Below, piece by piece: positions 1-64,000 of a DNA stretch of 64,000 nt. The notes below the pieces were generated by a model, which made no database searches, was not told the DNA's origin, and worked only from the letters and a program-made list of their open reading frames with translations. Numbering within the stretch: position 1 is the stretch's first letter; each line of letters begins with the position of its first letter. Source of the DNA: Nitrosopumilaceae archaeon (GTDB lineage: Archaea > Thermoproteota > Nitrososphaeria > Nitrososphaerales > Nitrosopumilaceae); assembly GCA_965200155.1 (NCBI GenBank), contig CBDATR010000043.1, positions 32,001-96,000 of the forward strand. Direction: 5' to 3'. The translations under genes were made by a program, and so were the position numbers.

Positions 1-311
1 TAGCCCATCTTGTCCCGGATTGCCTGCCGTAGATCATCATCACTAATATTGCCGGGATCTATCCCGACAGAGCGGGCCATGGCCTCCAGCTTGGCCCTCT
101 CATCATCTACCGGACCGCTCACCCGTATGTTGTTATTATTGGTCAGCTCCTCTACAACACTCTTCTTTGCACTCTCAAACTCCGCCACCGCCTTTCCCAG
201 CTTGCGCGCCGCGGCAGGCATCTTGCCTGTACCCAGTATAAGAATGAGTGCAACGAATATGACAATTACCCATTCGGCCCCCATTATGTTAAGGAAGAGC
301 CATTCCAACAC
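1..311 (-). CDS. tatA: TatA/E-family twin-arginine translocase subunit (stop codon cut by window edge; start at 311 GTG or 284 ATG)
   Basis: Manual translation: MGAEWVIVIFVALILILGTGKMPAAARKLGKAVAEFESAKK, matching the TatA pattern of a TM helix, G hinge and amphipathic helix. Confidence 0.75.
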   Translation of the reverse strand, partial: MLEWLFLNIMGAEWVIVIFVALILILGTGKMPAAARKLGKAVAEFESAKKSVVEELTNNNNIRVSGPVDDERAKLEAMARSVGIDPGNISDDDLRQAIRDKMG

Positions 312-340
312 AAGCGGTATAATAATAATGAAAATTAAAT

Positions 341-1033
341 CTATGTCTTGCGAGCCGCGACCATTATTGCTCCACCTAGCATGCCCTTCTGGATATACAC
401 ATCACTATATTTCTCCAGCAGTAAAGATTCCAGTTTTTTATTATGTGGCCACCTCTTGTAGGTATCATACAGTGTGGCGAACTTCCAGCCCAGCCGTCCT
501 CCTGCTACCAAGGCCAGAAGTGGCAGTATGGCACACAAGTAAAAGGATACACCGGCGCGTATCATACTGTTATCGGGCTTGCCCAAGTCTACAACCACCA
601 GGCAACCACCCTTCTTGGTTACGCGGTACAACTCAGATATGGCAACCCTCAAGTTTATGGCATCCCGCAGGGAATATCCGCACAGTACTGTGTCGAACAT
701 CTCGTTCTGAAAGGGCATGTGTTCAAATACACCGTTAGCCTTGTGGCGTACCGGTAGTTCACGGGAAGTTTGCCGCAGCATCGGCAGTAATGGATCATAC
801 AGGGTTATGGAGAGATTGTCATACATAGAAGATGCCGTCTTTGACATGTTCCCAAAGCCGGATCCCGCATCCAGTACCTTGTAGCCGGTATTCACCCGCC
901 CCCTTATGCCCCGGGTACGATACTCTGAATCCTTGCCCAAGGATATGTAGGAGTTCACCCGATCATAGACCGGTATTATATCCTCCAGTACGCCTATTAC
1001 ATGATCCCACTTCTCGGCCAGACCCAGAGTCAA
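341..1033 (-). CDS. UbiE/MenG-like SAM-dependent methyltransferase
   Basis: YDRVN N-terminal motif, VLDAGSGFG SAM motif I, EHMPF..EMFD, GYSLRD. Confidence 0.85.
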   Translation of the reverse strand: MTLGLAEKWDHVIGVLEDIIPVYDRVNSYISLGKDSEYRTRGIRGRVNTGYKVLDAGSGFGNMSKTASSMYDNLSITLYDPLLPMLRQTSRELPVRHKANGVFEHMPFQNEMFDTVLCGYSLRDAINLRVAISELYRVTKKGGCLVVVDLGKPDNSMIRAGVSFYLCAILPLLALVAGGRLGWKFATLYDTYKRWPHNKKLESLLLEKYSDVYIQKGMLGGAIMVAARKT

Positions 1034-1737
1034 GAAGATGCCGAGTAGGATTTCATCTCCGCATCGGTTATCCTCTCAAAGGTACGATCTTTGGTGGTTA
1101 TGCGGGCCATCTTGATATTGTCAACACTGTTCTTGTTTACGGAATTCTTGTTTATGGCCGCGACAGTAAGAGAGGCTGCCTCCTCCAATGTCATGTCGAA
1201 TTTGTAGTTCTTTTCTAGGAATGTGTTTATCTCATCAGATCTTGCACCAATGGCCACCGCTACATAGGAGGAGAAGGCGCCACTGGGGTCTGTAACATAT
1301 ACCAACTCTTTTTTATCCACACCAGCTATTATCAGCGATACTCCGTTGGGGCGCACTCCCGCATATTGTGTAAACTGTAATGATATATCCGCAAGATGCT
1401 TTGCTACTACCTCCACATCGGCCACCTCGTCATATGAAAGAACATTACCCTGAGCAAAGAGTTGTGCATTCTCAACCATGACACGAGCATCGGGAATATA
1501 ACCGGCCGCGGCTACGCCTATGTGCTGGTCTACCTGGAATATCTTTTGCGTACGGTCGGCGGTCTGTAATGACAGGGGTTTCTCTTCCACTGCCATTATC
1601 ACGCCCTCCCGGCTAACCAGACCCATGGCAACATTCCCGCGCTTTACTGTCTCTTCTGCATATTCCACCTGATATATACGACCATCAGGCGAGTACATGG
1701 TAGGAGTCATATCATACCCACGGGAGCTGGACATCAA
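1030..1737 (-). CDS. psmA: Proteasome alpha subunit
   Basis: GYDMTPTMYSPDGRIYQVEYA is the canonical proteasome alpha N-terminal signature. Confidence 0.95.
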   Translation of the reverse strand: MMSSSRGYDMTPTMYSPDGRIYQVEYAEETVKRGNVAMGLVSREGVIMAVEEKPLSLQTADRTQKIFQVDQHIGVAAAGYIPDARVMVENAQLFAQGNVLSYDEVADVEVVAKHLADISLQFTQYAGVRPNGVSLIIAGVDKKELVYVTDPSGAFSSYVAVAIGARSDEINTFLEKNYKFDMTLEEAASLTVAAINKNSVNKNSVDNIKMARITTKDRTFERITDAEMKSYSASS

Positions 1738-1822
1738 GGCTGTTTTACATGCATGACCTAGTTAATTTAAGGGTATAGCGAGTTCCATGAGTAACCGGTT
1801 ATAGGTCACTAGGTAACCGGTT

Positions 1823-2903
1823 GTGTGAGTTCACCTGTGTCTAAATTTACGCATAACTGATCGCGACAGTTAAAGAACCGGTTCTTTTGTGCATAAGATT
1901 CCGGAATGTAATGTATGAAAAGTCGGTCCGCTAGTCATTGGTATCTCGCTCCATCCATTTTGCATCATTTGCCCTAATTGTCTGGGTCGCCTTTTTATTC
2001 CTGGAGTGGTGTTTCGCCGTTATCTATCCAGTGAGAAGTGCAACCTTCTCTCATTGTAGTAGTCCACATAATCCCGGAGACTGTCATGATGTCATATCTC
2101 ATTGGACTCTTAAATAAGAGTCCCCTCGTCCTCAATCGTTCTGTGGAAGCGCTCCAGTTTGCCATTTGTCTGTGGATGATATGGTCTGGAATTGATTAGT
2201 ATGATGTCTTGATCCAGCAGTTCTTCCTAGAATAGTGGGTTTCCAGTTCTTTTTGCCCTTTTGTTGTACTACGAAACACGCGCCGTTATCAGAGATGCAG
2301 GGGCGCCGAATCGTTTCATTGCCAGTCTCAGTAATAGAACGGTGTTCTCTGAGGTTGCATGCTAGAATAGTGCCGCTCCGACTATACACCTGGATGCATC
2401 ATCTATGAGATTCAGTCCCCCTGAAGCGCTCATCTTTTCATGACATGCCAGTGCCACATTGCATTGGAATATTTACGCTCATATCGTACTCACTCTGACT
2501 TTGCAGGTGATGATCCTGCTGTACCGTTCTTTTTCATTATGCGATATACTACGCGATATGTATTCTGTCTAAGCCTCTTTGCAATACGTACTACTCCGGC
2601 GGGGTCCTTGCTGTATGCTTCAGTTATCATTCGTATCTGGGTGGCGGTGATTGGTATCATGGGCCTGCCCATCTTTACTCGAGTCGTTCCCATTCTCTGG
2701 TTCACAATCTTCGTACGTGTCTTGTTTCAGGTCTTGAGCTATTTTGGTGGAGGTAACGTCTCTTTTGCGCTGTCTTACTATTGATTTCTCTGTTATTCTC
2801 TTTACCATATGGCTTGTGCAATCTGAACTACTGTACGCCGGATCCTAAGCGGACTTACTTTTCGTACTATTGACATAAGATTCCGGAAGACGTGAACTCA
2901 TAC
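1823..2903 (-). mobile_element. IS66-type MITE (99-bp variant) interrupted by IS481
   Basis: Halves at 1823-1906 and 2876-2903; 8-bp TSD AACCGGTT on both sides. Confidence 0.9.
1907..2875 (-). mobile_element. IS481-family element, transposase pseudogene
   Basis: TGT...ACA ends; WVRYERKYSNAMWH, DDASRC and PQTNGKLERF remnants; flanked by duplicated TAAGATTCCGGAA. Confidence 0.85.
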
Positions 2904-3131
2904 AACCGGTTAGGTCACCCCTGTGCAATCGCTTAAAATACACAGCTAACATACCTATTCCTGCTTTTTCAGTGATGATACCTCACATATAGCGGCCACC
3001 ATAAGTCCTCGGGTAACAAATCTACATTTGTCACATACAATCCGTCTTACATGTCAAAGAATTATGGTGTTTGGTGTATGCCCATGAATTCACCGTCTAG
3101 ATGTATGATCTTTAACGCGACCTAAACGGTT

Positions 3132-3199
3132 GTATGAGTTCACCTGTGTCTAAATTTACGCACAACTGTTCGCGATAGTTAATGTGATTTGTGCACAAG
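3132..3199 (-). mobile_element. IS66-type MITE, truncated
   Basis: GTATGAGTTCACCTGTGTCTAAATTTACG...GTGCACAAG; second TIR is missing. Confidence 0.85.
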
Positions 3200-3310
3200 T
3201 TCTGCTAATTTATCCGGATTATGATACTTAAAGATAACCACGACATACATGTCCCAGTACTGATTTGTTGACTAGTATCCGCGCGTATTTTTATACATGC
3301 GATAGTAGAT

Positions 3311-6300
3311 GTGGTAATGACATCCGGGACAGCTGGTACCATTCTTGAAATGATACGGAAACAAAGTCGTCATCCCAGGGAGAAGGGTGACTCATTTGAG
3401 AGACTCTGGATGGGAATAATGGAGCAGTCGCCAGAGTTCGAAGTAGAACAACAATGGCAATGGAGGGATTATCCGGACCGTGGTAGTCATTCCCACAGTG
3501 ATGAAGGGATAGATATTGTCACTCTATTAAAAAATGGTAAGAAGGTAGCGATTCAGTGCAAGTGTTATAATGAGAATGATTACGTGAATAGAGAAGAAAT
3601 CAACTCATTCTTGACAGTATCTGACAAGTTCGATATGCGCTGGATTGTTGCTACATGTAAGTGGGGGAGAAATGCAGAGCAAGTAATTGAAGGAAGGACT
3701 ATTCCAGTCAAGCGCATTGATTTTCATGATTATGATGACGTCATCATAAATCAACCCAAGACAGAAAAACCGAAACGTATTCCATTACCACTACAAGAGA
3801 GCGCCATCAAGGCAGTTGTAACACGATTAAGTGATGGTGAGGATAGAGGTCAGTTAATAATGGCCTGCGGGACTGGCAAGACATTCACCTCACTCAGAAT
3901 AGCTGAGCAGCTTGTGGGGGGGGGGGGTTCCCGGAACATACTATTCTTGGCACCCAGTATCGCCCTAGTATCGCAGGCGCGCCGGGAATGGCTACGCCAT
4001 TCCACAAGAGTGATTAATTCACTAGTCATTTGCTCGGACAAGACGTCCGGTGGCAGGGGTGAGAGTGATGATATTATGGTAACGGAGATGATATGTGATG
4101 TTACAACGAATCCAGAAATTATATCAAATCACATGAAAGGTATCGGGATCAACGTCTTGTTCTGTACGTACCAATCGCTGGTTAACGTCTCAAAAGCACA
4201 GCTGGAAGGAGGCGCACCGTCATTCGATATGATGATAGCTGATGAGGCGCACCGAACTACTGGTGTTGAAAGGGATAACGGCTTCCACATGTTACATGAT
4301 GACTCCAAGATAAAAGCAGAAAAGAGGCTCTACATGACCGCTACGCCTAGAGTATACACTCCCAAATCCAAGAGAATGCTGGAGAAGAAGGGTTACTTAG
4401 TACATGACATGGATGATCATGAGAAATTTGGCGAGGTCTTGCATAGACTGACATTCAAGGATGCGGTTTCAAATGAGATGTTATCAGATTATAGAGTCAC
4501 GATAATGCGTGTACGGGATGATTCCGTGATACACGACTTTTATGACAAATACCTGCTTGAGACTAATGACGAGAAAGATCGTGTAATAGAGTATGAGGAT
4601 GTGGAGAGACTGGTTGGTACGGCGTTGGCCATTAACGGGATTACCGGTGAGAATTCCAAGAATGAGCGGCTGAAAAAGGTCTTGGGTTTTGCCAATAGCC
4701 GCAGGCGTTCCAAGGCATTCTGTGACTTGCTGAATATGCCTGACTTGCATGATATCGTGAAGAAACGACTGCAAAATTCACCAATACCGCATAGAGTAGT
4801 TCACATTGACGGCAAGTCAAGCGCACTAGAACGGAACAAGGCATTGCGGGAACTGGAACGCGCTGATGAGAAAAACCCGCAAATGATCATGAATGTCAAA
4901 TTATTCACCGAAGGCGTAGACGTTCCCTCACTCTCTGCGGCGGTATTCCTGGAACCAAAGGGTAGTATGGTCGATATCATACAGGCTGTTGGTCGTGTAA
5001 TGAGAAAGTCGGATGGCAAGCAATTCGGCCACATTATCATACCGGTTCCCATTCTTAATACTGATGACGTGGCCGGGGAGCTAGAAGCCAAGGACGGCTG
5101 GACATCAGTGGGACGTGTTCTGCAGGCTTTGCAGTCTCATAACGAGAGGCTACCGGATGATCCACTACGTTTTGTGAACATAGTTGACTCTGGTGACCCC
5201 AAATTCTCAAGCAGTCCTAATATAACGGGCATTCAGGACAAGCTGGAGTTAGGAGAGCTAAGCGAGAAATTCTATGCCAAGATTGTCTCCTCATCTGGAC
5301 TAGCAAAGCCGGGCCAGAGGGTGACCGATGAAATAACGCATGCTGTTACACTATCTGGTAGGGCATTCCAGAAGCGTGGGCTGGGTGAGAAGCTGGCTGA
5401 CATTCTAGGACTTTCAATCAATGATGGAACGGGCAGTGCGAATGTCTGCAAGATTGCCGCGCTGTTAGTCATAAATGCGTGCTTGTTACACCGCCGTCTC
5501 CAGGGAAACATCCCCGGCATTCAAACACTTGGTTCTATTAATGGCTCCTGTGAGCCACGGGAACGATTACAGGAGTCATGGAGAGTGATACTGGAACGGG
5601 ATTTTGCACCCGTTTTCGAACCCGCCCTGAGTGTTCTTGAATCACTCCCAGTCCAGGATAGAGAGATAAGAAACGCGCTATATAGAATCATAGACAGTGC
5701 CGATGCCATGGCCGACTCACTGAATGATTTGGGGTATGATCATGCAGGGCCACTATACCACAAGATATTGGGGACAGCCAAGAGTGATAGTGCGTATTAT
5801 ACAAAGAATGTTTCTGCGTTAATGTTAGCTAGACTCGCATTTAATGAGTCATTCATGGACTGGAGTGATAAAGACAAGGTGACTAGTCTAAGAGTGATGG
5901 ACCCCGCATGTGGGACTGGCACTTTACTGATGGCTGCACTAAAAACGATAAAGGAGCGGGCTAATGATGATAGCTTGCATGGCAAATTAGTAGAGGATTC
6001 CATTTGTGGCCTTGACATAAACAGGCATGCCGTTCAGTTGGCCGCGTGTAATCTTACACTGGGGGCGCCCACCGTCAATTACAAGAGAATGAATTTGTTC
6101 ACAATGAGGCACGGGCCGCAACCGGATAAGAGTGTGAAGGCCGGTTCTGTGGAGATATTGCGCTCTGTTAGTGATCGGGATGTATTACGCGCATTTGTAC
6201 AACCATTACGGGATGTGAGTGATGTAGGAGCTCAGCAGGTAGACAACGGAATGGAGTCATTCCAGATACAGAACCTGGATGTGGTTATCATGAATCCGCC

Positions 6301-7567
6301 TTTCGGTAATAGTGGTGTTAGGGGAAAGAAATTCAATAATGATGTGGTCAAAATGATGCAAAGAAATGAACTAGACATAAAGGATGATCTATCTAGACGG
6401 GATCCGGATGCCGGAAATGTTATAGATTCGAATGGTATGACTACATTCTTTGTCCCACTTGTAGACAGGCTGATAAACAGGAGTGTTGGTACGCTTGCAA
6501 CAGTTCTTCCCACCACTGTCTGTATAGGTGCGTCCGGGTCATCACAGCGGCGGTTACTGGCGAACCGGTTCCATGTTGAGAGGATAATAACTACACATGA
6601 TCCAAAACATGTCAATTTTTCATACGCGACCGACATTAACGAGAGCTTGATGGTTTGTAGGAGGTTCAACGGTGATGAGAAACCCCCAACAGAATTCATA
6701 TCGCTAAGTAAGATGCCAGAGAATACCAAAGAGGCGGTAGAGGTAGCTGATGCCATTGCCAATGGAAATTATGGTAGTGTTTGTTACTGGCCAAGTGAAA
6801 GAATGATGAATGGTGACTGGTCACCGGCACAATGGTATGATGTAGAAATACCCGAAATCATTTATGAGTTGGAAAAATCACCACTACTAGAAAGAATCGG
6901 TTCTTCATATAATATAGGACCTGTCGGCCAGGGCATACGTGGCACATATGAGGAGTGTGAACAAGGTGAACACGGCGCTGTAAAATTATTCTATTACATC
7001 AATGTTGATATTCGAAAGACCATACGGGGCAATCCTGACTCGTGGCGACGACCCAAACAGGGTATGGAAAGCGCCGCTCAAAGATATTGGAAACAACGTG
7101 GCCATTTACTTTTGGCTACACGATTCAGAACAACCAGCAGCCGTATTTTTGCACTATATACGGATCAGCCCTCAATTGGGAGTGCATGGATACCTGCTGG
7201 TGTTAAGGATGAGTTTACGGCAAAAGCGCTTGCCATCTGGTTGAATTCCACACCCGTTCTAATGATGCTTTTGAACCGTCGTAGTAAGACACTAACATAC
7301 CCCGCATGGTCACTGGTTCACCAACGAGAGATACTAATACCCAAACCGGACAATCAGTATTGGAATACATTATATGATACATATGAGAAAATATGTGATA
7401 GAGAGGTTCTACCACTGAAACAGGCGACAGTGTGTCCAGTACGAAAAATGATAGACGATGCAGCTGCTATCGTTCTCGGTATAGAACCGGAAGTAATAGA
7501 ATGCTGGCGCGAGAGATTAAACAGGGAACCTACCATAAGTAACAAATCAGTAGAGTCTACTATCTAA
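3311..7567 (+). CDS. Type ISP-like single-polypeptide restriction-modification enzyme (Mrr-like nuclease, SF2 helicase/ATPase, N6-adenine MTase, TRD)
   Basis: DEGIDIV..AIQCKCY nuclease; MACGTGKT, DEAH, MTATPR and QAVGRVMR helicase motifs; DPACGTG and NPPF MTase motifs. Confidence 0.9.
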   Translation: MVMTSGTAGTILEMIRKQSRHPREKGDSFERLWMGIMEQSPEFEVEQQWQWRDYPDRGSHSHSDEGIDIVTLLKNGKKVAIQCKCYNENDYVNREEINSFLTVSDKFDMRWIVATCKWGRNAEQVIEGRTIPVKRIDFHDYDDVIINQPKTEKPKRIPLPLQESAIKAVVTRLSDGEDRGQLIMACGTGKTFTSLRIAEQLVGGGGSRNILFLAPSIALVSQARREWLRHSTRVINSLVICSDKTSGGRGESDDIMVTEMICDVTTNPEIISNHMKGIGINVLFCTYQSLVNVSKAQLEGGAPSFDMMIADEAHRTTGVERDNGFHMLHDDSKIKAEKRLYMTATPRVYTPKSKRMLEKKGYLVHDMDDHEKFGEVLHRLTFKDAVSNEMLSDYRVTIMRVRDDSVIHDFYDKYLLETNDEKDRVIEYEDVERLVGTALAINGITGENSKNERLKKVLGFANSRRRSKAFCDLLNMPDLHDIVKKRLQNSPIPHRVVHIDGKSSALERNKALRELERADEKNPQMIMNVKLFTEGVDVPSLSAAVFLEPKGSMVDIIQAVGRVMRKSDGKQFGHIIIPVPILNTDDVAGELEAKDGWTSVGRVLQALQSHNERLPDDPLRFVNIVDSGDPKFSSSPNITGIQDKLELGELSEKFYAKIVSSSGLAKPGQRVTDEITHAVTLSGRAFQKRGLGEKLADILGLSINDGTGSANVCKIAALLVINACLLHRRLQGNIPGIQTLGSINGSCEPRERLQESWRVILERDFAPVFEPALSVLESLPVQDREIRNALYRIIDSADAMADSLNDLGYDHAGPLYHKILGTAKSDSAYYTKNVSALMLARLAFNESFMDWSDKDKVTSLRVMDPACGTGTLLMAALKTIKERANDDSLHGKLVEDSICGLDINRHAVQLAACNLTLGAPTVNYKRMNLFTMRHGPQPDKSVKAGSVEILRSVSDRDVLRAFVQPLRDVSDVGAQQVDNGMESFQIQNLDVVIMNPPFGNSGVRGKKFNNDVVKMMQRNELDIKDDLSRRDPDAGNVIDSNGMTTFFVPLVDRLINRSVGTLATVLPTTVCIGASGSSQRRLLANRFHVERIITTHDPKHVNFSYATDINESLMVCRRFNGDEKPPTEFISLSKMPENTKEAVEVADAIANGNYGSVCYWPSERMMNGDWSPAQWYDVEIPEIIYELEKSPLLERIGSSYNIGPVGQGIRGTYEECEQGEHGAVKLFYYINVDIRKTIRGNPDSWRRPKQGMESAAQRYWKQRGHLLLATRFRTTSSRIFALYTDQPSIGSAWIPAGVKDEFTAKALAIWLNSTPVLMMLLNRRSKTLTYPAWSLVHQREILIPKPDNQYWNTLYDTYEKICDREVLPLKQATVCPVRKMIDDAAAIVLGIEPEVIECWRERLNREPTISNKSVESTI
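3916..3927 (+). repeat. G12 homopolymer inside the RM gene (in frame)
   Basis: cttgt-G12-ttcc, encoding VGGGGS. Confidence 0.9.
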
Positions 7568-7598
7568 TTCTAGGTCTGTTCTAGTATGGTGAGTTACA

Positions 7599-7682
7599 GT
7601 ATAAGTTCACCTGTGTCTAAATTTACGCACAACTGTTCGCGACAGTTAAAGAACCGGTTCTTTTGTGCACAAGATTCCGGAA
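7599..7682 (-). mobile_element. IS66-type MITE (99-bp variant), truncated by IS481
   Basis: GTATAAGTTCACC...AAGATTCCGGAA abuts the IS481 left end. Confidence 0.85.
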
Positions 7683-8635
7683 TCAATAGTACGAAAAGTA
7701 AGCCGCTTAGGATCCGGCGTACAGTAGTTCAGCTTGCACAAGCCACGAAAGGCTATGGCAAAGAGAATAACAGAGGAATCAATAGTAAGGCAGCGCAAAA
7801 GAGACGTTACCTCCACCAAAATAGCTCAAGACCTGAAACAAGACACGTACGAAGATTGTGAACCAGAGGACGGGAACGACTCGAGTAAAGATGGGCAGGC
7901 CCATGATACCAATCACCGCTACCCAGATACGAATGGTAACTGAAGCATACAGCAAGGACCCCGCCGGAGTAGTACGTATTGTAAAGAGGCTTAGACAGAA
8001 TACATATCGCGTAGTATATCGCATAATGAAAAAGAACGGTACTGCAGGATCATCACCTGCAAAGTCAGAGTGGGTACGCTATGAGCGTAAATATTCCAAT
8101 GCAATGTGGCACGTAGACTGGCATGTTATGAAAGATGAGCGCTTCAGGGGACTGAATCTCATAGATGATGCATCCAGGTGTATAGTCGGAGCGGCACTAT
8201 TTGGGCATGCAACCTCAGAGAACGCCGTTCTATTACTGAGACTGGCAATGAAACGATTCGGCGCCCCTACATCTCGGATAACGGCGCGTGTTTCGTAGTA
8301 CAATAAAAGGGCAAAAAGAACTGGAAACCCACTATTCTAGGAAGAACTGCTGGATCAAGACATCATACTAATCGATTCCAGACCATACCACCCGCAGACA
8401 AATGGCAAACTGGAGCGCTTCCATAGAACGATTGAGGATGAGATATGGCATTATGACCGTCTCCGGGATTATGTAGACTACTACAATGAGAGAAGGTTGC
8501 ACTTCTCACTGGATATAGATAACGGCGAAACGCCGCTTCAGGAATAAAAAGGCGACCCAGACAATTAGGGCAAATGATGCAAAATGGATGGAGCGGGATG
8601 CCAATGACTAGCGGACCGACTTTTCATACATTACA
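7683..8635 (+). mobile_element. IS481-family element, frameshifted transposase
   Basis: Near-identical inverted copy of 1907-2875; ORFs 7734-7943 and 7858-8298; ends TTTTCATACATTACA. Confidence 0.85.
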
Positions 8636-8774
8636 ATTGCTGGGCGCGATCCATTATACTAGTATATAAGATCGAAGTTTTTAACTTTTATCTTGCTTCA
8701 AAGTACCATATTTAGCTGCACACAATACCATATTGACATGCCAAATTAACCACCCACTTGGGGGCGCGCAAATA

Positions 8775-8866
8775 GTATGAGTTCACGTCTTCCGGAATCT
8801 TATGCACAAATCACATTAACTGTCGCGATCAGTTATGCGTAAATTTAGACACAGGTTAACTCATAC
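8775..8866 (+). mobile_element. IS66-type MITE (92 bp)
   Basis: Full consensus; no clear TSD. Confidence 0.9.
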
Positions 8867-9023
8867 GCTATATGATCGCGTACTGATTCTGTGTGACAGA
8901 GTGTATTCAAGATTATGTCATGAAGCTCTGAATAATGTGGTGCACATTTGATTAATTACACTCCAAAAATCTAGGTAAATACCAAACAAAAAAGTATAAT
9001 AATATACCTAAAACATCACAAAT

Positions 9024-10286
9024 ATGAATAAGAGCATAATTTTCATGACGATATGTGCGCTATTGGCGTGCGTTTCTGTAACAAGCGCCACTGCACAGAC
9101 TGATGACGCCATGAATGATGACATGGTGCTATCGGGCGATGTTGAAATTGCAACTCTAAACCCGATAACAGGGGAGTCTGCCTCTACCGGTATCCAGACT
9201 GATGCGGCAGCCGCGCTGGCAGTAAATGACTTTAATAACTATCTGGATGCTATAGGGCAAACGTGGCAATTTGTCCTCACTAGGGAAGATAACGCAAGCA
9301 GCCCAACCATAAGCTTTGAAAAGATACAGAGTATAAAAGCCAAGGGGATAGATATTATCATAGGACCCACAAGTAGCGGAGTCGTATCGTTGATCAAGCC
9401 CTATGCGGATGTAAATAATATGATGCTGATCAGCTGTTGCTCAACTTCGCCTGAATTAGCCATTGCTGATGATAGTGTATACAGAATGGTACAGGATGAC
9501 ACGATACAAGGCAAGGGAGTAGCCAAGTTACTGGAGGCAAGTGGATTTGAGACGATGGTGCCCATATGGCGCGGTGATAGCTATGGAAATGGGCTTGTGG
9601 GGGAGACCAGAAAAAGTTTTGAGGAACGCGGTTTTATCAGCTATGACGGAATACAACTCAGTCCCGGCCAGAAAGAATTCTCTGCCGAGGTAGCGTTCTT
9701 GGCAGATCAAGTGCAGACGGCAGCAGATGAATATGGACAGGACAAAGTGGCTGTGTTTATGGTCGAGTTTGATAATGCCATATCGTTAATGCAGACTGCG
9801 GCCGATTACGATATACTAAGCTCTGTGCAGTGGTATACGGCAGAGGGTTTTGTGTCAAATCCTGATATCAATGACCCCATAGTTAGAGAATTTACTGACA
9901 GCGTTCAGTTGACTGGTTATCTGCCCGATGTATCTCGAGATGACTATCGTATAAAATTGCATCTGGCCGATGCCACAGGAATCCCGGAACCGACAACATT
10001 TGTGTATGCCGCTTATGATGCTGTCTGGCTAGTTGGTCTCTCCATTGCTGAGGCGCAAAGCGCCGAGGTATCTGACATCAAGGCTGTAATACATGAGGTT
10101 GCTGCAAATATGCGCAGTAGCGGAGCAGGTTCCCTTAATGAAGCGGGCGACTTGGCTCTAGGAAATTACGTCGTATACAAGACTGAAGGCGGGCAATGGG
10201 TTCCCACCGGTGAAAGATACGTTGGCATTACTGATACAATGGAGAATATGCAGAATCAGACAAATCATCAGTTCTCTAAAACATAA
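9024..10286 (+). CDS. ABC transporter substrate-binding protein (branched-chain amino acid/LivJ-like); last ~13 codons come from the adjacent IS
   Basis: Signal peptide, IIIGPTSS, ISCCSTSPELA, DSYGNGL and AAYDAVWL motifs of periplasmic binding protein type 1. Confidence 0.85.
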   Translation: MNKSIIFMTICALLACVSVTSATAQTDDAMNDDMVLSGDVEIATLNPITGESASTGIQTDAAAALAVNDFNNYLDAIGQTWQFVLTREDNASSPTISFEKIQSIKAKGIDIIIGPTSSGVVSLIKPYADVNNMMLISCCSTSPELAIADDSVYRMVQDDTIQGKGVAKLLEASGFETMVPIWRGDSYGNGLVGETRKSFEERGFISYDGIQLSPGQKEFSAEVAFLADQVQTAADEYGQDKVAVFMVEFDNAISLMQTAADYDILSSVQWYTAEGFVSNPDINDPIVREFTDSVQLTGYLPDVSRDDYRIKLHLADATGIPEPTTFVYAAYDAVWLVGLSIAEAQSAEVSDIKAVIHEVAANMRSSGAGSLNEAGDLALGNYVVYKTEGGQWVPTGERYVGITDTMENMQNQTNHQFSKT

Positions 10287-11857
10287 AATGTACAGAATCT
10301 ACTGCCAATATCTAGGAATAAATTCATCATAATTTTCGTTGTAAAACAGTCGTTTTTAGTCTAAAAGCCGGAAAAACATGTGGGGAATCACAATAATGTG
10401 CCCCACATGAAACTGTTAACGACTAGCTGATGAATAGGGAAACATACACCCGACGACATCAGAACATGACGGATCTTATTCCGGTGCTGGTAGCAGTCCG
10501 AAGGGATCCTGATCCCGACTAATATATGACCTTTGTGTTTACTATGGCACAAGCCATCTGAAACTCTTCATATCTATGGTTCCAAGATATATGTCGGACA
10601 TTCTAGTTGACATTTTGATCTTCCCTATACTTTGCTCTACCTTTATTCTGGTCTTGTTTATACGCGCGTTGTGTTTCCTCTGCTCTTCTGTTAGTTTCTC
10701 ATGTTTGGATCTCTTGAGCGGCTGGATAGATATGATTCCCGGTAATATCTTTTCTATACCCACAAATCCCAGATCCGTGTACAGTTTTACCTTCAATCCG
10801 GAGTTCTTTTTGATCATGGCCTCAAATAGTAATCCTAGACCATTTAGCTTTGCCATGGACTGCTTTAGAATACTAAAATCGTGCGTACTACCATCAAAGG
10901 CGTCGCTGGTCCATATTGTGGCCCCGTGAATATCGGTCAGTATTAGTATGGTGTATCCGTGTGATTTCTTTTTTCCGGAGTATTGACTTTTTTGTTTCCG
11001 GGGGTCTATGGGACGCACCGTCCGTACTACAGTACCATCCAGTATCAAAGGTATGACGCCATCCTCCTCTGCCAGCATGTTCGTGATATCCTCGTTGGTT
11101 TTTGCCGCACCTATGGCCTCAGTTATCTTCACCGGTGATGCCAGTGCTTCCTGTACCGGTTTTGATAAGACGCTGACATAGCGACTCACCGTGGACTGGT
11201 TCACTCCAAATTCCACTACTATTTCAGCTTCGGTCATTTTTGATCTGGCCCTAGTAGCATGATGAAAGAGCAGCTTGCGTCTGGACCCCGGTTCGGCTGA
11301 ATTCGCATCTAGATCCTTGAATAGTAGAGTCTTTTCGTGATTGCCTATGTTTTTTGACACACGACTGCAAATGGTATGAGTTCACGTCTTCCGGAATCTT
11401 GTGCACAAATCACATTAACTAGAACAACCTGTTCCATCAGTTGTGCGTAAATTTAGACACAGGTGAACTCATACTGCAAATGTACCAGAATGCCTCGATT
11501 GTCAACAATGCAGTGTCATGCATCTTTTTGTGATCCTTTACTGTGTTTTCCAAATTTACATAATGGCGTACATCATCCGGATCAGCCCTCTCTTTGATCA
11601 TCTTGTGAAGATATGCATCATCTTTCATGTGTGGTTAAGTTTGCAGGTGACTCTTCCAGTTCCTTGATCTTCCTATCTCTCTCTTCCAGCTTTTTATCCC
11701 TCTTTTTTATCCCCTTATGTGCGCGTTCAAGACTCACTTGAAGATGCTTTATCTCTTCAGTGGGTGTCTTAAATTTGGGCATCATATTTGCTGGAATAAT
11801 TCCACTTAGAAATGTTTTGTTTTGGAAATTGATGATTTGTCTGATTCTGCATATTCT
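10243..11857 (-). mobile_element. IS5-family (DDE_Tnp_4-like) element, type a; transposase interrupted by MITE
   Basis: TIR AGAATATGCAGAATCAGACAAATCATCA at both ends; ILDGT, YSGKKKSHG, HDF, DLGFVG and RIKVEQSIG motifs. Confidence 0.85.
11374..11474 (+). mobile_element. IS66-type MITE (101-bp variant)
   Basis: TSD TGCAAATG. Confidence 0.95.
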
Positions 11858-11869
11858 ACAATAGACCTT

Positions 11870-11968
11870 GTATGAGTTCACGTCTTCCGGAATCTTGTGC
11901 ACAAAAGAACCGGTTCTTTAACTGTCGCGATCAGTTGTGCGTAAATTTAGACACAGGTGAACTCATAC
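11870..11968 (+). mobile_element. IS66-type MITE (99-bp variant)
   Basis: Full TIRs; no TSD; preceded by AGACCTT, a stub of the IS5 type b end. Confidence 0.9.
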
Positions 11969-12034
11969 CAATTTTTATCTTTCCAGATTGTGTGTATGAA
12001 TTATGCCAACCGTCGCGATTAACGCTAACACTTT

Positions 12035-12126
12035 GTATGAGTTCACGTCTTCCGGAATCTTGTGCACAAATCACATTAACTGTCGCGATCAGTTGTGCGT
12101 AAATTTAGACATAGGTGAACTCATAC
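12035..12126 (+). mobile_element. IS66-type MITE (92 bp)
   Basis: TSD AACACTTT. Confidence 0.95.
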
Positions 12127-12132
12127 AACACT

Positions 12133-13302
12133 TTACCAAGTGTCCAGTATGCTTGCCAGCCGTGACCGGGTAGTATCACAATATTTCTCGTTTACATCAA
12201 TTCCCACATAATTGCGTCCGGTACGTCTTGCCACAACACATGTGGTACCTGCTCCCATGAATGGGTCTAGAACTGTATCTCCCCTGAAACTAAACAATTG
12301 CAGGGCGCGCCGTGCCAGCTCTTCTGGAAACATGGCGGGATGCCCGTATGATTTCATATTCCTCTCAGTCCCCACGGACCATTTTCCATAAACCCATTTC
12401 TTGAACGAGTCACCGTCAATGTCTATGTTTTCTGAAATTCCCTTCTTCTTTAAACTGCCCTTGCAAAAGATCTCCAAGAATTCCCATGTATATTTCAGGT
12501 ATGGACTGGACGGACTTTTCCAGCTTCCCCATGACGTATACTTGCAGTTGTAGTTGTTCTTTTCCCATATTATCTCCCCGCGCCATATCATCTTTCTTTT
12601 GATGAAATGATTAGTTATGATATGGTGATTTGGAATGTAGTCCGAGAATAGCGGTTGTACATCAATTATAATCCTGCCTCCGTATTTCAACACCCTAATG
12701 CATTGATCAAATATGGCGAATAGTTTATCAAAATATGACTCCCACTGCGCCGCATCCTCATATTCTCCATAATTTAGGCCAAAATTGTAAGGAGGAGATG
12801 TAAAAACCAAATCAATACAGTTGTCTGGTATGTCTTTTAGTAATTCTTCACTATCGCCACATAGTATGGAATTCCGGAATTTGTCGGGAATATCCATGTT
12901 ATTATCTACAAATTCGTTATTGTCGGCGTAGTAATGCTTGCCGCGCTGCGCCTCTTTCTTCTTTCTATTTTCTGCCTTTCTCTCTTTGTTGTAGCCTACG
13001 AATAGTCGCTTGTTACCATTCATTGCATAGCCTCCAATCTTTTCTATACTGGCCAGAATGGTATTGGCTATGGATCCTTGCTCTGCACTTATGAACGGCT
13101 CCAGATGTGTTTTGAGATCATCCATGTCCACCTGATGCATGTGTACCCTGACAGATTGGTCATCATATGTTACGTGTATGTCATCTTGGCTAAAATGGCT
13201 ATTCACAAATTCGATCACCGTTTTGTTGTGTACTGTTGGTGATATGGCTATTTCTATTGTCTTGTATTTTGAGCGACTATAAGTAGCAAAAAAGTGACTC
13301 AT
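12133..13302 (-). CDS. Site-specific DNA methyltransferase (beta class N4-C/N6-A) with N-terminal extension
   Basis: FTSPPY catalytic motif precedes HPAMFP and VLDPFMGAGTT. Confidence 0.9.
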   Translation of the reverse strand: MSHFFATYSRSKYKTIEIAISPTVHNKTVIEFVNSHFSQDDIHVTYDDQSVRVHMHQVDMDDLKTHLEPFISAEQGSIANTILASIEKIGGYAMNGNKRLFVGYNKERKAENRKKKEAQRGKHYYADNNEFVDNNMDIPDKFRNSILCGDSEELLKDIPDNCIDLVFTSPPYNFGLNYGEYEDAAQWESYFDKLFAIFDQCIRVLKYGGRIIIDVQPLFSDYIPNHHIITNHFIKRKMIWRGEIIWEKNNYNCKYTSWGSWKSPSSPYLKYTWEFLEIFCKGSLKKKGISENIDIDGDSFKKWVYGKWSVGTERNMKSYGHPAMFPEELARRALQLFSFRGDTVLDPFMGAGTTCVVARRTGRNYVGIDVNEKYCDTTRSRLASILDTW

Positions 13303-13404
13303 ATTATATAACTACTGCATTGCCTTCTTTATACAGTGCGCGTTATTCGGGCATGTGCGATCCCATCTGGCCTGTACATACCGGAACTGTCTTGGCGTAA
13401 ATTT

Positions 13405-13496
13405 GTATGAGTTCACGTCTTCCGGAATCTTGTGCATGAATCACATTAACTGTCGCGATCAGTTGTGCGTAAATTTAGACACATGTGAACTCATAC
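13405..13496 (+). mobile_element. IS66-type MITE (92 bp)
   Basis: TSD GTAAATTT. Confidence 0.95.
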
Positions 13497-14119
13497 GTAA
13501 ATTTCGCTAGGGGTATCTGTCTACGTTTTTGAAGTGATAAATTGTATGGCATAAGTTCATGTTTCCATTATGTTACTAAAATCATACCAATTGTTACAAT
13601 TGGCGTTCGTGAATCAAAGCATGGATAAACCACTTGAAGGTACAAGACTATTCTGTACTGAAAAGCATACGCTAGACAGAGGAGATTATGCATATTGGAG
13701 TGGACCCTATGTTTTGATAACGTTTTTTGTGGTTTTCTAAGAACAGATATCTGCTTCCGTTTTGGACGATATATTGCTTCATTCGGAGAACTCTGCGGGA
13801 GGGACGTATCCCAGTGCCGAGTGTATCCGGGAGTGATTGTAGTCATGATGTGCGGCTTTGATGTGATCCAGCGCCCCCAGGTAGTTCTCAAAATCATTCG
13901 GCCAAACGTTCTCAGCGTCTTGTGGAATGACTCGATTCTGCTGTGGTGCGTTGACATAGATATAGTCAATTTTGACCCCCAATATTTTGGCGGCCTGTCG
14001 GAAGCTGCGACTGGTGTACTGGGATCCATTATCAACCCGGACTGTCAGTCTGGATACATCCGGTTTGTGAATAGCTATTACGTCAGTTAGTGCAGTGATG
14101 GCATGGTTGGTCGTTGCAG

Positions 14120-14211
14120 GTATGAGTTCACGTCTTCCGGAATCTTATGCACAAATCACATTAACTGTCGCGATCAGTTGTGCGTAAATTTAGACACAGG
14201 TGAACTCATAC
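14120..14211 (+). mobile_element. IS66-type MITE (92 bp)
   Basis: TSD CGTTGCAG. Confidence 0.95.
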
Positions 14212-14389
14212 CGTTGCAGTTCTCTCGAAGCTGTATGATAACCATTCCCTTGTGTAGACATCCAGTACGTTGAAGCAGTAACACCAGCCTGACTCGCCAC
14301 ACCATTGACATGCCCGCCTCCCAGAACTGGCCGGGGCGGTGTTGTCAAACTCTTGTTGGAGCGTATTATCTGCGATTTGATCTTTTTTG

Positions 14390-14490
14390 GTATGGGTTCA
14401 CCTGTGTCTAAATTTACGCATAACTGATGGAACAGGTTGTTCTAGTTAATGTGATTCATGCACAAGATTCCGGAAGACGTGAACTCATAC
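14390..14490 (-). mobile_element. IS66-type MITE (101-bp variant)
   Basis: Full length; imperfect T-rich TSD. Confidence 0.9.
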
Positions 14491-15129
14491 TTTTTTTTGG
14501 CGTGATCCAGCCCTTGATACGGTATAGTCTCTGGATTTTTTAATGGTTTACCGGAATGTTATTGTCCCGGGCAAGCTGGGCGGCCATTCGGCGCGTTCCA
14601 TAGGAGGGGGCGTTTGTGGGCGATCTTGAGTATATGGGGCCAACTGTATCATCATTCGTCATCTGTGTGTGGTCTTTCCTGTCTGTTACCGGCTTTTTGT
14701 AGTACAGCTTGTTCCTGTACACCTCGCAGAGCTCCAGTGCACGGACTACCCCGGTGGTGTCCTTGATCTCCTTGAGTATCTTCAGTTTGGTTCCCCCATC
14801 ATTGTTTTTTTAAATGCGTTGTTAACAGGCGTCAGCTCGCCTACTGAGATTATCGTTCTCTTGTAACACCTTTTTCATCTCGGAGTTTTAGAATCTTGGA
14901 TTCCTGTCCAATCCCCCAGAACCGGCCTTGAGGAATCTCTCCCTCCACATGTATAGCGTCCGCGGTGATATGTTGTGCCGCCTGCAGATCTCTGCGGTGA
15001 CCACTGTCGAGTCTAATGACCTTCTCTTCCCGACTCCATTGGTGTTTCTTGTCAACCATGCTCTCTTGAATCTAAAAAGTGTGCATTGAGATCTATTCTC
15101 AATTCTATGGGGTCCAGGCCAATACCACT

Positions 15130-15820
15130 TTATGATTTGCGCCTTGCCGGTCATCATGTTACCATAACGAAGAATGAGGGCGCCAGTACATTATTCCCGG
15201 AAGAGGGTCCTGACACGCTGGTTATACGCACAGAGCCGGACGGTCAGTTCAATAGAAGCGACGCAAAACAGCCTTACCAGAACCATAACCGTCACTGTTG
15301 CCGAGGATGATGAGTCATCCCATAGGTACGGTGGCATCATGACTACACTGGGTGATAGTGACAACTTGTCAATACGACTGAGTAACATACTGCCCGCAGG
15401 CTATGTCTCTGCATACACTCATGACCTGCAGGGTGAAAGCGAGATACTTGGATACGGCATAGTCCAGACCACGCTACTGCTGGGACCGGAGCCAGACGGG
15501 CACTTTTGGCTTAGCGAGACATATCCGGACGGAGCGACCCATGACGTATCCATACATGTATAGTCGATAAGTGCGCCCGCCTACTCCCAGACTATTGTAT
15601 CACTAAGGAATACCAGCTCCACATTTACGATTCAACTATCGGGCATAATTCCCCCCAGCTACACTACTGTAACACTATCCGGAAATGAGGGCCAGAGCAA
15701 CGTAACCGGGGACAGTATCATGGTCCACGCGGAGCCGGATGGGCTATTCCATATACTGGCAACATACGGTTCGGGCAGGGATAACCTTGATCATTCCCAT
15801 TGTGGTTACACTTGATTAGC
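15130..15820 (+). pseudogene. Fragmented protein with internal repeats (EPDGxF motif three times)
   Basis: TEPDGQF, PEPDGHF and AEPDGLF across a frameshift and a stop; cut at the 5' end by IS3. Confidence 0.45.
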
Positions 15821-16142
15821 CATACATGAATGGCATATAAGATATGGTAGCGCATGACCGTACCGGCAACTCAGTACTATCATGATAATTTCCATACATC
15901 TCTTGATAACATTTGCCACATCCAATCTCTGTCTTACCACGGACTTGACGATCAAAGTTATACAACAAACTCGTGGATAAATCGGCAAACGCCCACTTAT
16001 CTATCTGAGAGTATGTGGCATGTGACCTGTGATTATAATTAATCACAGCGGGGGACAGACCTGCAAAGTCACTTGATGGCTTGCCTATGTTTTGCGCTTT
16101 TTGGCATGACTCAATTACAAGTACCGGCTATGAAATATCATC

Positions 16143-16688
16143 ATGACTATCACAGAGGATGCCCAAAAGTATGCCATTATGATGCATGGCCAGCAGGCAC
16201 GCAGGGGAATTCTGGTCATAGATCATGTACGGGAGGTAGTAAATGTACTGCACCGGGTTGGAGTCTCTGAGCCAGCAATAATCGGTGCCGGTTGGCTGCA
16301 TGATGTAATAGAGCACACTGATGCGGATATGGAAGATATTACATCACGGTTCGGGCCAGACGTTTCAGCATGGGTTGAAGCACTCTCCAAGAGCAGGCAT
16401 TTACCCTCCAAACAACGGGAGGCCCAGTATGTTAGGCAGCTGCATGAATCTCCCTGGCAGGCACAGGTAATCAAGCTAGCCGATATTGCAGTAAACCTGC
16501 AACATATCCTGGACTCGGATTCCCCGCCATCACTTATACGCGACAAGGTAGCGCAGCTGAGATCATACATGGAAGCCATAAGGCCGGGACTGACAGTGGG
16601 GTGGGTTCCTGGGCTACCACGCATATGTGCACAAGTGAATCAGCAACTGGCATCGCGCGGCCAGGGACTCCCATATTGGACAGAATAA
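16143..16688 (+). CDS. HD-domain (p)ppGpp hydrolase-like protein (Mesh1/SpoT HD family)
   Basis: AIMMHGQQAR, H..EV, AGWLHDVIEHT, FG..V...V..LSK and IKLAD...NL motifs. Confidence 0.85.
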   Translation: MTITEDAQKYAIMMHGQQARRGILVIDHVREVVNVLHRVGVSEPAIIGAGWLHDVIEHTDADMEDITSRFGPDVSAWVEALSKSRHLPSKQREAQYVRQLHESPWQAQVIKLADIAVNLQHILDSDSPPSLIRDKVAQLRSYMEAIRPGLTVGWVPGLPRICAQVNQQLASRGQGLPYWTE

Positions 16689-16802
16689 TTAATATATTTA
16701 TACTAAAATGGTCTTATTTTTAGTTTGATTTTATAATTATAATATACATACAATTTCATTATTATATCCCTATATTAAAGATAAATTTAATAATATATCA
16801 AT

Positions 16803-17327
16803 ATGATACAAATTATGTTAGTTATATACGAGGAATCTGCCAGTATAAAAAACATCATTGTCATAACCGCAGCGCAGGCTACTGCCCTGAGTGACAAAAC
16901 ACGAATGGATATGCTAAAGATGCTGTATCACGACGAGATGACCGTTTCACAGATACACGACAAGCTGAGCGAGTCCGGTCGTGAAAAGACCATGACTACT
17001 ACAAGACATCACGCAAAGATTCTGGAGGGTGCAGGACTGATTCAGGTAACCAAACTAAAGACAGTTCGGGGTGTGGTGGCCAAAGAGTATGGGACAAGCT
17101 TCCGGCTACTTAACTACGAGTCTCCGGAGAATTTTGATAAAGAGTATTCGCGGCTTGTGGATAATACTGCCACAAAAGTAGACAAACTACTGCGCGGCTT
17201 GATATCCAAAATACCGCGCCCCAAGGATGCAGGGCATGACGAGGAATACTACCAGTATCTGGCATTAGAGATACTAAATCGTGCAGCAACAAAGTCGCTA
17301 GAGCCCGAAGAAAAGACTGTCCAGTAA
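16803..17327 (+). CDS. ArsR-like winged-helix transcriptional regulator
   Basis: ALSDKTRMDMLKML..EMTVSQI...TTRHHAKILEGAGLIQV. Confidence 0.8.
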   Translation: MIQIMLVIYEESASIKNIIVITAAQATALSDKTRMDMLKMLYHDEMTVSQIHDKLSESGREKTMTTTRHHAKILEGAGLIQVTKLKTVRGVVAKEYGTSFRLLNYESPENFDKEYSRLVDNTATKVDKLLRGLISKIPRPKDAGHDEEYYQYLALEILNRAATKSLEPEEKTVQ

Positions 17328-17453
17328 ACCTTGGCCAAAAGAATTTTCATTTATCTCGTTATGGTGTATCGGCGTCCCGGAATACTCCTGTGGAGTTTTT
17401 TGTTACTTGGTTTGCAGCACGATTTTGCTAACAAGTCATGCGGTTCTCTATTT

Positions 17454-17598
17454 GTAACCGTTTAGGTCGCACAGATGATTACAAGTTCGGGCGCGAGATT
17501 GTCAAGGTTACTGTGATAGCACGGACCGGTGTTCAAGTACTGAGTATCCAGTATCTGGAGTTACAGGGATCTATGCCGGGAGTGACCTAAACGGTTAC
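17454..17598. mobile_element. 145-bp MITE with 15-bp perfect TIR GTAACCGTTTAGGTC
   Basis: GTAACCGTTTAGGTC ... GACCTAAACGGTTAC; GTAA start typical of IS66 ends. Confidence 0.7.
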
Positions 17599-17607
17599 TC
17601 ACTATTC

Positions 17608-17699
17608 GTATAAGTTCACATCTTCCCAGATCGTGTGCTTTAATCATACTAATTGCCGCCATCTGTATTGCATAAATTTAGACATAGGCGAACTCATGC
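17608..17699 (+). mobile_element. IS66-type MITE, old and degenerate copy
   Basis: GTATAAGTTCACATCTTCC...TAAATTTAGACATAGGCGAACTCATGC. Confidence 0.75.
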
Positions 17700-18055
17700 C
17701 TCCATTCTGTTCTGTCATGCCTTTGGGGTTGTAGAATGTGGTGGTTTATCCTGTGTCTGGGACGATGGGTGACGGATTTTCAATGATTCTATAATATATT
17801 ATCATAATAATAGTGAATAAATGATTTTATGAAATAAAATATTTAATAATAACTAGAATATAGTAATAAAATACAAGTAATATGTATAAATGTAATTAAA
17901 ATACAATTAGTATGAAGTTAATCATTCATGTTATACAATAAATTGTGGTTTCATGTGGGCCAAATACGCAGTACTACCAACAGATAGTGTAGTGAGTGTA
18001 TGTTTCCGGCATTGGGATAACGTGTGCGCAAACCCGGTAAATGTCGTAGAGTGTG

Positions 18056-18559
18056 CTAGCAGTTGGTTATGCACACGATGCCCACGTCTAGTGAATTGTG
18101 TTCCTTGGCAGGTCGTACTATTACTTCGTATCGCTCGTCACTATCAAAGTGTACGTCAAACTGGGTGGTGCGGGATATGGAGTTTCCAGGTTGCAGTACG
18201 TCCCTTAGTAGGTCTTCCTGATGCAGTGTCCCGTTGCCATAAGATGGCCAGTGTCGTACTCCCAGTGAGTCAACAAAGTAGAACTGGCCGCCGCTGACTG
18301 CATGCTCCATGTCATCTAGGTTGTTCATGCCTATCCGTACTTTAACGAATGTATTTTCTGGCCGGAATTCCTCGTTACCATCATTGGTTCCCTCAAATAT
18401 GACAGTATACTCAATGGGTCCCACTACTACAGGCTCGCCGTCATTGACCTCCAGTACGTTAGGCTGGTATATGATGTACGCGTAGAATGCAACAGCCATG
18501 GAAATGATAACGCCACCCATGACCGCAACAAAGACAACACTTACCATGATATCGAGCAT
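18056..18559 (-). CDS. Membrane-anchored DUF4352-like Ig-fold protein (likely start 18559)
   Basis: N-terminal TM helix, then FVKVRIGMNN, FYFVDS.G and LQPG......FDV. Confidence 0.6.
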   Translation of the reverse strand: MLDIMVSVVFVAVMGGVIISMAVAFYAYIIYQPNVLEVNDGEPVVVGPIEYTVIFEGTNDGNEEFRPENTFVKVRIGMNNLDDMEHAVSGGQFYFVDSLGVRHWPSYGNGTLHQEDLLRDVLQPGNSISRTTQFDVHFDSDERYEVIVRPAKEHNSLDVGIVCITNC

Positions 18560-19607
18560 AGTATTGAACACGTATAAACCAGTCGCTGTTGATACCGTGC
18601 TGGTATGCATTTGTTCCTGTTTAAATTCACGACGACGTATCACAATGATTAGCATGCTTAAAGCGCGGGATTGACGCCGTGAACTCGTATTGAACAGCAA
18701 GGCAACATACCATACTGTCGAGAATCGCCCCCTACCAGATTTTGTACTATGAATCAATTTGGGGTGGACCTAAACGGTTACTATACCAAACATATGATTA
18801 AACGGGTGGTTGATCTTGGAGCCTACCCATGCCTTTCTGGACAAGTAGTGTATCATTCTGTTCAATTATTGTATCGTTTTGCTTTGAGTTATGCTTTGCG
18901 TGATCTGAGATCATCGGTGCTCTTTACAACTTGGTGTCCTGTGATATTCTATTAGTGCCCCCAACATCTTCTCCTGACTCTCCAGCATCATTCTGTTATT
19001 CTTTGATATTTCCTTGAGTTCTTTTTTTTATTATTTTGTCCTCTACAAGAACGTCTAACTTGGCTGAACCGGCCATAATTGCACTGTGCATTTCCTTTTG
19101 CATATCCACCATTATCATCTTAAATGTAGAGAACTCTCCGGCAGCAGTACTGTATTTGACATGGCTATCTTTTACAAATGTGGGTTCATTCCTATTGCGG
19201 ACAGATACAATTAGTGATTCCATGTAGGTCTTTCACCCTCGCATATGATCAATACCGAACCGTCTTCGAGATTCTTTATACTTCCTGTCAGCCCAGTTCG
19301 TCCTACAATAGCTCTCACGTATGCGCGGAGTCCTACGTCCTGACTACTCCATAGACTTGTATGGTATCTCTTTCTTTAGCCATACTTTATTAGCGCATTC
19401 ATGTAATTTAAATTCTATACTATATAAATTCGAGTCAAGTGTATCAAAATTAGATTGTACTAAGATTAAGGCACTAGTGGGAAAATGCCTAGCAAAGTAC
19501 AAAAACGATTAACAGATACACTACAAATCAAAGAAAAACATGGTCGAGCACCTGATTAAAAAGCTCACCGATACATCATCAGCAAGGGAAAGGGTACCTC
19601 AATTATA

Positions 19608-19706
19608 GTATGAGTTCACGTCTTCCGGAATCTTATGCACAAAAGAACCGGTTCTTTAACTGTCGCGATCAGTTATGCGTAAATTTAGACACAGGTGAAC
19701 TCATAC
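19608..19706 (+). mobile_element. IS66-type MITE (99-bp variant) with 23-bp flanking duplication
   Basis: AGGGAAAGRGTACCTCAATTATA on both sides. Confidence 0.9.
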
Positions 19707-20389
19707 AGGGAAAGAGTACCTCAATTATATTCCGGGGAAATGGATGTCTCACAATCGGCAAATATACGCCGAATTCCGCAGGACCGGCAAGTATCCGGTT
19801 CCCGGACGCGCCAGCCGTCCCAGTATGGAGATCACACTTGAAGAAATACGACAGGTTCTGGATACTCACAAAGGGGAGCCGGTTGAAGTATTGCGTACAG
19901 CTGCCAGGCTCAGAGGAAAGATCAGTACCGGCGCATATGTTGTGGTATGGCACTGGTGACCGCCTCCCCCACAAAATCCAAAAAATGCAAGTGGGTGCGA
20001 TATGAAAGAAAGCATTCCAATTCCCTGTGGCATGTTGACTGGCATATCATGAAGGAGCCCCGCTTTGAGTGTCTGATAATGGCTCCTCGCGTTGCATGTT
20101 GCCGCTCAACTATTCCGGGATGCAACGTCCGAGAATGCCATCACGGTATTACACAAGGTCATAATCCAATTTGTAACCCCGACAGCCATACTGCCAGATA
20201 TCTTTGTGGGTGTACGAGGCAAGGTTCCAAAGAAGTGGAGGTCCACCATATTCGAGGATCTAAATCGTGGTATCGAGCTTATCAATAGCCGTCCCCGCTA
20301 TCCCCCGATCAATGGCAAGCTGGGGTGATTTCGCCGGAGCATTGAGGATGAAATATTCCATTATGAACTCTTGTCAGTGTACTACAATG

Positions 20390-20481
20390 GTATGAGTTCA
20401 CGTCTTCCGGAATCTTATGCACAAATCACATTAACTGTCGCGATCAGTTATGCGTAAATTTAGACACAGGTGAACTCATAC
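20390..20481 (+). mobile_element. IS66-type MITE (92 bp)
   Basis: TSD CTACAATG. Confidence 0.95.
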
Positions 20482-20895
20482 CTACAATGAGATACGGCTT
20501 CACTTTGCACTTGATATCCATAATCTGGAGACCCCGCTCAGGGCATTCCATAACAGACGCGCATCAAGATAGAACGACTCAAAATGGATGGAGAGGGATA
20601 CGGATGACTAAGCGACATAATTTCGATATGAAACACTCTATTAGATTGGTTTGCATCACTCTCATATTGTCATAATTGATTAGTTCTTCAGCATTCTTCA
20701 TTAAACCATCTGCTTTTTCACGAAATTCACACTCTCAATCAAACTCCTGGCGGGGACCATCCATTACTGGTTTGTGATGCTTGCAGAATTTTGTTTCATG
20801 AAAACGCGCCTCAATTCGGAGCAGCCTAAACGACTACCACTGCTACTTTACATATGTCGGCGTGACTAATATATCACCGTATCCTAATCAATAAT

Positions 20896-21360
20896 ATGGC
20901 AACAACCCTGCCCGTAGAACCTGCTAATGCTTCTTCAATTGTGCCAACGACCATTCCGGCTACAACTATTCCACCCGGGGAGCGGATGGCAGCAATACGA
21001 ATAATCCGAGATAGAATTATTCATGACTTTAATCCAGTGTCAATAATTCTGTTTGGATCCATGGCCAGGGGTGATCACAACAAGTACAGTGACATTGATA
21101 TCATGGTGGTAATGCCAGAGAGCGCAAACACAAGGGTGGCAGGCCGCACTATATATGACGTCCATAATGGTTTGGGCGATGTGGACATGATAGTAACCAC
21201 ACCGTCGATCCTGGAGGCGAAATCACAATTGCGCGGTTCAGCGCAAAGAATGGCGTTACTGGAGGGAGTAGAATTGTACGGTAATCAAATACTAAAGTAC
21301 CACCTAGATTATACCAATGATGTGGAATCCGGTTCAGTGTTTATGGGAAAATGCTCTTGA
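20896..21360 (+). CDS. Minimal nucleotidyltransferase (MNT) antitoxin domain
   Basis: IILFGSMARGD...SDIDIMVV; paralog of the N-terminal half of 33337-34206. Confidence 0.85.
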   Translation: MATTLPVEPANASSIVPTTIPATTIPPGERMAAIRIIRDRIIHDFNPVSIILFGSMARGDHNKYSDIDIMVVMPESANTRVAGRTIYDVHNGLGDVDMIVTTPSILEAKSQLRGSAQRMALLEGVELYGNQILKYHLDYTNDVESGSVFMGKCS

Positions 21361-21706
21361 TGATCTACAAACAGCCACCGAAAATGACTCTGATGCAAGA
21401 AACCAGGTAAAAGTACGTGCGTATTACTCACAGCAGGCAGCAGAAAAAGCTATGAAAGCGGCGCTGGCATGGTCCGGAATAGAGCCCATCCATGTCCATA
21501 AGCTGGAAGATCTTTATTCTCGTGTACCTACTAACTGGGGCATTAATGTATCCAAAACTGACCTTGAATCATTAACCGAGATGAATACAAAGTCAAGATA
21601 TGGCAATATACCTGTAACAAAGTACGAAGCGGACAGCGCCTATGAGCTGGCATCCTACATCTGTAATATAATATACAGTGAGTCTGTCCGGCGTAGAAAA
21701 ATTTGA
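21317..21706 (+). CDS. HEPN domain, separated from the MNT by a 1-nt frameshift
   Basis: YYSQQAAEKAMKA, HVHKLEDL and SRYG motifs. Confidence 0.8.
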   Translation: MMWNPVQCLWENALDDLQTATENDSDARNQVKVRAYYSQQAAEKAMKAALAWSGIEPIHVHKLEDLYSRVPTNWGINVSKTDLESLTEMNTKSRYGNIPVTKYEADSAYELASYICNIIYSESVRRRKI

Positions 21707-21831
21707 CATAGACACTCCGATCAATACATAATTCGGTTTAACCCTATCGCTATTATCATAAGTCTCTGGACATGTATTTCCTACATACAGTTACCATCTT
21801 ACGTGCCGGTGACTTGTGTAACTTACTACAC

Positions 21832-23128
21832 AAGTTTGTTACATAGCTGACTTTGACAGAATACAGGTTCCCCATGTCGTAATCTACGTTGCTGCCGCGT
21901 CCACCCACTCGTTGTACTTGGCTCCCCTCATTGTGATTTCCTGTACTGTGTTATCCTATTTCTGCGCCATTAATCCGTGCCAGAATAATCGTTTGAACGG
22001 GAACCGGTTCTATGATTATCTCGATTATCCATCGCCTGTTGTACCCTTTTGCCGCCTTCCAGTACTGCTCGTTTTCGGCCTTTTCCTAATCAGAAAGGCG
22101 GAAAATGGGCGATTCCGGGCTTCCTCCAAGACTACAAGTCCCCATGAGTCGCCTCTCCTTTGGTGGAATTTAGCTGAAGTGGAATGGTTGTCCGGATTCG
22201 ATTATCCCTGTACAATTTCATGTTATCCCTGGACGTGTATGCGCCACTCGCAAGCAACTCGAGGTTGCATGCGCGCTTGTCATCATTATTCGGTAAGGGT
22301 GACACACCGTTAGTCATCGCGTTTCCGGGTGGTGGCTTATCTGTTGGTCCTGTCAGAGATGGCAACTGTTGCAATGGGTCCGGAACTTTCCAATTCCAGG
22401 GTGTGCTCCCTTTCCGGTTGTGGCTCTTCTGAATATGGACCCAGTACTGCATTGTTTAACATGCGCGTATCCCCAACCCACTCGCCGGTAACCGTAAATG
22501 CATATGCTCTCCCAGTCCGCGAGCACATGAATCGTATGAGTTCACCTGTGTCTAAATTTACGCACAACTGATCGCGACAGTTAATGTGATTTGTGCACGA
22601 TTCCGGAAGACTTGAACTCATACCATGAATCCGCGCCTCTTTTTCCATTTGGCCCTTATCCACTCACCACGATTCAAGGCCGGTCGAGTCAACAATCATT
22701 GGCCCTCGTCAGCTTTTTGTCTGTGCCGACAATCATGCCATTCCCCTTGTCGATGTCAAGATCTTTTCCGTGTCTGTAGTGGAGTAGTGCGGGGTTTGGT
22801 GCCCTTCTAGTAGTCCTGCAAGGAATCCGGATACCTGCCTGTATCTCATACCTAATGCCGTTCTCAGTGTCATGTAACATGCCCACAGCATACTGGTAGG
22901 GAGCACCCTCTTTGTTATGGTTGGCCTTTTCAATCCCATGCATGGTTAAAGCTAAATAGCCTCCCGCTGGCCGTACTTGGCATTGTCGGTGAATACCATC
23001 AAGTTTGTTTAAAAAATCTCAGATATTAATGCTTGGATCTAATGCCTGCCACTGTGTGACGGAAATGTACAAATTTTTTCTTCAATACGATTTTCCTATC
23101 GAACTTGATTGAGTTATGCAACAAACTC
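21832..23128 (-). mobile_element. IS5-family (IS903-like) element, pseudogenised
   Basis: TIR AAGTTTGTTACATAGC / GTTATGCAACAAACTC; YRQVSGFL, PHYST, DSTG, GEWIRAKWKKRRGF and YNRRWIIE remnants. Confidence 0.75.
22534..22623 (-). mobile_element. IS66-type MITE (90 bp)
   Basis: TSD CATGAATC. Confidence 0.95.
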
Positions 23129-23540
23129 AGGATATAGAAAAAGCCATAGATGATAACAAACAACAGGTCCTGGGCAGTATGCTGAAGGCTGCTCCTTTAC
23201 AGTAGGATGTGCTCCAGTCACCGGTAACCATGAATGACCTTGACCGGGTGGTTGCCGGCAACCTAGTACAAGTAAAGCGCGCATGACACAAAATACACAA
23301 TACGACTTCCGGTAATCGGCTTGTCAGAGTGACCACAGATCGCTACATGTTTACCATAAACGGCAATGATATGGAGTTCTGGTCTCCGGACAGCCCTGCA
23401 TTTCCAGAATTTGAGCATACAAACAAGCAACCAAAACACAAAGCACTGGGTCAGTTACTTGACTCTATGGGAGTATGAGTTTAACCATCCCTGAATTGTG
23501 TATAAACTGAAAGATATGGAAACTTGCACATACAGCCATT

Positions 23541-23641
23541 GTATGAGTTCACGTCTTCCGGAATCTTATGCACAAATCACATTAACTAGAACAACCTGTT
23601 CCATCAGTTATGCGTAAATTTAGACACAGGTGAACTCATAC
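23541..23641 (+). mobile_element. IS66-type MITE (101-bp variant)
   Basis: TSD CAGCCATT. Confidence 0.95.
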
Positions 23642-23870
23642 CAGCCATTATGTGATAAAACAACACTGGTCATTAAATACCTCTTACTAATTCATTGCTA
23701 GCCATGAACAACTAACCCATCATGCAATTATATGCTCAGCTGTTTCTAAACCAGAATATGGGCCATTCTTTCTAAATTCGAATTTAGAAACATTATGCCC
23801 CGACAGGGTCATTTTACGTATCAGCAAGTATCCTAACAATGTGACATGAGCAACCTGCCAAGAGGGTTTG

Positions 23871-24071
23871 CTATTGGCGTTCCTTGTACCAAAGAATAAT
23901 CAATATCACCATTCCACCCAGCCAGACTCCTATCCCGGCTGCGATGATGGGCCAAAACTCCCCCCACTCCCCGCCGAATCTCACCTCCAGAACAGCAAAC
24001 AGAACCGTAATCATACCAGCTCCCGCTATGCCCATTCCCGTGCGATTAAGCCAGCCCATAAGACTAATCAC
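23871..24071 (-). CDS. Small two-TM membrane protein
   Basis: Two hydrophobic segments and a basic C-terminus. Confidence 0.4.
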   Translation of the reverse strand: MISLMGWLNRTGMGIAGAGMITVLFAVLEVRFGGEWGEFWPIIAAGIGVWLGGMVILIILWYKERQ

Positions 24072-24194
24072 GTGTCATTCCCTATATGACATCTCGTAAA
24101 ATTTCCATACGCGGACCTAGTAATCTTGGCCAAAATCATATGGGTGTTAAGACACAAGATACATTCTAGATCGCCAAATGCCAAAACATACACG

Positions 24195-24377
24195 AAAGCT
24201 AAACCCCCCTCCGGGCATTTCACGATCGTGCACGATCCAAAATTGACCAAAAACCCAGATCAGAGGGGGGGTTTAGCTTTTACGTACAAATATGCAATGC
24301 AACCGTCAAAACATGTAGGTAGCTGGTTAGATGATGGGCCGGAGATGCAAACCCTGAACAAAAGCTAAACCCCCCCT
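24195..24377. repeat. Three copies of AAAGCTAAAC6-7T (direct, inverted, direct)
   Basis: 24195-24210 (+), 24264-24280 (-), 24361-24377 (+). Confidence 0.85.
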
Positions 24378-25348
24378 AGTTGAAGAAGCTGCTGTGATCA
24401 CGATGCCCAAAGATATTTGGTCGTACTCTTTTTCGTGCAAGACTGCCCGGTCTTGGGGGAGCAGGCCCCTCTCTATGGTAGTGGGCCGGATCCGCTCCGT
24501 ACGAGTAACAGGATATGTTCTGTATACCCAAGGCGTGGACATCCTAGTACTATGTCTGTATATGTAGTGGGCTCCAACATTGCACAACACGTCCTGGCCT
24601 CCTGCTTTGTTGGCAAGAATCAGTGCGGAGAACTGATCCGCCACGTTCTCCACAAGACCGGTATTGGTATGTTGATGTCTAATATTACATGTCCTATCTA
24701 GTATCGTATACGTTGTCAAGTCCTCTACTTCACAGACTGTATCAACAACCTCCAGACAGTCTTCATTATGTTTGTGATACAGATCAAATTCATAGCATGT
24801 GGTTACAGTCCTGAGCTCCATCTCATAGTAGGCGTTGGCCTCGCCGCACTCTCTTACCTCTATTATCATGTGGCAGGTAAAAGGTCTCGTTCAGCCAGTC
24901 TGCCTTGCTTTCTAGAAAGTTCATCCTGTAGCAATATTTTGGCATCATGTGCTGATATGTAGTTGGACCTGTACAAGGGAATAAAGCGTCCGTTGTCGTC
25001 GTCAAAGACATGTAATGGGCATCCAACATTGGTATGTACCCGTTTCGCCGATATGCGTACGCCAGTGCCTCTTCTGGTGTAAGGATGCAATATTGTACTC
25101 GTCCAGCGATTTCATGTACGGCGTGTCGTACTCTTTTGCAGTTGACGTACTGGTGTAATAGACATACATATCAAACCGTGACATGTACTCGTCCAGCATA
25201 TCTGGCCAGCTCATATGATGTGATGGGTATATCTTACAGCATCATGTACAAGTGTGATTCATGTACTACGCGCTGGCGTGAACAGGATTCATACCAAAGA
25301 TATTACGATGCAGAAGTCATAACTGGCGGTTGGCGTCTTCCTAGTTTG

Positions 25349-28300
25349 TCATACGGCTGCCTTAAAGTACTGGGTTATGTCCGGGGGATCCGGTTTTGTG
25401 TGGTCCGGCTTGAATTCTGCGGGCAGTTCGGCTATTATATGGTCTGATTCAACTCCCACATATATGAGCCGCTCTATCATTATAATTACATCTTCCTCTG
25501 ACATGTCTTTGCAGGGAAAGTTTACTATGCCACTGTCCTTGTCTGTGCGGATGTGGTAACGGTCTACAAACCAGCCCAGAGGGGTGCGACCATTTACCGT
25601 GTATGATATGTGGGGTATGTTATCAAATACCAGTATACCATTCAGATATAGTTTGGTGGTATCGGTCACTCTCTTACTACCTTTTTTCATAGTACCGAAC
25701 CTTATCTTTTCTACGGTACCGAATTTACCTTTGGGCGCTCCCAGGTTGTAGCGTGCGCAGGTTTCATAGTTGAGGTGTAGGTCGGCCAGCTTGCGGCCCA
25801 CATCCTCGAATGCCCAAAAGTCCGGGGCCATGGGGATGCGGGGCAGTTCCTTTGAGAGTGAGTTGGCGAACTTTTCCTTGTAGCCGGTATGATGGAATAA
25901 ACCATAGATGTAGTAGAAGATGTCTATTTTTGTGATATTTTCATCATGGTAGTGTTCCTGGTATTGTTCCAGTGCAGAGTCGAGTATATTCTCGCCGAAG
26001 ACGACCCTCCGTGTAGTAGAGGAATGGGAAGCATTGTCCATTGTATTGGACTTGGATGTCTGGTGTTGTATCGGTGATAAGCACTGAGAATTGCCCTTTT
26101 GGCTTATGCGTGATGATGATAGCGAGATTTTCTGCTCTCTCTCTCTCTCTCTCTCATGTGTGTATCTGCATATACGCGGAGGGGGAAGCATTGTGTGGGT
26201 GAAACTGAATTCAGATCTGGTATTGAGTCTGTTATAAGAGATGAAAATATCCCAGATGTTCCTTTATACGGAATACAAATTGAAAGGTTCTCTGAGTCAC
26301 CCTTTGGAAAGAATTTTGGAATTTGATATGGTCTATGGACAAATGCTTTTGTCTCAAAATACACATATTGTTTAAAGAAGGGTCTATACAACGCTTTTCT
26401 CAGTAAGCTCTTATCAAATACTGACTTTGTGTTTAATCGGGCAAGTTTATGGGATAACTCTTCTGTCCACTTGGCTTGACGAGGATTCAATTTCGGCTCG
26501 TCTAGATTCTGCGAGTTACAATAGTCGATATGCTTTTTCATATTTTTGACAAGTTCTGTCTTGGATGAATTATACATCCAAACATCACGACCAGTTGCTA
26601 TCCCCATAGAATATACTTTAAAGATGGCATTTTTGCTACCCTTTCTTATCTTTACCTCTTTACTTCCAATGGGCAGGTATTTTGAGAATTCTTCAATCCT
26701 CTGGTTCACCCAGTCGTGATATTTGTCTGGTTTTATAATCTGCCAGTCCTTTATTCCAGTAATAGATTTTAGGTCCCTTATAATCTTCAGTTTCTTCTCT
26801 CTTGTATGGTAATCCCCGATGTCTTTGTAATGGATGGTACAAGAGTGTTTGGCAGGGTTTTTCACTAGAATAGTAATGGCTACGGGGGCGCGGGAGCCGG
26901 AACCAAATATCTTACCGCCCTCTTTCTTGGAGGTCTCGCCTTGTGTCCTTTGGTTCCCTCTTAAATCAAAGCACCAGATATCAGTGAACTCCTCATACAA
27001 TGAGGCACGAACTCCTGATGCAGCTTCAGATTTTATGAAACTCCCGTTTGTAACAAATGCTATAACGCCAGATTCTCCTATACGATCACTGGCCCATCGA
27101 AGGGCGCGGAGGTACGAATCATAAACTGATCGGATTAACTGCTGACCTTTATTCTTCCTGACATAGGTGTCCTTTATACTCTGGTCTATTTTAGGATATG
27201 AGACATTCTGGTTCTGATCATTATAATTTGACTGACCGGCCGAGTATGGTGGATTACTCACTATAACATTAAGATTTGACTTGTACTGTTTTTGCCTGCG
27301 TTTCTTTATGTCTACAAACTGTTTATCAATTCTTGTGGATTCCTGCTTGTGATAGCCACCCTCAAGATAACGCGGGTCCATCTGGAATGTGTCGGTATAA
27401 TTCATACCCTCGAAGGAATTTTTATTCGAGGTCAAATCAACATAGGTGGACTCAATATTGACTGTCGCAATATAGAATGCCAACAAGAGCATCTCGTTTG
27501 CAAACATGTCATTCGTATATTTCTCAGTGATATGCTCTCTCGTCAGTTTGGTCTCCAGCAGACGCGCCAGAAACGTACCTGTCCCAGTAAAAGGATCAAG
27601 TATCTTGACGGTACCATCTACAAAATTTGTATCAAACTCCGATACCAGAACATCCTCTACACTGTTTATTATGAAATCTACCACCTCTATGGGGGTATAG
27701 ACTATACCATCCCTGTTTGCCCTTTTTGGATCATACTTTTTGTAGAAGGTCTCGTAGATGTTGCGGATAAACTGCTGTCGGCTTGCATTGTCTGTTATTG
27801 ATTCGGCTACGAGCTCGATTGCACTATAGTCTATAAGATGGTCTGATATACCAAGAATCATGCGCAATCTTTCGAGCTCCTGAGCTATACTATTGGTCTT
27901 GTAGAACTCATAGTCGTATACGGTTGCAAATATACGAGCAGTTACCACATGTTGGACCAGCATCCCCTTGATATCTTCCTTGGATATGGTATCGTTGAGA
28001 ATCTCCTTACAAACTAGTACAAATTTTTCCGCTTCGGCATCATATTCTGGATTGTCTGATATCTTCGATGCTATCAGATTCCGCGTATCAGATATGACCT
28101 CCCCTAGATTCTCTTCGAACTTTTTAATGGCCTCCTCATACGTGGAGAACTTATCAAATGCATTCTGCACGCGCTCATCTATGCTTATATGATCATCATC
28201 TGGGCCGGACTTTACGGCCATCACGAATGCGGCCAGTCCCCACTTCTTGGATTCGGGCTGTATTACAATGTGGCGCGTCTGCGGGTGTGTCGTCATCTTA

Positions 28301-28587
28301 TCTCGTACCGTCGTTACTATAAGTGAGTCTCCGCGTTTTGTGAATACCATACATGGCGCATCCCGGTATTCTGCCACGGTGCGGGCAATTCCGCGCCAGC
28401 CGGATTGTGCTTCCATGTATAAAATATCATACTCGTCGTTACGCGCTATAATCTCGCAGTCTATTACATCACTCATATCACCAATGTCAATTGGCTCGCG
28501 CAGTGTGTGGTATCCGTTCCGGCCCAGCATGCGTTGAACCTTTCCAAGAGTATTTGAGAATGAAATCATGCCACACCCATGCTGCAC
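25349..28587 (-). CDS. Type ISP-like N6-adenine MTase plus TRD (no helicase), split by a frameshift at a (GA)10 repeat
   Basis: GIVYTPIEVVDFI, ILDPFTGTGTF, SNPPYS, DLRGNQRTQG, YRPF; downstream ORF has DIFYYIYG...ELPRIP, the Type ISP C-terminal pattern. Confidence 0.85.
26135..26155 (-). repeat. (GA)10G microsatellite at the MTase-TRD frameshift
   Basis: (CT)10C on the + strand; both overlapping ORFs read RERERE here. Confidence 0.9.
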
Positions 28588-31500
28588 ACTATCTTGGGCC
28601 TCACGATTTCCTTGCGATAGTTGTATTTTCGCTCAAATATTACCTCCAGCGCTTGCAATACTGACTCATCATCCATGCCATCCCGGTCTACCCGCTTGCG
28701 TAGATCATTTAGGCTACGATAAGGTTGTTTGTTTGTAACCATCATTTTGGTAACAGACGGGATTAGCTTTTGCGCCCGCCTGCCAAGTGGGTTTTTCATT
28801 CGCATCAGTCGTCTTTCAAAGTATACCTGCGCCCTGGTCTTCTTTTTATTTTTGCCCTGTTCATTTTTCATGTCCCGGACAAATTTTCTATATGCCATAC
28901 TGATCAGCCCGTCATAATTGGCATTATCTGACTCCTGTGTTATATCGTGGATACTCTCACCCATCACTTTCAGGAATGACGAGGCCCTCATCCTCTGTAT
29001 CCTCTGTGCAGTTATCTCATAGTATCTGCGGAATGGCTTTTCCAGTAATTCCTTGTCATCCTGTAGTATGCGCTCAACTGCCTCGCATACCACCAAAAGA
29101 CGATTATTACCTACCGCGCATCGTATTCCCAGCGGCAGTGACTTTACGTGCTCTCTGAGTTCCGCATTGGTGTGTATCTTGTCTGCATCAATCTCCGCGG
29201 AGGTCTGTATCATGTCAAGGACTCCATCGGAATCCGCGTCCAGTACATCCTCTCTGCACAGATAGATATCCGTTACCGCGTTCTTGTCAATGACCTCGGT
29301 GGGTTCAAGGATTTTTTGATCATGCCCTATGATGCGGCGTATGGTGTCTATCTTGTTTGCCACCCTCTCCTGCAGGCGCAGCTCAGTCTCTATCTTGGTA
29401 GCTGGCAAAAAGTTGATTACGTCTATGGCTCTGTGCCTTGTTCCTATTCTGTCTATCCTTCCTATTCTTTGGATGAGCCGAACGGGGTTCCAGTGAAAGT
29501 CATAATTAATTATGGTCTTGCCCGCCTGCAAATTCACGCCTTCCGCCAGTACGTCGGTGCTGATCAATACCTGCAGCTCATCCTCTACCGGAATTGTCGC
29601 ATTATTATTCTCGGGATCAAAGCATTTCACCATGTTGTTCTTTTCTCTGGTGGATTTTTTGGAATCTATCTGATTCATGTGAAGATCTGGCAGCTTCTCG
29701 TGTAGATACTTGTAAACATACTGGGCCGTTACCAGCGACTCGGTGAATAGCAGTATCTTTTGGTCACTCCTGTCCTTGATAATATCCAGTAGCCCTTCAA
29801 GTTTATCATCATGTAGTACAAAGTCGTCCTTGTCTGGCAGTAGCCGTCCTATGCTGGCGAATACCTCAATGTCCTTTATTATGTCCGCCTTCCATGCGGC
29901 AACATCAAAGGCTTTAATGTCGTACTCGGAGGTGGGGGCGTCGATCATATCGTCATACCCATCATTGTCAGACATGATGCTCTCGTATATCGTGTCGTGA
30001 TAGTACTTGCCTATGGGGACAATGCCCTTTTTGACGAAACCCAAAAAGATCTCCGAGCCCCTCTCAAAATTTCTTACACTTGAGTGGAATGCGGCAATAC
30101 TTGACTCCATTCTTTTCAGTAGACTAGTCCTGACCATACCGGTCAGGGACATCATGCTGTTGGCAAGATTGTTGTACTTTGTATATTCGGGGTGTGTGGT
30201 GTTTCTGTATTCGTCTGTAATGTATTTTCCCGGCTGGTACCGCGCAAGTTTCAGTTGCTCGATATAATCCTGTATTCTCTCAAATGAGTCCTGGTATACG
30301 CGGTCTATATCATACTCCCGGGGGTTAACAAGATGCCGTTTGGGAAAGTACTTTCTCTGGCCATCCGGAGATTCCAGGTAGTACCGGTTTCCGTCCCTCT
30401 TTGCATGGTTCTCCTGTATATGTTTTCTAGTGCGGCGTATCAGTATGTGACGCAGGAGTTCCCTTATCTTTTCCTCGCCTTCCGGTGTAATCTTGTTGTT
30501 CTGCTCTGCCCCCTTGAAATACTCGTCCAGCGTGGTGTCGCCCAGGGATGGTATCTCGTGTATCCTGTCACCGGGGAACAGACTCAACTGATTCTTGATA
30601 TCTGTTACGCTGTTGGAGATGGGTGTGGCAGTGAGCATGATGATGCAGGATTCGTCAGGCTGCTGTTTCATGAAATCATACAGCGCCTCATAGGCATGAG
30701 TCCTGTTTCTGAAATTGTGGCTCTCATCGATTAGAATTACATCGCAGTTACTGTACTTGTTCAGGCTATGGCCTTCTTTGCCTATCTTGTATCTGGATAT
30801 TATTTCCGCGTTTACCTCGAACGCATCCATATAGCCGCTCCACATATCTACAAGTTGCGGTGGGCAAATTATCAGCGGCTTGGAGTGGTTCGTCTCCTTG
30901 AGGTACTTTAGTATCATGCTGCCTATGTAGGACTTGCCGGTTCCGACTACATCTGCTATTATCACCCCTCCGTAATTGTTTATTTTTGAAATGGCGCTGG
31001 CTACTGCCATCTTTTGAAAGTCAAAGAGTTTTGTGGTGCTGGGATGATCTATATCCACATCGTCGCTGTCGTGCTCGTTTAGGATGGCCTTGTGGTATAC
31101 GTCCTGCGGCTCCCTGTCATGAATCCAAGAACCTTTCATGATATCTGCAATTTCTTCGGTGAACTCTTCTGATTCCTCCCAATGCCGGTCGAACCACTTG
31201 AGTAGCTTTTCTGTATCTTCGTTCTGGTTTGTACGCAGGTTGAGCTCGGTATTCTCACGAATTCCAGATAATGAAAGATTACTGGAGCCCACTATGGACA
31301 TTTTTGGTAATCTCTTGTCACCTTCAAACTCAAAGATATACGCCTTGGCATGTAGTCGCTCCTTTGTGTATGCCCTGACTTGTAGCTTGCCCCTGCTTAT
31401 CAGGTCGTGCAATTTGATTATTGCCTGTCGATCAGAATCGGTCTGCTTCATGTGTGCCAGGGAATTTGCAAACTGACGGCTCACTGTAGCCCTGCCGTTC

Positions 31501-31802
31501 CTATCGTCTGTCTGCGCCCTGCGCTGCACGTCCTCCAAGGATTCGTTTATCGCGAGTAGCGCCTCGGCAGTGGGCCGGTTGGTTGTGGGTGATATAAGCA
31601 GGCGGATGACATGATTGGGATCGCTACTTGCCTCTATTCTGGCAAAGCTGTCCATGATGGGGGCAAAGCCTGTTACAAAGAAATATCCCACGGCTATGCT
31701 GACGCGGGATGTTTCTGGCAGCATGTCTTTTAACTGATCAAGTAGGAATACATTTTCGTTGTCTATGACGCTCTCATTTGACAATGACCAAGTTGCCACC
31801 AT
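28566..31802 (-). CDS. PLD-family nuclease fused to SNF2-like helicase (restriction subunit-like)
   Basis: AVGYF, LHAKAY and GSSNLS PLD motifs; ADVVGTGKS, DESHNFRN, LTATP, TDVLAEGVNLQ and QRIGRIDR helicase motifs; overlaps the MTase start. Confidence 0.9.
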   Translation of the reverse strand: MVATWSLSNESVIDNENVFLLDQLKDMLPETSRVSIAVGYFFVTGFAPIMDSFARIEASSDPNHVIRLLISPTTNRPTAEALLAINESLEDVQRRAQTDDRNGRATVSRQFANSLAHMKQTDSDRQAIIKLHDLISRGKLQVRAYTKERLHAKAYIFEFEGDKRLPKMSIVGSSNLSLSGIRENTELNLRTNQNEDTEKLLKWFDRHWEESEEFTEEIADIMKGSWIHDREPQDVYHKAILNEHDSDDVDIDHPSTTKLFDFQKMAVASAISKINNYGGVIIADVVGTGKSYIGSMILKYLKETNHSKPLIICPPQLVDMWSGYMDAFEVNAEIISRYKIGKEGHSLNKYSNCDVILIDESHNFRNRTHAYEALYDFMKQQPDESCIIMLTATPISNSVTDIKNQLSLFPGDRIHEIPSLGDTTLDEYFKGAEQNNKITPEGEEKIRELLRHILIRRTRKHIQENHAKRDGNRYYLESPDGQRKYFPKRHLVNPREYDIDRVYQDSFERIQDYIEQLKLARYQPGKYITDEYRNTTHPEYTKYNNLANSMMSLTGMVRTSLLKRMESSIAAFHSSVRNFERGSEIFLGFVKKGIVPIGKYYHDTIYESIMSDNDGYDDMIDAPTSEYDIKAFDVAAWKADIIKDIEVFASIGRLLPDKDDFVLHDDKLEGLLDIIKDRSDQKILLFTESLVTAQYVYKYLHEKLPDLHMNQIDSKKSTREKNNMVKCFDPENNNATIPVEDELQVLISTDVLAEGVNLQAGKTIINYDFHWNPVRLIQRIGRIDRIGTRHRAIDVINFLPATKIETELRLQERVANKIDTIRRIIGHDQKILEPTEVIDKNAVTDIYLCREDVLDADSDGVLDMIQTSAEIDADKIHTNAELREHVKSLPLGIRCAVGNNRLLVVCEAVERILQDDKELLEKPFRRYYEITAQRIQRMRASSFLKVMGESIHDITQESDNANYDGLISMAYRKFVRDMKNEQGKNKKKTRAQVYFERRLMRMKNPLGRRAQKLIPSVTKMMVTNKQPYRSLNDLRKRVDRDGMDDESVLQALEVIFERKYNYRKEIVRPKIVCSMGVA

Positions 31803-32609
31803 ACCAATTTATGAATTGTGTGAAGTACAGAGGTCGTCTACTTCTACAATGGTAGTATGTGGCTACTGCCAGCTGGGCCCTGCCCGGGGCGCGATACACT
31901 TGCCCATACATGAACGTCCAGAGCAGTAGTTACATTGGGAATCTACACTGTATGCGCCGTTGCCCGGAATGGTTGCCCCGAAGGCGCGGTCAGCCTGTTA
32001 TTGGTTTACAATTTACATCAGTTCATGGCAAATATGTCTACCATACAGGCAAGATTGATTGCGGGACGAATTTTGCGCTGTAAATATACTTATTAATCTT
32101 ATAATATTTAGAAATTAAAACATAATATGATTATAAGCTATTTTATTTTCATATATTTTCTATAATTAGTATATTATTACATCAAAAATAAGTTTTAGAA
32201 TATAATAGAAATTATATTTATTATATATCAAGAATTTACTAGTATAATTCGAAATCCCGGCCTACCTCCGCCGCCCATACCAGTGTACTGACCATGCAAC
32301 ACCACGAAATGGGGACACTATTCACAGAATTCGAGTCCGGCATCGAGTTATCCCGTATGACTACAGGTATGAGACAGGCAAGTCCCGAGTACTGTTCAAG
32401 ATACGGTGGCTAGGTGAGTATGCAGCATGGCAACTCATAGTATCCGCACCGCGCGACTACCCTAACCTAAACTGAAGAATAAGTCTCGTGTAGACTGGAG
32501 GTACCAGTGGAAAGGTATGTGCAATGTGTACAACTATGACCATGCATGGTCCACCCACAGTGTATAGACTCGAGTGCCATACTAATTTTCCAAGTGTTAC
32601 CGGTTGACA

Positions 32610-33196
32610 ATATAGTCAAAGCTGCGGACTATGGATTCTTCTATATAATCTTGTGCTTTGATTCGTATCCTTGTTCACCTTCATACATAAATATTAGTAG
32701 GTACTTTATTTCATTCAACGTTTTACTGGCATCGTCCTCGTCACTCAGTATGTTATCATGCGCCGCGTTGTTTCCATTATCACGTACGTTTTCGGCCAGT
32801 TCTTCATCGTCTGGGATATTCGGCCATTGTCACTCAAATAGTTTACATGTTGCCAAGAACGATCCTTTTTATTTGAACCTGAATCGATGGCAACGTACGC
32901 AAGTATATTTCGGAACATCAACATGCCGGCCGTATATGCGCCTGCAGAGAACGTGATACGCGCCTCATTATACGCGTGGGTCACATTCTCTGGTAGGTGC
33001 TTCACTGCTTCTCCTCGAAGCGGAATCGGTTTAACTTTCTAAGATCTCCAATACAACACAGAGTCTTTTCCACATTCCGGACATGAGAGCAGGTTGGGTC
33101 TGGTGATGCAGTGGTATCCCTCCTAGAGTTTAAAACCGGTCAGATATTGACTTTTTACAGACTTATTGCAGTGACCACAAATGTACTTCGCTTCAT
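32610..33196 (-). pseudogene. DUF4145 (HEPN-like) domain protein, frameshifted
   Basis: N-terminal CxxC remnants; LPENVTHAYNEA...AYTAGMLMFRNIL; R..GNNAAH in another frame. Confidence 0.65.
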
Positions 33197-33336
33197 ACCA
33201 ATACAATCATACATTATTGCTTATATACATAATGAACAGGGCAGTTATCCGTGATGTCAATCGTAAGTCATGACTAATCCACGTAATAGGTGGCAACTAT
33301 TAGTACATGTGATTGTGGCATATGCGAAACCATACT

Positions 33337-34206
33337 TTAATCAGACCTAGCCACATCTGGATTCCACAACCCACGCCTAGTGGCCTCGTCAATTACAGTA
33401 TCACATATGCTAGACGCCACATCAAAACAGCGGTCAGCCAGTTCCTTGGCTACGGGAATCTTGCCGTACCTTGGCTCCTGGTTCATCTCTGTTAATACGC
33501 CCAGATCAGATTTGGATGCCTTAATCCCCCAGTCAGTTGGAACCATGCTGTAAAGGTATACCAGCTTATGCGTATGAATGGGCTCTATTTCAGACCATGC
33601 CAATGCAGCTTTCAGGGCTTTTTCAGTCGCCTGCTGGGAAGCGTATGCACGATAGTCTATTTGATTTTGTGCGCTAGAATTGAATTCTATAGCGGTTTGA
33701 AGATCCCGAAGCGCATGCTCCATAAATTGTGCGCCGGACTCCATGTCATTAGTATGTCTCAAGTCGTATTTTAATTCATAATTACTGTATAATTCCACCC
33801 CCTCCAGTAATGCCATTCTTTGCACCGAGCCGCGCAGATGAGAATATTTTTCCATGGAGGATGAGGTTTCCACTATTTTATTGACATCCATTCCCAAATC
33901 ACTGTCAAGGTATGACATGCTGAGGCTGGCCACTCTAGTATTGGTGCCCTCGGGCATTACAATCATGATGTCAATATCACTGTACTTGTTGTAATCTCCA
34001 CGGGCCATGGACCCAAATAATATGATCGATAATGGTTTCAAGTCACGTACTATTCTCTCACAGACCAGTTGTATCGTGTCTGCCTGCTCTGGCAATAACA
34101 TTGCCACCAATGAGGGCGGCAACGTGATAGAATGATGTTTAGTAGTCGCGGTTGTTATACTTGGAGGCAGTATGTCGATCAATTCCGCTGGCGTAGTGGT
34201 TGCCAT
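33337..34206 (-). CDS. Fused MNT-HEPN toxin-antitoxin-like protein
   Basis: IILFGSMARGD..SDID followed by SQQATEKALKA, HTHKL and PRYG in one ORF. Confidence 0.88.
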   Translation of the reverse strand: MATTTPAELIDILPPSITTATTKHHSITLPPSLVAMLLPEQADTIQLVCERIVRDLKPLSIILFGSMARGDYNKYSDIDIMIVMPEGTNTRVASLSMSYLDSDLGMDVNKIVETSSSMEKYSHLRGSVQRMALLEGVELYSNYELKYDLRHTNDMESGAQFMEHALRDLQTAIEFNSSAQNQIDYRAYASQQATEKALKAALAWSEIEPIHTHKLVYLYSMVPTDWGIKASKSDLGVLTEMNQEPRYGKIPVAKELADRCFDVASSICDTVIDEATRRGLWNPDVARSD

Positions 34207-34466
34207 ACTACTATGATACGTGTGGTGGTATATTAGTCACTTTGTAAGGAGAATATGCAGAATCAGGCAAATCATCAATTTCCAAAACAAAACATTTCTA
34301 AGTGGAATTATTCCAGCTAATATGATGCCCAAATTTAAGACACCCACTGAAGAGATAAAGCATCTTCAAGTGAGTCTTGAACGCGCACATAAGGGGATAA
34401 AAAAGAGTGATGAAAAGCTAAAGCAGCGAGAAATGGATCTGGAAGAGATGAATAGGAAGAACAAGG

Positions 34467-34558
34467 GTATGAGTTCACGTCTTCCGGAATCTTGTGCACA
34501 AATCACATTAACTGTCGCGATCAGTTGTGCGTAAATTTAGACACAGGTGAACTCATAC
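34467..34558 (+). mobile_element. IS66-type MITE (92 bp)
   Basis: TSD GAACAAGG. Confidence 0.95.
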
Positions 34559-35355
34559 GAACAAGGAGCTGGAAAAGTCACCTGCAAACTTAACCACACA
34601 TGAAAGATGATGCATATCTTCACAAGATCAAAGAGAAAGCTGATCCGGACGATGTACGCCATTACGTAAATTTGGAAAACACAGTAAAGGATCACAAAAA
34701 GATGCATGACACTGCATTGTTGACAATCGAGGCATTCTGGTACATTTGCAGTCGTGTGTCAAAAAACATAGGCAATCACGAAAAGACTCTACTATTCAAG
34801 TATATGGATGCGAATTCAGCCGAACCGGGATCCAGACGCAAGCTGCTCTTTCATCATGCTATTTGCCATTAGAGCCAGATCAAAAATGACCGAAGCTGAA
34901 ATAGCAGTGGAATTCGGGGTGAACCAGTCCACGGTGAGTCGCTATGTCAGCGTCTTATCAACCAGGAGGCACTGGCGTCACCGGTGAAGATAACTGAGGC
35001 CATAGGTGCGGCAAAAACCAACGAGGATATCACGAACATGCTGGCAGAGGAGGATGGCGTCATACCTTTGATACTGGATGGTACTGTAGTACGGACGGTG
35101 CGTCCCATAGACCCCCGGAAACAAAAAAGTCAATACTCCGGAAAAAAGAAATCACATATACTGATACTGACCGATATTCACGGGGCCACAATATGGACCA
35201 GCGACGCCTTTGATGGTAGTACGCACGATTTTAGTATTCTAAAGCAGTCCATCTAAAGGGATTAGGATTACTATTTGAGGCCATGATCAAAAAGAACTCC
35301 GGATTAAAGGTAAAACTGTACACGGATCTGGGATTTGTGGGTATAGAAAAGATAT

Positions 35356-35447
35356 GTATGAGTTCACCTGTGTCTAAATTTACGCACAACTGATCGCGAC
35401 AGTTAATGTGATTTGTGCACAAGATTCCGGAAGATGTGAACTCATAC
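35356..35447 (-). mobile_element. IS66-type MITE (92 bp)
   Basis: TSD AAAGATAT. Confidence 0.95.
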
Positions 35448-35883
35448 AAAGATATTACCGGGAATAATATCCATCCAGCCGCTCAAGAGATCAAAACATG
35501 AGAAACTAACATGAGAAACACAACGCGCGTATAAACAAGACCAGAATAAAGGTAGATCAAAGTATAAAGATGTCAACTAGAATGTCCGACATATATCTTG
35601 GAACCATATCTATGAAGAGTTTCAGATGGCTTGTGCCATAGTAAACACAATGGTCATATATTAGTCGGGATCAGGATCCCTTCGGACTGCTACCAGCACC
35701 GGAATAAGATCCGTCATGTTCTGATGTCGTCGAGTGCATGTTTCCCTATTCATCAACTAGTCGTTAACAGTTTCATGCGGGGCACATTACTCCATATGTT
35801 TTTCCGGCTTTTAGACTTAAAACGACTGTTTTAAAATGAAAATTATGTAGATGAATTTATTTCTAGATATTAGCAGTAGATTC

Positions 35884-35975
35884 GTATGAGTTCACGTCTT
35901 CTGGAATCTTATGTACAAATCACATTAACTGTCGCGATCAGTTATGCGTAAATTTAGACACAGGTGAACTCATAC
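35884..35975 (+). mobile_element. IS66-type MITE (92 bp)
   Basis: TSD GTAGATTC. Confidence 0.95.
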
Positions 35976-36252
35976 GTAGATTCTGTACATTTTATGTTTT
36001 AGAGAACTGATTATTTGTCTGATTCTGCATATTCTCTAATGGACTATCGGATAATTAATGAACGATTCCATCAATAGACCTTATGCGCATGATTGACAGG
36101 AATAGCCCATGTTGCTTCAAACTGGGGTGTATTTTATGGCACACAATCAGTCAAGCATGAACAATGTGAATGGTACCTGCCAGCACTAACGTATGTCGTG
36201 TAGTGGGGTAACCGGATCTTGATGACGTATATCATGAGTGAGCTAAACGGTT

Positions 36253-36351
36253 GTATGAGTTCACCTGTGTCTAAATTTACGCACAACTGATAGAACCGGT
36301 TACCAGTTAATGTGATTTGTGCACAAGATTCCGGAAGACGTGAACTCATAC
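36253..36351 (-). mobile_element. IS66-type MITE (99 bp, AGAACCGGTTAC variant)
   Basis: Full TIRs; an adjacent ~11-bp deletion relative to the other IS copy replaces the TSD. Confidence 0.9.
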
Positions 36352-36406
36352 CATTAATTTAGTGGATTTTCTGATGAGTAATATTCGAATTATAATAACA
36401 CGGAAA

Positions 36407-37510
36407 TTATGGACAGATATTTTTCAAGAATTTCTTGTACCTGGTATGCTTGTGCATAATGTGTAAATTATGCAACCCAGATACTACGAGTAGATCTTCC
36501 CGGAATTCCTCACGACTACCATCATATACCTGACTTAATCTACGATATACCTTTAGCATTCGAATTACATTCTCGATTAATATGCGCCTTTTTGATACAT
36601 ATTGGTTGTATTTCCTTTCAGTTTTAGTGAGTGATTCCCTACCCCTGTATGGAATTATGACCTTTGCGCCGGGTAGGAAGTCTTTCATACCCTGGTATCC
36701 TGCATCTGCTATTACTGTTATCTTCTCAGATGGCAGCGTGGTTGATTCTTTTAGGGACTTGCCCCATTTGCCACCGAGGGGAATATCATTCTTGAATATA
36801 CCATAATCGTGTCTTTTTCCCTCATATACTCCACTGACGTGAATTATCAGTCTTTTCTTGTTTGATGTTATCTGTACGTTATACGTATGGGTTTTTTGTT
36901 TACCAGAGTACATTGCCTCCTGATTTTTTTCAGGACGCTGTACGCGTACATGTGTCCCGTCAGTCTTTATCTCCCCTCCGGCTCGACCGGGAACAATTTC
37001 CTTAAAGTCGGGTGTTGACTTGATTTGTGATATTGCTTTTGCAACGGTATCGGCCGTTGGGAGTATCTTGATCAGTCCCTGCTTTGTAAACTGGATGTAA
37101 CGGCATATGTTTGACTGGTTTATCTTGAGTATTGCAGCAAGAAGCTCCTGCTTTGTGTTGCAGCGCAGGCGTATCAGTGTAACTAAGAGTACATGCCTAA
37201 TGGGAAATTTGTTCACATGGCCGCGATCATTTGTAAGTTCTAAGAATCGCCGTGCATCATCGCCTTCCAGGGACTCTACGTATTCTGTGAATCTGGTTAG
37301 TATCCATTTGAACTCTTCCGGAGTGCATCCGGTCAGGGAATGAAGCTGATCCTTGCGTTCTATGATGTCATCGAGATTTGAAACGAGGGCATTCTTTGTT
37401 TGAGCTTCAAGTTTGGCGTGCAGGTTTGTTACTTCGGCCTCGGACCTGGTGCGTAGCCGGTAGTACTCTGTGACTAACTGCTCCTTGGTGAGTTCTTCTG
37501 CTTTTAGCAT
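36407..37510 (-). CDS. IS5-family transposase (DDE_Tnp_4-like)
   Basis: HTH plus DDE motifs; near-identical to 40024-41169. Confidence 0.9.
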   Translation of the reverse strand: MLKAEELTKEQLVTEYYRLRTRSEAEVTNLHAKLEAQTKNALVSNLDDIIERKDQLHSLTGCTPEEFKWILTRFTEYVESLEGDDARRFLELTNDRGHVNKFPIRHVLLVTLIRLRCNTKQELLAAILKINQSNICRYIQFTKQGLIKILPTADTVAKAISQIKSTPDFKEIVPGRAGGEIKTDGTHVRVQRPEKNQEAMYSGKQKTHTYNVQITSNKKRLIIHVSGVYEGKRHDYGIFKNDIPLGGKWGKSLKESTTLPSEKITVIADAGYQGMKDFLPGAKVIIPYRGRESLTKTERKYNQYVSKRRILIENVIRMLKVYRRLSQVYDGSREEFREDLLVVSGLHNLHIMHKHTRYKKFLKNICP

Positions 37511-37965
37511 ACCTGGTATTACAAAATTAGGTCTTAACTTTTCTGTTTCATACGAGTCTGTGTGGGAAAACCCATGATATTAGGTCAATTGCTCGTATCT
37601 AACAACTTGGTTTAGACGTGCAGGGTGGGAGAAGTGATTCTGCGCATACGGTCTAATAATCGCGTGAATTCATACCGACGATTACTAAACTCCAAACATA
37701 TTTAGATGATTCTATCCACTGCTGGTGTATTGGAGAGTCTAATGCATACAATTGAGATCATACGTTCCAAGATACATGAGCATGAATCAGTTTTATCACA
37801 GAATGAAAGCATGACTAGATATGTGTTAGTAGATCCATTGCTTCAAGGATTAGGTTGGGACTTGTCTGATCCAAATCAGGTAGAAACAGAAGTACATATC
37901 AATAAGAACAGTTATTTGGATTATATGTTGGGAAGAAAAATAATAATCGAAGCGAAAAAATTAGG

Positions 37966-39705
37966 GTATGAGTTCACGTGTTTTGATCACATAATAAGAT
38001 AGAATACATCCCAGTTTTTTTAATTATAACTGCATTCTGGCAGCAACCTCGTTCATTACAGAAAGGCCCTGAGCCCTCCATGTCTGAACACATGATACAA
38101 ATGTAGACATGCGGCGCATTGCCCTTTCGCCACCCTTTATCTGACCACTAATCTTGCGGAATACCACTGCGTATCGCAAAGCCTGCTCCGCTGGATTGTT
38201 GGTGGGCTCTACACAGTCATATTCTAAGAATACGAACATACATGGTATGGCCTTATTCAATCCTTTTACCTTCTTTTGTAGTTCAGTATCATTAACATCA
38301 CAGTACTGATGCAGAATGGATTCTGCTCCTGTCTCAAATGAGTGTCGTAATTGCGCGGACGGCCCGCAGTGATTCAGGGATTCCCGTGCGCTCCGGAACA
38401 ATCCTTTCAGGTCGTTGTCAAGTTTGATCCGGGCGTACTGAGCACCGGGATCAATATAGAATCCTGCATGTAATGCCTGGGTATCGCGCAGTAAATGCGC
38501 CCAACACAACTGGTGCCTCCCACCGTCATCAAACCGGCGATACACAACGTACCTGTCCGTTACTATCGCACCATGGTAACCGTTAAGGTATTTGTTCACT
38601 ACATTTGAACTCCTACTTTTGTCATATATGGACATCATCCACTCTTCGGCCCGCATCCCCCATACCCAACCACGCCTACCCGCCAGTGATATACCAGTTT
38701 CGTCCACATGTATGCTGGGTGATTTTATTATATTCTCATGAATTGTTTCCATAAATGATTCACATGCATCGGCGGCCCTGGCAATTATGTTGTTTACCGC
38801 ACCCACAGATATATTCAGGCCGAAGAGATCCTTCGAAATTACAGGTATGCGTTTTATTGGAATCTTTTCCGCACGCAATGCAGTGATAGCACCACATAAT
38901 TGAACCCCAAAATCACCACTCTTTGGGACGCCAGCTGCTGGGGCCAGTTGTTTTTTGCCGCACCCACACGCAGCCATTTCTATCACATGAAGGGTCTCCT
39001 CTATTTTGGCTGGTATTAATTCCGTTATGTGTCGTTGTTTCCAACCAATTTTTGTCATCATATTGCCGCACTCACATAGTGGAGTATGCTCAAAGGTGTG
39101 ATGCACTATTCTGCCGGGGTTGTGGGAACGGGAAACCCCCTTGTGTCCCTTTTGAGCGCCAGCCTTTTTGGCTGATTTAGTACTGGCTTCTTTCTGTTTC
39201 TTATTATCTCCCTGTTTTCGCTTCTGTTCCTCCTGTTTTCGCTTCTTGTACTGGAGGGATTGAAGGGATGGTGGCGAGTGGGCATTCTCATAATATTTAA
39301 GTCGCGTTGTGAGTACCGCAATTTTCCTGTCTTTTTCTACTAATTCCTCTTTCAATTCATTTACATAATTTATAATAATTTGGAAATCTTGTGCGAGATT
39401 TCGTATTTCTTTTGTGGTGCGGGACACATATGCTTCCAATACTCTCACACGTTCCTTGTAATGTGCAAGATCTTTCTCGGTAGCCGCAAGACGTAGGACA
39501 AGGCGGCCCATGGCCCCTGCCTTGTAATGTGCAAGTTCTTTCTTGGTAGACGCAAGGGTATCCTGAAGAAGCTTATTTTTCAGTTCTAATTCCTTATAGG
39601 ACAGGCGTCTTCTCATTAGATTCTTATTGCAAATTTGGTATTTAAGCAAAATATTGTCATACCAATCTATATCTTAGTGAATGATCAAAACACGTGAACT
39701 CATAC
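37966..39705 (-). mobile_element. Intact IS66-family element (single-ORF, ISBst12-like)
   Basis: 24-bp perfect TIR GTATGAGTTCACGTGTTTTGATCA; 8-bp TSD AAATTAGG. Confidence 0.95.
38024..39649 (-). CDS. tnpC: IS66-family transposase TnpC
   Basis: Coiled coil, HSPPS, GAQKGHKG, zinc ribbon, HVDETG, VTDRYVVY, HQLCWAHLLRD and PTNNPAEQALR. Confidence 0.95.
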   Translation of the reverse strand: MLKYQICNKNLMRRRLSYKELELKNKLLQDTLASTKKELAHYKAGAMGRLVLRLAATEKDLAHYKERVRVLEAYVSRTTKEIRNLAQDFQIIINYVNELKEELVEKDRKIAVLTTRLKYYENAHSPPSLQSLQYKKRKQEEQKRKQGDNKKQKEASTKSAKKAGAQKGHKGVSRSHNPGRIVHHTFEHTPLCECGNMMTKIGWKQRHITELIPAKIEETLHVIEMAACGCGKKQLAPAAGVPKSGDFGVQLCGAITALRAEKIPIKRIPVISKDLFGLNISVGAVNNIIARAADACESFMETIHENIIKSPSIHVDETGISLAGRRGWVWGMRAEEWMMSIYDKSRSSNVVNKYLNGYHGAIVTDRYVVYRRFDDGGRHQLCWAHLLRDTQALHAGFYIDPGAQYARIKLDNDLKGLFRSARESLNHCGPSAQLRHSFETGAESILHQYCDVNDTELQKKVKGLNKAIPCMFVFLEYDCVEPTNNPAEQALRYAVVFRKISGQIKGGERAMRRMSTFVSCVQTWRAQGLSVMNEVAARMQL

Positions 39706-39881
39706 AAATTAGGTACTCGTTTGGATGATTCTCGTGAGCAATTACTTGGTTACATGAAAGATGAAAAAGAACTCCAATATGGTATACTCACCAATGGTAA
39801 TTACTGGCGAATATTCACACCCAATTCGACCTCTATAAGTTGTGAATGTGAAATTAAAAGTAGTGATGTTGGAAATACATT

Positions 39882-41427
39882 AGACCGTATGCGCAGAATC
39901 ACTTCTCCCACCCTGCACGTCTAAACCAAGTTGTTAGATACGAACAATTGACCTAGTATCATGGGTTTTCCCACAGACTCGTGTGAAACAGAAAAGTTAA
40001 GACCTAATTTTGTAATACCAGGTATGCTAAAAGCAGAAGAACTCACCAGGGTGCAGTTAGTCACAGAGTACTACCGGCTACGCACCAGGTCCGAGGCCGA
40101 AGTAACAAACCTGCGTGGCAAAGTTGACAGTTTACGTGGGAAAAATGACAGCCTGCACGCCAAACTTGAAGCTCAAACAAAGAATGCCCTCGTTTCAAAT
40201 CTCGATGGCATCATAGAACGCAAGGATCAGCTTCATTCCCTGACCGGGTGCACCCCGGAAGAGTTCAAATGGATATTAATCAGATTCACAGAATACGTAG
40301 AGTCCCTGGAAGGCGATGATGCACGGCGATTCTTAGAACTTACAAATGATCGCGGGCACGTGAACAAATTTCCGGTCAGGCATGTACTCTTAGTTACACT
40401 GATACGCCTGCGCTGCAATACAAAGCAGGAGCTGCTGGCAGCAATACTCAAGATAAACCAGTCAAACATATGCCGTTACATCCAGTTTACAAAGCAGGGA
40501 CTGATCAAGATACTCCCAACGGCCGATACCGTTGCAAAAGCAATATCGCAAATCAAGTCAGCATCGGACTTTAAGGAAATTGTTCCCGGTCGAGCCGGAG
40601 GGGAAATAAAGACTGACGGGACACATGTACGCGTACAACGTCCTGAAAAAAATCAGGAGGCAATGTACTCTGGTAAACAAAAAACCCACACGTATAACGT
40701 ACAGATAACATCAAACAAGAAAAGACTGATAATTCACGTAAGTGGAGTATATGAGGGAAAAAGACACGATTATGGCATATTCAAGAATGATATTCCCCTT
40801 GGAGGCAAATGGGGCAAGTCCCTAAAAGAATCAACCACGCCGCCATCCGATAAGATAACAGTAATAGCAGATGCAGGATACCAGGGTATGAAAGACTTCC
40901 TACCCGGCGCAAAGGTCATGATTCCATACAGGGGTAGGGAATCACTCACTAAAACTGAAAGGAAATACAACCAATATGTATCAAAAAGGCGCATATTAAT
41001 CGAGAATGTAATTCGAATGCTAAAGGTATATCGTAGATTAAGTCAGGTATATGATGGTAGTCGTGAGGAATTCCGGGAAGATCTACTCGTAGTATCCGGG
41101 TTGCATAATTTACACATTATGCACAAGCATACCAGGTACAAGAAATTCTTGAAAAATATCTGTCCATAATTTCCGTGATATTATAATTCGAATATTACTC
41201 ATCAGAAAATCCACTAAATTAATGGGTTTTGTGGTAACCATTTAGCTCACTCATGATATACGTCATCAAGATCCGGTCACCCCACTACACGACATTTGTA
41301 ATCACGGCATACGTTAGTGCTGGCAGGTGCCATTCACATTGTTCATGCTTGACTGATTGTGTGCCATAAAATACACCCCAGTTTGAAGCAACATGGGCTA
41401 TTCCTGTCAATCATGCGCATAAGGTCT
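39882..41427 (+). mobile_element. IS5-family type b element, second copy
   Basis: AGACCGTATGCGCA...TGCGCATAAGGTCT; TSD ATT. Confidence 0.9.
40024..41169 (+). CDS. IS5-family transposase
   Basis: As 36407-37510 plus 14 extra residues in the coiled coil. Confidence 0.9.
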   Translation: MLKAEELTRVQLVTEYYRLRTRSEAEVTNLRGKVDSLRGKNDSLHAKLEAQTKNALVSNLDGIIERKDQLHSLTGCTPEEFKWILIRFTEYVESLEGDDARRFLELTNDRGHVNKFPVRHVLLVTLIRLRCNTKQELLAAILKINQSNICRYIQFTKQGLIKILPTADTVAKAISQIKSASDFKEIVPGRAGGEIKTDGTHVRVQRPEKNQEAMYSGKQKTHTYNVQITSNKKRLIIHVSGVYEGKRHDYGIFKNDIPLGGKWGKSLKESTTPPSDKITVIADAGYQGMKDFLPGAKVMIPYRGRESLTKTERKYNQYVSKRRILIENVIRMLKVYRRLSQVYDGSREEFREDLLVVSGLHNLHIMHKHTRYKKFLKNICP

Positions 41428-41909
41428 ATTGTCTGTGTTATCAAAATTCTACAAACAATTAATTCAATTACCGTCAAATAACATGCATTCATCACAAGTT
41501 ACGGATTCGAATCAATCATCAGAAGAGCAAGTGGATAAACAAAAAATTGTATGCTTGGACAAGGTTGTTGTAAAGAAACATACTAAGCCACTTAAGATAA
41601 TATTCCCAGACAACAATAGTGTACAGTTGAATACTTGGATTGGTGTACTGGAATATATTGTAGAGTATTTAATAAAAAATAATAAACTAAAGAAAGAAGA
41701 TCTTCCAATTCCACCAGAAGCACAGACGTATATCATAAATACCAAACCGAAACATAAAGCGAGAAATTTTATACGTTATAAGAAAATATGTGGTATGTAT
41801 ATAGATGTAAATATTAGTGGTCAGTGTTGTGTACAAAATGCAATTAAATTAATTAAAGCTACAAATACACGTCTCCCTGATTTTAAATTAGTATTAGCTA
41901 CTAGTTAAT

Positions 41910-41993
41910 GATACGATATGTCTAATTTTACACACGACGTATCACAATAATTAGTGTGATTTAAGCACGTAAATATAAGATGTAAACTCGTAC
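41910..41993 (-). mobile_element. IS66-type MITE, very degenerate
   Basis: TGTCTAATTTTACAC...TGTGATTT..GCAC..AAGATGTAAACTCGTAC is colinear with the consensus. Confidence 0.55.
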
Positions 41994-42002
41994 GATTATC
42001 CA

Positions 42003-42930
42003 CTATTCCACATAATGATGATGAACCAAATCATCATAGAATCTGACCGATTTTATATTAACAAACTCCAGCATTCCATACCTTGATAGCTCCCTCCCAA
42101 ATCCACTATGCTTTATCCCACCAAAGGGAATTCTGGGATCTGATACGACCACATTATTCACGCTAACTATTCCTGATTCAATGCGCCTCGATATCTTTTC
42201 TGCCTTCTGTAAGTTCTTTGTCCATATACTGGCACCCAGACCAAACTCAATATCATTGGCAAGTCTTATGGCCTCGTTTTCATCCTCGACTATAGTTATG
42301 GGTGCAACAGGTCCAAAGGTCTCCTCACTGGTAATCCTCATATTTGATTCTATATTGGTAAGTATGGTCGGCTTGTAAAAGAACCCGTCCCTGTCCATTT
42401 GCGAGCCTCCCAAAAGTATCTCTGCTCCCTTCTCCTTTGCATCCTCCACAATCCCAGAAATGGTATCAAGGCTATCTTTGCTTGAGAGGGGGCCAATATC
42501 TGTCTCCAATGATGCAGGATCCCCAACTCTCAACTGTGACGTCTTTTTAACAAACATCTCTATGAAATCCTTGGCAACACTCTTACTCACAAAGAACCGC
42601 TTTGATGCCACACAGCTCTGCCCGCAATTGATAAATCTGCCCTTTACGGCTCCTTCGGCTGCCTTCTCTACTATTGCATCATCTAATACTATGAAGGGAT
42701 CACTACCTCCCAGCTCCAGGACACATTTTTTCAGGTTCCTGGCTGCTCTTTGGCCCACCTTTGCCCCTGCATTTGTACTTCCAGTAAAAGTGACAGCATT
42801 CACGTCCGAGTCAATCAGGTGATTCGCCGAGTCCACACTACCGACGACTGTCTGAAATATTCCCTCGGGTATACCTGATTCAGTAAACGCCTTTTCTATC
42901 TCCAATCCAGATTGCAATGTAACCCTGGAC
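42003..42930 (-). pseudogene. NAD(P)-dependent aldehyde dehydrogenase (succinate-semialdehyde dehydrogenase-like), 5' part removed at a MITE
   Basis: FTGS, LELGGSDP, NCGQSCVA, EETFGP and PFGGIKHSGFGRE motifs; N-terminal third missing. Confidence 0.9.
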
Positions 42931-43022
42931 GTATGAGTTCACCTGTGTCTAAATTTACGCATAACTGATCGCGACAGTTAATGTGATTTGTGCATAAGAT
43001 TCCGGAAGACGTGAACTCATAC
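42931..43022 (-). mobile_element. IS66-type MITE (92 bp) at a rearrangement junction
   Basis: Full consensus; no TSD. Confidence 0.9.
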
Positions 43023-43024
43023 CC

Positions 43025-43108
43025 GGCGTCTGCTCATTAGGTTCTTATTGTAAATTTAGTATTTAAGCAAAATATTGTCATACCACGTCAAAACACATGA
43101 ACTCATAC
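43025..43108 (-). mobile_element. Remnant of the IS66 left end
   Basis: Matches 39604-39705 (GGCGTC..CTCATTAG..GTATTTAAGCAAAATATTGTCATACCA..TGAACTCATAC). Confidence 0.85.
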
Positions 43109-43136
43109 AATGATTTCTCACTACTACAGGCGCCAA

Positions 43137-43173
43137 CCCATTAACGGAACAATGATGCAATCATTATAGTATG
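43137..43173 (+). promoter_or_regulatory. Upstream element shared with 46108-46144
   Basis: 37 bp with 4 mismatches, each copy ending at the ATG of a paralog. Confidence 0.6.
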
Positions 43174-45624
43174 ATCCGCTTACTCACATTAGTCCTGTTA
43201 CTATCATTTACGGGACTCGCATATGGTGATGGCGCCCAATTCTTCATAATAACAGAGAACGGGAATATATTCAACATTTTTGGCCCGCCCCCGGCAAGGC
43301 CGCCGGGCTTTGACTCTGCACCATTTCTCAATGCTGAACGGATTAACACCGCGATATCAGTCACGACAGGGAGTGATGCTGTTTTCGGGCAGGCCGGTTC
43401 CATAACTACACTCCCGGCAGCCAGTAGTATGAGAGCTGCCATTATTACAGATTGGGGAACAGCATCTGATGAGTTATACTCAGCCATGTTAGTGGGGGAG
43501 TTACACAAGACCACTACTGGCCAACCCTATCTTGGTGATGGGGTGATCAGCGGTGGACTGGATTTACTAGAATATTGTAACTTGCCGTATAACTCAACGT
43601 TGGGCTTGGGTGTGGATTGTGTGAATAACTATAATGGTAATGACATGACTCCCGTTCCAAGATATGGACATGGGTATGTATTAGAGGGTATACCACCGGT
43701 TGGCCGTGCCATTGTAAATGTGGATGTGTTGTTCGGAAAATATTATGAGGTGATGTTCACCTGTCCTGGATGCACAGATGAGTCAAGGGCATATTTTATA
43801 GAGAATGTTCTGAGCATGCATCAGTTCGGTGACGCCGGATTCAGGGATAGTCCGGGCCTAACATTCACACCGGACGCGCCCTTCAAATTCGACCAAACCA
43901 CTCTTGCCGGTCTAGCACTCGTTCCCGGCACGAATCAACCTGGTCGGGATGCAAATAACATTGGTGCATGGAACTGTACCGCCACCGACTGTGACTATGG
44001 AAGTATTTATGCGACTAAGTGGAAATCACTACTCCCTGGATGGAATAGCATACAGCATGGAACACCCGGAAACTTTGCGATCATAACGATTGATCCCGGA
44101 ACGGGTGCAAAACTCCAGTTACGGGAAGGGAATAGTACGGATGGCTCCTGCTGTTTTGGCTTTGATGGAGGCTTGTACAATCATATTGGAAGTGCCGCGG
44201 TAATCCATGATACCGACAGGCATGTAATGATAGTCCCGAACGGCGGCTCCATACCACATGAGAACCCCATTATTCTAGATGAGCAGAAACTCCAGCAAGA
44301 ACGTTTACTCAACACACAAGTCGGGTCAGTACCAAGACAGTTCTCGCATAGCCAGGATGGTGACCCACTATACAATGGACTATACTATGATGAGAATGGT
44401 TCATGGCCGCCATATCATGTTAGACTGGTTGACGCGGTTCAGACAGACTTTTCACAGAAACCGTTCAACATTAACGACTACTTGGGCAAGGGTAATTACA
44501 CCAATGATGACATGATAAGAATACTCAGGGGTTCCTACCCAATCAATGATCCCATGGATTCGGAAATCTATGACATAAGAAATGATGTCATGTTACGTGG
44601 TGGTAGTGGAACGTTCCAGTACTGGGACGGCGATGATGTAAAACGACCATATATTGATCCCTGGATGAGACTCCAAAAGAACCCCGTATGGGAAGAATAT
44701 GGTGTGACCCTACCACAGAATAGTTTTGTTATAGTCGACACCTATGCAACCATTCCAGTAGTAAAGCCAACACGACTAAGTGACACATACCTCTCCAGTA
44801 CACCATGCGGATTGCCGGGAACAGATGAGGTGAACCGCCTAAATGTGATAGCCGCGTCAAACTCTGGCGGGTATGATGCTAGTGTGATTGAATTCTTGGT
44901 TCTCGCCGACGGTTCCGGCCCCATTGAGACCAACCTAAAACTGCAACTAATCTATGAGGCCAGTCGTACATACCTGGACTACATAGACGGGAACTATCTG
45001 GCCGGTGACTCCATTCATGTACCGATTCTGCCTAACAGGCCATACCTGTGTACCATTATAGCCCCAAACATACTGGAATCACAATTCCTCCTGGCTACCT
45101 TGCCACATGGCCAGTCATATATCTCACTGGGCGGCATTGAGGGAGTAGTGCCGGTGTCCGCCGAGTATGTCCAATATATGGGCGTGCAGTCACCGCGGGA
45201 TGGTACCATTTCCCTGGACATATCAAGTAGAATAGGTGCCAGTGTTAGCGCCTTTGGAAAGGGACCAATAGGCGCCAATAATACTCAGTGGACGAATGGC
45301 TCCATACCCGTTCTTGCAACCATTACAGTAAAGGGGAATGAGAGTCCGTTACTATCATTTTCGATAGACACATTTGATATAATAGAAGAGGAGTATAATG
45401 ATGATGGAGCCAACTGTTATGGCCGGTTCGTCACTGACATTGATTCATCCACATACGTGCAGAGAACCGTATCCATTCCCGCTTCTTTGGGCGAGCACAT
45501 TCCAATCGAACTGAAAATAATCACACAGGACACACTGACTGACATTCCCTTCTGTGGCGGAGTGACAAAGGAGAGTATTCTCATCCAATATATCTTACAT
45601 ACCTTTGCCATTGATGTTAGGTAA
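43171..45624 (+). CDS. Large secreted/surface protein, paralog 1
   Basis: Signal peptide; ITENGNIF, CPGC, YDIRN and HVPILP motifs shared with paralogs 2 and 3. Confidence 0.75.
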   Translation: MIRLLTLVLLLSFTGLAYGDGAQFFIITENGNIFNIFGPPPARPPGFDSAPFLNAERINTAISVTTGSDAVFGQAGSITTLPAASSMRAAIITDWGTASDELYSAMLVGELHKTTTGQPYLGDGVISGGLDLLEYCNLPYNSTLGLGVDCVNNYNGNDMTPVPRYGHGYVLEGIPPVGRAIVNVDVLFGKYYEVMFTCPGCTDESRAYFIENVLSMHQFGDAGFRDSPGLTFTPDAPFKFDQTTLAGLALVPGTNQPGRDANNIGAWNCTATDCDYGSIYATKWKSLLPGWNSIQHGTPGNFAIITIDPGTGAKLQLREGNSTDGSCCFGFDGGLYNHIGSAAVIHDTDRHVMIVPNGGSIPHENPIILDEQKLQQERLLNTQVGSVPRQFSHSQDGDPLYNGLYYDENGSWPPYHVRLVDAVQTDFSQKPFNINDYLGKGNYTNDDMIRILRGSYPINDPMDSEIYDIRNDVMLRGGSGTFQYWDGDDVKRPYIDPWMRLQKNPVWEEYGVTLPQNSFVIVDTYATIPVVKPTRLSDTYLSSTPCGLPGTDEVNRLNVIAASNSGGYDASVIEFLVLADGSGPIETNLKLQLIYEASRTYLDYIDGNYLAGDSIHVPILPNRPYLCTIIAPNILESQFLLATLPHGQSYISLGGIEGVVPVSAEYVQYMGVQSPRDGTISLDISSRIGASVSAFGKGPIGANNTQWTNGSIPVLATITVKGNESPLLSFSIDTFDIIEEEYNDDGANCYGRFVTDIDSSTYVQRTVSIPASLGEHIPIELKIITQDTLTDIPFCGGVTKESILIQYILHTFAIDVR

Positions 45625-45639
45625 TGATATAGCACTAAT

Positions 45640-46070
45640 GTGGTGTCAAAAACTACAGGAGATGTCAGTTTTCCACTCCATGATCAGCCACCCGCTGCAA
45701 GATATTCCTGGTTGCATTGATATCATCTTGGGTCTCCTGCGTATAGTAACCGGTTCATTTGTCCCTTAGTGATTCCTTGGAATGGTGCGCGCACACGTCT
45801 GGCTGGTATTCTAGGAATGGGAGTGAAAGTCTATCCCCCTGACCTCACACTTCCGGCGGAACTCTCCAACGCGACTCTCGCGCATCGTTCCATTCATTCC
45901 ACGTTTAACAAGTGTCCTATGTAACCAGGAGTCTAACGCGGATATCAATGCGACATTTAGTAACAGGTTTCCTGCATGGGGCAACAGAGTATCGTCCTGG
46001 AATCGATGTCCACACCGGACCAAAGGTGCCATTATTCATGTGTGGAAAACCGATGTAGGTTTTGGTGTCA
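45640..46070 (-). pseudogene. IS200/IS605 TnpB remnant
   Basis: GEFRR..CEVRGI, NTSQTCA and DINATRNILQR fragments in different frames. Confidence 0.6.
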
Positions 46071-46141
46071 CATTATACGAATCCATAAGCAGGCAATCCC
46101 CTGACAGCCCATTAACGGAGCAATGATGTAATTATTATAGC

Positions 46142-48844
46142 ATGATCCCACTAATCCCCGTGATAATGGCAGCCGGGGCGCTGTCAGTCGGAATAATATT
46201 GTATGGGGCGGGCGCCGCCATGGAGTTACAGGAACTGTATGATGGTGCCGCGGATAATATACATGAGCGGGAGCAGGAGTTGCTGTCTGGACGGTATGAG
46301 ACCAATGCGCCACCAAACATTCAGGGGGCAGTGATAACCAGTTCATGGACAGATGACTCTATCATTACTGGATTCGTGATAACCTGCAATGATTTGGTGC
46401 ATACCGTTCCAGCTGATATCCCGGTGGCCGGGGGCGTGGTCTTTGGCTTGAATTCCACTCACCTGAGTGACATAAACGGCAAAACCGGTCTGTGTGGTAA
46501 CTCAATAACACTAGAGTTGCTTACAAAGCGGGGCAACCTCTTTGAGATTGTTTCCCCGGACCGTGATCCAACAACTGATGTGGTATCAACACCCTACATA
46601 GAGTACCAGAGGGTGGGGGGACTGGTAGCCAACGGTAACCAGATAGTAGAGGCCGCACAGTATAATCATGTCGGTGCCGGTGTTACTTATATCATAGATG
46701 ACTGGGGCGACTCTCTCACTTATGGTATACCCAACTGGGCACCCCTCCAGGGTGTAATGAGGCTGAGCCCTGTTCCTCACCTGTATCTGGGGCAGTTATA
46801 CACAACACCACCAGGCATAGAGGCCGTGAATAGTGTAGAGGTGATTGCCGGTGATGTGAGATTCACCAATACAACTGATGCAACCCATGGCAAGTACCAC
46901 AAGTTCGCCGGGACAGGCCGTGTAATGGTTCACCTGAATGATAATAATAATCACTTTGTAATTCACATGGTATGTCCGGATTGCCACGAGGATACGCCCG
47001 CGGTTATAGGTGGCATACCAACAACGAGCGGCACTTCTGACAGTACGAGCCTGGGGACCGGAATAGTGAGTTCGGGAACATCTTTCCCCTGCACCATTAA
47101 TGGGATAACACATCCCGGTTGCGGTCTCCATCCGGTTCACACGAATAATAGGGAGTGGCCCCTAAGGCCGGTACCGAAAATAACACTCAGTCATGTAGAG
47201 AATCCAGGCATAAACGGGACCGTTCTGCATATAACAAACTATAATACCTGTCCCGGTGCCGCCCATGATAATACCATTCTGGACTCGCTGAACTCGACTC
47301 ATTTCAGGCTACTATCAAATGGTTGTATCATGAAAAATTATTCTTATGAGTGGTGGGATGGTGATATCAAACTATATGACTCATTGCCGATTCGGCCAGG
47401 CTTGTCAACATGGCAAAATCCGTCCGGACACAACCCCACAATCATTCTAAACATGCGGGGCGGCCAGATTCTCTTACAGATATGGTCTGTGACTCAGGTA
47501 CAATACTATAATGACATATTCAACCCCACTTTTACTATCACGCCAAGGACTGGTGATAATACCAAGCTATTCGTGATTCATGATGCCATGGCGCATCTTG
47601 GTGTGTATGCCATCTCTGACTTGCATGACATGAAGAATCATGTCCAGACATACCCGCAACTACTCAAGAATGGAACGGTTTACAGATTCTCACATAGCCC
47701 CGGAATGGACAAGACCGGCGGGTTATTGGGCCACGACTGTATGCGGGGCTTCAAGTACTGCATGACTGTATTTAATGCACCACGACTGCCAAGTGTGAAT
47801 AATGCACAAGGTATAGTCTATGACACCCGTAATGCCATAGAACTGAATCGTGATGCACTAGTTCACAATAGGAATAATGTGTTCACCACGAATAACCCGA
47901 CTCCGGGCGAGGTAAAATATGACTCAACTACTCTAGAATTGATACAGGCATACGGAGTGATACCAATTACAGGCGGTGTAAAGGTAGATGAGTTATACAT
48001 TATACCATCATTCCATAGTAACGGGTGTGACCGATATATCGACAAGACGACATCCCCCCATACATGGACTGCCTCTATGTCACACTCTGGATGGTTACGA
48101 TTACAATACCTGGAGACACATTACGGCAGGGATAACCCCTCACTAAACGTCCCACTACTGCCTAATTTCGGGACACTATGCATGAGAACTCATGGTAATG
48201 AGGAATTCAGGCAGTTCAAGATGGATGACTTTTTCATTCAGGGATCAGCCGCATCATTTGGTGGGACAAAACACACCCATACGGTAACGGGCACGCTTTC
48301 GAATAATCCAACCACAGGTAACATTTCGGTACTGGATACTGATGTAACCCTGCTTGGCAGTGGCACTACAACGATGGATCTTGCCGTCGATATGGCTGGC
48401 CGGGTCGTGATAAGTGGTGTTGTGGATAATGGTGGCTCTGCACCAGACGGGAATGGTTCTGCCAACTGTAACTGGAGTAATAACAAGCCGCCCCGATCTG
48501 CACCGTTACAGAAAGTCACACTATTTGTGACGGTGAATGTGAATGTACCGGGAAGTAACGACTACAATGAACAGTTCTTCCATGAAGTACCGCTTTCGGC
48601 CAGCCCGGCACCAACTAGTGTCGGCGAGGATTGTAGGCATGTATCAATTGCAGAGTTCCAGTATCCGGCAGAATTCAAGACAATACCACTCACGTATGGT
48701 AGTAATGCGGACATAAAGGTGACAGTTGAAACAAAGGTGGTATTCGCGCATGGTTCCTCGCCGCTTTATGCCGGTGGTTCTCCCACTGAGACCCTATACG
48801 TTGAGACCATTCTAGAGCAGTTAACATTGGTGGTGAACAATTGA
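46142..48844 (+). CDS. Large surface protein, paralog 2, with an archaeal pilin-like N-terminal domain
   Basis: Hydrophobic N-terminus, EREQELL and LLTKRGNLF; then CPDC, YDTRN and NVPLLP. Confidence 0.7.
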   Translation: MIPLIPVIMAAGALSVGIILYGAGAAMELQELYDGAADNIHEREQELLSGRYETNAPPNIQGAVITSSWTDDSIITGFVITCNDLVHTVPADIPVAGGVVFGLNSTHLSDINGKTGLCGNSITLELLTKRGNLFEIVSPDRDPTTDVVSTPYIEYQRVGGLVANGNQIVEAAQYNHVGAGVTYIIDDWGDSLTYGIPNWAPLQGVMRLSPVPHLYLGQLYTTPPGIEAVNSVEVIAGDVRFTNTTDATHGKYHKFAGTGRVMVHLNDNNNHFVIHMVCPDCHEDTPAVIGGIPTTSGTSDSTSLGTGIVSSGTSFPCTINGITHPGCGLHPVHTNNREWPLRPVPKITLSHVENPGINGTVLHITNYNTCPGAAHDNTILDSLNSTHFRLLSNGCIMKNYSYEWWDGDIKLYDSLPIRPGLSTWQNPSGHNPTIILNMRGGQILLQIWSVTQVQYYNDIFNPTFTITPRTGDNTKLFVIHDAMAHLGVYAISDLHDMKNHVQTYPQLLKNGTVYRFSHSPGMDKTGGLLGHDCMRGFKYCMTVFNAPRLPSVNNAQGIVYDTRNAIELNRDALVHNRNNVFTTNNPTPGEVKYDSTTLELIQAYGVIPITGGVKVDELYIIPSFHSNGCDRYIDKTTSPHTWTASMSHSGWLRLQYLETHYGRDNPSLNVPLLPNFGTLCMRTHGNEEFRQFKMDDFFIQGSAASFGGTKHTHTVTGTLSNNPTTGNISVLDTDVTLLGSGTTTMDLAVDMAGRVVISGVVDNGGSAPDGNGSANCNWSNNKPPRSAPLQKVTLFVTVNVNVPGSNDYNEQFFHEVPLSASPAPTSVGEDCRHVSIAEFQYPAEFKTIPLTYGSNADIKVTVETKVVFAHGSSPLYAGGSPTETLYVETILEQLTLVVNN

Positions 48845-51657
48845 GGGCTGTAATCATTCTAGTCATCATTCTAGTATTCATTCCGCCGGTATATGCGTAT
48901 GACGTACAATTCCATTTCATAACAGAGAACGGGAACATCTTTCTACTATCTGGTCCTGATGAGCCAAGGCCGCCTAATATCATAGGTGAGACCGCATTTC
49001 TCAGTGTTGATAATCCTCCCGCCGGTATGTTCATTGTTACATCGAATAATGGAACGATTCAAAGAGTTACACCATTACAGACAGGGATAGACGTGAGTGA
49101 TTATTCCGGTAGTGATAGAGTAAGAGTCATCACTTATACTGATTGGAACGGTGGCAGTGTTAGAGAATTCCGTGATCAGCCATTCGGGACACTCTCCAAC
49201 GGCATTAATGGAATGTACCATTCTAATAGTATGGGATTAATCGCCGATTACAGTAACTATACAATGATGTCGGTGATTGATTCGTCCCGTTTTGATCTGG
49301 GTAGTGGCTCTGATAATACACTTGGTACACTAACACAGGGGAGTAACGGTGAATACACCATTAACATGGCAACAATGAATCGTGCAGGTCTTAATTTCGG
49401 GCCGGGATCTGATGCCACTTACTACATCTATTGGGGCTGTAGGGATTGCAATACAAATGTGGTTGTGGGATTCGGTGGCTCATCTGATCAGGCAAGACTG
49501 CCGAATGATCATCATCCAAGAGGTTGGGAATCAACACAGTCATGTGGTGTATCTGATACTGACACCTGGTCTACCAATTCGGGAACCATAGATGTTGATT
49601 ATCATATACCCTCAGAGGAACACAGTCAGGCAGGCGATTACACCATAAGTAATAGGTATGATGACTTGTCCATTCTACCACAGCATCATACTAGTTCTAC
49701 TTATACAGATGAGACAGATGATAACCGCCGGTTCGACATGGATATTATAGCTATAACCACGTCAACACCCAGAAGTGAGTATCTATTCTCATGCTCCGGA
49801 ACTATCACCGTTGAGACATGTGATGAACATGGGAGTAATTGTACGACTCAGTCAAGTAGTGGTAATTCCGGTACCACTACACGTTATACAGATGGCTCAT
49901 GTACTAATGAGATGAGTTCTCAGAGATCATCATCCCACATGGGCTACATTGCATCTGCTGATTGTACTGCTGGACCTGCACCATCTAAACCAGCTGATAT
50001 CAACAACCGTAGCAGTCCTGTAGATATGGGTGGCAACCAAACCAGAGTAACTACAAGAACATGTAACTATAATAGCAGTCCTACACTAATGGGTACAACT
50101 GCAACCATAAGTACAACATGTGATTTACACATACAGACCCCACACTTAACATTGAATGAGTCTCTAACAGTGAAGCCGGGTTTGAACATATACAGGCCGG
50201 ATTCCAGCTTCATAAACCAGAACCTCACTATAATAATGGATGACACAGAGAATGGTGGCGGGCAGAATGAGCGTATACAGGTATTCCACGGGCCGGATGA
50301 TATTCTAACAGGTCCATACGACTTTCATTTGAGAACGCCGGAATCCGGTATACTATATGATGATCATGACCACTATGGATGGATAGACCATACCAAATCA
50401 TATACAACCGAGATGCTAGAACAACTAGGATACACCATTAGAGTGTCGATGGCCGGATTCAATGACGGACTGGGTACTAGTGGGACGGAACCATACAACC
50501 CCGGCCAGCGACTATGCCATGGTGACTGTCTGTTAGGCCTGGAAGGGATTGACGGGGAGAAGCCAAGACTCATGGTCTTGAGGCAATCACCACCAAGTCA
50601 TGGAGTCGTTCTAAATGGATTAATCTATGATCACAAGAATAATGACTGGTATAGTAGTGGATTCGGGTATGGTACTGATGGACTAGTCACTGCAACATCA
50701 CTATACCTTACCGTTCCCTTCTCTGTTGATACCACTCTAGTGAATGTGTGGTTATTCAATGAGAACTTTGATCCAACACAACAACTCATATCACCGAATG
50801 ATGCATTGTCTCCCACAGCTGATCTATGTCACTTACGACAGGCAGGCCAAATTGAAATATTTGATGCCGGTCCCACCACCATATCAGCCGGGAACAGTAT
50901 TCACATACCTATTCTACCTGAAATGCGCTATTCAGCATTCATAGGAAATGGTGAATGTCACTGGTATGATATTGCCTCACTGCCTTCACCATTATCTAGT
51001 ATATCATCCGGTGCAAGAATGGTTCCATTGAATAACGGGACTATTCTAGGCGGCACGTTAACCGTAAAGCATGACGGACAGGCACATGTAGATATCATTA
51101 CTGACTTGCGTGCCGTTTACCAGTCCGAGATGTACGGGGATGTCATTATAGGAACACCGGCAGATATAACACAGTGGTCCGTCCCGCCCCTGAAAGTAAA
51201 CGTGACTGCAATAGCCCAGGTGAACGGGCTGGGAAGTTCCTGTGGTGATACCGGCATGTATTGTTCCCAGCCTATCACTCTAGTGAATAGCAGCGCTCCT
51301 CATATAGGCACATACATTCATGGCTCGGTTATGTCTGGTTCATTCACACATGATGAACCATACGGGATTGCCCCCACATCTGGTGCCGGACAGGATGAAT
51401 ATGGATTTGTAAATGGCCGGTGTTACGGACTGGAAACCATAATAGCTGATACAGGCGGCATTATTGCAAGAAGCATACCGGGAATACCTGTCAATGCCGG
51501 TGACACTATTGCTCTGTCATTTAATGTAATTGTGATCAGCCCAAGAACCATTCCCGGACTAATCGAGACAGAAACTACAGGTGAGATTTGTGATATAAAA
51601 CTGACCGAGCAGTCACTAATACTTGATGTCAGTACCATGACTGCCACACTGCGTTGA
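48841..51657 (+). CDS. Large secreted/surface protein, paralog 3, with a Cys/Ser/Thr-rich insert
   Basis: Signal peptide; FITENGNIF, CRDC, YDHKN and HIPILP; overlaps the previous stop. Confidence 0.75.
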   Translation: MRAVIILVIILVFIPPVYAYDVQFHFITENGNIFLLSGPDEPRPPNIIGETAFLSVDNPPAGMFIVTSNNGTIQRVTPLQTGIDVSDYSGSDRVRVITYTDWNGGSVREFRDQPFGTLSNGINGMYHSNSMGLIADYSNYTMMSVIDSSRFDLGSGSDNTLGTLTQGSNGEYTINMATMNRAGLNFGPGSDATYYIYWGCRDCNTNVVVGFGGSSDQARLPNDHHPRGWESTQSCGVSDTDTWSTNSGTIDVDYHIPSEEHSQAGDYTISNRYDDLSILPQHHTSSTYTDETDDNRRFDMDIIAITTSTPRSEYLFSCSGTITVETCDEHGSNCTTQSSSGNSGTTTRYTDGSCTNEMSSQRSSSHMGYIASADCTAGPAPSKPADINNRSSPVDMGGNQTRVTTRTCNYNSSPTLMGTTATISTTCDLHIQTPHLTLNESLTVKPGLNIYRPDSSFINQNLTIIMDDTENGGGQNERIQVFHGPDDILTGPYDFHLRTPESGILYDDHDHYGWIDHTKSYTTEMLEQLGYTIRVSMAGFNDGLGTSGTEPYNPGQRLCHGDCLLGLEGIDGEKPRLMVLRQSPPSHGVVLNGLIYDHKNNDWYSSGFGYGTDGLVTATSLYLTVPFSVDTTLVNVWLFNENFDPTQQLISPNDALSPTADLCHLRQAGQIEIFDAGPTTISAGNSIHIPILPEMRYSAFIGNGECHWYDIASLPSPLSSISSGARMVPLNNGTILGGTLTVKHDGQAHVDIITDLRAVYQSEMYGDVIIGTPADITQWSVPPLKVNVTAIAQVNGLGSSCGDTGMYCSQPITLVNSSAPHIGTYIHGSVMSGSFTHDEPYGIAPTSGAGQDEYGFVNGRCYGLETIIADTGGIIARSIPGIPVNAGDTIALSFNVIVISPRTIPGLIETETTGEICDIKLTEQSLILDVSTMTATLR

Positions 51658-52234
51658 CTCATGACCGTTCTTATGGGGGCGATAATCCCATGGCGACTTT
51701 CCAATCTGTCGTTGGGCACGGCTATAATGGGGTATAGTCACTCTGAGTCCCCAATAGGATGGTGAGGGATTAGAATAAACCTAAAGGGGATCCGGGGCTC
51801 GCCGCCTGTGAGATGGGATACCTGTGTTGAATAATTGGAAATCGATAATTGACACTAAAACAGGCATAGTGTGGGCTATATGGTGCAGATGGTTCTCATC
51901 TCCATTTGATATATGTCGGCAACCTTGTCAGTTTTGACTCCATTATCGGTGTGAATCTACAGTAGTGAGCCTGCCGATACATGCCGCATTATTTGGGGGC
52001 AGTTTTGTTATCTCTTGGTTATGGGCGGCCTGTGTTACATTGTATCAACCACACAGTTCTAACATTCCTGGTTATGTTCCATTTTGTCCAAGCAACCACT
52101 TCGGAACGTCCAATGATAGTCCCAAAAGATGTTTAATTGATACTTCCGGATGTTTTTTCAGTGATCCTTGGATATTTTGAGGCCACCCTGACCTGTCGTA
52201 AAATATTACTTCCTCAATGAAGCCCATGATTCTG

Positions 52235-53179
52235 CTATGTTGAGCACGCCGACCAGCCACAGGAACAGGACATACATGACTCTGTCCTGATCAACACGCC
52301 ACCACAACTAGGACAGCCGCCCCTGTATGGCGTGTCCTCCCAGATATCATCCTGTTTCCCATATATGGCCGTGGGTACCCAGTTCGGTATCACTTTTGTT
52401 ATGATTCTGTGAATGACATGATGATCCATACCCGGTGGTATTATAACACCGGGCCCTGATGCGCCCTCCCATGATTCCAGGAACCGGGCGGCTCTCAGGG
52501 CGGTCTCGGCCAGTTCAGGTAGTGGTATCTTACTCATGTCCAGCATCCCGCCGAACCGCCCCTCCCGGATCAAGCAACCGGTATACAGACATGCCATTTC
52601 AAAGACATTACGAAATGAGTCCGGCGAGTCATTCCAGTTGACATAGAGGGCGAACTTGTTCGTATATGTTAGAACATGCAACTGCTCCTGTATCATTGCC
52701 GGTATTGTAACACGGTACGGCCCGTTGTACCGGCCCTCCATGATTATTACATCATCTGGTATGAACCGGCCCGATAACACCAAGTCAGAACAGTCAGGCT
52801 CAATCCGCTCTATCGCTGTTCTAATACTGGCCGGATTGGTTGCCGCCCCTCTTAACATGGATAATGTGGATGCCTTGATATGTTTCAATGACTCATCGAT
52901 GCCCCCTGTAATGGTGGCCCGTTTTTGTCTCTCCACTCTCCTGCTGGCACGATACTCGATGTAACGCCTGCACGCATTGTATAGCCCGGCGCGCATCATT
53001 GTCTCCTCTGTTAGATTCCCCAGAATGGTAACATTTAGTGGTGGACGCGCCATTCTAGTGACATCCGCGGCCAGCTTTGCCGCTATCTCCGGCTCCACCC
53101 CTGCCTGTATCATTGCCTGACATATCTTGGACTCATCATACTTAGTAACGGTACCGTCACGCTTTACACAGGTAAGCAT
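52235..53179 (-). CDS. ATP-cone protein resembling a drastically shortened class II ribonucleotide reductase
   Basis: VKRDGT..YDESKI ATP cone; SGRFIP and AARFLE echoes; C-terminal CPSCG..ESCMSCSCGWSAC zinc ribbon. Confidence 0.7.
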   Translation of the reverse strand: MLTCVKRDGTVTKYDESKICQAMIQAGVEPEIAAKLAADVTRMARPPLNVTILGNLTEETMMRAGLYNACRRYIEYRASRRVERQKRATITGGIDESLKHIKASTLSMLRGAATNPASIRTAIERIEPDCSDLVLSGRFIPDDVIIMEGRYNGPYRVTIPAMIQEQLHVLTYTNKFALYVNWNDSPDSFRNVFEMACLYTGCLIREGRFGGMLDMSKIPLPELAETALRAARFLESWEGASGPGVIIPPGMDHHVIHRIITKVIPNWVPTAIYGKQDDIWEDTPYRGGCPSCGGVLIRTESCMSCSCGWSACST

Positions 53180-53421
53180 TCTTTACCACACCCATGAGTT
53201 CTTTTGGCTAACGCGGGTATCATGTTCGCTGCATCAGCCTTCATTATATTACCACACTTCTTACACATGTATGATATGATGGTCCCGCTAATGCCGGTAA
53301 ACCCACTGAAACCATCACAGGAATGCCTGATGGAATAGTTCGATACCTGGTCAGGCACATTCCCGTATGCCGAGAACTGATCCTTGCACTGATCACAATA
53401 GTATGAAATGGTTATCTTCAC
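53164..53421 (-). CDS. Small double zinc-ribbon protein
   Basis: CDQC..HSC and CKKC..HGC; overlaps both neighbouring genes. Confidence 0.65.
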   Translation of the reverse strand: MKITISYYCDQCKDQFSAYGNVPDQVSNYSIRHSCDGFSGFTGISGTIISYMCKKCGNIMKADAANMIPALAKRTHGCGKECLPV

Positions 53422-53951
53422 TATTCCATGACACCTATATCTACTAGTTTGCCATGTAACTGATTCACAGCTTCTGAAACGGCATTAATTGAGTTAGCCC
53501 CCACACATACAACATTTCCGGTGGCGAATAACAACATGGTACAGTCGGGCTTTCTCCATCGTATTATAACACCACTAAAGTGTTCCGGCTCATAGATTGT
53601 TCGAGGTATGAAACGGACCACCTGACTTAGGTCAATGCCTTGTGAGAATTTGGATGTAGCCACAACATTACAAATGTACCGCGTGACATTTCCCACTGGT
53701 ATATCGTGCTTCTTTAACGTCTCTATCATGGTATCCATGGCGCCAAAGGCTATTTCCGCGGTGGGCGCCCCGACAGCCACCATTTTTCCAGAACTGAATA
53801 CCATTACCGTCGTTCTATTGATTCTGAAACGGGCGGCGGGAAACTGTTCCGGCTCATACTCGGTACCCTCTATCTGGTGAACCGTATCCAGGGACAGCGT
53901 GGTGCCAATATATCCCGCGCATACTATATTGTGCGGCTTTATTTCAATCAC
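53421..53951 (-). CDS. tbp: TATA-box binding protein (divergent)
   Basis: Two repeats: NIV..YEPEQFPA..FSSGKMVAVGA and NVVAT..YEPEHFSG..FATGNVVCVGA. Confidence 0.92.
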   Translation of the reverse strand: MIEIKPHNIVCAGYIGTTLSLDTVHQIEGTEYEPEQFPAARFRINRTTVMVFSSGKMVAVGAPTAEIAFGAMDTMIETLKKHDIPVGNVTRYICNVVATSKFSQGIDLSQVVRFIPRTIYEPEHFSGVIIRWRKPDCTMLLFATGNVVCVGANSINAVSEAVNQLHGKLVDIGVME

Positions 53952-54429
53952 GGCGATTCAGAATATCACTCCCTTAAAAGGCGGGTCATACACTGGAATG
54001 ATACGTGGAAAAGAGCCATTCTAGTCCTGCTTGAAATCAATGGCGGTCACCATTCTCTGGTACATTGATGAGAAAAGTGCGTACTGTCCGCAAAAGCCTC
54101 ACTGAATTAAAAACCATCATTTCATGAAATGGGTTCTTTGATTGTATTCGTGACTTCTACCTGGATGTGCATGATTTCCGCCCTGAAAATAACCGGCATT
54201 ATTCCACGACAATGTGGGTACAATCCTGACGCTTACCATTTCCACAACCCTTGTCATATCTGGTGGGTCTTGCATCCATGACAAGAGTGATGCGGGAATA
54301 GTATAAACCGGTTAATACATAAAGAATATACCTTTCATGTTTTGTAGCTAGAAGAATAGAATCATAGTATAATTATGAAACGTAAATGTAGTGGATTAAT
54401 ACTAGACATAGAGGGTGAGCTTGTATGCA

Positions 54430-55080
54430 GTACATGTGGTGCCGTGAGAGGCTATGTGAATGAGGAAACGCCGAACATGGAGAGTCATGCACGACTGGAC
54501 TATTCCGGCAAGCTGGTTACACACTCTTTGCAAAAGTGATGAAGCAGGACACAGAAGGGTGTAACCGCTCATTACTGATTGCCATCTCACAGATACGAAA
54601 ATTACGTGACGAGTTAGCTCTCTGCCTGTACTATGCCATTTACCTGATTAGAAAGGCGATAGCCGCGAAATATCTTGTGGGCCGCTCTATTGAGTCATGT
54701 TCGGCCGCCGTCGTACTGCTGGCATGTCGAAAGCACGGTGTGAGTAGGACCATACCTGACCTGGTAAAGGCAACCGGACTTAGACGCCGGGAGATATACC
54801 GCACATACTCACAGATGACCGAGAAGTTTGCTGGCTCACTACCTGATCCTGTCATGTACATACCACGAGTGGGTACTGATGCCGGTATTACCGATAGAGA
54901 TGCCGTTAAGGTGATTCACTCACTGAATGGTGTTGAGGTACCAGTACCCGATTGCTGTTGCCGCGGGCGCACTATTCATGCAAGAGTATGGGTGAAATAG
55001 TGGACAGGGAGGAACTAGCCAAGGCTGCCGGTATTGGGGAAATGACCTTGATCACTATCACAAGGAAACTGCTATCATAA
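54430..55080 (+). pseudogene. tfb: Transcription initiation factor IIB (TFB), degraded
   Basis: RKA....LVGRSIESCSAAVVLLACRKHGVSRTI; P..YIPR; frameshifted EELAKAAGIGEMT tail. Confidence 0.8.
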
Positions 55081-55822
55081 TTTGGTTAACATGGCCTTTA
55101 CCTAGAATCAAACATAGGACTAATGAACGTTCAATTCAACCCAGACGGATTATTACAAGTTCCCGGCGATATATTGACAGGGCTTTCCACTCTATGCGTG
55201 ATGCCGCGAAAGCCGGTGTCACCGTGACGGTTGGTTTTTAATCATTCACTTTGTTCTTGTCATTCTGTCACTCACTCTCTCATTTATTCCCGGATTGATC
55301 AAAGACCCATCCAGTTGAAATCACGCCCGCCATACTAGAATGGTCTCTATATAACCGGATGAAACTGCAGACACAAGGAATACCATCCCTGCAAAGCACA
55401 TCACACCGAACAGAATGGTCCCAATGAATCTCCCGCGTTTCCACTCCTCACCAAAGTTGCGGCGCACACGGACATAGATTAGGTACGGGACCCACACCAG
55501 CAACCCTAGCGTGATGATGAAATTACTACTATTGTTATAATGAGTCTGGTTTATATCCCAGAACAGCTATAAATACCACAGAATCTGCTCGATCATTCCA
55601 CTCCTGTCCATCACTCCCACAAATTTCTCTTGGAATATAAGGGCGGACTGGTTTCGTCTGTATTGGACGCGCCTCGTTGGGCTGGAATATCTGTAAAAGG
55701 GATGGTGAATCCTTCATACCATGGCAGACTAAAGGATATCTCGTTATAGTGAGGAAGAGGAGCCGCATGAAAAAATAACCATAAGCAAGAAAAAACTTGT
55801 AATAATATTCATCATACTGGGA

Positions 55823-56101
55823 ATGTACTTTTTGAACCGGGATGAAATCCTGGACATGTGGGTCATTCATCTCTGGATTGTAATGGATCCGTTCGTGACA
55901 CCCATAACGAGTTTCATCTGGGCATGGTTGGAGTTTGCTATTCTGTGGTTCTTTCTGTCCTTCTTTGACACTCTGGTGCAACTGGAAATAGTATTACAGC
56001 CAGTCCTGACTGATTTTACCGAGGAGGTCAAAGAGTATACCCAAATGGTACACGAGCGTTTGACTAATAGGGTGTTATTAGTGCATAGATATCAAATCTA
56101 G
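55823..56101 (+). CDS. Small membrane protein
   Basis: Hydrophobic W/F-rich ORF. Confidence 0.35.
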   Translation: MYFLNRDEILDMWVIHLWIVMDPFVTPITSFIWAWLEFAILWFFLSFFDTLVQLEIVLQPVLTDFTEEVKEYTQMVHERLTNRVLLVHRYQI

Positions 56102-56481
56102 AGGACTTGTGATTGTTGAGGATGCAATAGAGATTCTAAAAGAATCCGGTTCCACAGATCACCGAAGAGCAGTACAACCGAATGCGTGAGAGAATCTTGG
56201 TCCAATAGCAGATGAGTTAGGAGAACTCAACGAATGACACCCCGAGAAATAGAAGAATACGAGAACTTTTACGTGACTTCAACCAATAATATGGAGCAAC
56301 TTCTGCATAGTTAGGGAACCATTATAGTCCATTTATTGCTGCTAGGGGATGAATACTGATCAAATATCAATACTCGTTTCACTGTTCATTGGAATTGATG
56401 AGCCCCATATCGGAATCATATTTGGAGCTGTTGGAATAGTCACGTGGCACGCCGTTATGACAGGCAGGTACCGCCAGAGCG

Positions 56482-56995
56482 ATGGAGGCGCGGTGGCCGT
56501 GTCTCAATGTTGCCACTATATGCGGTGTTACTAATTTGGTGGCACCACCCCGGCAATATACTGATAGCTGTTGTCGTTCTAGTGTGTTTCATGAGAACAA
56601 TTCGCAGTATTGTGCCGATGGGCATTCGGCTTTTGAATATGACTCGCCTTTTAAGGGAGTGATCAGCTGCCCACACGTGAAGTTAAAAGCTGATGAGGTT
56701 GACCGGATTGTATATGTTTCCCGGGACATATTCTATAATGAGAATCCAGCGCCTGATGTCCTGTACATATTTACACATGATAATATGAGTCTGGGATTAT
56801 ACCGCATAAAAACTACAGGCTGGCGGTATGCGATTTGTCTGTGTATTGAGGCGTATAGATATCATTAATCACAAGAGAAGATTACTACACGCACTGGAGA
56901 ACATGAAATGATTCATGTAATCATTATGGTATTGATGGGCGGTACCCTGCCGAGGCCGGAACGCAAGCCATTCTGGAAGAGGTGGAGACACTGAG
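56482..56995 (+). pseudogene. Possible SprT-like zinc metalloprotease remnant
   Basis: HEMIH (HExxH) lies just beyond a stop; upstream LGLY motif. Confidence 0.3.
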
Positions 56996-57884
56996 AGTAT
57001 CCTGCGTCATTCATGAATCTGTGCCCATATGCCTGCACTGTTCCAGGAAGCAATTCGGTAACTCAATCCATAATCTGGAGAATGGCAAGGGGAACCGCTT
57101 GCGGGCAATCTATTACGGCCTCTCCAGTCCTGTGGACTGTATTGAAGGGTAATTTACTCCCTGACAACTTTCCTGATCAAGAAAAATGCGTATAGTGATG
57201 ACAAGGAGATAAACTTTGTAGTGGACGAGTGTGCTTACTGTCATTCTTGTGCGGTTTCAATGGAGAACAAACTGATATGGAGGTTGACAAACCATTACCG
57301 GATAAGATAAAACTACCCCCGGCGAACAGAATCTCCCACTGCCCAGTCATTGGTGCAGAAAACCCATACAAGAATAACCACTCTACTACCTGGAATCATA
57401 GTAGCGTCATGTATGCTTGGATATGTAGCATTCATGCATGATTCATCCAGTGTTGCCGGAAATGTCATTTTACTCGTAATGGGCGGCGCGTCTACATACC
57501 TGCTACTAATGACGCGGGAGAGGGTCCGCATTACGGGATGTAATGGTAGATAACATTATGATACAAAGTTCAGAGGTGGGTCAAGAGGAAAAATCAGCAC
57601 CCGCATTACGGGACAAGATAATTTATCCAGTCGCGTTCACACTCTTGCTTCACTATTGGTAGAGCCGTGGCTCATTATACCCATGGCAATATTAACAGGG
57701 AGTACCTGGTTCCGCTCGGTGGCTGTAGAAAAGAACATGCGTACGAAAGACATACTGTACAACTATATGATGAGGGTAAACAAATACTGGGAATAGCCAA
57801 ATGGATGCTAGAGAACGGTGCAAGCGAAGTCAATGTAATAGGAGAGTTCAAGCCATTCGTTGAGAACAGATCACCTTTGAGTGT

Positions 57885-58931
57885 GTGGTCAAAAACGGAG
57901 TGAATGTGATAAAAATTACTGCCTTTTTATGGTACCATGAATTACACTATAACATGATAAGAATAAGACCAAATGAATGGTTACATATGGAGTTTAAGGG
58001 TTCAGGTAAGATAAACAACACTCAAAAGATATCAGGAACATTATACATGACCAATAGGAGAGTAGTCATTCAGGGCAGTGACGGTCCCATTTGGACTGGA
58101 CTGATCAAGGATATGACAGTCTCTGTTGAGAATGATATATGTCATATGAAAGTCGGACGTGATGATGTAACATGGAAATCCTCAACCATTCCCGTTTCCT
58201 GGTGGGGCAATGCTATCATGTTCTGGAAGAAGGGAACCATTCTTGCACCGGACGGTGGGGAACCCTCACACAATTACGGGATATACCCGCCTGTCTATAA
58301 TGATATAACAGAATTGCCGGACTTGATAAAAAATTCTGAATGGAATATACGCTGGTATACAAAAGACGAGCTGGAACAATGCGGCATGGGAACGCCGGAG
58401 AATAGTGATGGATTTGAGAGAACCGTATACAAGACCAATCTTATACTGGCTGCATTACGTCATGACGGATTCCCCCAGGGGCCACCAAACACGCATCTTA
58501 GAATGCTCCACCGCCGTCATGCACTAGTCCATGTAACGTATCTGGTATGGGGGTGGAAGCAGGGTATACGACACATGATGACAAGGGTGACCGGTTACGG
58601 CCATTACGCCGGTGACGGACAGATAGCCATGTACCGCCAGCCTCCGGACAAGATGTTCGAGCCAAAGCCGTTCTCCCCTATCAAGAGAGAGTGGCACCAC
58701 GAGATCAATCCCGCGCACTGTGGCGGCCATACATATGAAATTCTGGAGACATGTCATAGAATGTTGCCAATCATTACCAGGGTAGCCGATGAACTACACG
58801 CTGACCCGACATGGCACCCGTACATTAGGTTACGCCAGATATATGAGGCCATACGGGATGACAAGGCCATCCCGCCGCCAGTCAAGGAGGCATTACCATT
58901 GGCACGGGCGGCAACAGATAACCCGTGGTGA
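57885..58931 (+). CDS. Hypothetical protein with N-terminal PH/GRAM-like domain
   Basis: SGTLYMTNRRVVIQ resembles the bacterial PH-domain motif G.L.LT..R..F. Confidence 0.55.
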   Translation: MVKNGVNVIKITAFLWYHELHYNMIRIRPNEWLHMEFKGSGKINNTQKISGTLYMTNRRVVIQGSDGPIWTGLIKDMTVSVENDICHMKVGRDDVTWKSSTIPVSWWGNAIMFWKKGTILAPDGGEPSHNYGIYPPVYNDITELPDLIKNSEWNIRWYTKDELEQCGMGTPENSDGFERTVYKTNLILAALRHDGFPQGPPNTHLRMLHRRHALVHVTYLVWGWKQGIRHMMTRVTGYGHYAGDGQIAMYRQPPDKMFEPKPFSPIKREWHHEINPAHCGGHTYEILETCHRMLPIITRVADELHADPTWHPYIRLRQIYEAIRDDKAIPPPVKEALPLARAATDNPW

Positions 58932-59045
58932 CACTAATGCCGTGGGACGCGAGACCGACCATAATGAAACCGGATGGCTCCGCCATACCGGGAATCATTC
59001 CCGTCCGCCATGAAACTGATTCAGTTCTGGGTGACTAAAACCATT

Positions 59046-59447
59046 CTAATCCCAGAATAGATCACGCTTGAACTGTATGAAAATGGTATCCCCCTTACAG
59101 GAATACTGCCTCTTTGTGTAATTACCCCTCCATATCATTACTTCATCGCCGGGTGTCATATTAGTTGACATCGCTACCGGAAACATTAGCTGCCAGAAAT
59201 GAACCGTGTTATATCCCCTAAACTCCCTGACATTCAGTATGTGTGATATGATATCTTTATTGTGACGTTTCTTGCCCAATCGTAACATCTTTTCGGACTG
59301 AATGCCGAGCCACTGATAGGGGCCAAACTCATTAACAAAGTCACCTGTCATGAGAAGTGGTAATCTCACCTTGAAATAGACTCTGTCGGTTATCTCACCG
59401 TATACCTGCTGCATCTGTATCTTGCGTGTTTTATAATGCCTTGACAT
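59046..59447 (-). CDS. Hypothetical protein
   Basis: 133-aa ORF filling the gap between divergent neighbours; no recognised motif. Confidence 0.45.
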   Translation of the reverse strand: MSRHYKTRKIQMQQVYGEITDRVYFKVRLPLLMTGDFVNEFGPYQWLGIQSEKMLRLGKKRHNKDIISHILNVREFRGYNTVHFWQLMFPVAMSTNMTPGDEVMIWRGNYTKRQYSCKGDTIFIQFKRDLFWD

Positions 59448-59459
59448 ACCATTATACCA

Positions 59460-60542
59460 GTGTGGAGTGGTTTAAAGCTGGTCGAGCACCAGGAAAAGAA
59501 GCGAGAAAACCTGGTACAAGCTATTCTAGCCTATGTGGGGACGGCATCATTTCTTACATACCGTGATGACACCGGCATGGTCCGTTACTCGATGTGCTTT
59601 GATGATCAATATCTCTCATACATTCGCGGTTTGCACGCAGTTGATACGGAACTAGGTGGTGTAGAGATAAAGCCCAGTGACCCGCCCAGTATCTTAGCAG
59701 AATGCCCACTAATCTGGGACATGGAGATGACCGGATTCGGCGCCGCGGAACTCCCGTCCAGTACCGGCAAGCGTTCTGCTACATCCGCCCTTGGTACACA
59801 GATAACCGATATTGCATACCGCCTAATGATATGCCAGCGAGTCCCGTACAGCAGGGTAATAACCGAGTATGTTAACAATGGGGGAAACCCGCAGGGAATA
59901 TGCCGCAAGGTAGCCGGAATGGCCGCACGCGAGGCCGTCTCATTTGTCATGACCGATGCCAAAAATAACACCACCCCCAAGGTGACACCCAAGAAGGAAC
60001 CATACACTCATACCAGAATCATCCTTGGAGCCAGGGACGTGAATCACCTGGAGATATTGCGTGACTCATTCCCCGCGGGTTCCATAAAGAAACGGGGTGT
60101 GATAAAGCCGGAAACTATTCACGGAGTGATAGGAATGCCGCCGCCAGCCAGGTCTGTCCATACGCCTGTCTTTAACGACGAAGAGTTGGGAAAATTGGAA
60201 ATCATACCGACCAGAGTGACAGAAGTGCCCATGCCCTATGGGAGAGCAATCACCAGTACTACCCAGCCCCCCATAAGGTTCCCTGATATCTTATTCTGGG
60301 ATGATAATTCCACCACTCCCGGTTACAGCCCGTTATTCTTGGCCGATGAGAATGGAAATGAGACGGATGATTCCGAGCCTGGTATAATAGGGAATGATTC
60401 TGTTGAGGAACCGAATAATTCGATGAATGGTGAACCCGTTATGGAAGAGCCTGCCACAGAAGAGAGTAGTAGTGGGAATGGTTTCGGTTTTAGAATAATC
60501 AATGGGAAAGAAAGGTTCCCGGTTAGAGTGATTCCCGGTTAG
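59460..60542 (+). CDS. Hypothetical protein with an acidic C-terminal tail
   Basis: 360-aa open frame; no confident family. Confidence 0.55.
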   Translation: MWSGLKLVEHQEKKRENLVQAILAYVGTASFLTYRDDTGMVRYSMCFDDQYLSYIRGLHAVDTELGGVEIKPSDPPSILAECPLIWDMEMTGFGAAELPSSTGKRSATSALGTQITDIAYRLMICQRVPYSRVITEYVNNGGNPQGICRKVAGMAAREAVSFVMTDAKNNTTPKVTPKKEPYTHTRIILGARDVNHLEILRDSFPAGSIKKRGVIKPETIHGVIGMPPPARSVHTPVFNDEELGKLEIIPTRVTEVPMPYGRAITSTTQPPIRFPDILFWDDNSTTPGYSPLFLADENGNETDDSEPGIIGNDSVEEPNNSMNGEPVMEEPATEESSSGNGFGFRIINGKERFPVRVIPG

Positions 60543-60568
60543 AGTGATTCCCGGTTAGAGTGATTCCC
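60516..60568 (+). repeat. 16-bp tandem repeat TTCCCGGTTAGAGTGA x3.3
   Basis: Three perfect units spanning the stop codon of 59460-60542. Confidence 0.95.
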
Positions 60569-60643
60569 TTGAGCCATTCTATCATCCGGGAATTTCTGCA
60601 TGATCTCAATCGTGACTTGCCGGGACCATTTTGTAACATCTGA

Positions 60644-60991
60644 TTGTCCCATAATCTTGATTTTAAATATATAATTCTCGATGAAAACAACGATAGTTTT
60701 TTATCTCATTCTTTGTATATGATCTATTATCACATTGCAATTTTAATCGCCGGTTGTCTTGCAATTCTTGCGTATGGTGTCGTTCTAACATTGGACGTAT
60801 GTTATGTTGGAGTTAGCTCAATTCTTGCGGCTGTTGTTGCACTTATTAATATAATTTGGTACAGGAGCGGCCGTACTATTGTGACGTATTTCTCGATTGC
60901 TTTAACTACAGCGCTGATGGTTCAGAATTTCACAACAGTAGTAGAATCTTTCCTGATCATACCCACAACCATATTACTACCGCAATCGTGA
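60644..60991 (+). CDS. Small multi-TM membrane protein (start probably 60719)
   Basis: Three hydrophobic segments. Confidence 0.45.
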   Translation: MSHNLDFKYIILDENNDSFLSHSLYMIYYHIAILIAGCLAILAYGVVLTLDVCYVGVSSILAAVVALINIIWYRSGRTIVTYFSIALTTALMVQNFTTVVESFLIIPTTILLPQS

Positions 60992-61304
60992 AGCTTGTAC
61001 GCGGTTACATACAGGGACCCCGCCCCATAGAGACGAGTCAATAGACTGTTCGTTCACTCTCTGGTTGTGGTCGTTACCACAAGAATTATTCAATGGTATG
61101 GAATACCTTGGTAAATTCTAAAGAATAGCGCCCGCCATGACTCCTTGGATAAATTTGTTGGAATATAGGTTTCCCCCTACCGCGCTCTCCCAGAACCTTC
61201 CACCGGCATCATTCCAGGAATGGTAACCCCTCCCGCATGGAACTTGATTCTGGTAACAGTAATTCCAGACTCACTTTTTATAACAATAATAATGACTGAG
61301 TAAT

Positions 61305-64000
61305 ATGGGCAAATTCAATGAAGTATTAGAGCAGATACGTCGGGAATCAGGGAATAACAAGGAGCTTGGTGACAAGTTTGAGGTGCTCATGGTGGAGTAT
61401 TTCAAGAATTGTAAGCAGTACGGCTTGGAAGATGTACAAATATGGCCCAAACAAGATTTGGGAATAGATATACTGGCGCATGACAAGTTCGGGGAACGGT
61501 GGGCAATACAATGCAAATGTCATGATGTTGATTCCACATTACAGTATGAGGGAAATGTATCCAATTTGTGGTCTGCCGCCGAAATGAATGGTATACAAAA
61601 CAATAGTCACCACTGCCAAACCCAGCACCAACCTTGAAAAAGTATGTAAACAGACCAATACACATATCATATGAGGATCTCGAATCCGCCAATATAGAGT
61701 GGAGTACTGATATCATTCAGGCACGAGAGCCCCACAAATTATACGAACATCAAAGTGAGGCTTTAAAGGATTGTCTGGACGGGTTCACCAAGCATGATCG
61801 CGGTCAACTCATCATGGCATGCGGTACTGGTAAGACACTAACATCACTCCATATAGCGGAAAAACAAGTCGGGAATAGTGGATTGGTTCTATATCTTGTG
61901 CCGTCCATATCGCTCATAAAGCAGACTATACAAGCATGGTCTGAGAATGCCAACATAGAACATCAGTACATGGTAGTTTGCTCAGACAGTACCGTAAAAG
62001 GTAAGGAGGATATCTCTGTGACTGATATAGTTGGATCAGTGACGACTGATCATGACTTATTGAGGGAGCAGTATGAAAAGACCAATAGCGATGCGCGTTA
62101 TTTTCTGCACGTACCAGTCCGCGGATGTCATAAAGGAATCATTCAGCGGAATGCAGTTTGACTTGATAATATTCGATGAAGCGCATAGGACGGCCGGAAA
62201 ACAGGATAAGAGCTTTGCTCTAGCACACCATGACGAGAATATTAACTCTGCAAAAAGACTCTACATGACTGCAACTCCCCGTATGTACAATCGGGAGGGC
62301 GTGACTGATGGTTATTCCATGGATGATTATAGTATATTCGGTAGACGGTTCCACGAGTTGAAGTTCTCCAAGGCCATAGATACTGGCATACTATCTGATT
62401 ACAAGGTAGTGGGACTTCGTATCTTGGCCGATGATTTGGACAAGGCTAGGGCAGACGCGGGCGAGGCCGATGATTTCACACTGGAGGAGGAGTGTAAGCT
62501 GGCATCAATATACAAGTCCATAAAGCAGCAGGATGAGAGTCTGGAACCAAATCTCCTACAGCGTATTCTAGTATTCCATAATAAAATACCACAATCTAAA
62601 CGATTCGAGATTGCATTTCCCAAGATAGTGAAACGAATGGATGGAGAAGGTGTGGATGTACGTCATATTGACGGGAATAGTCGTGCACGGGACCGCGCGT
62701 CAACCATAGAGTGGTTGAAGAGGGGGGAATCCGATGTACGAATAATATCAAATGTAAGATGTCTATCAGAAGGAGTGGATGTTCCCGCCCTGGATGGTGT
62801 GGTATTCTGCGAGCCCCGCCAGTCAGTAATAGATGTGGTGCAGTCACTTGGGAGAGTAATGCGAAAGTCACCGGGCAAAAGTATAGGATATGTTATAGTA
62901 CCTGTAGTGGTATCTCGTAACGAGGCTATTGAGCATGTTATAAATCGCGATAAATCAAACAAGCTAATACTTCGTATGAGTTCACCTGTGTCTAAATGGA
63001 ACGGGTCATTCTATAACTGATCGCGACAGTTAAAGAGTAACCGGTTACTATTTTGTGCATAAGATTGGAACCGGTTCCAAGACGTGAACTCATACAATAC
63101 TTCAGCTTGCAGATGCATTAAGAGCACATGATGACAGGATAGACCGCTACTTCAATCAGGCGAGACTTGTTTCTGATGGTGGTTCCGGTGGTGAGAGTTC
63201 GGAGCCCGGTATAATAGTGCCGCCGCAAATTGCCAGTATTTTTGATGTCCTGCCTGCAACACTACTCAAGGTCGGATACTATTGGGATGATTACGGGTTC
63301 AAACTGGGTGAGAAAGCTGCCATAGTCGCGATGAAGGCCAAGAATCGCGGTGAAACAGCATTCATAGAACGATTACATAAAGACCTACAAGGTGTAGTCA
63401 GCGATACAATAACGCGAGATGATACTATAGATGCTATTTCACAACATATCGTACTGGCGCCTGTCTTTGAGGCGCTTTTCGGGCAGACAAGTAACCCAGT
63501 TTGGAAGGCGTTTAACCATGTAGCAGAAGAATTAGACTTTAGTACGGAATTAGATGATTTAGAAGAGTGGCACCAATTAATGTGGTACCATGTTGAGAAT
63601 ATAACAAATCCACAGGCAAAGCAGAATGTAATAATCAAGGTATATGGTAATTTCTTTAAGGGATTTGACAAAAAACAGGCCAAGACCATAGTATACACGC
63701 CTGTCGAAATAGTGGATTTCATTATTCAATCGGCACAGTATGTATTGGAGTCAGAGTTCGGAACAGGGTTCGATGGGAATATTCGCGTGTTGGATCCTTT
63801 CGCAGGAACCGGTGTATTTCTGGCTCGGTTGTTAGAATCAGGTCATTTGGGTACGCATCCAGCAGAGATGCTTTTTGGTGAGAACAAGTTATTAGCATAT
63901 TATACCGCGTGCGCAAATCTGGAAACCACAATGGAGAAGGTGACAGGGATTAGCACTCCGTTCATGAATGGTTCATACGTGGATACATTCACAATTCCGC
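61305..64000 (+). pseudogene. Type ISP restriction-modification enzyme with two frameshifts and a MITE insertion; runs off the window
   Basis: DLGIDI..AIQCK; MACGTGKT; DEAH; QSLGRVMRK; after the MITE the frame continues through ALRAHDD, IVYTPVEIVDFI and VLDPFAGTG. Confidence 0.88.
62974..63095 (-). mobile_element. IS66-type MITE (122 bp, three palindromic replacements)
   Basis: TSD AATACTTC; TIRs intact. Confidence 0.95.

Follow-up and report, generated by a model that had tools for sequence, protein, structure and literature searches.

Elements of the IS66 family duplicate 8 bp of their target site, and the subfamilies of a MITE typically differ from one another by point changes or deletions. 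Longer replacements of a few bases are produced by microhomology-mediated end joining (MMEJ) of the snap-back or synthesis-dependent kind and by quasi-palindrome template switching, in both of which the filler is often an inverted repeat, and the staggered excision of eukaryotic P and Tc1/mariner elements leaves palindromic remnants. Short hairpin units that spread within one genome are represented by the GC clusters of yeast mitochondria (PMC4478555) and by the REP/REPIN sequences (PMC3116915, PMC3733652), which form hairpins as well. These units measure 20-50 bp or more; REPs need a Y1 (RAYT) transposase and are mainly intergenic. Short-patch, uncoordinated gene conversion has been reported in the archaeon Sulfolobus acidocaldarius, where transformation with supplied DNA resolved markers tens of bases apart separately (PMC3367456).

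The locus described here lies in a stretch of 64,000 nucleotides (the window) from an archaeon living in sponges. It shares with other pairs of a MITE and an autonomous insertion sequence (IS) a short non-coding element, inverted repeats common to the MITE and the IS, an 8-bp duplication and hundreds of near-identical copies; unlike in those pairs, the interior of the element has been remodelled by discrete palindromic replacements, here called modules. As in MMEJ-templated insertion and quasi-palindrome switching, a longer filler replaces bases and one arm may have been corrected from the other (the A1 to A2 and +CGTTC changes described below). In the classical cases, however, the template is the immediate flank, whereas the flanks of the present modules did not serve as template, and one and the same 12-mer turns up at sites that are unrelated. 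Like the GC clusters and REP/REPIN units, the modules are short hairpins spreading in one genome, but they are 12-20 bp long, replace target bases and occur inside mobile elements only. Within the collection of articles searched, no description of this hairpin-replacement signature was retrieved.

The MITE copy at 62974-63095 is flanked on both sides by the target duplication AATACTTC, and 8-bp duplications were also found at other MITE copies. Against an expectation of 0.44, the window contains 44 instances of the 12-base end motif of the family, and genome-wide 606 end pairs were identified, 398 of them exactly 92 bp apart and with 0-5 differences. The GTATGAGTTCACGT end is common to the MITE (524 and 514 ends) and to an IS (165 ends) whose encoded protein matches Pfam DDE_Tnp_IS66 (E=3e-39), and GAGTTCAC and GTGAACTC are present within the ends of both. 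This IS66-family element is the autonomous counterpart of the MITE, which is itself non-autonomous. With about 600 copies, the MITE was confined to this genome among those searched, being found in none of 30 relatives and none of 400 other genomes, and nine congeners lack both the MITE and the modules; a two-gap pattern run against metagenomes gave just single, seemingly random matches, and an Rfam search with the MITE matched no family.

Table 1 Positions of the MITE copy, its modules and related features in the window
Feature	Position	Strand	Description
MITE copy, class D+A2+E	62974..63095	+	122 bp (family length 92 bp); lies within helicase / restriction-type gene
Left 8-bp target duplication	62966..62973		AATACTTC; read from sequence
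Right 8-bp target duplication	63096..63103		AATACTTC; read from sequence
Left terminal inverted repeat	62974..62985	+	GTATGAGTTCAC; common to MITE and IS66-family element
Right terminal inverted repeat	63084..63095	-	
Module D	62998..63012		GGAACGGGTCATTCT replaces TTACGC; hairpin with 6-bp stem, GGT loop
Module A2	63034..63051		AGAGTAACCGGTTACTAT replaces TGTGA; endpoint of a series running from A (12 bp) through A1 (15 bp) to A2 (18 bp)
Module E	63067..63078		GGAACCGGTTCC replaces CCGG; with flanks a 16-bp perfect palindrome TTGGAACCGGTTCCAA
Module A	1874..1885		AGAACCGGTTCT, MITE copy 1823; also 7650-7661, 11906-11917, 19644-19655
Module B	11421..11435	-	GGAACAGGTTGTTCT, MITE copy 11374; also 14429-14443 (+), 23588-23602 (-)
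Module C	36292..36303		AGAACCGGTTAC, MITE copy 36253
Intact IS66-family element	37966..39705	-	530-aa reading frame, short ancestral allele at module site; genome C43:69966-71705

A sequence-only reading of the window had described replacements at four positions of the 92-bp consensus. Genome-wide alignment to this consensus reproduced the four sites, and every copy listed carries the alleles ascribed to it (four with A, three with B, one with C, and D, A2 and E together in the copy at 62974-63095, where three of the four sites are filled). The description of the inserts as stereotyped replacements that copy no flanking sequence and leave no target duplication also stands, and they do begin with RGAAC or GTAAC when read inward from either side. 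All modules belong to one family, RGAAC-N-GGT..N'-GTTCY, of 12-20 bp, and each replacement cost the target 4-7 bp. They are discrete, site-bound alleles: site D is represented by 534 base alleles and 15 modules, site B/C by 444 base, 67 B and 21 C, site A by 403 base, 47 A, 5 A1 and 4 A2, and site E by 532 base, 8 E and 2 E2, and the allele combinations seen are nested only. The same sharp 12-base unit was delimited in nine of nine contexts. Three of the four MITE sites fall within predicted loops, for which we estimate a chance expectation of about 7%; this location is only suggestive.

The direction of change can be read at a single site, in the IS66 transposase gene, where the module is derived: the conserved motif ..PTNNPAEQALRYAVVFRKISG.. 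is intact in the product of the short allele, whereas the palindrome allele reads ..AEQWNRF-stop, in agreement with the earlier assumption that the longer alleles are not ancestral. A splicing-type (bulge-helix-bulge) intron in IS66 was dismissed, the module flanks showing no pairing when judged by eye. At a second position of the element, site 'I' (GCAGAATCCATTCTGC), it is the palindrome that represents the ancestral coding sequence, the short allele having lost 8 bp; therefore no writing event took place there.

The modules recur as alleles on many contigs of the assembly. In a cross-sample comparison of reads and contigs covering one 2.5-kb stretch, the locus was present in seven runs from two studies. 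In contigs of two other samples, which come from two studies, the unique flanks run on into the beginning of the first module and into the entire third module with 0-1 differences, and the middle module has an exact match in a unitig of 53 bases. A third study contributes raw Illumina reads with the alleles A, A1, A2, E and E2. Independent assemblies and raw reads together show the modules of this copy except D, of which just the first 5-6 bases were seen in these runs, in contigs (X5 and X2). An assembly, adapter or chimera artefact is refuted by the recurrence among contigs, samples, studies and raw reads, and we assign it practically no probability.

The sequence-only reading had treated the replacements as independent events in each copy, which does not hold. 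Each allele is common to 2-67 copies, and at two flanking sites that are strongly linked (p=5e-39) the four haplotypes of the base class recur among the module classes, with no difference from base for B (p=0.81), A (p=0.29) or C (p=0.19). Alleles have also switched in place. Of 23 groups in which the copies have the same flanks, 3 show such a switch: one group comprises six copies with C and one with A, and the other two contain base and B alleles with rare linked markers 23-24 bases away unchanged; a fourth mixed group was left out because both of its target duplications differ. About eight founding replacements suffice for the roughly 170 module-bearing MITE copies, the alleles having spread by transposition and short-patch gene conversion among the approximately 600 copies. 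Independent resolution of nearby markers, of the kind reported for S. acidocaldarius (PMC3367456), would account both for the presence of modules on every haplotype and for the in-place switching; there, supplied DNA was introduced into a distant archaeon, whereas the exchange seen here involves genomic repeats and a hairpin-loop marker of 12-15 bases.

The modules are not restricted to copies of this MITE. The 12-mer RGAACCGGTTCY occupies three of the MITE sites and is also carried by about 38 IS66 copies, by a second MITE family and by one repeated gene, amounting to 110 sites in this genome against 0-2 in each of 30 relatives. Module D is similar to the module of the second MITE family, with whose hairpin it shares the stem GGAACG/CATTC including a C-A mismatch; AGTAACCGGTTACT is common to A2 and to a hairpin 3' of a TnpB gene, and GGGAACCGGTTCTATT to the second MITE and a repeat where it differs by point changes alone. 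These shared 14-16-mers are partly palindromic and therefore weigh less than their length suggests. Beyond the repeat families, the number of individually recorded AACCGGTT sites is close to our rough estimate for chance, indicating no enrichment in unique DNA. Three further candidates were set aside: site 'K' (TGAACATCAGTTCA, in an rve-type element) has heterogeneous alleles and is of doubtful membership, 'fam4' (GAACCGGTTC) was produced by point changes with no insertion, and GGAACCTCTCTA, considered as an end motif, lies mostly on small low-GC contigs and has no tie to the MITE sites.

Taken with the spread between copies, this distribution is best read as templated break repair that copied pre-existing hairpin modules and was followed by conversion, a reading that we hold tentatively, at somewhat less than an even chance. 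Each founding event would have begun with a break, or with a nick in the single-stranded loop of a folded MITE, during the repair of which a repair polymerase would copy an existing module from another mobile element by template switching at a few bases of homology, or alternatively copy one module arm from the other. The nested series leading from A through A1 to A2, and from E to E2, would represent module-module conversions via the common AACCGGTT core. Quasi-palindrome correction fits one copy of the second MITE, in which a hairpin that is otherwise imperfect is made perfect by +CGTTC, and fits all but one base of the step from A1 to A2, which puts on the right arm what A1 had put on the left; the first arm is beyond its reach. 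Flank-templated inverted duplications occur elsewhere in the genome repeats (e.g. ACTC+GAGT, TATGC..GCATA). With templated repair and conversion combined, an untemplated 'writing' enzyme would be unnecessary. Against templated repair stand the 15-mers of B and D, for which a search of the assembly found no donor elsewhere, and the junctions, inspection of which revealed no clear microhomology. The constant 12-base limits, with an outer purine and pyrimidine that are not always complementary, also count against it, because template-switch patches should end raggedly, and it leaves the origin of the very first module without account.

These limits, invariant in all nine contexts, would suit a different process, in which the modules are themselves a miniature mobile unit. 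Such a unit would be a hairpin of 12-15 bp with defined R..Y ends that an enzyme excises or copies and sets into single-stranded loops of mobile elements with the loss of a few target bases. Recurrence of the unit in at least five unrelated elements, the setting of modules inside modules (E to E2), the loop position of most MITE sites and a different 20-bp palindrome that was inserted into a second transposase gene, creating a TAA stop, are all consistent with such a unit. We nevertheless regard it as doubtful, with a small chance of being right, since unique DNA shows no excess of the unit, a variable target loss of 4-7 bp matches no known transposition chemistry, and no candidate enzyme was found. 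Searches for a Y1 (HUH) transposase (PF01797), such as the one that REPs require, gave no hits in this genome, with control genomes positive, and no resolvase was found; the 20 TnpB hits represent orphan genes, and a 28-copy 'GTAACCGGTTTCCC' family proved to be TnpB coding sequence. It is similarly conceivable, at a rather low probability, that an undescribed activity, present or recent, inserts short defined hairpins (RGAAC..GTTCY, perhaps others, e.g. GGACTCTTA..TAAGAGTCC) where mobile elements expose loops, and removes a few bases. As palindromes truncate the transposase genes of two unrelated IS families, such a hairpin writer or mover could be a host brake on transposons.

The IS66 copies themselves bear on another explanation, in which random palindromic repair fillers multiply by selection on the element, those similar to the GAAC/GTTC core of its own ends (GTGAAC / GTTCAC) boosting IS66 mobilisation. 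Transposase-dead copies with a module are about as numerous as copies with the short allele (approximately 38 sites versus 46 loci), and both this and the occurrence of GAGTTCAC and GTGAACTC in the MITE and IS66 ends would be expected from it, as would the non-GAAC palindromic inserts that are also present in the genome. We consider it improbable all the same: the likeness to the ends extends over just 4-5 bases, the same 12-mer resides in elements with different ends, and point mutants of a single module arm persist uncorrected.

The structure of the modules had originally led to the proposal that, at a double-strand break, a biased terminal transferase or primase-polymerase extends both 3' ends with a near-fixed RGAAC.. 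oligonucleotide, the tails then annealing at CCGG or another short overlap. Each side separately opens with a purine and then GAAC (or GTAAC), the differing centres (CGG, AGGTT, GGGTCA) are as expected from joins at different overlaps, and the outer bases, always a purine first and a pyrimidine last, are not consistently complementary. Covariation of the stem positions N and N' (C-G, A-T, G-C), however, is unexpected from two independent tails, and the approximately eight events include no half or one-sided products. RGAAC-type inserts are also in the minority genome-wide: among 256 allele classes of insertion polymorphisms in the genome repeats, 10 follow the strict RGAAC pattern and a further 12 read off the class table are of RGAAC type, while the other 234 are without such bias. 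As to the proposed agent, searches of the 87.6% complete genome gave no hits for Ku, PrimPol, the PolX palm or NucS and a single, broken reverse transcriptase gene; the PolX control was positive in just 2 of 14 known genomes, which together with the completeness makes this a weak test of end-joining genes. On balance, extension of broken ends is also a poor prospect.

Even less probable is the alternative offered at the time, that another element inserted at these sites and was then excised, leaving the terminal bases from its two ends as the modules. Their variable centres would follow from end joining, and their form matches the palindromic remnants of P and Tc1/mariner elements, which likewise derive from both ends. 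In this genome, though, the only inverted-repeat pairs with RGAAC-like starts that a scan within 3.5 kb found are MITE- or IS66-derived, no larger element occupies a module site, target bases were lost instead of duplicated, and the internal breakpoints of the MITE are the modules themselves and coordinate 77, where one rve-type element has inserted eight times.

Two other ideas were rejected. The genome carries a 21-kb CRISPR array (289 repeats, 288 spacers), whose spacers have 18 non-self matches, all of them outside the MITE and the IS66 element, which speaks against self-targeting. Guided cutting of the MITE by TnpB, by contrast, would be conceivable. In the case of restriction cutting at TCCGGA / TCGCGA, the second rejected idea, the loss at site E would correspond to a 4-base overhang and the remaining sites would not fit.

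If an activity that makes or moves hairpins were at work, it would constitute a new route to make or move 12-20-bp DNA hairpins, inactivating transposases on the way, and would be of interest to mobile-DNA biology and tool development. If templated repair and conversion are the true explanation, the locus is an unusually clean natural record of very short patch exchange among archaeal dispersed repeats, with hairpin patches copied across unrelated mobile elements, and bears on the origin of MITE subfamilies and structured repeats. Under either reading, the presence of the symbiont in many sponge samples (the seven runs of two studies) makes allele turnover trackable locus by locus.

The focal MITE copy, a 122-bp element of class D+A2+E bounded by an inverted repeat and flanked on both sides by an 8-bp direct repeat (see table), breaks a helicase/restriction-type reading frame; the window has 44 occurrences of the MITE end motif where 0.44 would be expected. 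In the whole assembly (2.38 Mb in 51 contigs, 87.6% complete) 606 MITE end pairs were found, including lengths of 92 bp (n=398, each 0-5 positions off their consensus), 99 bp (n=58) and 101 bp (n=69). The first 14 bases of these ends are common to an element of 1.65-1.8 kb (165 such ends) whose intact copies encode an IS66-family transposase of 501-530 residues (DDE_Tnp_IS66, E=3e-39), and the short element is therefore a MITE mobilised by an IS66-family element. AmoA (E=1.7e-115) identifies the organism, an archaeon present in sponge metagenomes, as an ammonia oxidiser. A 24-base MITE probe gave 586 matches in this genome at up to two mismatches and 597 at up to three, and none in 30 relatives or in 400 other genomes of the class; no Rfam family matched the MITE. 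As single-stranded DNA the MITE is predicted to fold into a long imperfect hairpin, with the B/C site in the apical loop, the A and E sites in internal loops and D in a stem.

Alignment of all non-92-bp copies to the MITE consensus reproduced the replacements of the sequence-only reading, every named window copy having the allele ascribed to it, and an anchor-based census of MITE copies gave the allele counts; the census also contained a few point variants of each allele and one unrelated odd allele. Taken with its flanks, each of modules A and E gives a perfect palindrome of 16 bp. Exact-model classification yielded 398 base (unmodified), 67 B, 40 A, 18 C, 1 D, 2 D+A, 1 D+A+E, 5 D+A1+E, 2 D+A2+E and 2 D+A2+E2 copies, and no A+B, A+C or B+E copies.

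MITE module alleles and features discussed in the text (replacements from alignment to the MITE consensus; positions without a contig are those of the window, C numbers are contigs of the same assembly)
Feature	Location	Sequence or content	Census
Module A		TGTGA -> AGAACCGGTTCT	47 (403 base)
Nested form A1		AGAGTAACCGGTTCT	5
Nested form A2		AGAGTAACCGGTTACTAT	4
Module B		CGCGAC -> GGAACAGGTTGTTCT	67 (444 base at B/C site)
Module C		CGCGA -> AGAACCGGTTAC	21
Module D		TTACGC -> GGAACGGGTCATTCT	15 (534 base)
Module E		CCGG -> GGAACCGGTTCC	8 (532 base)
Nested form E2		GGAGTAACCGGTTACGTTCC	2
Focal MITE copy	62974-63095	inverted repeat GTATGAGTTCAC / GTGAACTCATAC; direct repeat AATACTTC	
Stretch without MITE ends	43109-62973	19.9 kb	
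rve-type insertion sequence in MITE copy 1823	1904-2871	~970 bp, just past TTCCGGAA; apparent 15-bp duplication CATAAGATTCCGGAA	
Insert in rve-type element	~2100-2126	27 bp with 20-bp palindrome GGACTCTTA..TAAGAGTCC (GGACTCTTAAATAAGAGTCC)	
Complete MITE directly followed by partial right-hand part	C5:89735-89881, C24:186487-186600, C13:27467-27586, C24:4448-4582, C25:10561-10725		
Diverged, older MITE relatives	C13:38304-38386, C7:23699-23781, others	70-90 bp, without ATGTGATTT	
TnpB matches (examples)	C10:489981-490172, C9:57835-58023	Cas12f-like	
CRISPR array (outside the window)	C9:71006-92087	21 kb; 289 copies of a 36-base repeat, 288 spacers	

An artefact is ruled out. In contigs from a second sample and from a different study, the focal copy's unique left flank runs into the MITE up to where D starts, and its unique right flank adjoins E, with 0-1 differences. 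A 53-base unitig is an exact match to A2, and the earlier proviso that the inserts be seen in raw reads is borne out for A, A1, A2, E and E2 by reads of a third study.

Several features of MITE distribution were also observed. The stretch free of MITE ends, which elsewhere in the window occur about once per 2 kb, contains restriction/helicase-like genes along with long reading frames of unfamiliar type, and may be a recently acquired island. Almost no MITE copies lie on contigs C2-C4, C6, C8, C11, C14-C18, C21, C26-C29, C32-C33, C38-C41, C44-C45, C47-C49 and C51; these small contigs have 35-43% GC, compared with 45-49% in most large ones, and may come from a separate replicon, a virus or a different organism. 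The five tandems of a complete MITE and a partial right-hand part could have arisen by transposition that was one-ended or aborted; in one of them the junction coincides with the left edge of module A. Site A falls within the nine bases missing from the diverged relatives, so the 92-bp form may itself have arisen by insertion at this spot.

The distribution of alleles among copies bears on how the modules spread. MITE positions 32 and 65, on either side of the B/C and A sites, are T/C polymorphisms, each within GCA[T/C]AA; they show strong linkage (TT 205, CC 124, TC 40, CT 29; p=5e-39), which suggests two master MITE lineages; other recurrent variants are mostly transitions. In each of classes B, A and C the four haplotypes all occur, at frequencies similar to those of the base class (p=0.81, 0.29 and 0.19), and B and A have further base-class variants in common. 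Among 23 groups of copies sharing both 40-bp flanks, four contained mixed alleles: one with C in six copies and A in one, two with base in one copy and B in the other, and a fourth that was dropped since both target duplications differ, indicating independent insertions. Within the base/B groups the copies agree at rare linked markers lying 23-24 bases away. It follows that MITE alleles are exchanged in place, in patches of a few tens of bases; conversion in short, uncoordinated patches has been described in Sulfolobus acidocaldarius (PMC3367456). The MITE copies thus do not each record an independent replacement. About eight founding events suffice for the MITE modules and one for IS66.

The direction of change can be read from coding sequence in the IS66 element, not in the MITE itself. 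All 10 full-length IS66 copies with a frame of at least 501 residues have the short allele GCTTTGC, encoding ..PTNNPAEQALRYAVVFRKISG.. within the Pfam domain of the transposase, and all nine full-length copies with TGGAACCGGTTCT in its place read ..AEQWNRF-stop, with frames of at most 467 residues; in this gene the palindrome is the derived state. A second candidate in the IS66 gene, GCAGAATCCATTCTGC, was removed from the list: here the coding sequence is ancestral and an 8-bp deletion is the derived allele; all four combinations of alleles at the two sites exist. For the nested MITE series (92 -> 99 -> 108 -> 116 -> 119/122 -> 130 bp) gain is the simpler reading, and the change from CCGG to module E would not be reversible by one contiguous deletion.

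Related modules were found in other mobile elements. The motif RGAACCGGTTCY has 110 sites here and 0-2 in each of 30 relatives. Of 113 sites of GAACCGGTTC, 61 lie outside paired-end MITEs, nearly all in other repeats: about 38 in IS66 copies, five in copies of a second MITE (227-232 bp) and six in copies of a repeated gene, which has AGAACCGGTTCC in frame where 70%-identical paralogues have GACGGT. In the repeat fam4 the motif varies by point changes only and is thus native; the many GTAACCGGTTTCCC sites are TnpB coding sequence. The second MITE also contains TGGAACGGGTTACATTCC, whose stem, a C-A mismatch included, is common to module D, and one copy has gained CGTTC, making the hairpin perfect. 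The modules form one family, RGAAC-N-GGT-(0-5 bases)-N'-GTTCY. Its N and N' positions pair as C-G (A, E and the IS66 module), A-T (B) or G-C (D and the second MITE).

Founder modules may have arisen by templated repair, our leading if tentative reading, in which repair would copy an existing module, or one arm from the other. This is favoured because mobile elements with no relation to one another contain the same or homologous modules, one arm is corrected from the other, covariation is present at stem positions, and no such modules are seen in unique DNA. Against it stand the sharp 12-base limits with purine..pyrimidine ends in 9/9 contexts, the lack of donors for B and D (neither 15-mer occurs elsewhere in the assembly), junctions at which no microhomology is seen, and the first module, for which this reading does not account. 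The same limits, donorless modules, junctions and first module keep alive a dedicated tiny mobile hairpin, which we consider unlikely, and the biased end extension of the sequence-only reading, which is more doubtful still.

Comparison of repeat copies across the genome gave 256 insertion-type allele classes, of which 10 follow a strict RGAAC pattern and 12 more (C, D, E2 and an IS66 variant) were added by reading through the classes. Fillers of various kinds, among them tandem duplications and inverted duplications templated by the flanks, make up the remaining 234, so RGAAC inserts reflect no general bias of all insertions. Palindromic inserts extend beyond the GAAC type, since the 27-bp insert, which only part of the rve-type copies carry, has a different palindrome; it places a TAA stop within the conserved ..ERFHRTIEDE/IWHYD.. 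motif of the transposase. None of the 40 near-full rve-type copies genome-wide has escaped degeneration, the longest frame being 203 residues. Every internal breakpoint in the MITE matches is either a module or one of eight rve-type insertions; these insertions, including that in copy 1823, all lie at MITE coordinate 77.

A search of the 87.6% complete genome for a responsible agent gave no match to Y1 transposase, Ku, resolvase, NucS or Prim-Pol, nor to a PolX palm domain, for which the control was weak. The one reverse transcriptase is frameshift-broken, and the ~20 TnpB matches have no partner transposase; these elements are orphans in a genome with no Y1 transposase or serine recombinase, with variable hairpins just downstream. 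No spacer of the CRISPR array matched the MITE or IS66 element. A scan for inverted-repeat pairs with RGAAC-like starts returned MITE/IS66-derived pairs only. Selection for end-like GAAC/GTTC sites is improbable and the reading of the inserts as excision footprints even more so; both are ranked behind the mobile hairpin and end extension.

Our literature search found no description of this hairpin-module signature. We read it as a variation on MITE evolution, conversion among repeats and templated insertion, and a new hairpin-writing or hairpin-moving activity behind it seems rather unlikely. What the data show in this archaeon is a limited repertoire of hairpin modules, stereotyped and derived, that transposition and short-patch conversion have multiplied.
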